Part shown: positions 1 through 64,000 of the stretch, in pieces
How positions within the stretch are numbered: the stretch's first letter is position 1
How the letters are laid out: each line of letters starts with the position of its first letter
Source of the DNA: Eledone cirrhosa
Lineage: Eukaryota
Length of the DNA: 64,000 bases
Direction of reading: 5' to 3'
Assembly: GCA_964016885.1 (NCBI GenBank)
Contig: OZ024743.1
Span: forward strand, 368,714,001-368,778,000
Notes under the pieces: model-generated
Databases searched by the model: none
What the model was told of the DNA's origin: nothing
The model's input: only the letters and a program-made list of their open reading frames with translations
Program-made: the position numbers and the translations under genes

Positions 1-170
1 AAAGAAATGCAGAGATGCCTTAGTTGCCAGGACCTGTGGAAGAGGTAGACCCAGGAAGACATGGGATTAGGTTATGAAGGCTGACATTAAGAAACTAAAC
101 CTCACAACAGAAATGACTAAAGATCATGAAAGCTGGTACAAAGTGGTGCTAAAGAAGACCCGACCTGCAA
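1..170 (+). mobile_element. RTE-clade LINE, C-terminal coding remnant (cut by window edge)
   Basis: Translates KKCRDALVARTCGRGRPRKTWD*VMKADIKKLNLTTEMTKDHESW; the GRGRPRKTW motif matches the RTE copies at ~32.4 kb and ~53.9 kb. Confidence 0.8.
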
Positions 171-749
171 CATACAATTTGGCTTGACTCCACCTTTTCC
201 ACCACAGCTATCATCCCCAAAACCACTACAACCCTCACCACACATAGCCAATGCCCCTTCTCCATAAATGCACTTAGCTGCTGTCCCCTTGTAAAGTGGT
301 TGGTGTTAGGAAGGGTATCCAGCCAGAGAAGGCTTGCCAACAAAGGGTTGGGAGGACCCTTCAGTCATGCCAAGTACATGACAGCCTCCCAAGTATTAGG
401 GATCTACATGATAAACACACTCAGTACACACTGTAAAATGGTTGGGGATAGAAATGGCACACAAACACACTATCACACACATCATCCAGATCGTATATAG
501 ATAGGTTTTTCATTAGGACAATTGATAAGAATAGTGTAGGTTGTCTACACTTTTAAATGGTCACCTATTCAGATCACAAGTTTGTGAGCTGTATGATCAA
601 CCTAGATAAGACGCACAAGTTAGACCTGGTTATTGGAAGCTGGACATGTTGTTTCTGGCACGTAAAACTTTTCAATTTAACAATTTAGTTAAGCAAAAGT
701 TGACATGGTGGGAGGGGGGTGGGGTGGTCAACAACAAGTGGTGGGGCTC

Positions 750-3267
750 TCAGAAGAAAGATTAGAGTCATTTCGATAGGTTTTAGCAAAGAAGTAGCGT
801 TAGAGAGAAATTGAAAGGAGGGGAAGTTGGGAGCTAAATTAGATGAGGCTATTTGCAGTGGTATTGCAACTGACATGCTAGTGGCAAGAATGGTGTTAGA
901 CCATTTCTTCAATGCGAAACACGAAGGTTGCATTGTCAGAGCTAAGGTGTCTGCTCTAAGAAATGAGGGAACTGAAGCTGTTCGATGGGCCTGCATGGCA
1001 GAGGCGCAGCATGGTAACAAAACCACAATTCAGACCGAGACAGATATGAGCTAAATGATTCCAGGCAAATATTGAGGCCTTTCACCAGCACTTTGTGTGG
1101 TTGTTTGGAGGAAGTGGGGGGGGGGGGGTCGGAGGTGATGGCGGACTTTAGTCCCTACCTCAACAATCTACCGTGTCTCTTGACAGCCAATGCTGATGGT
1201 CTGCTCTACGAGCTTTACGTAGATTTTCCAGACTTGTTCTCTGATCTCCTCCAAGTGCTCTCCTGCAACTGGCAGCAGAATGGGAATATTCCCAGTTCTG
1301 TGAGCCAGGGCATAGTGATGCTGATGAGAAAAGATGAGAACAAAAGGGATAAGCTAGACAACTTCAGGCCCATAACTCTGCTAAAGACAGACTTTAAGAT
1401 TTTTGCCAAGGTGTTAGCAGAGAGGTTGGCACTTATTGTTGAGGATTTGGTAGGGGAGGCACAAATTTGCACAATCACGTCCAGGTCCATACATAGCTAC
1501 CTCCACCTCATGTGATATATCATAGATAGCTGGAGTCTGTCCTCAAGGTAGCTGGTTTCAGTCCCATCTTCAGAGTTTGGATTGCTGCAATGCACAGCAG
1601 CATATACTCAGGGGTTAAAGTTAATGGCTATCTTTCAGAGCCATTTCAAATCTCCCGATCGGTCCGTCAAGGGTGCCCTCTCTCCTTCCTTCTGTATATA
1701 TTGACTCCTGAACCTTTGCTCTGGAAGCTGGAGTGGTTGCAGTGTATCCCACTTGAACTAGGATGTGGAAAAGTTGTGTGACCATGATGTTGTCGGATAC
1801 CTCAGAAATCGAGGTGGTTGGCACCTTCGTGAAGGAATATGAAATGTTGACAGCAGCAAAACTAAACCCGGAAAAGTTGGTGGCTTGCAACTTGGCACCT
1901 GGAGAGGCAAGTTTATGCCATCTAACAGCGTTATTGGGTGCTGTATGGATGGCCCAGTAACGTTGCTTGAGGTTAGGTTCAGACCAGACTTCCAAGTGGA
2001 TAAGAATTGGGATGAGGTTACAATCAAGGTAGCCACTCTCACCCAGATTTCTGATGAGAGGAACTTGTCCCTGAAAGGTCAGGCGGAGGTGGTGAACACG
2101 TACATTGTGTCCATCATCTACTACTACCTGACTGTTGTGTTTTGCACTCGTTTGCACCTCACCAAATTGGAGCAGCTCCTCTTCAAATTCTTATAGAGAG
2201 GACAGGTTCCATTGTTGAGGTGGTCCATCTGCTGTCAGCACCCCTACATGTAAGGCTGAGCATGCTGTGGCTAATGATGTACAAACATGCTCTGAGGCTA
2301 CAGCATCTCCAGATATTCTACCTAAATGGTAACTAGGCCTTTCCACAGCTCGTCCCTTTGACTGGGCTGCAATCCTGGGTCAATCAGAGGCTGAGACTGG
2401 GTGCTTGGCATCTGGATTGTTGCCAGGCACTCACTGCCCTCTACCAGATGAGCAATGCAGTCAGTGGAACTTCCACTCTCAAGTTCAATAGATGATTAGT
2501 GGTGGCCAAGCACTCAGAGAGGCTCTGGGCATCGACCAAGTTGAACTGGCCTGTCTGTTCTGGAGGACTTTCGAGTCAGGGACTATGGATAACTTCCATA
2601 AATAACTCACTTGGCAGTGCTACCGGGGGACACTGCCAGTTCAAGATTAACTCTACAGGCACGGAAGTGCTGTCCGATGGACCTGTCCAAGATATGTGTA
2701 GAGCAAAGAAACCATTCTGCACACACTCATCCGTGTGTAGAACAGATCCAGCTATCAACTGAGTCCATAATGAGGATTGTCCTGCAACCTTCTTTTGGTC
2801 AGGAAGAGCAGGCAGTTTTCCTCTATCTGGTGGAGGTAGCAGAGAGGTTGTGTTGTGGACCAGGTTGAAAGGACTGAAGATAGGAATTTTTCTCTTTGGC
2901 TAATCCCTCAACATTTTAAAGTTTCATTTTTAAGTTGGAAAAGAAGTTAGGAGTGGAGAGAGGTGTGCTGCCACCCAGTATATTTGCTAAAAGATGGGTG
3001 AATGGGGCGAGAATTGCCTGTGTGAATGGGCCGACTCTGAGCATGTGCCTATAGGCTGGTTGGTTTGAGCAGGAGAGGGGTGCCCTTGAAGTGTTGGGTG
3101 GTTCTCCTCCCTAGTGGGGAATTTTTATTGAAATTTTATTGTTAATTGTTTTTTGTTAATTTGTTTTTTTTTACTCAATTTTATTGTATACCCCCACTGT
3201 CCCTGTCTTTTTGTGTACTGTCCCTTATATGTAGGCCATAGTGGCCAATAAAGAAATCATTATCATT
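750..3267 (+). mobile_element. Tx1/L1-clade non-LTR retrotransposon, degraded ORF2 (RT plus C-terminal region) with 3' tail
   Basis: Frameshifted RT motifs NFRPITLLKTDFKIFAKVLA (1072-1515) and SVRQGCPLS (1590-1781), plus LSLKGQAEVVN; ends AATAAAGAAATCATTATCATT. Confidence 0.85.
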
Positions 3268-3559
3268 GGGCTAATGGCGACTTACATAGGAAATCATATT
3301 ATCGAGAGCTCCACAAAGGTTTGTTTTTTCAGTTGTTTCAAATTGCTAGTTATGGAAAATATTTGTTGTTAAGTGTTTATAAGTTCATATATAATGCTTT
3401 CTGAAAAGGACACTCAATAATATTGGGGGCCTTGAGCCCAAAAGTTAAACTTTTATTTTGTCAAACAAACGATTTATTTTAAAAACAAACAATTTATTTT
3501 TTTAAAACCAAAGTCTGCTACTCAAATCTGCTGACAGCGTTTCTAACATAGCAACATCT

Positions 3560-6500
3560 CCCACCACCACCATTGTTAGCCTTGCTACGGTAGCCAAGAC
3601 CGAAAATCTTTTTCGCTAACAGCAGCAGGAGTGACGTTTACTTAGGTTTGTCATGTGCAGACATGATTTTCCCACCCTTACCAATGTCTACAGGTGTTAA
3701 AGCCTCCATCTCCACCACCACAATGTCGAAGAGTACATCCAACACCACCACAGCAACAACTGAAACAAAAAAAAACTTATCTTGTGATATCAAAATTCAT
3801 TCTTCCAAAATGGATTCTTCCACATCGAACGCCACTGACACCACCACCACAACAACAACTGAAACAAAAAAATAGTAATAACAAAAATAACGATAACAAC
3901 AACAACACCAATAATAAAAATAACAACACCAACACCAACGCAAAACCAAATGTGTCTTTTGCTAAAGCAGTGAACAAAAACGAAACAATTGAGGTAAGCC
4001 AGGAAGAACTGAATGAAGCCAAGTGAATGGTAAAGAAACATGGTTACAGAGTCAGCCTCACCCCCATCAAATACCATGGAGCATCGGCGCCTATGTACAG
4101 TATCTTTTTGCACGATCAATATAAAAACACGCCGAGTGGAGTGGGCATTTGTGTCCCAGATCCAAAAAGCTTTGGGACATGTGTTGGGCTCAAAAAACCC
4201 ACATCAGACATGGACGAAGATATGGAACTGTGGGCGTGTTCTTTGGAACCTCACAGGAAGCCAGAGAGCACTCCATGGCCCCATTAAAAAGTGACGAGTT
4301 CACATTCGTCCCTAAGTATTATAGCCAGAGGCTGGTAAGAATCAGGGTGACCCATGTTCTGCCGGCCATTGAAATTCTCTGGCTAATGGCTGCCATCCTC
4401 GCTGACATAAAAGCCGACACAAAAGTGATCGAGATGATTAGAGTAAAACAGGAAAACTGGTCCGGATCTGGGATGGAGCTCCTGATCCAAGCGGACCAAA
4501 AAAACATCCAAGAGATTCCAGAGGTGATAGACCTCAATGACGGCAGCCACCTCACCATAATCGTTGAAGGTTGAAGGCCTAGGTGTTTCGTTTGTGGCGA
4601 AGGATCCCACCTAAAGGAATCCCTCAGGGGATGGCTAAAAAGTTGAGGCAATCTCTCCTGCCCACCCCTGTGACTGAACCATCAAAACCAGCAGCAGAAA
4701 CGGCAGAAACAACTGTAGCAGCAACTGTAGCAGCAACAGTAGCAAGACCAACACCACCACCGCCCACCACACCAGAAGTAGCACCAGCGCCTCCACCATC
4801 CACCACGCCACAACCAACACCAACGCCTGTGGAGGACATTCCACTCCCCGACCTCACACAACTCGAGGAAGATTTTAACGAGGAGGAGTGGGAAACTGTA
4901 TCTGGAAAAAAAAGAAACCAGAAAAGAAAAAATCCTCTTCCTTCACCCTCCAAAAACAAAATACAGGGCGAAACAAACAAATAAACTAACACAAAAGTTA
5001 AGACAGCTCCGCCACCACCAGTCCATCACTACAGACACCAACACCATCACCATCATCAACCCCCAACACCACAAAAAAAACCAACAAGCGAAACAGAAAC
5101 AAACCCACAACAAACGTAAACAAAACAAAGCAACCAAAACGATACACATTACACAGCATTAAATTGCTTTGGTGCATAGAGTTACGGCCCTTGCCATTCT
5201 GAGTTCAAATCCCGCCGAGGTTAACTTTGCCTTTCATCCTTACGGGGTCGATAAAATAAAGTATCAGTAATACACTGGTTAATTGCTGGCCTTGTGCCTA
5301 ACGTAGAAACAATTACCAGCATCACAGAAAAAGACTACACAACACCCCAAATATTCACACCACCTCCACACATACAAATCATTCGTATCACACAGAAAAC
5401 ATACACAACACTAACTAAAATAAAAATTACTCAAGGACAGTGGAGACTTCCGGCAAACACTTTCCAGGAGGATATATAAAGACATCCCCTCCAGAGGAGG
5501 CCACAAACAGTCAGAAGGACGAAAAACTATCCTTCCTCCACAAGAACTGAAGTAAGTGGTCTTTCCCATCTTTTTCCACTCCTTTTCAACATGACCTTAC
5601 TCAGAATAGGCAGCATAAATGTGCATGGTCTGGGGTAGTCATAGAAGCAGGGCCACCTGCACAACGACCTCAGGTCAATGAACATAGATGAGGTGGCCAT
5701 CAGCGAGACCAGAATTTCCAAGGCACATGCCTTTGCACCCATCTTCGGCGGTTACGATGTGTACACATCTCCAAGCCAGCTGGGATCGGGAGGCAGAGTT
5801 GCTGTGTTGTTTCAGAGGGGCCTGGATCTCATGATACGAACCATCTTCCTGGACCCAGAAGGTAAGTCGGTGTTGCTGCATGTGACCAGCAGCGAAGGCT
5901 ATGCTTTTCAGCTAGTGCCTGTTTATGCCCCGACAGGGACGGGACGGCCTGATTTCTTCAGGTGACTGGAGACTTTCTTGAAACGTCCCGCTCTTTAATG
6001 TTAGTGGGCGACTGGAATGGGATCTTGGATGCATGCTGGAATTGTGTGGGTTGTGTGGGTTTAGTGGATAGCCAATTTCTTCGGAAGAACTTTTGGGGTG
6101 GGGCCCATGGACAACTTCCAGAAATCTCTGGCCTGGCAGTGTTACTGAGGAGCTTTGCCAGTTCGGGATAAGCTCTACAGGCAAGGAAGTGCCGTCAGCC
6201 AGGCCTGTCAGAGATGCGTGCAGGGCGACGAAACCACTTTCCAGAGCCCAAGCATTGCTGACTTGTGGGTTTATGTCAAACACCTGCTGTCACATGTAGG
6301 ACGGATCCGGCTATCAGCTGAGCCCATCGTGAGGATTGCCCCGCCATCTTCCTTTAGCCGGGAAGGGCAGGCAGTTTTATCTGCCTGGTGGCCATGGCAA
6401 AAGAAATCGTGTAGTGGATGCATTTGAAAGGGCTGAAGATGAGCACTTACCGCTTTGGTGATGCCCTGATTAACTTTTTCAAATTTCATTTGAAAAGGAA

Positions 6501-6840
6501 AATCAGGGTGGAGAGGGAAGTACTCTCTTCCCAGCAATTTGTTGAAAGATGGGTGAGAGAAGCAAGCATAGCTTGAGTGAATGGGCCTGCTCTGAGTATG
6601 CGCCTGTAAATTGAAGGTGGAAAACTGGCTTTTTTAATGGGCTTTCTACATGAGTGTCCCTCGGAAGTCTCTCCCCTATTGGGGAATTTTCCTTTGTTTC
6701 TTTTTTTTTGTTATTTCCTTTGTTTTTTTCTTTACACACAGAAATGCCCATTTGTACCACTCTGTGCTGTCCTTAATGTTATACTTTATGTCAACCCTTG
6801 TGGTTAATAAAGAAAACATTATTATTACTATTATTATTGT
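3560..6840 (+). mobile_element. Tx1-like non-LTR element: ORF1 plus partial APE endonuclease fused to the ORF2 C-terminus (RT deleted)
   Basis: Zinc-knuckle remnant RPRCFVCGEGSH at ~4575-4610; APE motifs IGSINVHGL, DEVAISET, VYAP, LVGDWN (5592-6020); from ~6075 homologous to 2556-3050; tail AATAAAGAAAAC(ATT)n. Confidence 0.8.
5165..5315 (+). mobile_element. 5'-truncated tRNA-derived SINE (family A) inserted in the Tx1-like element
   Basis: GAGTTCAAATCCCGCCGAGGTTAACTTTGCCTTTCATCC...GGTCGATAAAATAAAGTA, near-identical to copies at 37.6, 52.2, 52.4 and 63.9 kb. Confidence 0.85.
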
Positions 6841-6849
6841 TCTTTGAGT

Positions 6850-7095
6850 CTCAGTCATTGATGTTATTTAACTGGAAAGTTTGTTGAAATGAATATCAAG
6901 CCGCTACCTACAGCCTCAGCTATTCAGGACGTATCAGAGGGTTCTTGCTGTTTCCAGCAAGCATGCCTTTTGAAGTGATCCAAAAAGCGAGGCTGGACTA
7001 ATCTTCTTTAACCATCCTTGGAAACTCTTTGAGATAGTACCTAGTGCACCTATGACAATAGGGACGACCTTGATTTCATAGCAGTTCCAAATCCT
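6850..7095 (-). mobile_element. R4-clade RLE retrotransposon, extreme C-terminal fragment
   Basis: Minus-strand translation EIKVVPIVIGALGTISKSFQGWLKKI...LQKACLLETARTL. Confidence 0.7.
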
Positions 7096-7212
7096 TTTTT
7101 TTATTACATCCTCTGTTTTTGTTTTTTTTACACGCAGAAATGCCCATTTGTACCGTCCTGTACTGTCCTTTATGTCTCACTTTGTGTAAACCCTTGTGGT
7201 TAATAAAGAAAG

Positions 7213-7243
<31 letters not shown>
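7096..7243 (+). mobile_element. Isolated 3' tail of the Tx1-like family
   Basis: CAGAAATGCCCATTTGTACC...CCCTTGTGGTTAATAAAGAAAGC(ATT)n matches 6735-6838. Confidence 0.8.
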
Positions 7244-7245
<2 letters not shown>

Positions 7246-8020
7246 AGTTGCATTTATCTTGCTTTATGTTCATACGAGTTATCACCAAGTCACAACCAGT
7301 GACCTCAAGAGACAACAAGGTCCGCCATGTTCAAGAAAGAACATACATACTCACACATACATCTTTAGTGTTTAGACTTGTGATGTACTTATATTGACAG
7401 AATCTTCATTAGTATATGGGCAGTTCCCATTAGTACTATCTTTTGTATTTCTCCTATACGCGGGTTTCCTGGGATTTGCGATAAGTAATCATTAGACCCC
7501 TTAGGTATCATTCCCAGAGCGCCTACAACCACTGGTATTGTTTTAGTTCTCAATTTCCACATTTTTCCAATTTCTATCTCCAGGTCCTTATACTTGCTCA
7601 ATTTTTCAAATGTTTTTATAGATACATTCTTGTCTATTGGAACGGACATATCAATTAGCAGGCATACCCTCTTTTTAAAGTCCTTCAGTATTATATCAGG
7701 TCTATTTGCATCTATTTTTCGGTCTGATTGGATGCTAAAGTTCCACAAGATTGAGATGTGATCTTTTTCAAGTATGGGAGGTGGTTGATGCTCCCACCAA
7801 TTCTTTTGATGGGGCAGGTCAAAATGCTTACACATTATCCAATGTATGTATTGTGCAGCTCTGTCATGCCTGTTTAGGTATTCGGTTGGAGCTATAGGAC
7901 TGCACATTGAAATGATATGGTCAATGGTCTCTGGTTGTTTTTTACATACACGGCATAATGGGCTGCATCCATTTTTTATTATGTTGGCTTGGTAATTTTT
8001 TTTGTTGGCAGACACTGATC
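7244..8020 (-). mobile_element. R4/Dong-like non-LTR retrotransposon, 5'-truncated (CCHC knuckle plus restriction-like endonuclease)
   Basis: ORF 7389-8156: CRVCKKQPETIDHIISMC, RHD, NRPDIIL, IDMSVP, EKLSKY, PVVVGALG; (TAA)n on both sides. Confidence 0.9.
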
Positions 8021-8026
8021 TTATTA

Positions 8027-8063
<37 letters not shown>

Positions 8064-8249
8064 CAGTAGTAGTAGTAGTAGTGTTGGTAGTGTTGGTGGT
8101 GGGTTTGTTGGTGAGTAGAGTAGTCGTAATTGTAGTTGAACTTCAGGCTTTTTCAAGTTTCTGGGTGGCTACACTGACTCTGGTCGTGGCATGGATGTCA
8201 GGATTGCTCAGACATGGTATGGAAGATGGCCATCCACAAGAACACAAAA

Positions 8250-8640
8250 ACAAGAGTGTTTCTGGCCTACGGATGTTGAATACTCTTCACTGCAAGAGAC
8301 TCGATGGTACATACACTAGATTACTATGCTCAGCATACACCATCTGGAGATGTCATTCAAGAAACAACTGAATATATGGATCCCTACCTTGCAGCTCAGA
8401 TATTGTGAAGTGTCATTGTCTGGCTTTTAGCAGCTATGTCACTCACCATGATGAACCAGCTGGAAGATAGCTCCTTTGGAAACCAGATGCAAAGGGACAG
8501 GTTGACCAGCCATATATGACCTTAAAATCAATCATTGCGATGGACACAGGCCTCATAGAAATGGATCTGCATGCTACAATGGTTGACCAAAGACTCCAGC
8601 ACTTGAACTGTGTCAATGCCTCACCATCGCTCAAGGCATC
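8250..8640 (+). mobile_element. Degraded RTE-clade C-terminal fragment
   Basis: LDGTYTRLL motif followed by decayed downstream RTE-like sequence. Confidence 0.5.
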
Positions 8641-8752
8641 GAATGATTCAAGAAGGAGGTGTAGTTGTAGCATTAGTAGTTGTAATAGTTGGTAGTAACA
8701 ACAACATTAAAGATATATATATAAAAAAGTCCTGCACATGTTGTATGTCTCA

Positions 8753-8783
<31 letters not shown>

Positions 8784-9256
8784 CTTCTGTGGAGCAAAAG
8801 AGGTGTGTGGGTAGGTGGGGTGAAATACAGAGGCTTTGATTAACATTTTCAATAGGTTTTCAAATATGCATAGTTCCAGTTGCAATGTTGATAAATGATA
8901 CATCAATAGGAATAATATTAACACATAATTTATTGCCGAAACAGCACTAAAGATGGCATCAAAATGAAAAACTTTTAGTGAGGATATACTAAATTCAGTT
9001 CTCTCCACTCATTGTTTCCTTGAATCCCAAAGGAATATTTGAGCAAATGAAACAGTCATTAATTATACAGTATTTCCCAATGGTACTATTTATAGCAAAG
9101 TGGATTGGACCAAAGAGAATTAATTGTTTTTGACTTGGATAGAGAACATGGCCACTGACACGATACACTCTAATGACCCTCTGCCTGGGAGACCTAATAT
9201 CCTAACAACGCTGCAAACTGATATTCTCTACATGTCAACTAAATGGCAAATATAGG

Positions 9257-12200
9257 GTATTGAGTAGAGATAGAGGTGTGGTGTATTGAGTGGAGATAGA
9301 GGTGTGGTGTATTGAGTGGAGATAGAGGTGTGGTGTATTGAGTGGAGATAGAGGTGGGGTGTATTGAGTGGAGATAGAGGTGTGGTGTATTGAGTGGAGA
9401 TAGAGGTGTGGTGTATTGAGTAGAGATAGAGGTGTGGTGTATTGAGTGGAGATAGAGGTGGGGTGTATTGAGTGGAGATAGAGGTGTGGTGTATTGAGTA
9501 GAGATAGAGGTGTGGTGTATTGAGTAGAGATAGAGGTGTGGTGTATTGAGTGGAGATAGAGGTGGGGTGTATTGAGTGGAGATAGAGGTGTGGTGTATTG
9601 AGTGGAGATAGAGGTGTGGTGTATTGAGTAGAGATAGAGGTGTGGTGTATTGAGTGGAGATAGAGGTGTGGTGTATTGAGTGGAGATAGAGGTGTGGTGT
9701 ATTGAGTGGAGATAGAGGTGGGGTGTATTGAGTAGAGATAGAGGTGTGGTGTATTGAGTGGAGATAGAGGTGGGGTGTATTGAGTAGAGATAGAGGTGTG
9801 GTGTATTGAGTGGAGATAGAGGTGTGGTGTATTGAGTGGAGATAGAGGTGGGGTGTATTGAGTAGAGATAGAGGTGTGGTGTATTGAGTGGAGATAGAGG
9901 TGTGGTGTATTGAGTGGAGATAGAGGTGGGGTGTATTGAGTAGAGATAGAGGTGTGGTGTATTGAGTGGAGATAGAGGTGTGGTGTATTGAGTGGAGATA
10001 GAGGTGGGGTGTATTGAGTAGAGATAGAGGTGTGGTGTATTGAGTGGAGATAGAGGTGTGGTGTATTGAGTGGAGATAGAGGTGGGGTGTATTGAGTGGA
10101 GATAGAGGTGTGGTGTATTGAGTGGAGATAGAGGTGTGGTGTATTGAGTGGAGATAGAGGTGTGGTGTATTGAGTGGAGATAGAGGTGTGGTGTATTGAG
10201 TAGAGATAGAGGTGTGGTGTATTGAGTAGAGATAGAGGTGTGGTGTATTGAGTGGAGATATAGGTGTGGTGTATTGAGTGGAGATAGAGGTGTGGTGTAT
10301 TGAGTGGAGATAGAGGTGTGGTGTATTGAGTGGAGATAGAGGTGGGGTGTATTGAGTGGAGATAGAGGTGTGGTGTATTGAGTAGAGATAGAGGTGTGGT
10401 GTATTGAGTGGAGATAGAGGTGTGGTGTATTGAGTGGAGATAGAGGTGGGGTGTATTGAGTGGAGATAGAGGTGGGGTGTATTGAGTGGAGATAGAGGTG
10501 GGGTGTATTGAGTGGAGATAGAGGTGTGGTGTATTGAGTGGAGATAGAGGTGGGGTGTATTGAGTGGAGATAGAGGTGTGGTGTATTGAGTGGAGATAGA
10601 GGTGGGGTGTATTGAGTGGAGATAGAGGTGGGGTGTATTGAGTGGAGATAGAGGTGGGGTGTATTGAGTGGAGATAGAGGTGTGGTGTATTGAGTGGAGA
10701 TAGAGGTGGGGTGTATTGAGTGGAGATAGAGGTGTGGTGTATTGAGTGGAGATAGAGGTGGGGTGTATTGAGTGGAGATAGAGGTGGGGTGTATTGAGTG
10801 GAGATAGAGGTGGGGTGTATTGAGTGGAGATAGAGGTGTGGTGTATTGAGTGGAGATAGAGGTGTGGTGTATTGAGTGGAGATAGAGGTGTGGTGTATTG
10901 AGTGGAGATAGAGGTGTGGTGTATTGAGTAGAGATAGAGGTGTGGTGTATTGAGTGGAGATAGAGGTGTGGTGTATTGAGTGGAGATAGAGGTGGGGTGT
11001 ATTGAGTGGAGATAGAGGTGTGGTGTATTGAGTGGAGATAGAGGTGGGGTGTATTGAGTGGAGATAGAGGTGTGGTGTATTGAGTGGAGATAGAGGTGTG
11101 GTGTATTGAGTGGAGATAGAGGTGTGGTGTATTGAGTGGAGATAGAGGTGTGGTGTATTGAGTGGAGATAGAGGTGTGGTGTATTGAGTGGAGATAGAGG
11201 TGGGGTGTATTGAGTGGAGATAGAGGTGTGGTGTATTGAGTGGAGATAGAGGTGTGGTGTATTGAGTGGAGATAGAGGTGTGGTGTATTGAGTGGAGATA
11301 GAGGTGTGGTGTATTGAGTGGAGATAGAGGTGTGGTGTATTGAGTGGAGATAGAGGTGGGGGTGTATTGAGTGGAGATAGAGGTGGAGTGTATTGAGTGG
11401 AGATAGAGGTGGGGTGTATTGAGTGGAGATAGAGGTGGGGTGTATTGAGTGGAGATAGAGGTGTGGTGGAAATAGAGGTGTGGTGTATTGAGTGGAGATA
11501 GAGGTGTGGTGTATTGAGTGGAGATATAGGTGGGGGTGTATTGAGTGGAGATAGAGGTGTGGTGTATTGAGTGGAGATAGAGGTGTGGTGTATTGAGTGG
11601 AGATAGAGGTGGGGTGTATTGAGTGGAGATAGAGGTGTGGTGTATTGAGTGGAGATATAGGTGGGGTGTATTGAGTGGAGATAGAGGTGTGGTGTATTGA
11701 GTGGAGATATAGGTGGGGTGTATTGAGTGGAGATAGAGGTGTGGTGTATTGAGTGGAGATAGAGGTGTGGTGTATTGAGTGGAGATATAGGTGTGGTGTA
11801 TTGAGTGGAGATAGAGGTGGGGTGTATTAAGTGGAGATATAGGTGTGGTGTATTGAGTGGAGATAGAGGTGGGGTGTATTGAGTGGAGATAGAGGTGGGG
11901 TGTATTGAGTGGAGATAGAGGTGTGGTGTATTGAGTGGAGATAGAGGTGTGGTGTATTGAGTGGAGATAGAGGTGGGGTGTATTGAGTGGAGATAGAGGT
12001 GGGGTGTATTGAGTGGAGATAGAGGTGTGGTGTATTGAGTGGAGATAGAGGTGTGGTGGAAATAGAGGTGTGGTGTATTGAGTGGAGATAGAGGTGTGGT
12101 GTATTGAGTGGAGATAGAGGTGGGGGTGTATTGAGTGGAGATAGAGGTGGGGTGTATTGAGTGGAGATAGAGGTGTGGTGTATTGAGTGGAGATAGAGGT

Positions 12201-13615
12201 GGGGTGGAAATAGAGATGTGGTGTATTGAGTGGAGATAGAGGTGTGGTGTATTGAGTGGAGATAGAGGTGGGGTGTATTGAGTGGAGATAGAGGTGGGGT
12301 GTATTGAGTGGAGATATAGGTGTGGTGGAAATAGAGGTGTGGTGTATTGAGTGGAGATAGAGGTGTGGTGGAAATAGAGGTGTGGTGTATTGAGTGGAGA
12401 TAGAGGTGTGGTGTATTGAGTGGAGATAGAGGTGGGGTGTATTGAGTGGAGATAGAGGTGGGGTGTATTGAGTGGAGATAGAGGTGTGGTGTGGTGTATT
12501 GAGTGGAAATAGAGGTGCGGTGGAAATAGAGGTGGGGTGTATTGAGTGGAGATAGAGGTGTGGTGTATTGAGTGGAGATAGAGGTGGGGTGTATTGAGTG
12601 GAGATAGAGGTGTGGTGTATTGAGTGGAGATAGAGGTGGGGTGTATTGAGTGGAGATAGAGGTGTGGTGTATTGAGTGGAGATATAGGTGTGGTGTATTG
12701 AGTGGAGATAGAGGTGTGGTGTATTGAGTGGAGATAGAGGTGTGGTGTATTGAGTAGAGATAGAGGTGTGGTGTATTGAGTAGAGATAGAGGTGGGGTGT
12801 ATTGAGTGGAGATAGAGGTGGGGTGTATTGAATGGAGATAGAGGTGTGGTGTATTGAGTGGAGATAGAGGTGTGGTGTATTGAGTGGAGATATAGGTGTG
12901 GTGTATTGAGTGGAGATAGAGGTGGGGTGTATTAAGTGGAGATATAGGTGTGGTGTATTGAGTGGAGATAGAGGTGGGGTGTATTGAGTGGAGATAGAGG
13001 TGGGGTGTATTGAATGGAGATAGAGGTGGGGTGTATTGAGTGGAGATAGAGGTGGGGTGTATTGAATGGAGATAGAGGTGGGGTGTATTGAGTGGAGATA
13101 GAGGTGGGGTGTATTGAGTGGAGATAGAGGTGTGGTGTATTGAGTGGAAATAGAGGTGGGGTGTATTGAGTAGAGATAGAGGTGGGGTGTATTGAGTGGA
13201 GATAGAGGTGGGGTGTATTGAGTGGAGATAGAGGTGGGGTGTATTGAGTGGAGATAGAGGTGGGGTGTATTGAGTAGAGATAGAGGTGGGGTGTATTGAG
13301 TGGAGATAGAGGTGGGGTGTATTGAATGGAGATAGAGGTGGGGTGTATTGAGTGGAGATAGAGGTGGGGTGTATTGAATGGAGATAGAGGTGTGGTGTAT
13401 TGAGTGGAGATAGAGGTGGGGTGTATTGAGTAGAGATAGAGGTGGGGTGTATTGAGTGGAGATAGAGGTGGGGTGTATTGAATGGAGATAGAGGTGGGGT
13501 GTATTGAGTGGAGATAGAGGTGGGGTGTATTGAGTGGAGATAGAGGTGTGGTGTGGTGTATTGAGTGGAAATAGAGGTGCGGTGGAGATAGAGGTGGGGT
13601 GTATTGAGTGGAGAT
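9257..13615. repeat. Tandem satellite, 26-bp unit (GTATTGAGTGGAGATAGAGGTG[T/G]GGT), roughly 170 copies
   Basis: Direct reading; the 26-aa periodicity of the minus-strand ORF equals 3 x 26 bp; occasional 17-bp and 27-bp variant units. Confidence 0.98.
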
Positions 13616-13859
13616 TATTGTTATTTAGGAAGGGAAATGGCAAAGAGCATTTTCTCAGTCAATGCCTGGACGTGAGTTACTTCCCCTTTATTTTACAGAC
13701 AGAACATGGTGCAGGATATTTAGACCTGTGCTAATGAGAGATGGCAACCTAAGGGTGAGGCACTTGCTCCTTAGTTTACAGATAGGAGAGGATGCAAGAT
13801 ATTTACAACTGCACTGATTAGAAGTGGTAACTGCCTTTCTTCAGTCTTATATTACTACA

Positions 13860-14140
13860 CCTCTGAGACAGGGATCACTGTGTGGAGAGATAAATAATAG
13901 GATGTATTGAATGGTGTTAATGCAGTGGAGAGGAAGATAAACAAATACCAGAGCTTGACCAACTGTTTCCTTTTTGTACCGGTCACCATCACGACCTTTG
14001 GTGTCCTCGGACCCTGCATTACTGATTTCTTCCGCAAAATCAGGACAGCAGCCCACCTGAAGAAAGAGCCACATGAGGTAGGGGTAGCTGTTCCAGCAAG
14101 TGTCGTTGGCCTTCACCGTTCTGTCTGCAGGGCACAGCCT
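13860..14140 (+). mobile_element. CRE-like RLE non-LTR C-terminal fragment
   Basis: AVERKINKYQSLTNCFLFVPVTITTFGVLGP fits the K..KY...F.P..ET.G..G RLE pattern. Confidence 0.6.
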
Positions 14141-14327
14141 AATCACTGCTCAGACTCTCCCTTTCTTTCATTACTTAATCCTCTTTTTTCTTTTTCTTCA
14201 TTTTTTTTGTTTCATTTAAATATTTCTTTCCCATACTTTCATTAGTTATTATTAATTGTTTTTGTTTTTTTTGTTATTGTAAACATTGTATAATTTAATT
14301 GAAACTTGTTGAATAAAGTTATAACTT

Positions 14328-14557
14328 ATATGTGGTTAGAATATCTCAGGAAAGAATCAGTTGACAGATTTTATGGTTGACAAACCAACTGACAGGAGAC
14401 CCAGTGTTAGACCTTAAGCAAGATGGTTTGATAACATCCATGCATCTGGCTGGTCTCACTTGGGGATCAAGCTAGATCAATTGGAGATGGTTCCTTTTAA
14501 CAGGACCTGCTGGAAGCCATGCTTGAGGACTTTTCCTCCACAACTAGTCCAGGGCAA
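14328..14557 (+). mobile_element. Short RTE-like 3' end repeat with (GAA)n tail
   Basis: Homologous to 28430-28763, 44870-45150, 56040-56735 (interrupted) and 36705-36890 (minus). Confidence 0.65.
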
Positions 14558-14690
14558 AGAAGAAGAAGAAGAAGAAGAAGAAGAAGAAGAAGAAGAAGAA
14601 CAACAACAACAACAACAACAACAAAAACAAAAACAAAAACAAAAACAAAAACAAAAACAAAAACAAAAACAGCAGCAGCAGCAGCAGCAA
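14558..14690. repeat. Compound microsatellite (GAA)n(CAA)n(CAAAAA)n(CAG)n
   Basis: Direct reading. Confidence 0.95.
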
Positions 14691-15119
14691 CTCACAGCAC
14701 TTTGAATACAACTATGTATTCATATTACATGCCTGAAAAGTGTTCATGTTTTATTTACAGACAAACTGAGGAACATGATCTACAACTGCAAGCATGCCAA
14801 TGGTGATTATAGTATAAAGAAATATTTATAAAGACTGATGAATTTACACTAGAAAATTATTTATTACAACCCATTTTTAATATATTTTTCTATATATTCT
14901 ATGTTTATCCTCATTAGAATACATGAGGGAATAATATTTAAAATCCAAGTTGAATCCAAATCAAATAAATATTTATTTTCTTGTGTTTTTAATGTCTCAT
15001 AAAAGTCTTAACTGACCCAAACACTTATTTATACATTGGCTTACTAATACTCTAGACTAACACTAATTAACATAACATTAACCAGCTAGTATTTAATACT
15101 GATTTTAGTTAATAAAAAA

Positions 15120-18100
15120 ACACTAGGCAGCGACTGGAGAGTATTTAAAGGACATCACTTTCACAAATGGATATTCTTTTAATTATACCCACTGAAGACA
15201 CCTTTTATTTGAATTTGTAGAGATATCTGACTAAATACTAAATACATTTTAAAACGATTTGCTACAAGCAATACAACTGAATACAACATCAACAGCATTA
15301 GTGGAGAACCAAAGAAAAACAATGAGAAAGGTAACAAAATTTCTTCAGTTGTAGCTACAGAAGGAATTGAAATTATAAATTGCATTTTTCTTGGAGTTAT
15401 GAACTTAATAATGATTATTCAATTGTTATAAAATGGCAAAAAAAGATCCCTCTGTTGGCTATATGAACAGAATGAAGCTATTCTGGGATGAAATACATCC
15501 AGAACTAAATCACTTCACAGCCATACAATTATGCCAACAAGCAACGCTTGTTAGACGTAAAAATAACATGAATATCATTCATTGTAAGTCCTCCAATCAA
15601 CAACACATGTTGTTACTAGACTTTCTAGCAGCCAGGGTGAACATCAACAAACAACAGCAATACACAAACAGTCTCTTGAAACAACCAGGCTGGTAAAAAA
15701 TTTTACATCACATGTATCAACTAATTTCATCTTGACTGCTATGGAATCTCACAGCCACATTGATCAACATCAAAGCACTGTCAATAATGATATGTCTGCC
15801 ATTAGCTGGGAAAATCAAGTGTATAAACAAATGAAATATACCGTCAGTGAAACTTTCCAGAGAGAAATTAATTTGTGTATAAACATTTCTCTCGCGGAAT
15901 TATATAAAACAGCAATACTAAACAAAAAGAAACTAAATAATGAAATTCTGCGTATTATTGATGAAATTTTGGGTGAATCATCATCATCATCATCATCACT
16001 GTTTTATGTCCATTTTTCCACGCTAGACAAATTGAAGCCCCTAGATTTTGGTAAATCAACGTCTGTTTATATGTCCTGGCAAATAAGAGTGAAACATTAT
16101 CTTGGTGATAACAGAAATGTTAACAAGAACAAAACACCACCAAAAACACCATCATATATTACTAAAATAGAAGAAAAAAAGATAGCTGACCTATGGAAAA
16201 CTGTAGGATATGTGGCAATGCTTTCCACATGCAAACAAAAACAAAAAAACTTCACTCCTCACCAACAAAGAGAGAAAAATAAAATAGAAACAATGTTTGG
16301 AGACGGTACAACCAGAACTCTTCAATACAAGTCGATCACCCTCAAGCAAAAATTGAGTGCTATCAATACCAGAAGAGGGTAGCTGAAAAAAAAATTAATA
16401 AAAGATTCAGACAAAACCAAACATCAGTCTATAGAGATATGAGGGGCAAAGTAATAAATGTCACTGAGGCCTCATGCCAGAAAGACAGATTTCTTCTGGA
16501 GAAAAATAGCGGATGAAAAGAAGAATTTCAGAAAAGATGCAGTGTGGCTAGAAGAAATCCAAAATAACTACTGCACCTACACTACAACAAAAACATACAG
16601 CATCAATGATGATACCCTTGAGACTGTGATAGGAAAACTCCAAGAAGAAAACACCAGGAAGCGACATAATTGTCAGCTACTGATACAAAAAACTGACTTT
16701 CTATTGGATATATCTTATAAACCTCTACCAACAAGCTCTCAAGGAAGATACACATATACCAGAATGGTTGACATTAGCACAAATAATATTGGTCCCCAAC
16801 AAAGTCACTCACTTGGCAAAAAAATACTGACCCATTTCATGCCAGAACCTAATGTATAAAATTTATACAGCCAGCCGGGACCTATTTCTCCAAGATCACT
16901 GTGACAATAATAACATCATCACAGATTAGCAAGCAGCTGGGAAGAAAGGTGTTTGGGGGTGCGCTGAACAACTCCTAATTAGCAAAACTGCGATGTCAGA
17001 GGTCAGGCAACATTGGAGGAATGTGATTACAGTCTAGCATTTGATTCTGTTCCCCACTCATGGATGATAGAAGCTCTCCAACTTGCTAAAGTCCCAGACA
17101 TTATTATCAGAGCCATAGAGAAGCTGTCTAATTTTTGGGTTACTATCCTAAAGTTAAAAACAGAGAAGGATATCTCAAAGGATATAGGAATGAAGTTTGG
17201 CCAGGATAAATGTTCATATATGACTGTGAAGCAAGGAAAAATTATAACCCCATCTAGCAACATTTTTATCTATGGCTTAACTGTTTCACCGATATCTGAC
17301 GAAGACTGCTACAGATACCAGGGAATAGATGAAAATATAACCTATGATGGTATCTGTAACAAAGAACATGTAACCAGGGAATATTACACCTGATTAAGAA
17401 AAATATGGAGATCTGAAATCTCTGCGCATAATGCACAGTAAAATAATAGCTCACAATGTGTTTGCTGTGCCTGTCCTAACACTAATATTTGGAATACTTG
17501 ATTGGACAATAGATAAAGTCCGAGCTATTGATATTAAAACCCCCAGAATTCTAAACAACACCAGAAATTTCCACATCAACTGTGACATAGACTGCCTCTA
17601 TCTGAAACATAAACAGGGAGGCTGAGGCCTAACATCAGCCCATACAGCATTTGAGTGTTGTATCATATCCCTCTGACAACATCTATGAACAACCAAGCAT
17701 AGGAGCCCATCCATTGAGCAAGTCTGTTGTCTACATGAGGCAGATAAGATCATGAGAGTTGGAAAGGAGCTCCTTGAGAAATACTCTCTGCATGACAATC
17801 AAACACTCACACCCAGGGAAATTGCCCAACAATACTGCAGCGAATCTATGGATAAAAAACCATGCTTATAAGCAAAAAAATCATGTTGCCAGGAGGCTCC
17901 AGAGTGAGAGTAATATAACCAAAGTAGTCTAGCTTGGACCAACAACCGCTATATTGGTTCTTACTTTGAAGGATATGCTTTTACATTCCAACATCAGGAA
18001 ATTAATACAAAATACCTGGTTCACAAAGAAGTTAGGGATGCAGGCAAAACCTCTAAATGTGACAACAAATGAGACTCTGCGGAATTAACATCGAAGATGT

Positions 18101-18890
18101 CACCCATGTCATATTCAGTTATCCAAAGGTGTCATCACGGTACTATCTACCTATGAGACATGATGTAGTGGCCAAAACACTAAACAATGCAATCCGTAGA
18201 AAAGATAGCCCCAGCAATAAACATATTGAAAGTTACAACAATGTGGAAGACATATACATGAAATAGTACTGCTGGAATGTTCCAGTAAAAATCCCAATAA
18301 AGTGCAAGCATAACAGACCAGATATTATGATATGGGACAGGGAAAAGAAGTCATGTACAATAGTGGAAGTCAGCTGCCCAGCAGATACCAATATAATATT
18401 AAAGATTAGCAAAAATGAGAACATCTTTGCAGAACTAATGAGGAATCTACAGATTCTCCACCATATCTATGCTTTCAGATGTTCACTTGTGGTCATTGGG
18501 GCTTTGGGATATGTTAGTAACTGCCTCAGCGCAAAGTTTGAAAAGCTGGGTTTTGCAGAACCAGAAAGAACACGAGTAGTTAGGAAATTACAAGTTCAAA
18601 CCATTAATGGAACAGTAAAAATATATAAAACGTTCCAAAAATCCTGCATGTAATAATTGCATGTACACATGTACAGATACAAAACATATACACATGTATA
18701 CATATAACTCAAAGAATACAGATCCACACATGCAATAACATCCATACCTGCACACACATGCATGCATGCAGATAAGCATATATATTTACCTAGTTGTCTA
18801 AATTCCAATGAAAGAGTCTTGTATCTATGTTAGAAACTGGCTCTCTCTCTCTATTGATAAAAAATTATAAAATATTGAAACAAGAACACA
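15120..18890 (+). mobile_element. R4-clade non-LTR retrotransposon copy A, near full length, decayed, RT core deleted
   Basis: N-terminal CYKMAKKDPSVGYMNRMKLFWDEIHPE; RT remnant AFDSVPHSW; RLE motifs RHD, NRPDIMIW, IVEVSCP, VIGALG; 3' UTR shared with copy B. Confidence 0.85.
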
Positions 18891-19002
18891 CTTACATAGA
18901 TACATATATACTCACATACATACACACATACATACATACACACATACATACACACATACATTCACACATATATACATACACATACATACATACACACAAA
19001 CA

Positions 19003-21312
19003 TTACTGGTCCCCAAGAACAAAGACACCCGCTTGGCAAAAAACTACCAACCCATTGCATGCCAGAACCTGATGTATACGATGTATACAGCCTGCCTGAA
19101 CCCATTCCTCCAAGATCACTGTGAAAATAATAACATCATCACAGATGAACAAGCAGCTGGAAAGAAAGGGGTTTGGGGATGTACTGAACACCTCCTAATC
19201 AACAGAACTGCGATGTTGGAGGTGCAACAACTTAGGAGGAATATGGCTACAGTCTGGCTGGACTACATGAAAGCTTTCGATTTTGTTCCCCACTCTTGGA
19301 TGATAGAGGCCCTTCAACTTGCTAAATTCCCAGACATTGCCATAGAGAAGCTGTCTTTTCCTTGGGCTACTATCCTAAAGTTAAAAACAGAGAAGGAGGA
19401 CTCTATTTTCACTGATAAAATAGAATATCACAGGGGTATATTTCAAGGAGACAGTCTCTCTATGATACTATTTATCCTGTCATTAAACCCATTGTCCTTT
19501 CTGCTCAAGAAATGTGAAGGATACATCATTGGCTCACAGGAGGACAAAAATACAAACTTAACCCATAATTTCTTTGTAGCTGACCTGAAACTCTATGCCA
19601 AGAGCATAAATGGGATGAAGAAAAATCTTGACCTGGTTACAACATTCTCAAAGGATATAGGAATGGCGTTTGGCCAAGATAAATGTTCATATATGACTGT
19701 GAAGCAAGGAAAAACTACAACCCAATCTAGCAACATTTGTATCAATGGCCTAACTGTTTCACCAATATCTGTTGAGGACTGCTACAGATACCAGGGAATA
19801 GATGAGAAAATATTCTATAATGGTATCTGCAATAAGGAACGAGTAACCAGGGAATATTACACCCGATTACGAAAAATATGGTCATCGGAACTCTCTGCAT
19901 ACAATAAAACAGTGGTTCGCAATGTGTTTGCTGTGCCTGTCCTAACACCAACATTTGGAATACTCAATTGGACGATAAACAAAATCCGAGCAATTGATGT
20001 TAGGACTCGAAAAATACTAAACAAAACAGGAAACTTCCACATCAACAGTGACATAGACTGCCTCTACTTGAAACGTAAGCAGGGAGGCAGAGGCCTAACA
20101 TCAGTCCAGACAGCATTTGAATGTCGCATCATATCTCTCCGACAACATTTACGAGCCTCGAAGCATAGGAGACCATCTATCAAGCAAGTCTATCTGCATT
20201 AGACAGATAAGATCATGAGAGTTGGGAAGGAATTTCTTGAAAGATATTCCCTGCGTGATAATCAAAAACTCACTCCCAGGAAAGTTGCGCAGCAGTACCG
20301 CAGTGAATCCATGGATGAAAAACTGCATGCTTATCAGCAAAAAATCATGCATGGATATGTTGCCAGGAAGCTCCAGAGTGTGAGTAATATAGATAAAGAA
20401 AGTAGTCTATCTTGGACCAACAACCTCTATATTTGAAGGATATGCTTTTGCAATCCAAGAACAGGAAATCAACACAAAATACCTGATTCACAAAAGAGAT
20501 AGGAATGGAGGCAAAACACCTAGATGTGACAAGTGCAGACTCTGCGGAATTAACATCGAAGATGTCACCCATGTCATAAGCAGCTGTCCAAAGATGTCAT
20601 TGAGGTACTATCTACCTATGAGGCATGAAACACTGTACAATGCAATCTGTAGAAAAGATAATATACACATTAAAAGCTACAGCAATGTGGAAGACATACA
20701 TATACATAATAGGAAAAAGTACTGGTGGAATGTTCCAGTAAAAACCCTAATAAAATGCAGGTATAACAGACTAGATATAATGATATGGAACATGGAAAAG
20801 AAGTCATGCACAATAGTGGAAGTTAGCTGCCAAGCAGATGCCAATATAATATCAAAGATTAATGAAAAGGAGAATATTTATGCAGAACTAATGAGAAATC
20901 TGAAGATACTCAACCCTGACTATACCTTCAGATTTATGCCTGTGATTATTGGGGCACTGGGGTATGTTAGTAATGCCTCAATACAAATCTTGAGCAGCTG
21001 GGCTTCACAGAAACAGAAAGAACATGACTAGTTAGGAAATTAAAAGTACAATCCATTAATGGAACAGTAAAAATGTGTAAAACATTCCAAAAATGTTGCA
21101 ACTAATAACTGCATATACACATGTACAGATACAAAGCATATGCACATGCACACATACAACTCAAAACATACAATAACATCCTTACTGGCAGACATGCACA
21201 CATATCTACCTAGATGATATTGTGTAAATTCCAATGAGAGAGTCTTGTATCTATGTTAGAAACTGACTCTCTCTCTATTGGAAATAATTTGTGATATTAT
21301 AAAACCAGAAGA
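19003..21312 (+). mobile_element. R4-clade non-LTR retrotransposon copy B, 5'-truncated, RT plus RLE
   Basis: 389-aa ORF 19033-20202 with YQPIAC, WLDYMKAFD, GIFQGDSLS, FFVADLKLY (catalytic DD appears as AD) and GGRGL; RLE in 20594-21031. Confidence 0.92.
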
Positions 21313-21336
21313 ATATACATAAATATATGCATGCAT

Positions 21337-21370
<34 letters not shown>

Positions 21371-21583
21371 TTCGTTTCTGAATTTGTTTAGCAAGATTCT
21401 TTATCTGAAATCGTGTGTTGAAACCGATATTGTTATACTTTGGGAGGGTCATGTTGCCAATAAGAAACACACGCACCAGTTGCTTTCACTTCAATTTATT
21501 ATAATAAATTTATAATAAATTTATAAATTTATAAATTTCTGGTTGGTTGGTTGGTTCCACAACCAGATAGTTGTTTATATATT

Positions 21584-21626
21584 GTCATAGTTCTTTCGTC
21601 ACACACTCTGTGACCTCTTCAGTGAC
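21584..21626 (-). ncRNA. Minimal type I hammerhead ribozyme motif (mirror copy in the left arm)
   Basis: Reverse complement of 22018-22060. Confidence 0.75.
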
Positions 21627-22017
21627 TGGGGATTCCTTTCTTTGTTTCTGTGTCTCTCCTTTGTTCTGTCCTACGCCATTTTGTTTCTGTGTGTGTGTTG
21701 TGTGCTCAGTCTGCGCATGCGCCACATCCGGGTGTCTGTGTGTGTTTATGTTCATTTATTTATTTGATTATTTACATGTTACTGGTTGGTTGTTTGTTCT
21801 ATGTGTGTGTGTGTGTTTTCATTTTGTCCTTAATTGTAAGTTGTGATGTTGCTGTTCCACTCATATTTTCTATTTAATTTAATTTTTACTTAATTTAATT
21901 TTGATTTTTAATTTTGATGTGGCGCATGCGCAGACTGAGCACACAACACACACACAGAAACAAAATGGCGTAGGACAGAACAAAGGAGAGACACAGAAAC
22001 AAAGAAAGGAATCCCCA

Positions 22018-22060
22018 GTCACTGAAGAGGTCACAGAGTGTGTGACGAAAGAACTATGAC
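22018..22060 (+). ncRNA. Minimal type I hammerhead ribozyme motif
   Basis: GUCA-CUGAAGA-G-GUCACA-GAGUG-UGUGAC-GAAA-GAAC-UA-UGAC: helix I GUCA/UGAC, 6-bp helix II, conserved core. Confidence 0.75.
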
Positions 22061-22281
22061 AATATATAAACAACTATCTGGTTGTGGAACCAACCAACCA
22101 ACCAGAAATTTATAAATTTATAAATTTATTATAAATTTATTATAATAAATTGAAGTGAAAGCAACTGGTGCGTGTGTTTCTTATTGGCAACATGACCCTC
22201 CCAAAGTATAACAATATATATATATATATATATATATAACCGGTCCAAGCAGTGAAACCCATGCTAGTTCCATCAACTTAT

Positions 22282-22315
<34 letters not shown>

Positions 22316-22332
22316 ATAAGTTGATATATATA

Positions 22333-22745
22333 TCATCATCATCATCATCATCATCATTTTATGTCCGCTTTTCCCTGCTTGCAAGGGTGGGACGGGAACT
22401 GATTCTGGCTTGATTTCTACAGCTGGATGCCCTTCCTAACACCAACCTCATTTACAGTGAGTGCTGGGTGTTTTTTTGCCGTGGGACCTCCACGTCCACT
22501 TTACAGTGAGTGCTGGGTGCTTTTTTGCCATGGCACCTACATGTCCACTTTGCAGTGGAATGATATGGACTCCAGACCTATCATCTCATTTCTACAGCTG
22601 AGTAAACTGGAGCAATGTGAAATAAAGTGTCTTGCTCAAGGAAACAACACATCACCTGGTCTGAGAATTGAACTCACAACCTTTCGATTGCAAGTCCAAT
22701 GCTCTAACCACTAAGCCATGTGCCTCCATTAGCCATGTGCCTCCA
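22333..22745 (-). mobile_element. tRNA-derived SINE (family B) with RTE-type (TGA)n tail
   Basis: Reverse complement of the 30608-30950 family; A box TGGCTTAGTGG, B box GTTCAATTC, core TTTCCTTGAGCAAGACAC. Confidence 0.88.
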
Positions 22746-22779
22746 TATACATATATATATTTATTAAAATAACAGATTA

Positions 22780-23950
22780 AATTTTAAGCAAAGAATCGCT
22801 GCTTTCACCCATAAGAGGACCTTCTAAAACTAAAAAAAAATCAATCTGTGAATGCAAAAGTAAATATTTTGAAAAACGTTGCAACCGAAGGAAAACAGGA
22901 AGACAATACTTTGGTTTGTGAAGACGTTCTCTGGCAATGAACAGAAAAAAGCGAACATAATACATCATTATGTGGAGTGATGAGAACAAATACACGCAAA
23001 GACAAAACCACGTTTATGGTATAAAAGGAGTCACAGACTAATATTCTATTTAGGAAACCGAATGATTCTTGGCTTCGGAGTTAAGAAAAATGTAAATAAA
23101 TTAGTTGAACAAAAATAACAGAGGTTATTAAAATCAAAAAAGTAATAATAATTAAATATATACATACACGCATCTATATACCTGCATACGCGAAAACACA
23201 CACCATACATACATATACATGCACATACACATGAACATATGCACACGTATGTAAACCCGGCGTGACACATATACCCGCACACATACAAATGTATACACAC
23301 ACACACATATATATGTGTGTGTGTGTGTATAAATATAATCATATATACATGTATAAATATAATCATATATACACGCATGACCAGTTAATTTTATTTTTCA
23401 TTTTTTGTCGATTCTATTGAATGATGAATAGCTCCTGTTTATTTTAACATGTCTATCGAGCACTCTTATTCGATATGTGTATTCCACATTACCGATTATC
23501 TTTCGCGAATATAGAGATTATCTCCCTTGCTGGACTCCATGTGCGTCTAGCTATAGTTAATTTCTTCATTCGTCGGACATGGCCCGTTGATAAAGTTGTT
23601 CCGGTCCCTCCTCTCCCTAGAAGTCTTATATATTTTTATGTGGGCTGATAGGGGGCGGATTAAGGAATAGCAGAAACCCAAGAAGCTAGATTTACCACCT
23701 TTCTAGTGGGTCCGGGTAAGTTTTTTACATTCATATGAATTATTTATTTATTGATATTTTATCTGAGTGACCCGAATCTTCCTAGTCGTTATTTTTCGGC
23801 TGCACGGGTGATTTTAGGCATAATCTTTGTGTGTTGGTATCTTAACGATAGTTATAGCTCTGATTTATCTGAATTATTGAGCCCTCTGCCACTCATGTCG
23901 GATTTTGTTTATCGTAAATTCGTGAGCTGATTTTCCGATACTCGATTATT
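22780..23950. promoter_or_regulatory. CpG-enriched non-repeat island; candidate promoter or 5' non-coding exon with splice donor CGG|GTAAGT at ~23716
   Basis: Visibly more CpG than the flanks, GC-box GGGGCGG at ~23652, strong donor consensus; no ORF of known type. Confidence 0.4.
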
Positions 23951-23951
23951 C

Positions 23952-23992
<41 letters not shown>

Positions 23993-24099
23993 CATATATA
24001 CATGTATACATACATATACATAAACATACACATATATATAAATATCTATTTAAATCCACACACGCACATATATTTACATATATATATATATATATATGT

Positions 24100-24517
24100 G
24101 AAGGCACATGGCTTAGTGGCTAGAAAGGTTGTGAGTTCAATTCTTGGACAGTGTGGTATGTTGTTTCCTTGAGCAAGACACTTTATTTCACATTTTTCCA
24201 GTTTACTCAGCTGTAGAAATGAGATGATAGGACTGGGGTTCCCTATCATTCCACTGTAAAGTGGTCATGGAGGTGCCACGGCAAAAAAGCACCCTGCCAA
24301 CACTGTAAAAGTGGATGTGGAGGTGCCACGGAAAAAAAGCACCCAGCACTCACTGTAAATGAGGTTGGTGTTAGGGAAGGCATCCAGCTATAGAAATCAA
24401 GCCAGAATCAGTTCCCGTATGAGCAAGACAAGGTCAGCCGACCAGACATTGCCCACAACAGGACAACCCGTCTAACCCATGCTAGCATGGAGAACGGGCG
24501 TAAAACGGTGATGATGA
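24100..24517 (+). mobile_element. tRNA-derived SINE (family B)
   Basis: GAAGGCACATGGCTTAGTGG...GAGTTCAATTC...TTTCCTTGAGCAAGACAC...CCCATGCTAGCATGG...(TGA)n. Confidence 0.88.
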
Positions 24518-24544
24518 TACATGCATATATATATGTATATATAT

Positions 24545-25153
24545 GGTGGCTGCCAACTCGTTTTCGAGTATGGCCACTACTTTATATCCATGTAGGAGAA
24601 CCCCTACCGATGCGCTGAACGAGTGTGACTTTTTAGTCCAGCCAGCGACTTGAAAACTCTGGTACAAACACTACACTTGTGACAATTATTGACACATAGT
24701 GCTGGGCCCATGGTACCATGTGACGACAAGTGCAGAGAGATCTCCAGATATAAAGCAATGCCTGTGCCGTGAAGCTTTTATAGTGAGCAAAGGCACTGCA
24801 CAAAGCCAGTCCCACTCTCTTAACCAAGATGATATTTACCAAAAAGAAGAACAAGTCAACATCATTGGATACCATCAGAGTTGCAGGTGTTATATCAGAG
24901 TTTTCCTTCTCCTAGAATTCTGCCTTGACAAAGGCTAAGGGGTCATCTCTCCCGGTGATTTTGGATGGCCATTGACTCTTAAGAGCTCCTTTGCCCTTCG
25001 ACAGGTTTTGTTTTTAGTCTTGCAGGATGTCCAAAGTCACCCTCCTCACCAAGAAACCTTGGTGGGGGTTGCCAGTTTAGTCGCCAACGACCCGACCATG
25101 AGACAGGTTGTCCTGGAATACATGTTATCAGTAGCACCAACTGGTGACCTGAC
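24545..25153 (-). mobile_element. Probable 5' UTR region of an RTE-clade LINE
   Basis: GC-richer block between (TA)n tracts with GGAGAAGGAAAACTCTGA and CTGGCAACCCC motifs that I associate with RTE 5' regions; no ORF. Confidence 0.45.
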
Positions 25154-25329
25154 ATATTATATATATATATACATACATATATATACACATATATACATAT
25201 ATAGTATATGAGTTTATGAGTATATATACAATATACTCATAAAAATACATAAATATACACGAATATGTAAATACACACATATATGCATACAAATAAACAC
25301 ACTCAAACACGAAATACACATATACACAT

Positions 25330-26985
25330 AACCATTTTTAGTGCTGAATTCAACCCAAATCCCAACCTGGTCAGGCAGTATGTCCAGCCCTTATAACTAA
25401 CCAACTGATACTTCCACAATTTCTCAGCTGCAGATATGCCGGCTTTAAGTCAACAATCATGGAGGTCCCCGTCATTTGATTCCACTCTTGCTAGGTTTCC
25501 CTACAGATATCTGTAACACCACCATCTTTGTAGCATGAACCGTATTCATTCAGTTCATGAAAGTTCAACACTAGCCTGACCTTGTTCTTCATTAGCTGCA
25601 CTACTTTCATTAGTGCCCCCCCCCCCCCCCCCCCATCTTTATCGCCTCCTTCCAAGGGATTAATATGCCTCCTTTGATCCATCTTTGCACCTCTCCCTCA
25701 AACTTGCTCCTAGCATTCTCTTTCAGTGTATGCTGATAGTAGCTCACTCTGTTTCTCAACATCAGAGGCTCTCCTTTTCAGTACCATTCAACTATCCACT
25801 ACTGACCGTTAATGGTATGAACAGCACATTTTTCTTCATGGCTCTTCCTGTTCTCCTGTTGCACACTCTTGACACATGATCTTCCCACACTACCAAACGT
25901 TACCCTGTCCTCATTTACTGTAACGCTTCCTAAGCAGCCAATCACACCCATACCCATTACCACATCAATTCCATCCACCTCGTGGTCGATCACGATCACC
26001 TTCAGCCTTATTTTTATTCCTCATACTGCCATCTCCACCTCACTGATACCTCTGAATCTAACCTCTTTGCCATTGACTGCCTTTACACTACTCATCCTCC
26101 TTCACTTTTTAACCACCTTCAGGATCACTAAGGTCATTGTGCACAAGGCCTTTTGACAGCTTCCCCCAACCAGAACCTCCACTATGGGCAGTGATTGCAA
26201 CATTGCTTCTACTCACTTCCAGGGATAGCTACCTCCACAGTAACTCCCCTTTGACTATTTCCCTGGTCACAATTGTTGGTGATTTGTCCTGCCCACTTAC
26301 ATCAGTACAATTATTTCTGGCTTTGGCTTCTTGGAATCCTTTGCCATATGCAGACCCTGACACCCAAATCACTGGCCTTTGAATGCCCATGGCCAAATGT
26401 TCATGGGGGCTCATCTGCTCTAGTTGTTCATCGGTTGTTGTCAACTGTTATAGGCTTCAGTCGCTGCTAATGCTACATTCTACTCAATGCCTCATGTCAC
26501 CATGTTGGCCTGTGTGATCAGTTCGCTGATAGACATTTTGTAGCCAACCTCCAAATTTCCAGATGCTCTCCCATCCACCTCACATTTTCAGTGAAAGACT
26601 ATTTCTCCACATCAGTTGGTCTGGTTGGTCCATTTTGAGGTATAATGCCAGTGCATTACCATCAAGATACAGCACCATGAGGCCTGCTAAAGGCTTTAAT
26701 TGCATTGCTACTGACTCTAATCTTTGTTGCCATATCTTCTGCAAGTCGGGGAAAGTAAATAATAATTAAATAAATACTGCCGAAATAGCTGGTCATAAAA
26801 AGCGAAGAGACCTACCTTTGCATCTCCACTCAAGTCCGGACAGAATCCCCCTGTGTGCTGCTCAGAGAACATAGCAAAACTCATACATTCCATCGCACCA
26901 GTCATTACAGAACGTTCACACTGTGCCATGGTACATAAACCAAGAGAGAGAGAGCCAGCCTGCACTTCTGATGTGACGTCACTGG
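25330..26985 (-). mobile_element. Ty3/Gypsy LTR-retrotransposon internal remnant (gag, protease, start of RT)
   Basis: Minus strand: PBS-like ACATCAGAAGTG near 26970; VVMGMGVIGCLGSVTV (protease region); KNKVRLVLNFHELN and VDLKPAYLQL (RT); frameshifted LTRLGFGLNSA. Confidence 0.75.
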
Positions 26986-27689
26986 CCCCTCACTTCTGGC
27001 AAGACCTCCCCTGCACTTCCATCTCCCTACCCCCACACATGCATACATACATACTTACATACATATACATACATACATGCATGCATACATACACACACAC
27101 ATAAATATTAAACAGTGAAAACTGCTCTACAATATACAAATAGCTTATTAAAGTATTAAGGAAAATATAAAATAACTGATAAATTCACACAAGAAAAACA
27201 TTTATTACTACAAATTTTTAAATGTATATTTGTATGTGTTTCTGTGTTATCATCAAAATACAAGAATTAATAAAATAAACTCCAAGTTGAACATATTAAT
27301 TTCAAATCTAATAAATATATAATTATTCTCTTACGATAAGTTACTTTTGTGTGAAAAGTCAGGTTAGTAAGAACAAAACAAAACAGGTTTTGTCTTGAGT
27401 TAGTTTTGACTAAAATTTATCCTTTCTTTCATCCATATCTTCACACCACATCAAGTTCCAAACATGAATATTTTAATACTTATCTTGGAATTTTGGGAAT
27501 AATTTCTTTTATTATTTTATTTTAGAAATTATCTAGAATTATATAAAAATATGTACTACAAATCAAACCATCCAGATTGTTCTTATTCCCAATGGTTAAT
27601 ATGTCAGCACTTTTATTAAAAAGAAAGTTTGAATGTTAGAAAACAGAAACTTGGTGGGAATAAGAACACCAAGTGGTGAAAACTCTTGA

Positions 27690-28083
27690 ATGGGCAGTAA
27701 TAAAGACAGGGGATGCAAAGGCCAGATAGCATGACAATCTTTCCATTCCACGGGTGTAAACCATTCATCTGGGATGCCACATGTTGCAACACCTTCTCCA
27801 GCAGCAATCTAGCTTCGCTGCCCGCCAGGCCAAAGAGCACAAACTGTCAAAGTATCAGCCTCTCTCTAATAGGTTTGTGGTCAAGTTTGTGACAGTGGAG
27901 ACTTCCAGCATTCTTGGCCCCTTGACAACATCCTTATTCACTACTATCAAGGCAGAGTTGGCTACCTGCAAGTGCAAGCTCCATGAGGTGGAGTGGCTAT
28001 TCCAGCATGTCTCCCTCGCCATCCTCTGGGGCAATGTCTTCTCCATCCTGTCCACCAGAACCATGAGGTGGACTGATCCTTAA
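27690..28083 (+). mobile_element. CRE-like RLE C-terminal fragment
   Basis: RPDSMTIFPF..WDATC, KLSKY, VTVETSSILGP, WLFQHVSLAILWGN. Confidence 0.75.
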
Positions 28084-28399
28084 ACAGTGAGTAGTAAATA
28101 CAGATCTCTCTCACACACAGAATAAAATTAAAATATTATTAACAAAGAAGATAGATGTTGTATACACACATATACAAACATAAAGACAGTGATAATATAT
28201 ACAATTAAAATGAATAGTATGCAGTCTGCATGAAAGGCTATGGAACACTAAAAGCTATACTTCTAATGAAGTTCTTGTGTTGGTGATAAGTGAAAACTTT
28301 TAGACAACAAAGTTACATGGAAGCAACAATCATTGAGAACAATCTTAATCAAAATGCAATGAATTGTAATAGGTTTCATGGTGGAGTAGCCAAAGCTAA

Positions 28400-28763
28400 T
28401 ACTAGTAAAGACCAAAGGGTGTCTGGAGTAACATTACTCGATAGAGTGCATAGCTTGGAGATCAGAGTTGCTCCAGGTAGAGTTGCTACTTCTCTGAATT
28501 ACGAGATCACAGTTCTGATATTATGGACATGTGGTTAGAATGCCTCAGGAAAGAATCACTGGACAGATTTTACAGGCAAAACAAACTGACAGGAGACCGG
28601 CAAGATGGTTGCATAACATCCATGAACTTAGCTGATCTCACTTGGGGATTCAGCGAGATTAATTGGTGATCATTGCTTCTGACAGGACCTGCTGGAAGGA
28701 TTACTTGAGGACTCTTCCCCTACGATCCTCCCAAGAATAAATGGGAAAAGAAGAAGAAGAAGA
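28400..28763 (+). mobile_element. RTE-like 3' end fragment with (GAA)n tail
   Basis: GVTLLDRVHS and GHVVRMPQER motifs; homologous to 14328-14557. Confidence 0.65.
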
Positions 28764-30576
28764 CATTAAATGAAGCCAGCAGTAATAAATAAAAATACAG
28801 CCTGAAAGATGATTGTATGTAAGGACCTGTAACTTCTGATGGAGTTGTAAGGGTGCCATAGTAACATTCAGCATGACTTGGGCATTTAAAACCTGGTGGA
28901 TTCGAATCCCTCCCCAGCTCTGTGCACAGCCGATTTCTTCCAGAGAGTGGGGGAGAGGGGGAGAGGGAGAGAAAGGGAGATAGAGATATAGAGGAAGAAT
29001 GGATTCCAGTACTGATCTGATACTTTTTTATTGACCTCGAAAAAATGAAAAGCAAACATGACCTTAATGGGACATGGTTAAGAATCTCCAGTGATGAAAC
29101 AGGGATTCCTTTAAAACAAAAACAAACAAACAAACAATTAAAAAAATATCAGCATTAGAAGTATAGTTTTATATGTAGAAACCTGAGTAGTGGGAGTAAA
29201 CTGTTGCCACTCCTACAGACATGTGAATAAAGAGTTGTATAGAATATGTAGGATATGCAATGGGATTTGATATATGATTTGATATAGAAAAAGTATCCAA
29301 CTTGAAGATAGGAAAATATATATATACATATAGTTGGTGGGTTTCAATTACTAATCCCTTTTGAAGTAATCTCTTGTACTTCCACATACTTAACCCATTG
29401 ATCATTCGACTGTTCATTGATCATTCGACTGTTCGAATGCTTCTTCCAGAATGGCTCTCAGCTCCACCATTGCAGTCAGCATGGGGTCCTCTCAGCTCTC
29501 AAATGATCTTTGTTCGTAATATCGAACAAAATGAAAATGCAGTGAATCAGCCGTATACCACCACAGAAGCATACAGCCTAGGTTAATGTTATTAGTTTCC
29601 ACAGGAAAACAATGAAGTTGGATACTTTTTCGATAAACCTCATAGTTGGCATTTTAAAAATAGGAACCATTAATTTAAGTATTAACTTCATCTCATATTT
29701 TATATCTACACAGACTATTAATCACTGTGTGACTTAGTGCGACAAAAAAATAAACACATATTCCCTTAGTAAACTCCTAATGTCCTGCACCGCATGACAC
29801 CACATCAGCAAACCATTCTTGGAAACTACCAAAATAGCACTATGACTATATATATTTCAGTAAAATTAAAGTCTTTACTGTAATACTGGAATTTTCAAAA
29901 TGATTTGTCCACAACTAAAGATACTATAAACATTTAGATTAATAACATCTTACTATCTTGGAAAATATGTTATACATTGGATAATGGTGTTTTAGATGTA
30001 ATTGTCTCACATGAAGCACAGAGATTTCACTACTGGAATAAATCAATTTGATCAACAACAGCAACAGCAGCAATAATGATAATTTCCAATTTCGGCATTA
30101 GGGGGTGGAAAGGTCAATTATATTGACCCCAGTACTTCAGTACTTAACTAGTACTTTATTTTATCAACCTCAGAAAGATGAAAAGCAAAGTTGACTTCAG
30201 CTGTATTTCAACTCAGAATACAAAGAACTGTAACTAAATACTGCAGAGCATTTTGTCTGATGCTCTACCAATCCTGCCAATCTGCAATAATAATAATAAT
30301 AATAATAACAACAACAACAACAATAACAACAATAGAAACACAAAAACAATAGCAACTCAACAAAAACAAAAAACGATAAAAACAAATTTATGTGGGAAAA
30401 AGGTATATTTTTTCTTTCATGGAAACAAGCTTTCTTTTATTTATGAAAATGGTAGTAGTCAGCAGACAAACAAAAATAACAATAGATGAATTGATTATTG
30501 ATGTCTGTAGTAACATTTAGAGAAAAAGATTAATATAATGATTTAGGAATCATTCAAGGTTTTTGCTGGGTTTATA

Positions 30577-30607
<31 letters not shown>

Positions 30608-30950
30608 GGAGGCACATGGCTTAGTGGTTAGAGCATTGGCCTTGCAATCGAAAGGTTGTGAGTTCAATTCTCAGACCGGGTGATGTGTTGTTTCCTTGAG
30701 CAAGACACTATATTTCACATTGCTCCAGTTTACTCAGCTGTAAAAATGAGATGATAGGGACTGGGGTCCATATCATTCCACTGTAAAGTGGTCGTGGAGG
30801 TGCCACGGCAAAAAAGCACCCACCACTCACTGTAAATGAGGTTGGTGTTAGGAAGGGCATCCAGCTGTAGAAATCAAGCCAGAATCAGTTCCCGTCTCAC
30901 CCTTGCAAGCAGGGAAAAGCGGGCGTAAAATGAAATGATGATGATGATGA
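30608..30950 (+). mobile_element. tRNA-derived SINE (family B), well-preserved copy
   Basis: A and B boxes, conserved core and (TGA)n tail shared with RTE 3' ends; inserted in (TA)n. Confidence 0.9.
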
Positions 30951-31223
30951 TATATATATGGAAAAGAATGAAACAAAATTTCATTTCTCACTCTTAGTAT
31001 GGCTGATACTAAATGTAAGTATGTATACGTACATACATATATGCATACAGACGTACAGTAGTATGTATATATATATACATACATGCACATATATATATAT
31101 GTACGTATGGGTTTACCGAACATTTATTATAATGCTCGGTGTGTTTGTAAACAAACATCCCTTATTAAGCCATACAGTGTTTGGCAACCATCGTCGCCTT
31201 TTTGTTCAACACTGACAAAGGAA

Positions 31224-31264
31224 CGATGAACTAGTTTCAAGCTTATTAGCTATCGTCAGCATCG
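31224..31264 (-). ncRNA. Minimal hammerhead ribozyme motif with palindromic helix III
   Basis: CGAUG-CUGACGA-UAGCU-AAUA-AGCUU-GAAA-CUAG-UU-CAUCG. Confidence 0.7.
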
Positions 31265-31440
31265 TATACCTTCCTGTATATATATATATATATATTGTTT
31301 CATCTTTAATACTAGTCCAACAAGGAAAGGTAGGCGGGTAGAGTGAATGTTGGTCTAGTTATTAATGTAGTAAGTAATGTCTTTCTTGTAACTTTACAAT
31401 ATGTCGTATGGCATAATGCTTCACTAGTTTCAGGCATGAT

Positions 31441-31476
<36 letters not shown>

Positions 31477-31545
31477 TTATTTCAAAACTGTCAGACTTTA
31501 AAATATCTAAATGGATGAATAAATAAATAAATATATATATAGTCT

Positions 31546-31587
31546 AACAAAGTTCTTTCGTTGCACACCTACAACATCATCAGTGGT
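31546..31587 (-). ncRNA. Minimal hammerhead ribozyme motif related to 22018-22060
   Basis: ACCA-CUGAUGA-U-GUUGUA-GGUG-UGCAAC-GAAA-GAAC-UU-UGUU; shares upstream CAAAATGGCGTAG with the 22-kb copy. Confidence 0.65.
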
Positions 31588-31655
31588 ACTATTATGTTCC
31601 TCCTGTTGTATTGTATGTCTACGCCATTTTGTTAGACTATATATAATAAATAAAT

Positions 31656-32552
31656 AAGGGTAAACTTAGCCAAAACTAAAGTAGTAGTGAATTGGAAAGA
31701 AGATAAGACCCTGATCTCTTCATGGAAGTGGCCTTGCTCAATACATAGAAAAGAAGTAGGCATAAACTCCATAAGGTGTACACAATATAAATTTTAGGTA
31801 CACAATAGATGTAGTGGGATAATGGGTAGATTAATAGGAAAGGAAGGCTTTGTATGTAGAAGATGCACAGGAGTAATCGAGGGAAAGAGTGTCAGTGATA
31901 TAAACCTCTTCAAATCACATGAAGAATCCATAGAAATGGTTGATATCTTCTGCTATCTAGGTGACTTAATTAGCAGTGGAGGAGGGTGCTCAGAGATCAT
32001 AATAGCTAGAATAAGGATAGGATGGAAGAAGTTTGGAGAACTACTCACACTGTTGACAGCAAAAGATGTCTTGCTATGTACAAAAAGATTAACTGTATGA
32101 AGCCTGTGTGTGAAATACAATGCTGCATGGTAGTGAAACATGGGCAGTAACTACAGAAGATATGGGTAGGCTGGAGAGAAATGAAGCCACCATGCTTTGT
32201 TGGATGTGCAATGTAAACATGAGAGTGCAGCAGAGCCTGGTTGAACTGAGGGAGAAGCTGGGTTTAAGAGAAATCCAAGGTGGTGCGCAGGAGAGAAGAC
32301 TGCATTGATACGGACATGTGATGCATATGGATGGTGACCGATGGGTGTAGATGTTCCATAAAATGCCAGTAGAAGGAAGTTGCAATAGAGGTAGACCAAG
32401 AAATACCTGGGCAGAGGTGGCAAGAGCTGATCTTAAATCACTAAGACTCACAGAGAAGTTGACAAAGAAATGTGGCAAGTGGAGAGATGCTGTGCTGAGA
32501 AGGACCCATCCAACCCATACAAGTGTAGAAAAACAGATGCAAAAATGATGAT
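31656..32552 (+). mobile_element. RTE-clade LINE 3' fragment
   Basis: FCYLGDLISSGGGC, MLHGSETW, RGRPRNTW and (TGA)n tail. Confidence 0.88.
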
Positions 32553-33068
32553 AAATAATTAAATAATACATACATGAATAAATAAATTTAAAAATTGAGC
32601 TTTCAGAACAATGGATAATGATTCTTTCTGAATAAATACACATCCTGAAATTTGGAATGGAATTTGGTGCATAGTTGGTTATATCTTCAATATCTCTTAG
32701 ACAACCTATTGGGTTCGGCTGTTTGATTAATGGAACAGCCTGCTTGTGAATTTAATGTGCAAGTGGCCGAGCATTCTACATATATGTGTATCCTTAATGC
32801 AATTCTCAGGGAGATTCTGCATGACACAGCATTTGACTAGGCTGGCCTTTTATTTAAACTGCAGATACAACACATTTTTGCCAGCTGAGTGGACTGGAGC
32901 AATGTGAAATAAAGGGACTTGCTCAAGAACACATTGTGATGCCAGGTATTGCACTCACAACCTTATGATTGGGATTCAAACTCCCTAATTACTAGGTCAT
33001 ACCTCTTTACCATCTCTAGTAAGATGGTGGAATATCAGAGTCATTAGAATATCAGATAAAATGCCTTC

Positions 33069-33412
33069 TAATAATTGATGAGAACTTTAGAAAGCCAGTA
33101 CAAAGCGGTAGAAATAAAAGGCATTGATAAATAAAACAAAACAAAATGTTTTTTACCCAGTATATTTCATCATGATATTTCAGGGTTAAGACCCTCTTTT
33201 TAAATGCAAAACAAAAATGATGCCTTCTTCCTTAACTAGAAGGAAGAACACATCGTTTTTGATTTGTCTTTGAAAAGTAGGTCCTAACCCTGAAATATCA
33301 TGATGAAATATATTGGGTGAAAAACATTTTGTTTTGTTTTATTTATCATTCTTTGCCCTTTATATATTTCTACCATATTGTACTGGCTTTCTGAAGTTCT
33401 CATCAATTATTA
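33069..33412. repeat. Imperfect foldback palindrome (~165-bp arms, short loop near 33236)
   Basis: TAATAATTGATGAGAACTT...TTCTTCCTT versus AAGGAAGAA...AAGTTCTCATCAATTATTA. Confidence 0.85.
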
Positions 33413-33964
33413 CATATTTCACAATGCTTCATATTAACTATATTGTTTTGTATTATTTAGTCTTAGTGTGGTTGATTGGCAGAATTGGTAGATTGGCAGA
33501 ATTGGTAGACAAAATGCTTTTATGGCATTTGTTCCTGGTCTTTCTGTTCAAGCCCACCAAGGTCAACTTTGCCTTTCATCATTTCAAGGTCAATAAAATA
33601 CAGTACCAGTCAAATACTGGGGTCAATATAATTGACTTTCCCCTCTCCCTAAATTGCTGGCTTTGTTCCTAAATTAGAAACAATTGTTATTTCAGCTGTT
33701 TGCAAACTGAATTTAAATCTTGATAAGGTTAACTTTGCCTATCACCCTTTTAGTTCAATTCTTCTTCCCTCTCCATCTTTCCTCCCCAGAAGAAATTAGC
33801 TGCGTTCAGACCCAGAGATGGATGGATTCTGCCAGGTCTAAAATACACATGAAACTATAGTGCTTCTGTGACTCCATCAGGAGTTCAGAGCCCATGGAAG
33901 TCTTCAACACTACATTGTTTTATATTCACCCGAGTTGATGAAAGATAGGAAGAAAATCACCTCA

Positions 33965-34195
33965 CCCCATCAGCAAATGTAAGAAGAGTATCCCTCCCAG
34001 CAAAGGTAGGAAGCTGCTCCCATCCAGGCAAAAGTAGCAGGAAGCCCTCCAACAAACATAGAAAACACCCTCCCCCAGTAAAGATCAGAAGTTGACAGCC
34101 CCAGCAAAGGTAGGAAGATGACTCTCCCCCAACAAAGGTAGGAGGATGCCCACTCCCCAGCAAATGTAAGAAGACGACCCCATCCCAACAAAATT
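33965..34195. repeat. Degenerate ~26-30-bp minisatellite, about 8 units, core CCCAGCAAAGGTAGGAAG
   Basis: Direct reading. Confidence 0.8.
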
Positions 34196-34750
34196 TGAAC
34201 TCGGTATGATTCTGCCAATATACCACTCTTAATAATAATTAAAAAGAAAAGAAAATATATTTCAGCTTTTTGAAATTAAACATTTTTTATTCCTTTAATT
34301 TTTTCTTATTTCTTTTTGTTTTAAATTGCTTAGACTTATTAATTAAACCAGAAATCACCATCTAAGGAATGATTTGTACATGTTTAACTTTATAGAAAAT
34401 AGAGAAGGCTATTTTATATTGGAGTGGGTTTATTAGCAGGCAGAAGAAAGAATATTATAATCCTCATTGGTGGCAGCAATATCTGCTTTCCACATTGGCA
34501 TGGGTTGGGTGAGTTAGACATGTTGTCACAGCTTTGCAAACAGACAGGCTGGAGTGACCTCATCTCATTCATACATTCCATATTTGGCATTGTTTCTATG
34601 GCTGGATATCATTCCTAATGGAAACCACTTTACTGGGTGGACTGAATGTTTTTTGTGGCAATAGCATTATCACTTTGCAGAGTGAACTGAGTGCATTTTA
34701 TCATGGCACCAGTACTACAACTTTACAAGGTAGATTGGTGCATTTTATCA

Positions 34751-34791
<41 letters not shown>

Positions 34792-36025
34792 ACAAAAAGA
34801 ACTTATCATCATCATCATCATCATTTCTTTCGTCTGCTTTCCATGCTGTTTATACATTCCATATTTGGCATGGTTTCTATGGTTGGGTCCCTTCCTAACG
34901 CCAACCACTTTACAATTTGCACTTTGCACTGAGTGCATTTTTCCATGGGATCAGCATTACTACTTTACAGGGAGTACTGAATTCATTTTTCAATGGCACC
35001 AACACTACTCCATTACATAGTGGACAGAGTGCATTTGTCATGGCACCAGCACTATAACTTTACAGGGTGTACTGGGTGTTTTTTTAATCATAGCACCAGC
35101 ACTAGAAAGATTATCACATGATCATCTAGACTGAAGAGTTCTTTCATACCTTATATTATCTCTGTTCAATCACCAAATATTGTAACCTCCAGTCTCACAA
35201 TATTTATTTTTGTTGTCTCGGTAATTGTACTTGTGGATAGATCATATCCTTTATAGGATTTTTAACTCATAACAATAAGACTGATGAAACTATTCAGTGT
35301 AATGCTTTTACTTTTGTTACAAATACAAATCTCAGCCTGAAACATCTGAACATATATCCATAATTCTACTGGGGGTTAAGTTTGGAATGGTACTAATATC
35401 ATTGCTAGATTAAATCCAAAAGTCCAACTAATGCCCAAAGCACAGCTCAACAATAATGCTTTCTGTGGCCAAAAGCGACTTTGGTTCTACGAAACAGAAC
35501 CACCCATTTTAAGGGGTTCCATACAAAACCAAGTTTTTATTTTACTGGTGAAATAATTAACAATTTTGATAAATCTTCCAAAACTGTCAATTAGATATTG
35601 AAATAGGGTGTATTCTATTCAAAATATGGCTATGAAAGAATTAAGACATGAGTACTGAAAGTGAAAAAAATAGATTAAAAATTCATTCTTTTCCCCAAGA
35701 TATCCTCCAGTCCAGGATGTCACAATATATATATTTAACACTGAACAGCAGTAGTAATCAATTATCATCATCATCATCCAGTTCCCTTCTCAGCAAGCAT
35801 TGGATGGGTTGTCACAGACCAAATCAATACTCAAGCAGAGCTACTGACTTTTCAGATGAGCTGGAGGGAGGGGGGGGGGGAGCCGGGGCACATCTCACAT
35901 AATATATTCTCACACTCTATAAAGTGCATCAGGTACATTTTATCATAGCATCCACACTGGGGAGCTTGCAATGCCTTTGACACAACTGAAGAGTCCTCTC
36001 TATCTTTTGTTTGACAAGTTTTCTA

Positions 36026-36385
36026 TAACCCTAATCCTAACCCTAAACCTAATCCTAAACCTAACTCTAAACTTAACCCTATCCCAAACCCCATCTCTAA
36101 ATCTTTCCCTAATGCTAACACTAACACTAACCCTAACCCTAACCTCAACACTAAACCTAACTCTAACCCAAACCTTATCCCTAACCCTATCCCTAATCCT
36201 AACCATATCCCTAAGCCCAACCATAACCATAACCCTAACACTAATCCTGAACTTAACCTTAACCCTAACCCTACCCCTACCCTAACCCTAAACCTAATCC
36301 TATCCCTAACCCTAACTTTAATCCTAACCCCATCCCTAACGCTAACCCTAACCCTAACTCCAACCCAAATGCTAACCCTAACTCT
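36026..36385. repeat. Degenerate interstitial (TAACCC)n telomere-like tract
   Basis: About 60 hexamer units of CTAACC variants. Confidence 0.9.
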
Positions 36386-37564
36386 AGGAAATCCTTATTC
36401 TGGCAAGAATTTTATGGAAATAAAGTTGGCAAAGTAGTTAAAGTGTGGTCAAACATGAACCTTAAATTATAAGATTGCTAAGCCACTCCATAAAATACTC
36501 CATACTAATTTGATAGTTTTTCATTTTTTTTAATAAGCAATCCTACACATTTTCTGAATTTAGACACAAAGGAAATCATCATCATCATCATTATCATATG
36601 AAAGAGAATCAAATGTGAGTAACCCATGGGATTTGTACATATGTCTCATTAATAAATACTACTTAGGTTATTAACACTAGCTTATAGTCAAATAAGTCTT
36701 CTTCTTTGCCCAAGTATTCCTGGGAGGTCTGTTGGGGCAGGGTTCTCAAGTATGCCCTCTGGCAGGTCCTGTCAGATGCAACCATTTCCAATTGATCCCT
36801 GAGCAAGATCAGCTAAGCTCATGGATGTTAGCCAACCATCTTCTCAGGTTCTACCACTGGATCTCTCACCTGTTGGTTTTGCCCATAAAATCTATTAAAT
36901 AAGTCATTTTATAAAATAACATTTTTAATTCTAGAGCAGAAGTGTAAGTGACTGAGCATTCTACAGACATACATACCCTTAACATAATTTTCAATGGTAT
37001 TCAGCATGCCACAAGATTGGCCCTTTTAATTACAGATATTGGGCTTCCAAACAACTTCTGTATACCCAATTTTACTCAGATTACATGGGTTGATCTGAGG
37101 CTAGGGTAAATGACAGTTGCCCAAGATGTCACATTGAACCTGGGACCTAAAGGTTGTGTTGTGAAATGAACCTCTTAACCATCTGGCCATGCTGCAAGAA
37201 AGATGGGGTAACTACAATTGAAACACCTTTGATCATAGATTAGCAGAACCAGAGCTGACTTAATTTAAACAACAGGAATATAATCTCTGTGTTAGATTCA
37301 TAGCTCTCTTTTCACAAAAATTTGTTTCAATGTTAATTGACTTCAATATGTAAAAATAACACATTAAATTCAAATTTAAATCATTAAAGGAAGCTGCAGA
37401 GGTGGTGAGAGATAATTCTAAATTACTGAGTCTCACAGAAGATTGCATTAAATGGAGGGATGCTGTGCTGGAAAAGATACATCCAACCCATACAAACATT
37501 GAAAAGTGGATGCAAAAAACGACGATGATGATAAAGTACTAATAAGTTTTATAAAACATTATTT

Positions 37565-37750
37565 GGTGTTTGGCAGTATCGGTAGAGGGTTGCACGACAT
37601 GCTTTGACGCATAGAGTTACGGTCCTTGCCATTCTGAGTTCAAATCCCGCCGAGGTTAACTTTGCCTTTCATCCTTTCTGGGTCGATAAAATAAAGTACC
37701 AGTAATACACTGGGTAATTGCTGGCCTTGTGCCAAATGTAGAAACAATTA
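37565..37750 (+). mobile_element. tRNA-derived SINE (family A)
   Basis: TGGCAGTATCGGTAG A box, GTTCAAATCC B box and conserved core. Confidence 0.88.
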
Positions 37751-38662
37751 TTTAGTGTATAGATTAATTATAATTATTATTATCATTGATTAACCTCTAA
37801 ACATATTTTGATTTTCTATAAATGGATAAAGAATTTAACAAATAATTAGACTTGAATTTGAAGACAGCAATATTTTTAATGATTTCATAATTAAGAGCAA
37901 GCATCTGTTTGAATAAATTAGTACATTAATTTCAATTAAAATATTATAAATAAATTGGATGTTTGTAGCTAATTACAAATATTCTCATGCTGGTTTTCAA
38001 CCTTGCTATAAATGCACTAAGCTATATATAAAATGACGAGTGCATGTGTAATTGTGTGGTGTAGGTAGTGTGTGTGTACATGTATAGGGAACTGCAAGGT
38101 GTTCCAGATTACAAGGCAGTGTACCAGAGGGAATCAAAACATCATTAGGAACTGTACATGAAATAATGTATAAGTTGAGATGTATAATATATTGCCGTGG
38201 GGTCTTTCACTCATTGTCTTCATTTTAAATCTCCATAGATTGTCTGATTTGTTATTCTTTCATCTGTTACTCACCCTCTGTTCTATCTGTTGTACCACAC
38301 CATCTGTGTAATGAAGAATGGCATTTGATATGTCCATATTCAATCTGTTCACTAGTAGCATGCAGAGAAGGAGGCAGAGGATACAATAGCCCTGGGCACC
38401 CATAGCAGGGCAGAGAGTGGGAACACCTACTTAGATTTCTCAAGTGTCCACCCATAATCTGTGCCTAGTTTTCAGCCCAGATTAAAACGGCTCTATGCTT
38501 AAGTTTTAAGGGAATACAATTAAGGAGTTAGCCCCAGGCATCACCAAACCTCTGCCTTTCACCCTCGACCTTTATCACTCTACCTCTCTTCTGCTATGAC
38601 CCTTTTATTACTCTACATTTCCTCCATCTTGTCATTGAGTCTGTCCATATCTAGTAGCTCCC

Positions 38663-39072
38663 AGAGGCATAACTAAGGTATATCAAGCATGTTACAAGTC
38701 ATGGGCACCAATTGAAGGGAGCACTGCTTGGACTAGGAGCACTTTCAAGTCAGATAAGCTATTATTGGAGGATGAAAAAAAAATATTTCTTCAGATGTAT
38801 GACTTGCCTTTGATTATCAAGGGTGAGAAGAACTATGGTGGCTGGATCATTAAACCATTTATCTAAATTATTAGCTCATAGGTAAAAATACAGTGGTGGG
38901 AACTACATAACCACATTGGCATGCCTTGTAATTTTCAATTAAAAAATTAATGAATGTGATTAGTATTTTTGAGCTGATTTAATGATTATCTGAAAGATGA
39001 GTGTCAAATGTTTGCGCAAGGAGTACAATTTTACTGCTTGCCATAGGTGCTATTTTCCCTAGTTATGCTCCT
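38663..39072. mobile_element. Possible Harbinger-like MITE
   Basis: Imperfect terminal inverted repeats AGAGGCATAACTAAGG / CCCTAGTTATGCTCCT; no clear TSD. Confidence 0.45.
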
Positions 39073-39733
39073 AGTGGCTCCTTCTTTACTGCGAGTCATT
39101 GCACTCTTTCATCCATGTGACTCTTCACTGACATCCACCACTCTCACTTGCTATCACCTATCTCTATTGCAATCCATCACTATTTCTCTCTCTCAGACTT
39201 TATAGCTACTATATCATGCAGGTTATACTGTTACTTTGTTCAATCTCTTCCATTGCTCCCATTCCTATTACACATACTCATACTCTCCTTTTTTCACACT
39301 CTTGGCTATTCTACTAATCCTGTCAGTCATGTTTATCTGGAAATAATAGAAACAATGCAGAGTAGAAAGAGCTCTTTAGTCTGGCAGAGGTCAAAACAAC
39401 CTTTCCTGTGCTTCGTAAACAATGCACTTAGTAAACTCTATTAAATGGTCAGTAAACAAAGGGAGGTAATGCAGGTTAAAGAAGGCTCTTTCATCAACTT
39501 GAGAATATGGCAACCTCTCTAGAGCTGGCACCATGGTAAAATACATTCAATAAACTCTGTAAAATGGTTGTAAATTAATATTAGGTAGGGAATCCAGTTA
39601 TAGAAATCAGAAATCAAAAATAGAATTTACCTGTGAGATGTGATCTTTGACCAATCGGGGGGTGGAAGTAAATCCAAATAAGTACTGACTCAAATAGTAA
39701 TGACATATCTAACTCAAGATAGCATGGAAAGCA

Positions 39734-39765
<32 letters not shown>

Positions 39766-40134
39766 CATGCTTCAATATTTTCAAATAAAAATTTTTTAAT
39801 TATGGCTCAGATTTCTACCTTTTGGTTCATCAGTTAGTAGTAGGTTTTCAAGGAACCTTTTTGTCTGTCCTAGGGGTATTTTACTAGATTCTCTAATCTA
39901 TTATTTATATCAACTGACTGTTTTTACAGTTATTTTCTGCATTCAAGATTCTTATATTTTCTAAACGTATATATATACTTATATATATATGATTTAACAT
40001 ATCACTTATATGTCACAACATATTTGGTTGTTAGGATCCTGTTGAGTTAGTATTAATATTAAGTACCAGTGATGCACTGGGTAATTGCTGGCCTTGTGCC
40101 TAAAGTAGAAACAATTAATATTAAGTATAAAATA

Positions 40135-40480
40135 CCACAAGAGAGAGAACAGCTGGTGACTAGAAACAGTGTTACAAGGATAGCCTGAAGGTAACAATAA
40201 CAACCAAGAGTATCAACATAAAATCCAAGAAGAGGCTTGCTGAGAAAAGCCCCCATTATATGGCACAATCTCATTTAAAAAGGCATAAAATCCTGGCAAG
40301 GGACATGCATCCAAAAATAAGAGACCCATATCTAAACCAAATATGAGCTTTGCAAAGCCTGTATAGCTGCCACTTCAAATGAAGTTACAGAACACATGTG
40401 CTTTACATGTGGCCCCCACTTCTATGCCAGAATCATACACATTGACAATTAGTGATGAAGATATAGGAAGAATTATTACT
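40135..40480 (+). mobile_element. Decayed RTE(BovB-like) C-terminal fragment
   Basis: YKDSLK motif and a HMCFTCG zinc-finger remnant. Confidence 0.45.
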
Positions 40481-41089
40481 TTAGCCACAAGCTAGCTTGT
40501 GGCCAAAGGTAAAACACTTTCTCTATCTTCATTACTGGCAGATGAAAAACAGGTGCCTGAAACATTAGATTCATCTCTCTTTGTAGAATTTGAACTGCTC
40601 AAACTCTTCTATGAACACTACTTAACACAATTGAGCTTAATCTGGTAAAAAATGTAATCAATAACCTACTAACCAAAATTAATGAAAAGAAATAATCTTT
40701 ATATACCACAATTCTAAATTAGAGTTAAAAGTTGCTAGAATTTATCATATTGAATTCCAATATATTTGTATTTAGACACTTATATTTCAAATAATGTTTT
40801 CTTGATTTTTTGTAGAATACAGGGCTTTATTGGGATTTGCACACATACACACACACATACACATGCATACATGTCATTATCATCAGTTAAGGTTTATTTT
40901 TCCACGCTTGCAATAGTTGGATGGGTGGTGATGTTATGAGACAATTCAAATCAATGTTTTACTCATATGTATTTGGTTTTTGGCTTGCTCTCTACAGCTG
41001 GGAACCTTTCCTGATGCCAACCACATTACAGTGGGGACTGAGTACTTTTCATTGTGGCACAACGTGGACTAGGTGGATTTTCATTGTGT

Positions 41090-41177
<88 letters not shown>

Positions 41178-41264
41178 ACATTCACACATACATTCATAAA
41201 ACAAAAGATATCTAGAGCATGAATGTCATATCAGAATGAATTAATGTAGACTTGATGGATGTAT

Positions 41265-41521
41265 TTCGTTTGTGGCACATGAACTGAGCTGATATTTAGA
41301 CATAGCTACTTTGTCAGGTGATAGCCAGGTTGAAGAGGTTAGAAGTGGCTATACCTTTTTTCTCCAAGGATAAATCAAATGAAGGTTGCAGAGACACAGG
41401 TGTTGGCTTTGAACTCTGCTCTGAAATGCTTAAGAAATTAGGAGAACTTCTCATCACTATAAAATTCTGATTGATGACTCAGCATCTGAATTTGAAAGAT
41501 AAGATAATTACTATTCTGATA
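41265..41521 (+). mobile_element. RTE-type APE endonuclease fragment interrupted by the Chapaev-like element
   Basis: DIATLS, QVEEVRSGYTFF and GVGF motifs; reading continues after 43246 as L-I-S-A. Confidence 0.6.
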
Positions 41522-43246
41522 CACCGTGTAACAAAAAAATGTTTTTTCTCTGTTCCTGGCTTGTAATCACTTTTTTGTGTTGCTTAGGTCCCAAATAAAT
41601 AAACAAGTGCTATTAAACAGTTAAAAGTTTGGGTTTGTAAAAATTCTAAGCTATTCACTAGAATTATTTGTATGTTGGATTTTACGTTGTATGTAAGTTT
41701 AATTTGCTTATGTTAAATGATTTTTTTTATATATGTTTCAGGTTAAATTAAAATTATAAAATAAAGAGTAATACCTAAAGAAAATTATAAAAGTGCAATA
41801 AAGTATAAAATTGTTAAAAAGTGGATTAAAGAGATTTATTGATACTGGATTTTCGCACCCTGAATAAAGGGTAAGTTGTGTTTTAAGCATTCGTCTCCAG
41901 GATGAAGCAATGGAACTTGGTCAAGGAGGAAGAGCAGGTAACAAGTCAGAGAAGTCGACACAAACCTTTCTCAGGCTTTTACACTCTTAGGGATGGCCTC
42001 TGCTTCTGCCATGACATGCCTGGACTGTTTGATGTTATTGGGTGCCGTTTGTGCCCAAGGAGTGGTGACTATTTATAGACAGCTCCACCACAAGTTTGAA
42101 GGCTGTCCTCCTCCACAATGGAAACAAGTTCCCGACACTACCCCTAGCTCATTCAGTCTGCCTGAAGGAAGATTACTACAGTGTGAAAGTCCTCTTGGAA
42201 GCTCTGCAATACAACCAGTACAATTGGGAAATCATTGGAGACTTCAAGATGGTGGCTTTCCTGCTTGGACTCCAAGGAGGCTTTATCAAATTCCAATGCT
42301 TCCTCTGCCTTTGGGACAGCAGAGCCACCTCTGACCACTACAAAAAAAGAACTGGGAGCAGCGAACAGAATTTATAGTTGGAACCCGGAACGTCAAGTGG
42401 GAGCCACTGGTTGATCTCAGGATTGTGCTCATACCACCACTGCACATTAAGTTGGGGTTGATGAAGCAGTTTGTGAAGGCTCTCAACCAAGAATCAGTCG
42501 CTTTTAAGTACCTTCTTGAGTTCTTCCCCAAGTTATCTGAGGCCAAAATCAAAGGTGGAATTTTTGTTGGACCTCAGATAAAGAAGGTGCTTGAGTCTAC
42601 CGAGTTCTCCAATAAGCTCCATAGGATTGAGAGAACAACATGGAACTGTTTCAAGGCAGGTGTTAAGGGCTTCCTGGGCAACTACAGAGCTGAAAACTAC
42701 CAGCAACTGGTGCAGGATCTGATAAAGGCTTTTGGCGCCATAGGATGCAGGATGTCACTTAAACTCCATATGTTGGACGCTCACCTGGAAAAATTCAAGG
42801 ACAATATCAGAGCCTACTCAGAAGAACAAGGCGAACGATTCCACTAAGATGTGAAAGAGATAGAGCGGAGGTACCAGGGCCACTACAATGAAAAAATGAT
42901 GGGGGACTATATCTGGGGGCTAGTGCGGGAATGCGACCTGGACTACAACCGCAAATCCAGGAAATCCAATCATTTCTGACGTGTATAAGTTGCTTTATAA
43001 GTGTTATTTGTTTTTACTTGTTTGCTTTTGATAAGCTTGTGTAATAAAATAAATATATACTCTGTTGATTTAATTATATGAACTGATAAATTTTTTTAAA
43101 ATGTGTTTTTTCTTGAAAAATATGAAAATTTCGAAATATCAAACCCAAACTTCTAATTAAATAATAGTGTTTTTTTATAATAATGGGATATAAAAAACCA
43201 TGAAATGACACTTAGAACCAGGGAACAAAAAATATGTTAGAAGGTG
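41522..43246 (+). mobile_element. Chapaev3-like (CMC superfamily) DNA transposon with partial, frameshifted transposase
   Basis: VLLHNGN, GDFKMVAFLLGLQGGF..CFLCLWDSRA, PPLHIKLGLMKQFVKAL, GIFVGPQI, MSLKLH, SEEQGERFH; CAC...GTG termini with ~115-bp imperfect TIRs ending in AAGTTTGGGTTTG. Confidence 0.88.
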
Positions 43247-43835
43247 TAAGTGCCTAGTCCTGATGAAAACAGAACTGTATTGTATGCCCAGCTGAAAGCT
43301 GTCATCATAAACATCATCATTGTCATCATTTTTACATTCATTTTTCCCTGTTGGCATGGGTTGGGCAGTATGTTTTGAAACAATGTTTGACAGCTGGATG
43401 CCCTTTTTGACTCCAACTATTTTTGTCACGTCTTATGATATGCAAATATACACTGTACCTATTAAAAAACAACAGCATACAAACAGGATGTGTGTGTGTA
43501 TATATGGATATATATATCCAAGAGATATGTAAATAAATGTAGTCCTGACTGTAGTCCTGACTGTAGTCAGTAAAATTCTCAAGTTAGACATGATCATTTT
43601 ACAGGGGGAGGGGGCTTCGATATCAGAGTTAGAACAGATTAGTAAATGTGAAACTGTCTTGGACGTTTCTGTGTAGGAAAAATGATTAGCAATAGTTTCA
43701 TGCTCCTAGAACTTAGTAAAAAATATTGTCTTTACATACAAGGAATACCATCTACTTTTCCAAATTGAGAGATCACAGCTCTAATATTAAAGACATGGTT
43801 AGAATGTTTCAAGAAAGAATCGTTGGAAAGATTTT

Positions 43836-44062
43836 GATGATGATGAAGATGGTGAGGATGATGATGATAGTAGTAGTGATAATGATGATGATAGTAGTGG
43901 TGATGATGATGATGATGATGATGGTGGTGATGATGTTGATGATGTTGATGATAATGATGATGTGATAGTGATGTTGATGATGATGAGGATGATGGTGATG
44001 ATGATGATGATGGTAATGATGATGATGGTGATTATGATGATGATGAGGATGATGATGATGAC
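43836..44062. repeat. Degenerate (GAT)n microsatellite
   Basis: Direct reading. Confidence 0.95.
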
Positions 44063-44869
44063 GACATTGACCTACAGATGTTCAGGCAGGGCGGCAGCTG
44101 CCTTAATCTCACCAGACTGTGACTGCATGTAGAGGAGGTCATTAGTGCTCCTCCCCCTCCTTCTCCTAATATGTAAACAAAGACGTCTTTGTTTACATAT
44201 GTGCGTGTATGCATATGTAAGTGTGCATGTGTGTGTATGTGTATGTAAATGTGCATGTGTGTGTGTGTGCTTCTGTGTCAGCATAATGAAATAATGGTTT
44301 CTAATTTTGGCACAAGGCCAACAATTTGGGGGAGAAGAAAAAGTTGATTATATCCACCCAGTAATGACAACTGATATTTTATTTTGTCGATCTTGGAAGG
44401 ATGAAAGGCAAAATTGACCTCAGTAAGATTTGAACTCAGAATGTAAAAACCAGAACAAATACTGGAAAGCCTTTTCTCTGATACTCTAATGATTCTTCCA
44501 ATCCATTCGAATAATAATATTAAAGAAATGAAACAGAAATATATTTCCCCACATACTTATTTAAAATATTTTTGTCTCGAGATTAATAGAAAGGATTTCC
44601 GATCAATTTTTTCCCTTTTTTTAGGGAAATCAATGAATCAATATCTACTGTCTGATGGCATGATAGCTACTAAAGCATCTGATGGGTAGTTGCATTTATG
44701 GGGGGAAATATTGATTCCTAATTTAGGCACAAAGCCAGCAAACTTTAGAGGAATGGCAAAGTTAATTAAATCAACCCCAGTACTTAATTGGCACTTTATT
44801 TTATCAACCCTACCAGAAGGATGAAAAACAAAGTTGACTTTGGAAGGTAGAGCTGCTGCTTTTCCAAAC

Positions 44870-45150
44870 TGAGGGATAACAGCTCTGATATTATGGATAT
44901 GGGGTTAGAATATCTTAGGAAAGAATTGCTGGACAATCCAGGGATAGACTCTGAACAAGATGGTTGGATAACATTTGTGAGCTCTGCTGATCTTGATTGG
45001 GGATCCAACTGGATCAATTGGAGACAGTTGCTTCAGACAAGCCTAACTGGAAGACATGCGGAAAGACTCTTCCCCCACGTCCCTCCCAGGAATGAAAGGT
45101 AGAAGAAGAAGAAGAAGAAGAAGAAGAAGAAGAAGAAGAATAAGAAGAAG
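44870..45150 (+). mobile_element. RTE-like 3' end fragment with (GAA)n tail, inserted in a family A SINE
   Basis: Homologous to 14328-14557; minus-strand SINE pieces on both sides (44715-44850, 45151-45225). Confidence 0.6.
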
Positions 45151-46459
45151 ACTTTGGCAGGGTTTGAACTCAAAATGTAAGGAGCCGGCATTTTACCTGA
45201 TGTTCTACCAATTCTGCCAATCCACCACCCTTACAGGTGGAAATAATAAAGTCTACTACAGCCATCACTCACAAACAAATATAGCCTGGTAATATGTATC
45301 ATGTTTTTGCTAAGTGTTTTTAGGTGCCCATACAATCACAAGGAGCAAGAGACACCTTCTTGACCTTTCCTTGGAGCCCAAGTTGTTGACCTCCTCATGG
45401 TGAGCCCTGGAAACTGATCACTGATCTCTGGTCTCAATCAGGTGAACAATAACAACCTGAGAGAGCAAAAGTCTCATATACAAGAAGAAGACTTCCTCTT
45501 TTGATACAGTGGAGCATCCAAGATGCAGCAATTGGAAGGAGAGAGATGGCTGCAGCAGTACTGGGCTGGTACTTTCTTTATTGAACCCAATGGGATGAAA
45601 GGCAAAGTCAGGTAGATTTTGTTCAGGAATAGTTTTTAAATATTCCTGAGATTTAAACTCAGAATGCAAAGACCTGAGATAAATATCAAATGCTCTAACA
45701 ACTCTTCTTAGACCAATACACCTGAGATGTTATCTTGTTATATGATACAAATCTAATTTTCAAGTGATTACATTAAAAACTTCCATCATAATATTATACA
45801 AGATCCTGTTTGTGAAGTTATATTTCAAACATCACTTTATTAATGTAAAACGTTAGTTATTTTTCTAACTCCTTCCAAACTTTTAATTGTTTTACATGCA
45901 GGCATTGTATTTCATTTAAAATATTATTATGTAGTGGTTAAAAGAGAGTAAGGAATCACCATTGCAACTAGTAGACTACAACTAAACACTAAGCTAGTTT
46001 TCTCAGCTTTCAGAGGCTGTTACATTCCAGACATATTAATATTTTCACCAAACACTGGCTTATTGACAGGAATAAATTAATCTAATTAAAACCATAAGTT
46101 AACTAATTTGTGTGGCAATTTATAGATAAAAATATTCATTTTCATAACGTATATCAGTATTTTATTAAATGAAATATATGAAAATGATAATTCACTAAAA
46201 TAGTCAGGTAAACTTTGTTCAGGAATATATATTTTTTTTTAATATTTAAAGAGAATGCAAGAGTTGACATCATGATCATCATTTAACATCCATTTTCCCA
46301 GTCCACACTGTAAATGTGGTTGGTGTTAGGAAGGGCAGCCAGCCATAGAAAACCTGCCAGATAGTCCTATACGAGCGAGACATGGTCACACGACCAATCT
46401 TGCCTCAAGTGGGACAACTCCCGTCTAACCCATGCTAGCATGGAAGATGGACGTTAAAC

Positions 46460-46494
<35 letters not shown>

Positions 46495-48654
46495 TGCTCA
46501 AGGGTTGGATAGGTCTTCACTGACAAAGTCAATACTCAAGTGGGGCTACTGTCCTTTCAGATGGTATGGAGGCTACATGTCATTTACATACGATCTTATG
46601 CTCTATCAAGTGCATTTTATTGTGACACATGCATTAGGGAAGTTGCCATGTCTTTGATACAGCTGAAGGGTCCTCACAACTCTTTGTTTGGTCAGTTTTC
46701 TACTGCTGAATGTCCTTATTACAACAACTTTACAGGGTGTACTGGGTGTGTCTATCGTGTAGATCACAAACACTAGAGAGGTTGTCATGCCTTTGACATA
46801 ACTGAAGAGTCCTCCTGATCCTTTGTTTGATAGGCTTTCTAGGGTTGGACACGCTTCCTACCTCCAACGACTTTACAGAGTGTACTGGGTGTGTTTATTA
46901 TGTAGATCACAAACACTTAGGAGTATTAAACTAAAATTAAAAAATAATCAGAACATACAAAAACTGTTATATTCATTTTTCAATTACTTTACACGGTGTG
47001 AAAATTTCAATTGCATCGCTGCAACATAATCATTGATGTTATTTCATTGCAGCTTGGTCTTTGGTGTAATAGTTAAACACACGCACCTGGCATACAAGAA
47101 ATGCATGGTTCAATTCCCTGCAGGCATCTCTGTCCACCTTTTTCTGTCTCTAGTTGTATTTTACCCAATTTAAGCAACAGTTTAAGAGTGATGGATCAGC
47201 AGAATTGGTGAAGCTTTGAACAAAATGCTGTTGCAGTATTTGTTCCAGCTCTTTATGTTCTGAGTTCAAATCCCTCTAAGATCAACTATGCCTTTCATTC
47301 TCCCAAGGTTGGTAAAATAAAGTATATATTTTCTCTTCCCCAAAATTGCTGGCCTTGTGCCTACATTACAAATCATTATTTCATTGCAACAAAATAGTTA
47401 AATGAGTTAAAGAATGGGTAAGAGTGGTATAAATACACTTTATTTTATCATTAGGTCCTGGATTCTATCCCACTGAGTGGCATCTTGAGCAAGTGTCATT
47501 TACCATTGCTTTGGGTTGACCTTGTGAGTGAAATTAGGTAGACAGAATCTGTTTAGATGTCCATCAAATGGACTGTACCTTTAATTCAAAAGAACAACAA
47601 TGGCACTTCCTGTATCATACTAAACTCTTTGAGAATTACATTAAGGGTACAAGTATTTATGGAATACTCAGCCACTTACATGCTAATTTAATGAACAGAC
47701 TCTCCTATAGACAGATGTCTATTCTACCCACCCTGAACCTCTCCAGGTTAACGTTTGCTAGAAAAACATGACAGGGTAGTGAACTGGCAGGAAGGCTGAT
47801 AGTCTGAATGTTTGTTAACATCACTTGTACATCTTGTACATTCATTTTACAGACTAGAAATTTCTACCTACTCCTTTTATGTTTTCAATGAATCAATCAA
47901 TTAAGTTCCCACAACTCTTGCAGCCAGTCATTGCGGTGCTACTCTAGACGTTTTATGTATAACAATCCTTAACTAAAATCCAAACAGTTTGTAATTTTCG
48001 TATGAAATTTTATCTGAGAATCTTATAAACCGATAATGAGTCTAGTAGAACTGTTAAAAATACAACAAAATTTATTGAAATAGTGTGAAGAAAAAAGGCA
48101 AAAAACACAACTAGTTGTTAAACAGTTGTTTCTAAGGGGTGTTTGCATGAAAAGAATTTCTGTTTAGAACAAAAAATTAATCCCTATCCCAATAAAATAA
48201 ACATTAAGTTAAAAAGAATACCAATTGTATAATTGTATTAAATATACCCAGGAATACATGTTTTACATACATAAATATGCATGAATGTATATTTACATAT
48301 ATCAACATGCATGAATCCACATTAATATACATGTACATAGATAAACATACACCCATATACACATACATATGCATACTCTTTTCATCTGTATCTCTCTTTC
48401 TGTCTCACACCCACCTACATACATTACTGTCTGCTTCTTGGTTAATTCATTTGGGTCATTTAAAAAAACATTTGGCATTCCTGTTAATAGTTAACTGTAT
48501 AAAAGTATAAATATATATAATGTGTGTGTTTTCAATGTCTAAAATGACTTTACACAGTTACAACATATTCATGACCTTAGATTAAACCCACTTCACTTCT
48601 TTCACTTAATCCAAGCTTACACTCACATCAAATCAGTTCATCATATTCAATCCT

Positions 48655-48712
48655 CTCTGTCACCTTTGCAGTTCTTAGGTCAATCTACATTGGTGAAACC
48701 GGTGTCTAATGT
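48655..48712 (+). mobile_element. Tiny Penelope-like GIY-YIG remnant
   Basis: CHLC followed by IYIGETG. Confidence 0.4.
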
Positions 48713-49125
48713 CCACAGTACCAGTTTTGATGCCTCTTTTTCTGGCTGTCTTACATGGTGTCCTGCTAACTTCATTCTTCTGATGCCTACCTAGGGTGAC
48801 ACATGTGGTAGATCTCCATATAGCTGTTCATTTGTCATTCTGTCTTGCCACAACACATTTAATGCCATGCACAGCATTCTGGTGTAGCAAACATCCAACT
48901 ATTTTTATATTGCCCTGTCAATGGCCCATGTTCCACTTCTATATAACAGAATAGACTTCACTGTTGTCACCAACAGACATTCATTGGTGTTTCTTTTCCC
49001 GTTGAATTTCTATATTTTATTCATTTTGTGACATGCCATTCCTGCAAATAGATTCCTTATTTCAAATTTATTTTAGAACTTTTCATCTAGCCACCCAAAT
49101 ATCTGAAGTTTTCAATGGACTTGAT
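48713..49125 (-). mobile_element. RTE-clade C-terminal fragment
   Basis: FRYLG, ILLYRSGTW, LDVCYTRML, NEQLYGDLP, RRMKLAGH. Confidence 0.75.
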
Positions 49126-51214
49126 TAAACCCAGTGTCAAATATTCTTTCATTTTTTTTTTTTTTTTAGTGGTTTTGATCTTTGCCTTGTGGCTATACTG
49201 GGGCACCATCTTTGCCTTGGGGCACCATCTTTGCCTTGTGGCCATGCTGGGGCACTATCTTCAAAGGTTCTAATTACTTATATTGATCACAGTAATTAGT
49301 CTGGTACTTATTTTATCTATCCTGCCCTTATTCATTGAATGGTTGAGTTTACATTTTGACATTAAAGGATGTAATTTGACATAACTCTAAATATCAAAGT
49401 TATTTTTTTTATTCAATACACCAATTTACATTCACACACACACACACACACACAAGCCACAAGCATTTACACTCACACGCATACACATAGATATATATAT
49501 ATATATATATACATATGTTGGTGTTACAATAAAATTCACTATAAAGTGATGGTACTGGTTCAACAATTAAAAGTACCTTGTCCAACCTGTCAGGTATTAG
49601 TGCCAGTGCTATGATAAAACACACCTGGTACATAAGTGATAAAGTGGCTGGCTTTAAGAAGAGCATCAAGCTGTAGAAACCATGTAAGAATAGAACATAT
49701 GAGCTATCTAGCCTCAGAACATGACAACCTGTCTAATCAATGCAAACAAAGAAAATAGATGTGAAATGACGGTGATGTGACTGTGCACACATGTTTCTGG
49801 TTTAGATAGCATTTGTCAACACAAAAGCTGTGGTAAAAGACAACTGCCTAAAGTGTGACAGAGTAGGATCAAAATCAGAAATATGTACAAGAAGGAAATA
49901 CTATTGACTATATGAAGCATAGTAGTGAAACCTGGTGATTGAATAAAGGAAATCTGTAGAGTCTGGGAAGAAATCAGGGGAGTATAATCCATTGGATATC
50001 TCATGTTAACTTTTCTGAGGAAAATATTAAGTGAGATAAAAATATCTTAGTCTTCTGTTACAATTTCATTCACATCAAGGATATATTTTTCAAATATGAA
50101 TTGGCTCAGTATTTAACTGGTACTTTTTTTTATCAACCTCAGAACGAAATGTCAATCTGACTTCTGCAAGATTTGAACTTAGAACTACGTATTTCAGGTA
50201 TTTATCTGATGCTTTAATGATTTTGTCATCTACTGCATAGTCGTGTGGATATTAAAGGTATTAGCTGATGTATAAAGACAAAGAGACAGCTGTATTTGTA
50301 TGGAAATATGATAGAAATGGATAAAGTATTTGTAGAAAATACAGTAAAATACCAATGAAAGGTACCCATGACAAAGGAAGACTTAGGAGAAGGTGGTGAG
50401 ATCACACAAGCCATAGAAAGAAACATTTCACAAAAAATATAGTCAAGATTAAATAGAAAACGTAAAATTTACTTTAATATTATTGCTGTAAAAAGTATTT
50501 TCTATTTTGCGATTTGTTTCATGTTAGTAATGCCAAACTAAAATTTCTATGTGATATTTTGTATTTTATTCTCTTCTAACATTGAAGTAATTGTGCTCTG
50601 AACATCTGGGATTAATATTTCTCTACTCTTCCATCAAAAAGAAATATAAAGGGTACAGTGGGAGGAATGGAAACTAAAACCTAACAATATTTGACTGAAA
50701 TGGTTGTTTGCTGCCATATAATCAGTCAATAGAGGATGCAGACATCAAAGTGTTTGACTCACATCTGGCAGCAGTACTATATTGAATGATTCAGTTCAAC
50801 AGAGTGATAGAGAGATGAGGATAAATTCAGAGAGATAGTGTGTATATGTGTGTGAGAGAGAAAGAGAGAGGGAGAAAGAGAAAAAGAGAGGGAAAGAGAG
50901 AAGAGGTATAGCAGAAATATATAAATTTGTAGGCAATCTTCTCACATGATATATCTTCATTACAAATGCTACTCTTAAATGTCTCTATATACACCAGAAT
51001 GATACCATCTGTCTAACAATCTTATATTTCTTCCTCAAAAGTGTTTTTCTTTTTCTTTTATATATAACAATGGATGGTCCATCTAGTTGAAAGTAAGGAT
51101 GAAGAATAACACTTCCAGAAAGTTCATCAATATTGTTACTGTTTCTAAAGAACAGCAGGTAAACAAAGTAGGTTTAGTATCAAAGATTTAAAGCCAATAT
51201 AACAAATACCAATA

Positions 51215-51460
51215 TATGTGACAAAATGTAATACAGACATATATTGATCAGATTGGCAGTTGATTGGCCAACAGATTTGCTGAACATCTACAAGACATCT
51301 GGGTTGGCAACCCACCCTCAGTGGCCCTAAATTTCCACACTGCTGGTCATTCCATGTGTCAGCTTACTGCGTTTAGGCTTGCTTCCAGCAACAGTGGGAA
51401 CAGCAGCTTATTTTTATCTACCCTCAATGGCCTAAATGCACTGCCCTGCTTCCTCAAATT
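51215..51460 (+). mobile_element. Penelope-like element GIY-YIG endonuclease remnant
   Basis: YIDQIG followed by LANRFAEHLQDI...SVALNFHTAGHS...NGLN; GAAACTAGT hammerhead-like remnant downstream at ~52151. Confidence 0.7.
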
Positions 51461-52202
51461 GGCTCTCACCCCCCCCCCCCCCCGCCCAAGCCACGAACAC
51501 CACCACCACCACTGTCCTGCTTCCTCAAATTGACTCTCCCCACTGCATCCAGTACTCTCCCTCATCAACACACACTAATGCAGATACAACATTGCTGCAC
51601 CACATGGAAATACTCACACACACTTAGAAACATTACACATACAACAACAAAAATTTAACCACTTATTAATAAACAAATACGTAGAAACACACACATAGAC
51701 ACACACACAAACACACACACACACGCGCACACACTACACACATCAGCACATATACATGCACATGTTTCACTTAGTGTTGTATAGTGTAGTTGCTATGACA
51801 ATTTAACTGCTCTTTTGATAATATCAAATTCTGCTATTCCTCCTTGAAGATGATTTTCGTTTTTTTTTAATGAACAGATACATATTTGTCACTAATAATT
51901 TATTTTATATTTACAGACAAACCTCACACATATATAATATTAATACCACCAGACACACTTAGACACCATCAAGAACAATGTATAGTCTATTCCACCAACA
52001 TATGTACTGATACAGACAAAAAATTAAAAACACACACATTCATATGTCCCTCTCTTCCTATTTTTCATTTTCTAATCTCTGAACTATTGTCCTCAATTAA
52101 TGAAGAACTAACGTCCAATATATCTTTTTTCTCTCTTTCATCCAAAGCATGAAACTAGTTAGACTAATTGTTTTTGTATCTCTATGTTTGTCATTTTTAT
52201 TA

Positions 52203-52603
52203 TTATTATATACATATATAAGGGGCGGTGGATTGGCAGTATCGGTAGAGGATCGAACGCCATGCTTTCCAGCATAGTTACGTCCCTTTGCGGTCTGAGT
52301 TCAAATCCCGCCGAGGTTAACTTTGCCTTTCATCCTTACGGGGTCGATAAAATAAAGTACCAGTAATGTACTGGGTAATTGCTGGCCTTGTGCCAAATGT
52401 AAAAACAATTATTAGGCGGTGGATTGGCAGTGTTGGTAGAAGGTCGGATGCCATGCTTTGACGCATAGAGTTATGGCCCTTGCCATTCTGTTTTCAAATC
52501 CCACTGAGGTTAACTTTACCTTTCATCCTTACAGGGTCAATAAAATAAAGTACCAGTAATGCACTGGGTAAATACTGGCCTTGTGCCAAAAGTAGAAACA
52601 ATT
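52203..52603 (+). mobile_element. Head-to-tail dimer of family A tRNA-derived SINEs
   Basis: Two consecutive ~190-200-bp copies, each starting GGCGGTGGATTGGCAGT. Confidence 0.9.
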
Positions 52604-53016
52604 ATACTATGTATATGTATATAGTTGGGCCCTTAATTCTTGCTGGAGTCATAGAGGTGCCATAAGGATATACAGCATGTCTTATATCTTCAGAACAGAT
52701 ATAATAAACAAGGTCTTCTTAAATATTTGAGAAATATTCTTCATTTCCCATCTTCATCACTGAAGGCTGGCGACCAAGGACAATTGCACCATTACTCTCC
52801 ACTAGCTCATCCACAGGGTAAATATTTCTCCTATTCTTTCCTTCAAATAGAACTTAGAAATTATTTCTCCACACACCCAACATATATTTTGTCCACATAA
52901 TTTAATATGCACTCACACAACATAAGATACCTATGGGTAGATATATTTCTGTGCATGTCAATGTATGGGAGTATAGGTCTATGTGTGAATCAGGCTATAT
53001 GAGTATGACTAGGTGT

Positions 53017-53190
53017 ATATGATATCTGTCTATATATGTTTAGATACTTGGATATATATGATATCTGTCAATATATATGATTAGATACTTGGATGTATAT
53101 GATATGTGTTTATATATATGATTAGATACTTGGATGTATATGATATGTGTCCATATATATATATATGATTAGATACTTGAATGTATATGT
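53017..53190. repeat. ~40-bp tandem repeat, about 4 copies (TATATGATATCTGTC...TTAGATACTTGGAT)
   Basis: Direct reading. Confidence 0.85.
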
Positions 53191-53759
53191 AATTATGATT
53201 GATATCCTCTCCAAACTACTCATGAATATACTCTTTCTCTGTACACTCTGAAAGTACATGTAATATAGATATATTCTAACCTCATCCCAGTAGAATCTTA
53301 TTTTAAACAGAAGTATTTAGTAATAGAATCCCATATAGTACTTGATACACAAGCCATATTAGTTATAATATAGTTTTATACAGCTAAGTATTCATCATCA
53401 TCATCGTTTAATGTCTATCTTCCACGCTAGCATGGGTTAGATGGGAGTTGTCCCACTTGAGGCAAGATTGGTCAGGTGACCATGTCTCGCTCGTATTGGA
53501 CTATCTGGCAGATTTACAGCTGGATGCCATTCCTAACACCAACCACATTTACAGTGTGGACTGGGAGCTTTTTACCGTGTTACTTACACAACCACATTAC
53601 AGCGTGGACTGTGTGTTTTTTTGTCATGACACCTACACGACCTCATTTATTTAGGACTGGATGTTGTGGTACCAACTTTACAGAAAAAGTGTGGTGTTGG
53701 TGGGAATGGGAGGATGGAGTAGGGGTAGTGGGTTGGGGTGTATATTTGGTTAAGAGGTG

Positions 53760-55290
53760 TCTACTGACTGTAGGTTTCGCTTTGTACATAGGCAAGGCAG
53801 GTCTTCTGTATTACTGTGTGGCGCCAAAGATCTCGGTCTAGTGACATTGTCTTAGAGAGGTGCAAGTGTGTAAGGTCGGAATTTATCAAATCGTCCCAGG
53901 TTTTTCTGGGTCTACCTACTCCGTAACTTCCAGCAATTTTGATCGCCCTGCACTTTTTTATACAGCTGTCGTCTTTCATGCGCATCACGTGACCATACCA
54001 GCATAGCCTTCTCTCAAGTAAACAGCATCTGATCCCTCTTATTCCTAATTTTTCACTAAATTCATTTATGTTTTGCCATTCGCGTATATTACTATTACAC
54101 ATCCAACGGAGCATGCATGCTTCGTTCCTTTCCAGTCTGTGCAGGTCCTCTGCACACAATGCCCATGTCTCACTGCCATGTAGGATTGCTGTTCGTATAC
54201 AGGCATCATACAATCTGCCTTTCATTTTTAGAGAGAAACCTTTTGTGGCCAATAGCGGTATAAGCTCTCTGAACTTTTTCCATCCTGTTCTGACTCTGGC
54301 TACTGTACTTTCAGAGTACCCTCCACCACTGTTGATTTTGTCACTCTGGTAATGGAAATTGTCCACTATTTCTATAGAACCTTCTGGGCAATAGAAGGAG
54401 CTAGTATCCTGTGGGCCCTTGCTACTTATTGCACCTGAGCATCGGCCATATATAAAATCTACATTCTGAGATAGCTTACCTGTGATCCCACTACATATTT
54501 TATGTACCCATAGTTTGCATTTGGGACATAAAATGGAATTTCTACCTACTCCTTTCCTACACACTGAGCATGGCCATTTCCCAGAAGGCACCTGTGCCCT
54601 ATTTTCCTTTCTACATACTAGAACTTTAGTCTTAGACAAGTTAACTTTAAGGCCTTTTGATTCGAGGCGATGCTTCCATGTTTGGAAAATCTTCTCTAGT
54701 TCAGCCATAGATTCAACTATGAGAGTTAGATTATCTGTGTATAGAAGTTCCCATGGGCAGCCGGTCTTAAACTCCTCTGTTATAACCTGAAGGGCAATAA
54801 TAAATAGGAGGGGGCTAAGGACAGAGCCTTGATGAACACCAACATTTAACTAAATTCTTCACTATATTCATTGTTAATTCTAACCTTGCTGACTGTTTCT
54901 TTATACATGGCTTGTATAGCTCTCACAAGCCATTTATCTACACCTAGTTTTCTAAGAGCCCACCAGATAATGGAGCGGGGGACTCTGTCAAAGCTTTCTC
55001 CAAGTCAACAAAAGCTAAGTAGAGGGGTTTACTGTTAGCTAGGTACTTCTTCTGTAGTTGCCGTACAAGGAAAAGAGTGTTTGTGGTACTTTTACCTGAC
55101 ACAAACCCAAACTGCATTTTATCTAGATCAATTCAATCTCTGATTAGTTGTGCTATAACTCTTTCTGTGTCTTTCATGACCTGGTCAACTAACTTAATGC
55201 CTCTATAATTTCCCCTATCTAGAGCATCTCCTTTACCCTTGTAGCAGTTAATGATGATGCTGCTACGCCAGTCATTTGGTATGACCCATT
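53760..55290 (-). mobile_element. RTE-clade LINE RT fragment with a Cys-rich PHD-like insert
   Basis: YKGKGDALDRGNYRGIKL, HQGSVLSPLLF, ELLYTDNL (YADD equivalent), CSVC...CPKCKLWVHKICSG, LHGSETW, GRPRKTW. Confidence 0.92.
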
Positions 55291-56179
55291 CTGTGTTACT
55301 TAGTTTACTATCCATATTATATATGGAATTAAAGAATAGAACCATAAATAATATAATAAGAATTCTACAATGCCATGTTGAGTTGTATATTGTTATATTA
55401 TATTATATTTTGCTATATGAGATGTCTTACTAGATTGTGTTATATTCTATTCATCATCATCATCATCATCATCATTTTAGGTCCGCTTTTCCCTGCTTGC
55501 AGGGTGGGACGGGTCCTCTTCAGCACAGCATCTCTCCATTCGTCACAGTCCCTCGTCATCTCCTCTGTGAGCTTCAGCAATCTGAGGTCTGCTCTCACCA
55601 CCTCCACCCATGAATTTTACAATAGAAATCATCATAAAAATTTTTTTTAGGCAGGAACATGGGCTTCCCTGGCCAACAGGGCCCTGTGCTTAAGTATACC
55701 TAAGCACAATGGTAAATTTGGCACTGGTGAGTACTGAAATAGGTGAATGTGTATATATATATATTTTTTTATATATGCATGGGTATGTTTTTGCATGTAT
55801 ACAAATATACTATGGTTCATTAGGATCTGTAAATGTACCTATAATAGTTGCTACTAAAAAAATAACTATAAAAAATATTATATATATAACATAACTATAA
55901 TCAGACCTAATCTAACTTAAAATAACAATTTTTTACTTATAAAATACCAAGTAACGAACTGAACTAAATCAACATCCAGTATAAATTTATACTCCGTATT
56001 AATTAAAATTAAGCTTTATATGTTTTTGTATTTGCATAGCTCAGAGATCAAAGATTCACTGCAGGTAGAGCTGCTACTTCTCCAAATTGAGATATCAGAG
56101 CTCCAGTACTATGGGCATGTTGTTAGAATGTCTAACAACATGCCAATAGGAGACCCAGGGGTAGACCCCAAGCAAGATG

Positions 56180-56600
56180 GTTGGATAGCACAACATCCAG
56201 TCCGAAACAAATGAGGTCGTGTAGGTGTCACGACAAAAAAAAAACAAAAAAAACACACAGTCCACGCTGTAAAGTGGTAACACGGTAAAAACCTCCCAGT
56301 ACACACTGTAAACGTGGTTGGTGTTGGGAAGGGCATCCAGCCGTAGAAAGTCCGCCACGCGTGTAGGTATCACGACAAAAAAACACAGAGTCCACGCTGT
56401 AATGTGGCCGTGTAGGTAACACAGTAAAAACCTCCCAGTCCACACTGTAAACGTGGTTGGTCTTAGGAAGGGCATCCAGCCGTAGAAAACCCGCCAGACA
56501 GTCCTGAGCAAGACAACCAATCTTGCCTCAAGTGGGACAATTCCCGTCCAGACCCATGCTAGCGTGGAAGATAGACGTTAAATGATGATGATGATGATGA
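56180..56600 (+). mobile_element. SINE 3' portion with internal duplication, inserted in an RTE-like 3' fragment
   Basis: Two ~120-bp units containing CACACTGTAAACGTGGTTGG..GGAAGGGCATCCAGCC, then (TGA)n; related minus-strand copy at 53392-53660. Confidence 0.7.
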
Positions 56601-57099
56601 GCATGGTTGCTCAAGCTTGGGGATCCAACTGGATCAGTTGGAGATGGTTGCTTCTGACAGGACCCACTGGAAGGAGTGTTTGAGGACTCTGCTTCCACGA
56701 CCCTCTCAGGAATAAGTAGGCAAAGAAGAAGAAAGAATGACAAACAAAATCCTTTGCAACATTTAGTTATATTCTGAGTTCAAATCCCATTGGCACTTCA
56801 TTTTACTTTTCACTATTTGGGGAAGATAAAATAAGATGAGTTAACTAAACCATTCTCTGAATATGAGACATTGTGCATATTTAACCATTTCATTACCATA
56901 TTTCAAGAAGAAAAAGAACCACCACTACCACCACCACCACCACTACCTCCACAACTGGGCTGCTAAATATGGTAATTTCACATGTGCTGTATATGCTTTA
57001 TATAAGTTCTTGGGATTGATGCTCTGCCTGTGGCCAACATTGGTGGCCTTCTCAGTCAGGACGAACTCCACATCTTCATTACTTTGTGTGAGAGCCGAG

Positions 57100-57560
57100 G
57101 TCTATGGGGGTCTGAGATGTTGCTGTGGTAGGCCCCTCTACTCCACAGGCCTACATGATTTGTTTTGCTGCCTGAATGCTGGAGCTGGTTGAATTATCCA
57201 GACATGATGGGAAGAGACCAGATGGCCTTACACTTTGTTCCTGGATAAGAGGTAGGTGTCTCATCTAGGACGTCACAGTCAGAGACTCTTTTGCTCCTCC
57301 CACATCATGGATGCCACAGTAAATGCGAGGGCCACTGCTTCTGTTGCTGAACGGAATAAAATTTGGAATTACAGCCTGTAGTGTTCAAGACGTTTGGTGG
57401 AGTTGGGCTGCTGACAGCAAAATTCTTGTTATCGCTGATGGCTCACCTTACTGAGGTGTCAGGTGATGCCTGTGAGGGTGCCTGGCTGTTTCAGCACCTT
57501 AGCCCAGCCATCACCCGTGGTAATGTTGCAAGTAAGCTTACCTCAAAGTATTCCATTGAC
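57100..57560 (+). mobile_element. CRE-like RLE C-terminal fragment
   Basis: RPDGLTL, DVTVRD, PVVFKTFGGVG, WLFQHLSPAITRGNVAS. Confidence 0.75.
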
Positions 57561-60344
57561 CCTTATTATGTGCGGCTGATTGTCACACTTGGTGATGAAT
57601 TGATGGTTGTTTTTGTTTTTGTACCCCCCTTTTTTTTCTTTTATTTTTCTCTTTTTGTCTCTCTCAAAAGAAATGTCATTACATTTGTAATGTTCTTCTG
57701 AACGAATTGTGAGCAATTTATAATGTTATTTACGCATTTGTAATGTTATTTATACAACTATGAATAGAATATATTTCTTTATATATTAATTGTCTTTAAA
57801 ACGCTAAGCCACTGTCTGCACCTACTACTGCTTCTTAAAAACACTTCTATTCCTGCAAATTTAATAACAAACTTTATTTCATCTATATAAAGAAAAATAA
57901 TAACAACATTCTAAATAAATAAATAATAGATAAGTAATGCCTGGTACATAAACCTACTAACTACCACTGGAAAGTCACAAGAATAATAACTAATAACATT
58001 GTAAATAGTAATGACGTGAGAATTGTAACTCAACCTATAGTTGTTCACGGTCAAAAAACTCCATGTATAAAATATGCTTTTTTAATCTAACTGCTTGCTC
58101 TATGATCACTGTTTTGATATTTTATTTATTCTTGAAACCTTTTGAAATTGGTAAACTTTATTCTTTCTTATTTGCTAAGGATATGTGAGTTGTAAGTATT
58201 ATGTATGGTGTAGTTAATTGATAACTAATCGTTTTCGGTTGTTCTGCAAATATATGTGACATTATGACCGTATTGAAACGGACGTAGAAATAAAGGAATA
58301 AATGGAAGTTGTTAACCTTGGTTTTTTGTAATATTAAATATTAATGTTCTGCTCCCTGAATTGTTCTTAACAACAAGATTTTTAACTTGATGTTCAATGA
58401 ACTGAGGATTGTACTGTGCATCGAGCTTCTCATCATAGCAAAGATAATAGTGAAGTACTCCACTATAATCACATATGTTATATATATCATCATCATCATC
58501 ATTTTACGTTTCAGAAGATCCCGTTAAAGGTGAAAGCAGTGATTCTTTGCTTAAACATTAATCTGTTATTTTAATAAATATTTGCTCAATGGTTTTATAT
58601 ATTTTTTTAATATATATATGATCCTTATCGAGCCCTCTTCGGATTTTAGTCTTCACATTTATTATTATTACTATATATATAAATGCTTACACACACACAC
58701 ACATCTATATATATATAGATGTGTGTGTGTGTAATGAATTTTCTTATTGCTTCCATCTACTAAATTTACATACAAAACATTAGTTGACCTACGGCTACAG
58801 TGGAAGACACTTGCCTAAAGTGCTATGTACTGAGATAGAACCCAGAACTACATGTTTGTGAAGTGAACTTCTTAACCACATGACCATCACTGCACCTACC
58901 GTTTCATATCATATGGTATACTAAATTTTATTCTGTACATTGAACATATACAACAAGCACATTCAAACAGACACAGCTGAAAGCTGATTGGTCAAATTGG
59001 AAACTATTATGAAGCCATTTTCAACAAAACAGTAGTTACAATGAAGAAATTGATTTCCTTTTAGAAATTTGACACTATTGTGTTCTGTTTTTTTTTATCT
59101 CTCACTTAACTCCCTCATTGATTTCTTTATTTGTTTCTTTGTTTGTTTTATTTATTTGTTATTTATTCTATTTTTATTCTTGATGCTGACACCATTTCTC
59201 TGTCACAGCATGCAATAATAGTTTGATCAGCTTTTCTTTTCAGCTTATATGACCAATAACTGGTTGAGCTGTTAGTAGTGGTGTTGTTGATAGGTGCATG
59301 GATCTCTCATTGTACACTTTATGAATATGTCATCAAGATACCAACACACAACCCACTTTATACAACATAAGTAATACAGTCTGATGAATAGGTTGGTAAC
59401 CATCAGCAACATGTTGCTGATGGAGTGTTGATTAAGAATTGATATTATAACTACAAGTTACTATGACATCACTAAACTGCTTTTGTTATTCAGAAACAAG
59501 CAAAAAAAACTTGTTTTTGCTGAGCAGCAAACAATACTGTAATTCAGCTTATACTTATGGTAGACATTGACGTATGCTGGAAAATATTTTACCAACAAAG
59601 AAATTTCACGCATTTACTTCTGGGGTTTTTTGGGGGAGGGGGGGGGGTAGATTCAGCTTGGTCTTTGGTTCAGTGATCAATTCATTTTTTTTTATCCTAC
59701 CTACTAAAACAATATTTGATTCAACTTTAGCTCTCTTACCTTCTGTAATTAATTCAATGTAAAGAAATAAAAGAAATCTTTCAGATTATTTTAAATACTA
59801 TACAAGCAAGGCTACTACCATATATTGTGATACTAAATTCTAGTAAAGTCCATGACTCAGTCTTCAGTCCCATTATTTTTACATGATGTCAATATATAAA
59901 GGGCTGAATCCCAAGAAAAATTGGTGTTTATTGTTGATTTTATAGTGGATGATAATTGTTGGATGGCTGAAAGGCTAAGAGGTTTGCTTTCCAGTCATTA
60001 GGTCCCAGGTTCGATTCCACTGCATGGCATCTACATAACCACACACAATCCTGAGTCTATAGTAAATGCTTGTGAGTAAAATTAGGCTGACAGAAACTGT
60101 TTGGAATCACGTTACATTGATGGACTGTATCTGTAATTTAATGAGTCAGACACACTATGTCACACTGAATATCCCTGAGAATTGCATTAAGAATACCATG
60201 TCTGTAGAATTCTCAGCCACTTACTAACCCATTAGATGGACTGAACCTGTAATTCAAAGGGGCCAGATATGTCATACTCTGAGTCATGCTGAATTTCCCA
60301 GAAAATTACATATAGAGTACATGTGTCTGTGGAATGCTCAGCCA

Positions 60345-61203
60345 CATCATCATCATCATCATCATCATAATCATCATCCTTTTATGTCCACTTTTCCCTG
60401 CTTGCAAGGGTGGGATGGGTCCTATTCAGCATCTCTCCACTTGTCACGGTCCTTCGTCATCTCCTCCGTGAGCTTCAGCGATCTGAGGTCTGCTCTCACC
60501 ACCCCCGCCTATGTTTTTCGTGGACTTCCTCTACTGCGTCTTCCCTCTACTGGGATTTCTTGGCACTTCTTTACCCAGCGGTCATCCTCCATGTGCATCA
60601 CATGTCCATACCATCGCAGTCTTCTCTCCAGCACACCACAACTTATCCCTCTTATATCCAGTTTCTCTCTCAACTCATCTATGCTTGGCCGTTCACGCAC
60701 ATTGACATTGCACATCCAACGGAGCATGCTTGCTTCATTTCTCTCCAGCCATCGCATATCCTCTGTAGTTGCTGCCCATTCTCACTACCATGCAGCATTG
60801 CGCATTTCACACAGGCATCATATAACCATCCTTTCATACGCAGGGAGAAACCCTTCTTTGTCAACAGAGGAAGCAGCTCCCTAAACTTCTTCCAACCAGT
60901 CCTTATTTTAGATACTATGGCCTTGGAACCCCCCCCCCCTCACTCCCATGCTAATCTGATCACCTAGGTACCGGAAGCTATCAACCACTTCTATAGAACC
61001 CACCTGCATTTGAAAAATGTGTCTATCATTGCAATTACTACTGTCAGCTCTCCCTGTACATCCACTGCATACGTATTTCTCCCTACCTGCCTGTTAGTTT
61101 GCCTGCTATCCCACTACAACTCTTGTCTACCCAAGATCTGTATTGCGTACATTTTATAGAATTTATGCCAGTTCCTTTCCTACATATCGAACATGGCCAC
61201 CTG
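60345..61203 (-). mobile_element. RTE-clade LINE 3' fragment
   Basis: MLHGSE, LERNEASMLRWMC, RRLRWYGHV, RGSPRKT and (TGA)n tail. Confidence 0.88.
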
Positions 61204-61699
61204 CACGTAATTTCATGAACAGACTGTTCCGTTGATTGAACAATTGAAACACTCATCATTGAAACTGATGGAGGTACATTCCACCCTCACACTGGATAGG
61301 ATGCCCCTCTCTCTATTGCAGCTTACATTCCTTTATCTAGTAACTTTTCCCATAAATTAACTGAACTTAAAAAAATTTCAAGTAATATCTCAAGCAAAGA
61401 CAACAAAATGCAGATCATATATTTGAACTTAAAACCTAGGAGATAGCAGACCAAACTTTATAAATCATATAACCTATGTATGTGTGTGTGTGTGTTTGCG
61501 TATGTGTGTGTGTGTGAAGGTATGTAGCTTAGTGGTTAGGGTGTTCAGCTCCTAAACATAAAGTTATAAGTTTGATTCCCAGTGATGTATTGCATCCTTA
61601 AGCAAGATCCTTTATTTCCAGTCTATTCAGCCAACAAAAATGTGTTGTACCTGTAATTCAAAAGGCCAGCCTTATCACACAGCATCCCTCTGAGTATTA

Positions 61700-63232
61700 C
61701 CAGATATACTCAAATATAAGCCTACCCCCTATTTTATGTCTGAGAAATAGGCAAAATACCAAACACATTATGTTTAAATGGTACAGTTTTGAAATTCTCA
61801 TGAGTGGAGAATATATTTAAGAAGTTTTAATATTTTGATATTTAAGTGTTGTGTAGGATATAATTTTTGTTTTACAACTCCATTATGTGATGATTTTTTT
61901 TACCAAATTTTTGGCTGTTTTGAAGGCCATATTTATTCAAAACATCAACAACAATAGGAAATACAAATTTCATGTCGAAAGTGAAACCGGTTTAAAATTC
62001 ACCTTGAATATAAGCCATCGATTTTTTTTTTTCCACATATTTCTCAGATTATATACAAGTATATAGAGTAAGTTAAGAGTACATGCATTTATGGAATGCT
62101 CAGCCTCATGTAGGTTAATTTCATGAGAAGGCTGTTTCATTGATCAAACATCTGGGACACATCTGGTTTGAATGTCTGTGTGTGTGTAAGTTCACTTTTC
62201 ACTATCCCTTGATTGAACTCCCACAGCCAAAATGTTGTCGCGTCGCTATGTTTGCAACTTAACTCTGAACAATATCAAAAGCTAAAATGGTGTACTTCAT
62301 AGACTTTAAATATTTCAAATGTGAAACAGAGGCGATGTTAGGCCAGCTTTAAATTTGAAACAATAGCTATCTATAGTTCTTTATGCTTTAAATTAATATT
62401 ATATATCTGTTTTCTCAGTTTGCAGATTTTCATAGATTTTTATTAGCTTTATTTTGATACTGTGACATCCCATTGCTTCTATATTTTCCTTTTGACATGA
62501 TATTTATTGAAAATAAAGCACATTAAAAATTAGATTTGTTTTTAAATGTTCTTGTTTTAAAATATTTTCTTCAGTGGGAGGAGCATTAAACAAAGGACTA
62601 GCAACCACTTTTCATAGAATAACTAATATACCACAGAAACCATCATAGGATTGACCAATGTGCAGCCTAGTACAGAATAGTAAAAACAATAAAACAAAAC
62701 TTCATGTATTCAGTTTATTACTTTTATTTTCATATCTATATTAAGAATTATTGTATATACTTGTATATAAGACAAGAAATATGTGACAAAAAAAATGGTA
62801 AAATTGGGGTGACTTATATTCAAGGTCAATATTTTTCCGATTTTCACCAACTTCAAAATTCTATGTGATTAAGGTTCTAAAATATTTTCACTTTCAAAGT
62901 AAATATGATACCAGTTTCATTTTGAAGGTAAATATTACACCGATTTCACTTTTGACATGAAATTCGTATTTTCTATTGTATTTTTTATGTTTTGACGGTC
63001 AGATATTGGTAAAAAAATCATTACTTAAAGGAGTTGTGAAACAAAAACAATACTCTAAATGGCACTTAAAAGACTTTAAATATCAAAACATTAAAACTTC
63101 ATAAATATATTTTCAAAACTGCACCATCTAAACATAATGTATTGGTTATCTGCTTCTGATTTTTTCCCATTTCTCAAACATAGGGGGTTGGCTTATATTC
63201 AGATCAACTTATATTCAAGTATATATATATAG
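61700..63232. mobile_element. Non-autonomous Tc1/mariner(pogo)-like element with long imperfect inverted arms
   Basis: Termini TA-CCAGATATACTCAAATATAAGCC and CTTATATTCAAGTATAT...AG-TA; 61700-62010 mirrors 62925-63232. Confidence 0.7.
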
Positions 63233-63239
63233 TAATTAA

Positions 63240-63850
63240 CTTCCTAGTGCCTATTTAATGATTGGTGCAGTGGATGTTCCTGGCTGATCTCTGCAGAAAT
63301 GCTTTCACCATCTTGTTTGCAAGGTGCAGCTGAAATGTACCACTCAGACAAGAGTGTAGAGATCACACTTCTCTCTTATTAAACACTTTCTCTTGATGTC
63401 TGAGGTTTGGATTTAGGGCTTAATGCTAAGCTTTTGGGGGCAGGTTGAATACAATATGGTTAAAACACAACATGGAAATGCTTGAATAAAGGTGGCACAA
63501 GACCATCCATTTCTGAAGAACAGGGGATAATATAGAAGTGTGGGAGCAGAGGTTAATGTAGTGATACAGAAGGCAAAGATAGGAGAGAATATGTGTGTAG
63601 GCCAGATTTTGGAATGTGTTGTTGAGCATTTTATGCAAATTAGCTGAGGGGGCCATGTTTGAGGATATTGTTTAAGATATCTATGTGTAGCAGCAGAACC
63701 ATCCCAGATGTGAAGGCAACATTCCATTGTGATTCTTAACTGAACTTTTCAGAGAGTTTGTTGTAGTTGGTAGGGTCACTGCAAATGTAGCTCAATGGAA
63801 TAAAATTCTAAAATACCAGGTATTATCAGCAACATATTCTTTCTTCAGAT
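63240..63850 (-). mobile_element. CR1/Jockey-like LINE post-RT fragment
   Basis: MECCLHIWDGSA resembles the CR1-type MEYC.HIW motif. Confidence 0.55.
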
Positions 63851-63901
63851 TGTGGTGTTTCAGACATTTAGGGGAGCTAAGCTATCATTATTAAGATTCT
63901 T

Positions 63902-64000
63902 GGCGGTGGATTGGCAGTATCAGTAGAGGGTCGGACGCCATTCTTTGATGCATAGAGTTACGGCCCTTGCCATTCTGAGTTCAAATCCCGCCAAGGTTAA
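63902..64000 (+). mobile_element. tRNA-derived SINE (family A), cut by window edge
   Basis: GGCGGTGGATTGGCAGTATC...GAGTTCAAATCCCGCC. Confidence 0.88.

Follow-up and report, generated by a model that had tools for sequence, protein, structure and literature searches.

Type I hammerhead motifs with a broken helix III palindrome in two sister families of Penelope-like elements of Eledone cirrhosa

The window, a stretch of 64,000 nucleotides of the Eledone cirrhosa genome, contains type I hammerhead motifs that lie in the pseudo-LTRs of two sister families of Penelope-like elements, here called A and B. On balance we favor the explanation that the palindrome of helix III has become GAAC, GGAC, GAGC or GAUU in these families, leaving what is likely a weak ribozyme that acts only as a dimer, probably helped by protein.

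Hammerhead motifs and elements in the window

The full motif, CUGANGA followed by one nucleotide, a 6-bp helix II and GAAA-GAAC-UH, occurs three times in the window and in none of 200 shuffles. The motifs and the elements around them are:

21367..21880, − strand: family A Penelope-like element, 5'-truncated main copy (blastn to the natural full copy L063, 96.7-96.8%)
21367..21426, − strand: 60-nt 'tail', ORF +27 to +86, found at a single end; agrees with the two 3' end sites of the family
21584..21626, − strand: hammerhead motif in the main copy, identical to that at 22018; predicted cut between 21588 and 21587
21671..21683, − strand: CAAAATGGCGTAG motif in the main copy
21830..21880, − strand: 3' end of the RT/endonuclease ORF; C-terminus the same as in intact family A ORFs
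21916..22217, + strand: inverted, 5'-truncated duplicate of the main copy's pseudo-LTR, ending at ORF +26
21961..21973, + strand: CAAAATGGCGTAG motif; 5' ends of copies cluster near it
22018..22060, + strand: type I hammerhead motif, family A, insert GAAC; predicted cut after 22056
22192..22217, + strand: element ORF start, ATG plus 23 nt, 135 nt past the predicted cut
31519..31633, − strand: family B pseudo-LTR fragment (blastn to L300 81.5%, to L092 93.9%)
31546..31587, − strand: type I hammerhead motif, family B, insert GAAC; predicted cut between 31550 and 31549
31619..31631, − strand: CAAAATGGCGTAG motif at the 5' edge of the family B fragment
31629..31650, + strand: inverted piece of about 20 nt of the element's own downstream sequence (a tiny inverted duplicate)

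All three motifs are present where the sequence-only reading placed them, with cores at 22022-22056 (+), 21588-21622 (−) and 31550-31583 (−), and its cut after 22056 was placed correctly. The independent loci are two rather than three, however, because the copies at 21584 and 22018 are the arms of a single 302-nt inverted repeat of 100% identity (21916..22217 with 21427-21728). The main copy runs from the last 16 ORF codons and the stop through the pseudo-LTR and hammerhead to the ORF start and on to +86. The CAAAATGGCGTAG motif, which we take to be YY1-like, had been noted 35-50 nt upstream at both loci, and we measure 48 and 35 nt to the hammerhead core. Helix I has 4 bp in family A and only 2 uninterrupted bp in family B. 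The helix II reported for the second locus, GUUGUA/UGCAAC, is indeed read at 31546, but its U-G pair is peculiar to that copy, GUUGCA/UGCAAC being the form of most copies in family B. Sequence past the family B cut site was considered as foreign flank and belongs instead to the family sequence. The window copies are dead, truncated insertions.

The host elements

Longer copies consist of head-to-tail units of 3.7-4.1 kb, each with one hammerhead about 135 nt before the ORF start; tandem full units are found at L063, L071 and L300-L303. The ORF encodes a telomerase-like RT with a C-terminal GIY-YIG endonuclease. Partial tandems, an inverted truncated copy and the tail are present as well, as in Penelope-like (EN+) elements, and the suggestion of a Penelope-like hammerhead family holds. 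Families A and B share about 65% protein identity. In a fold search with the element RT the top 12 matches were all telomerase RTs, and among 25 aligned relatives RVT_1 is recognized in 7 and GIY-YIG in 3. Pfam gave no match to P0002 alone, Pfam searches of single proteins and a PDB sequence search gave nothing relevant, and a search of viral contigs found no relatives.

The suggested name of retrozyme is not supported, because these elements carry their own RT and endonuclease and are autonomous. The majority of copies, being short and without an ORF, look as expected if the motifs belonged to a non-autonomous retrozyme of short tandem repeats. Yet these short copies are the 5'-truncated ends of autonomous elements, the tandem units of the copies examined are 3.7-4.1 kb with ORFs as against non-coding units of 150-450 nt, and the window copy includes the last ORF codons. 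We therefore regard a retrozyme origin as very improbable.

An RT followed by GIY-YIG is shared with Nematis, Neptune, Hydra and Penelope/Poseidon (Craig et al. 2021, PMC8557442), and tandem and inverted structure and TA-rich flanks are shared with the clades carrying a C-terminal endonuclease (PMC8557442). The short CX4CXXC linker and CCHH-type residues are by eye most like those of Nematis (PMC8557442), whereas the motif A to B' span is 126-135 residues compared with about 60 in canonical Penelope-like elements. The comparison with Nematis, Neptune, Hydra and Poseidon was one of motifs by eye. The tree used for the analysis was a quick one, from which 7 short rows were left out. The RT has a finger insertion of telomerase size, and its motifs DKSG, YGLRKDHK, RPVCGA and GAAIG match by eye no named clade. 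The AANATGGC motif was considered as a clade-wide feature and rejected, as it lies upstream of the hammerhead in only 2 of 21 relatives.

Genome-wide census of the helix III loop

A genome-wide pattern search returned 24,429 matches, compared with 26 for the reversed control, so the copies are far from few. With helix III left open, GAAC was present in 70 of 100 among the matches listed and a perfect palindrome in 0 of 100. GAAC is therefore the family state. Whole subfamilies carry GGAC, GAGC or GAUU, and palindromic inserts occur only sporadically in the two families. The loop letters are AA, GA or AG in most subfamilies and AU with a G-U closure in one; GAUU, carried by the youngest subfamily of family B, can pair with itself completely if wobbles are counted. 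GAUC makes up 12 of 100 among the matches listed of 1,068 GABC copies, with GACC level at 11, and GUAC 3 of 100 among the matches listed of 4,134 copies. These proportions argue against GAAC being the decay of a palindromic family state, and the control against that as well as against chance motifs; either is scarcely credible. Eight RNA runs are listed, all in the form of contigs; no contig covers the stretch, and two small-share runs and a third gave no alignment. The contigs of one RNA run, whose source is perhaps this species or a close one, contain only the known subfamily letters.

The sequence-only reading pointed out that GAAC is conserved although helix II diverges. As a sign of selection this is not supported: the loop letters have changed in three whole subfamilies, and since the families are 52% identical (38/73) at four-fold sites, chance alone would leave both letters unchanged in roughly one case out of four. 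Judged from sequence comparison, the break of the palindrome is the derived state, since the inserts of the 20 hammerheads that could be read in metagenome relatives are without exception palindromic. The palindromic loop 3 described by Cervera and de la Pena (2014) is lacking in most subfamilies, which makes the motif a variant rather than a plain member of the Penelope-like-element hammerheads.

Conservation of the catalytic core

The core CUGANGA, GAAA and UH stands in the order of a type I hammerhead, and the extra nucleotide after A9 and the G10.1-C11.1 pair are present as in the hammerheads of Penelope-like elements. Ten subfamily copies agree in all 13 catalytic-core and helix-closing letters. 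Subfamilies have U, A or C at position 17, G being present in 79 copies only, and the 15.2-16.2 pair is kept in 10/10 (nine G-C and one G-U). Helix II has 100% of cells paired with two of its six pairs changed on both sides, bearing out the covariation claimed between the two families; helix I is 85% paired with one double change, and the figures for both helices come from 10 related copies that amount to a single split between families. A search with Rfam covariance models gave 41 matches at E up to 1, none of them a hammerhead.

Predicted folding of monomer and dimer

No copy is predicted to have a stable helix III as a monomer (probability 0.00-0.01 in 6/6 copies), and closing it costs about 5 kcal/mol. 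In the dimer the predicted helix III energy for GAAC is −1.7 kcal/mol, close to the −1.9 and −2.5 of published AU and UA inserts, and GGAC, GAGC and GAUU reach −5.8, −4.5 and −3.9 respectively. GAAC has the weakest predicted dimer pairing among 16 G-NN-C loops, which fits a loss of function equally well. Several observations count against cleavage by the dimer. In ViennaRNA the active dimer (−19.0) is less stable than two monomers (−21.6) or inactive dimers (−28.8), helix I has a probability of at most 0.04 in longer sequence contexts, and the partner hammerheads are about 4 kb apart within the transcript. A review also names a palindromic loop, in the portion available, as a requirement of double hammerheads (PMC6466107).

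Alternatively a monomer might be cut, with helix III (2 bp plus an AA loop, or 1 bp plus a 4-nt loop) held by the bound RT/endonuclease; a palindrome would then be unnecessary, hence the variation of the loop. A 2-nt loop is sterically strained. The cost of closure also speaks against monomer cutting, as do the palindromes in the 20 readable hammerheads of relatives and the wobble-paired self-complementarity of GAUU. Its tolerance of AA, GA, AG and AU in the loop and the 4 kb between dimer partners are in its favor, together with the protein dependence of Penelope hammerhead cleavage in vitro in the accessible text of PMC11167929. We hold monomer cutting to be improbable.

Copy ends and the proposed processing

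Family A copies have their 3' ends at +26 (32/79) or +86 (30/79). Among 30 loci there is no pile-up of 5' ends at the predicted cut site (2 of 18 truncated copies), and the idea that copies begin there was not borne out. Copies read through an intact cut site, 12 loci being scored intact, of which 2 are inversion junctions on inspection. By this indirect test of copy ends, the genomic copies gave no sign of cleavage. A protein-assisted Penelope hammerhead, with uncut RNA as the main template, is described in the available part of PMC11167929.

The missing trace of cut templates is one of several points that agree with a ribozyme that has lost most or all of its activity, GAAC having drifted from a palindrome in an ancestral source element and the core being kept for another reason, such as protein binding or a pseudo-LTR function. 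GAAC is the weakest possible loop, GGAC and GAGC each differ from it by one A-to-G transition, which drift would produce, Naiad elements thrive without hammerheads (PMC8557442), and insertion in vitro is unaffected by hammerhead mutants in the accessible text of PMC11167929. Set against this are the 13 letters unchanged between families at 52% neutral identity, a position 17 that is never G in a subfamily, and the compensatory changes in helices II and I. Loss of activity is a rather unlikely explanation.

We return to a weak ribozyme acting as a dimer. A transcript would start near the AANATGGCG motif and run through two hammerheads, which may pair as A-U, G-C, two purine-purine mismatches, C-G and U-A. 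Such mismatched pairing would give slow processing, with the element's protein probably helping the dimer to cut, and uncut RNA would normally serve as the insertion template, starting from ORF +26 or +86. A further, rather speculative step is that selection keeps helix III weak by tandem purine-purine mismatches, or by wobbles where a palindromic loop returned in the form of GAUU, with cutting gated by the element protein or by tandem transcription, in an apparently unnamed host lineage having a telomerase-length finger insertion and a C-terminal endonuclease.

Comparison with known hammerheads

The hammerheads of Cervera and de la Pena 2014 (PMC4209133) share the type I topology, CUGANGA with one extra nucleotide, G10.1-C11.1, a long helix II, a short helix I and the 15.2-16.2 pair, and likewise occur once per pseudo-LTR in many dispersed and inverted copies. 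Their G-NN-C layout recurs in the entries for Oikopleura (GAUC) and Marsupenaeus (GCGC), as in the motifs here. Unlike those minimal variants with a small palindromic helix III, the present loop letters AA, GA or AG are not self-complementary. Exceptions exist, Hydra (3-nt loop) and Latimeria(3) (C, A) also being imperfect in the extracted text. A GAAC-type loop is not among the 56 examples, and the descriptor gaaannuh could not have found it. To call it a subtype overstates the case: topology and core are the same, and one loop has changed.

The short-stem-III hammerheads of Lunse, Weinberg and Breaker are likewise Penelope-associated, with a diminished stem III and a dimer model, in the parts of the sources available; their loops are palindromic according to two reviews, and most of those here are not. 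In the available text on the green anole Poseidon (PMC11167929) the hammerhead also lies where the pseudo-LTR meets the ORF, a tail arises from two RT start sites within the beginning of the ORF, and uncut RNA is the template, as we propose. There, however, the ORF starts inside the hammerhead, compared with about 135 nt past the cut site here; the RT is of another lineage, and our tail is 60 nt.

The dimer of avocado sunblotch viroid holds an internal mismatch loop. Weak helix III is rescued by dimer formation in this viroid and in newt and axolotl retrozymes (PMC6466107, PMC7229834, as far as their accessible text goes), in short units with canonical loop 1-loop 2 contacts; we recognized no such contacts here, and the units are about 4 kb. 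The accessible part of PMC8389264 has nothing on mismatched dimers, and the open-access literature gave no report of this hammerhead variant or of its host lineage.

Significance

What purpose hammerheads serve in Penelope-like elements is an unsettled question, and the palindrome is the foundation of the dimer model. In the two families here, both highly successful, that palindrome was broken yet the catalytic core was kept, and descriptors of the minimal form miss tens of thousands of such motifs. The effect on the field would be incremental: the ribozyme is a known one, and the change to it is real but modest. GAAC, GGAC, GAGC and GAUU form a natural allelic series to set against palindromic relatives. 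If the ribozyme has indeed been tuned down, the four natural alleles of the loop, each present in thousands of copies, would allow a direct test of what Penelope hammerheads do.

The hammerhead motifs and their abundance

The sequence-only reading described three hammerhead motifs in the window, each with CAAAATGGCGTAG upstream, and all are present:

22018-22060, plus strand, family A hammerhead
21584-21626, minus strand, family A hammerhead
31546-31587, minus strand, family B hammerhead

The full motif has three matches in the window versus none in 200 shuffles, and no Rfam hammerhead model matches them. The 21584 and 22018 copies form the two arms of a single inverted repeat, 302 nt long and perfect, so that only two loci are independent. 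The genome-wide search suggested in that reading revealed many copies, with 24,429 matches to CTGANGAN{12,24}GAAAGAACT in the 3.0 Gb Eledone cirrhosa assembly compared to 26 for the reversed control pattern. They sort into family A (22018 type), family B (31546 type) and a minor intermediate type. The motif is a genuine Penelope-like hammerhead present in very high numbers, but it lacks one feature described for such hammerheads. The 2014 descriptor (PMC4209133) has room for no more than two letters from GAAA to UH. The literature searched contained no report of this variant; Lunse et al., the likeliest prior source, lay outside that search.

The host element

In longer copies an ORF ends ~200-290 nt upstream of the hammerhead. 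Among 20 stretches around long ORFs, loci L063 and L071 have the ORF flanked by two same-strand hammerheads, 3.7 and 4.05 kb apart. At L300-L303 units of ~4.1 kb lie head to tail, up to four consecutively. At L300-L301 (G000:C1:14380500-14397500) the GAUU subfamily is present as four 4,147-nt units in head-to-tail order and one inverted copy, with one frameshift common to all. Of 79 family A copies, 32 terminate at ORF +26 and 30 at ORF +86 (nt from the ORF start), and the window insertion has both end types. This matches the tail and inverted-copy layout of Penelope-like elements (PLEs), as described in PMC8557442 and PMC11167929. The PLE copies in the window are all dead fragments. Other repeats in the window include:

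685-6430, L1/Tx1-like element fragments (endonuclease and RT pieces)
9228-13658, long tandem array of satellite-like appearance, with extreme GC skew and minus-strand open frames
15415-21031, two decayed copies, ~2.45 kb apart, of a non-LTR retrotransposon that has an RT and, at its C terminus, a restriction-like endonuclease region
22354-22729, 24123-24418 and 30606-30933, tRNA-related SINE-like repeat copies (Rfam tRNA matches at 22661-22718 and 30617-30674)

The encoded protein P0002 (L063:4448-7615) has no Pfam match on its own, while among 25 aligned relatives RVT_1 is found in seven and GIY-YIG in three. The best 12 fold matches of its structure model (mean pLDDT 83) are all telomerase RTs. 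The nearest named protein is a hypothetical protein of Octopus vulgaris (70% identity), and the family A and B proteins are ~65% identical. The span from RT motif A to motif B' is 126-135 residues in 110 of 122 stored proteins (P0002, relatives P0003-P0122). This is nearer to human TERT (~115) than to canonical PLEs (~60), both counted by eye in Fig. S1 of Craig 2021, a paper that describes canonical C-terminal-endonuclease PLEs as lacking such an insertion. A literature search on the long span found no other paper on such a lineage. P0002 and its relatives may represent a marine PLE lineage that is widespread and unnamed.

Constraint on the core and the state of helix III

In 10 copies picked to span the subfamilies, the 13 letters that make up the core and close the helices never vary, and the 15.2-16.2 pair is always intact; as the copies are related, the comparison amounts essentially to one family split. 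Helix II keeps every pair with two double changes, bearing out the proposed covariation. Between A and B, 38/73 four-fold sites agree (52% identity). At that neutral identity 13 letters would remain unchanged by chance ~2 times in 10,000, and two loop letters ~1 time in 4. Position 17, the cut-site nucleotide, is U, A or C depending on subfamily, with G in 79 copies only.

With helix III unconstrained in the search, the first 100 of 25,297 matches (tallied by hand, all at the start of contig C1, the pattern missing family B copies with TGT after the motif) comprised GAAC 70, GGAC 16, GAUU 10, GAGC 3 and GAAU 1. None is a perfect palindrome, so a palindromic family consensus from which GAAC had decayed is not seen. 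Among the first 100 listed for each narrower pattern, GGAC makes up 92 for GBNC (4,134 matches), GAUU 96 for GANU (6,082), and GAGC 77, GAUC 12 and GACC 11 for GABC (1,068). Median pairwise divergence is 0.02 for GGAC and 0.037 for GAUU, which are young subfamilies, and 0.113 for the older GAGC. There is therefore no palindromic subfamily, yet the insert is not fixed. The claim that GAAC is conserved while helix II diverges is not supported as evidence of selection.

Palindromes in relatives

Related RTs were found at 79 metagenome loci. A hammerhead is readable in 20 (18 by script and two by eye; ~15 distinct lineages), and all 20 have a palindromic insert (UAUA, CUAG, GAUC, ACGU, CAUG, AU, GC or CG). 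L147, L156, L176 and L178 (weak or misplaced) and L151 (ambiguous) were left out; at the remaining loci no hammerhead was seen, in many cases because the contig stops short. In a quick tree (midpoint root, seven short rows excluded) the O. vulgaris protein groups with A and B in a single clade with support 100, and the enclosing group has 4-nt palindromes in 7/7 readable hammerheads. Other hammerhead families in the E. cirrhosa genome have likewise retained palindromes, exact or with wobble pairs (UGCA, UAUA, CG, UAUG). From these three comparisons, the broken palindrome of A and B is most likely derived.

These E. cirrhosa families with UAUG, UGCA, UAUA or CG inserts are at L253, L254, L259, L251 and L262, and no P0002 match adjoins them. 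Many relatives (L112, L113, L115, L137, L142, L165-L177, L180, L188, L189) share a core variant, U3-A8 (UUGANAA), that has been described in the PLE hammerheads of Schistosoma.

Copy ends and a candidate promoter

A pattern for junctions that fall on the cut site or immediately ahead of it occurs in 301 copies only, and 30 inspected junction copies show no pile-up of ends at the cut site. AANATGGCG, which we take to be a YY1-like motif, lies at 21961-21973, 21671-21683 and 31619-31631, common to A and B at unequal distances from the hammerhead. In family A GCGCATGCGC, presumably an NRF1-like motif, lies ~40 nt further upstream. The region is a candidate internal promoter. In a sample rich in older subfamilies, copy 5' ends concentrate around AANATGGCG: 21/83 family A copies begin at 50-79 nt versus 7/83 at 80-149 nt, and 7/44 family B copies begin at 40-59 nt. 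Low-complexity sequence near AANATGGCG could cause this clustering. It also fits a start site near AANATGGCG with uncut RNA as template, the latter being reported for the anole element (PMC11167929). The RNA runs checked showed no coverage of the stretch.

Predicted pairing and activity

Self-paired helix III with GAAC is predicted at -1.7 kcal/mol, the weakest of 16 G-NN-C loops, compared with -5.8 for GGAC, -4.5 for GAGC, -3.9 for GAUU and -9.1 for GAUC. The same computation gives -1.9 and -2.5 kcal/mol for the published minimal inserts AU and UA (2014 alignment, PMC4209133), close to GAAC, so a dimer may still form. The active dimer is predicted to have lower stability than either monomers or inactive dimers, and in monomers helices I and III are predicted hardly to form. 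That the hammerhead acts as an assisted monomer is unlikely. Loss of function, which the weak pairing would fit and the invariant core speaks against, is a less likely alternative. We consider it most probable, with moderate confidence, that the A/B hammerhead remains a weak, dimer-type ribozyme, probably helped by protein.
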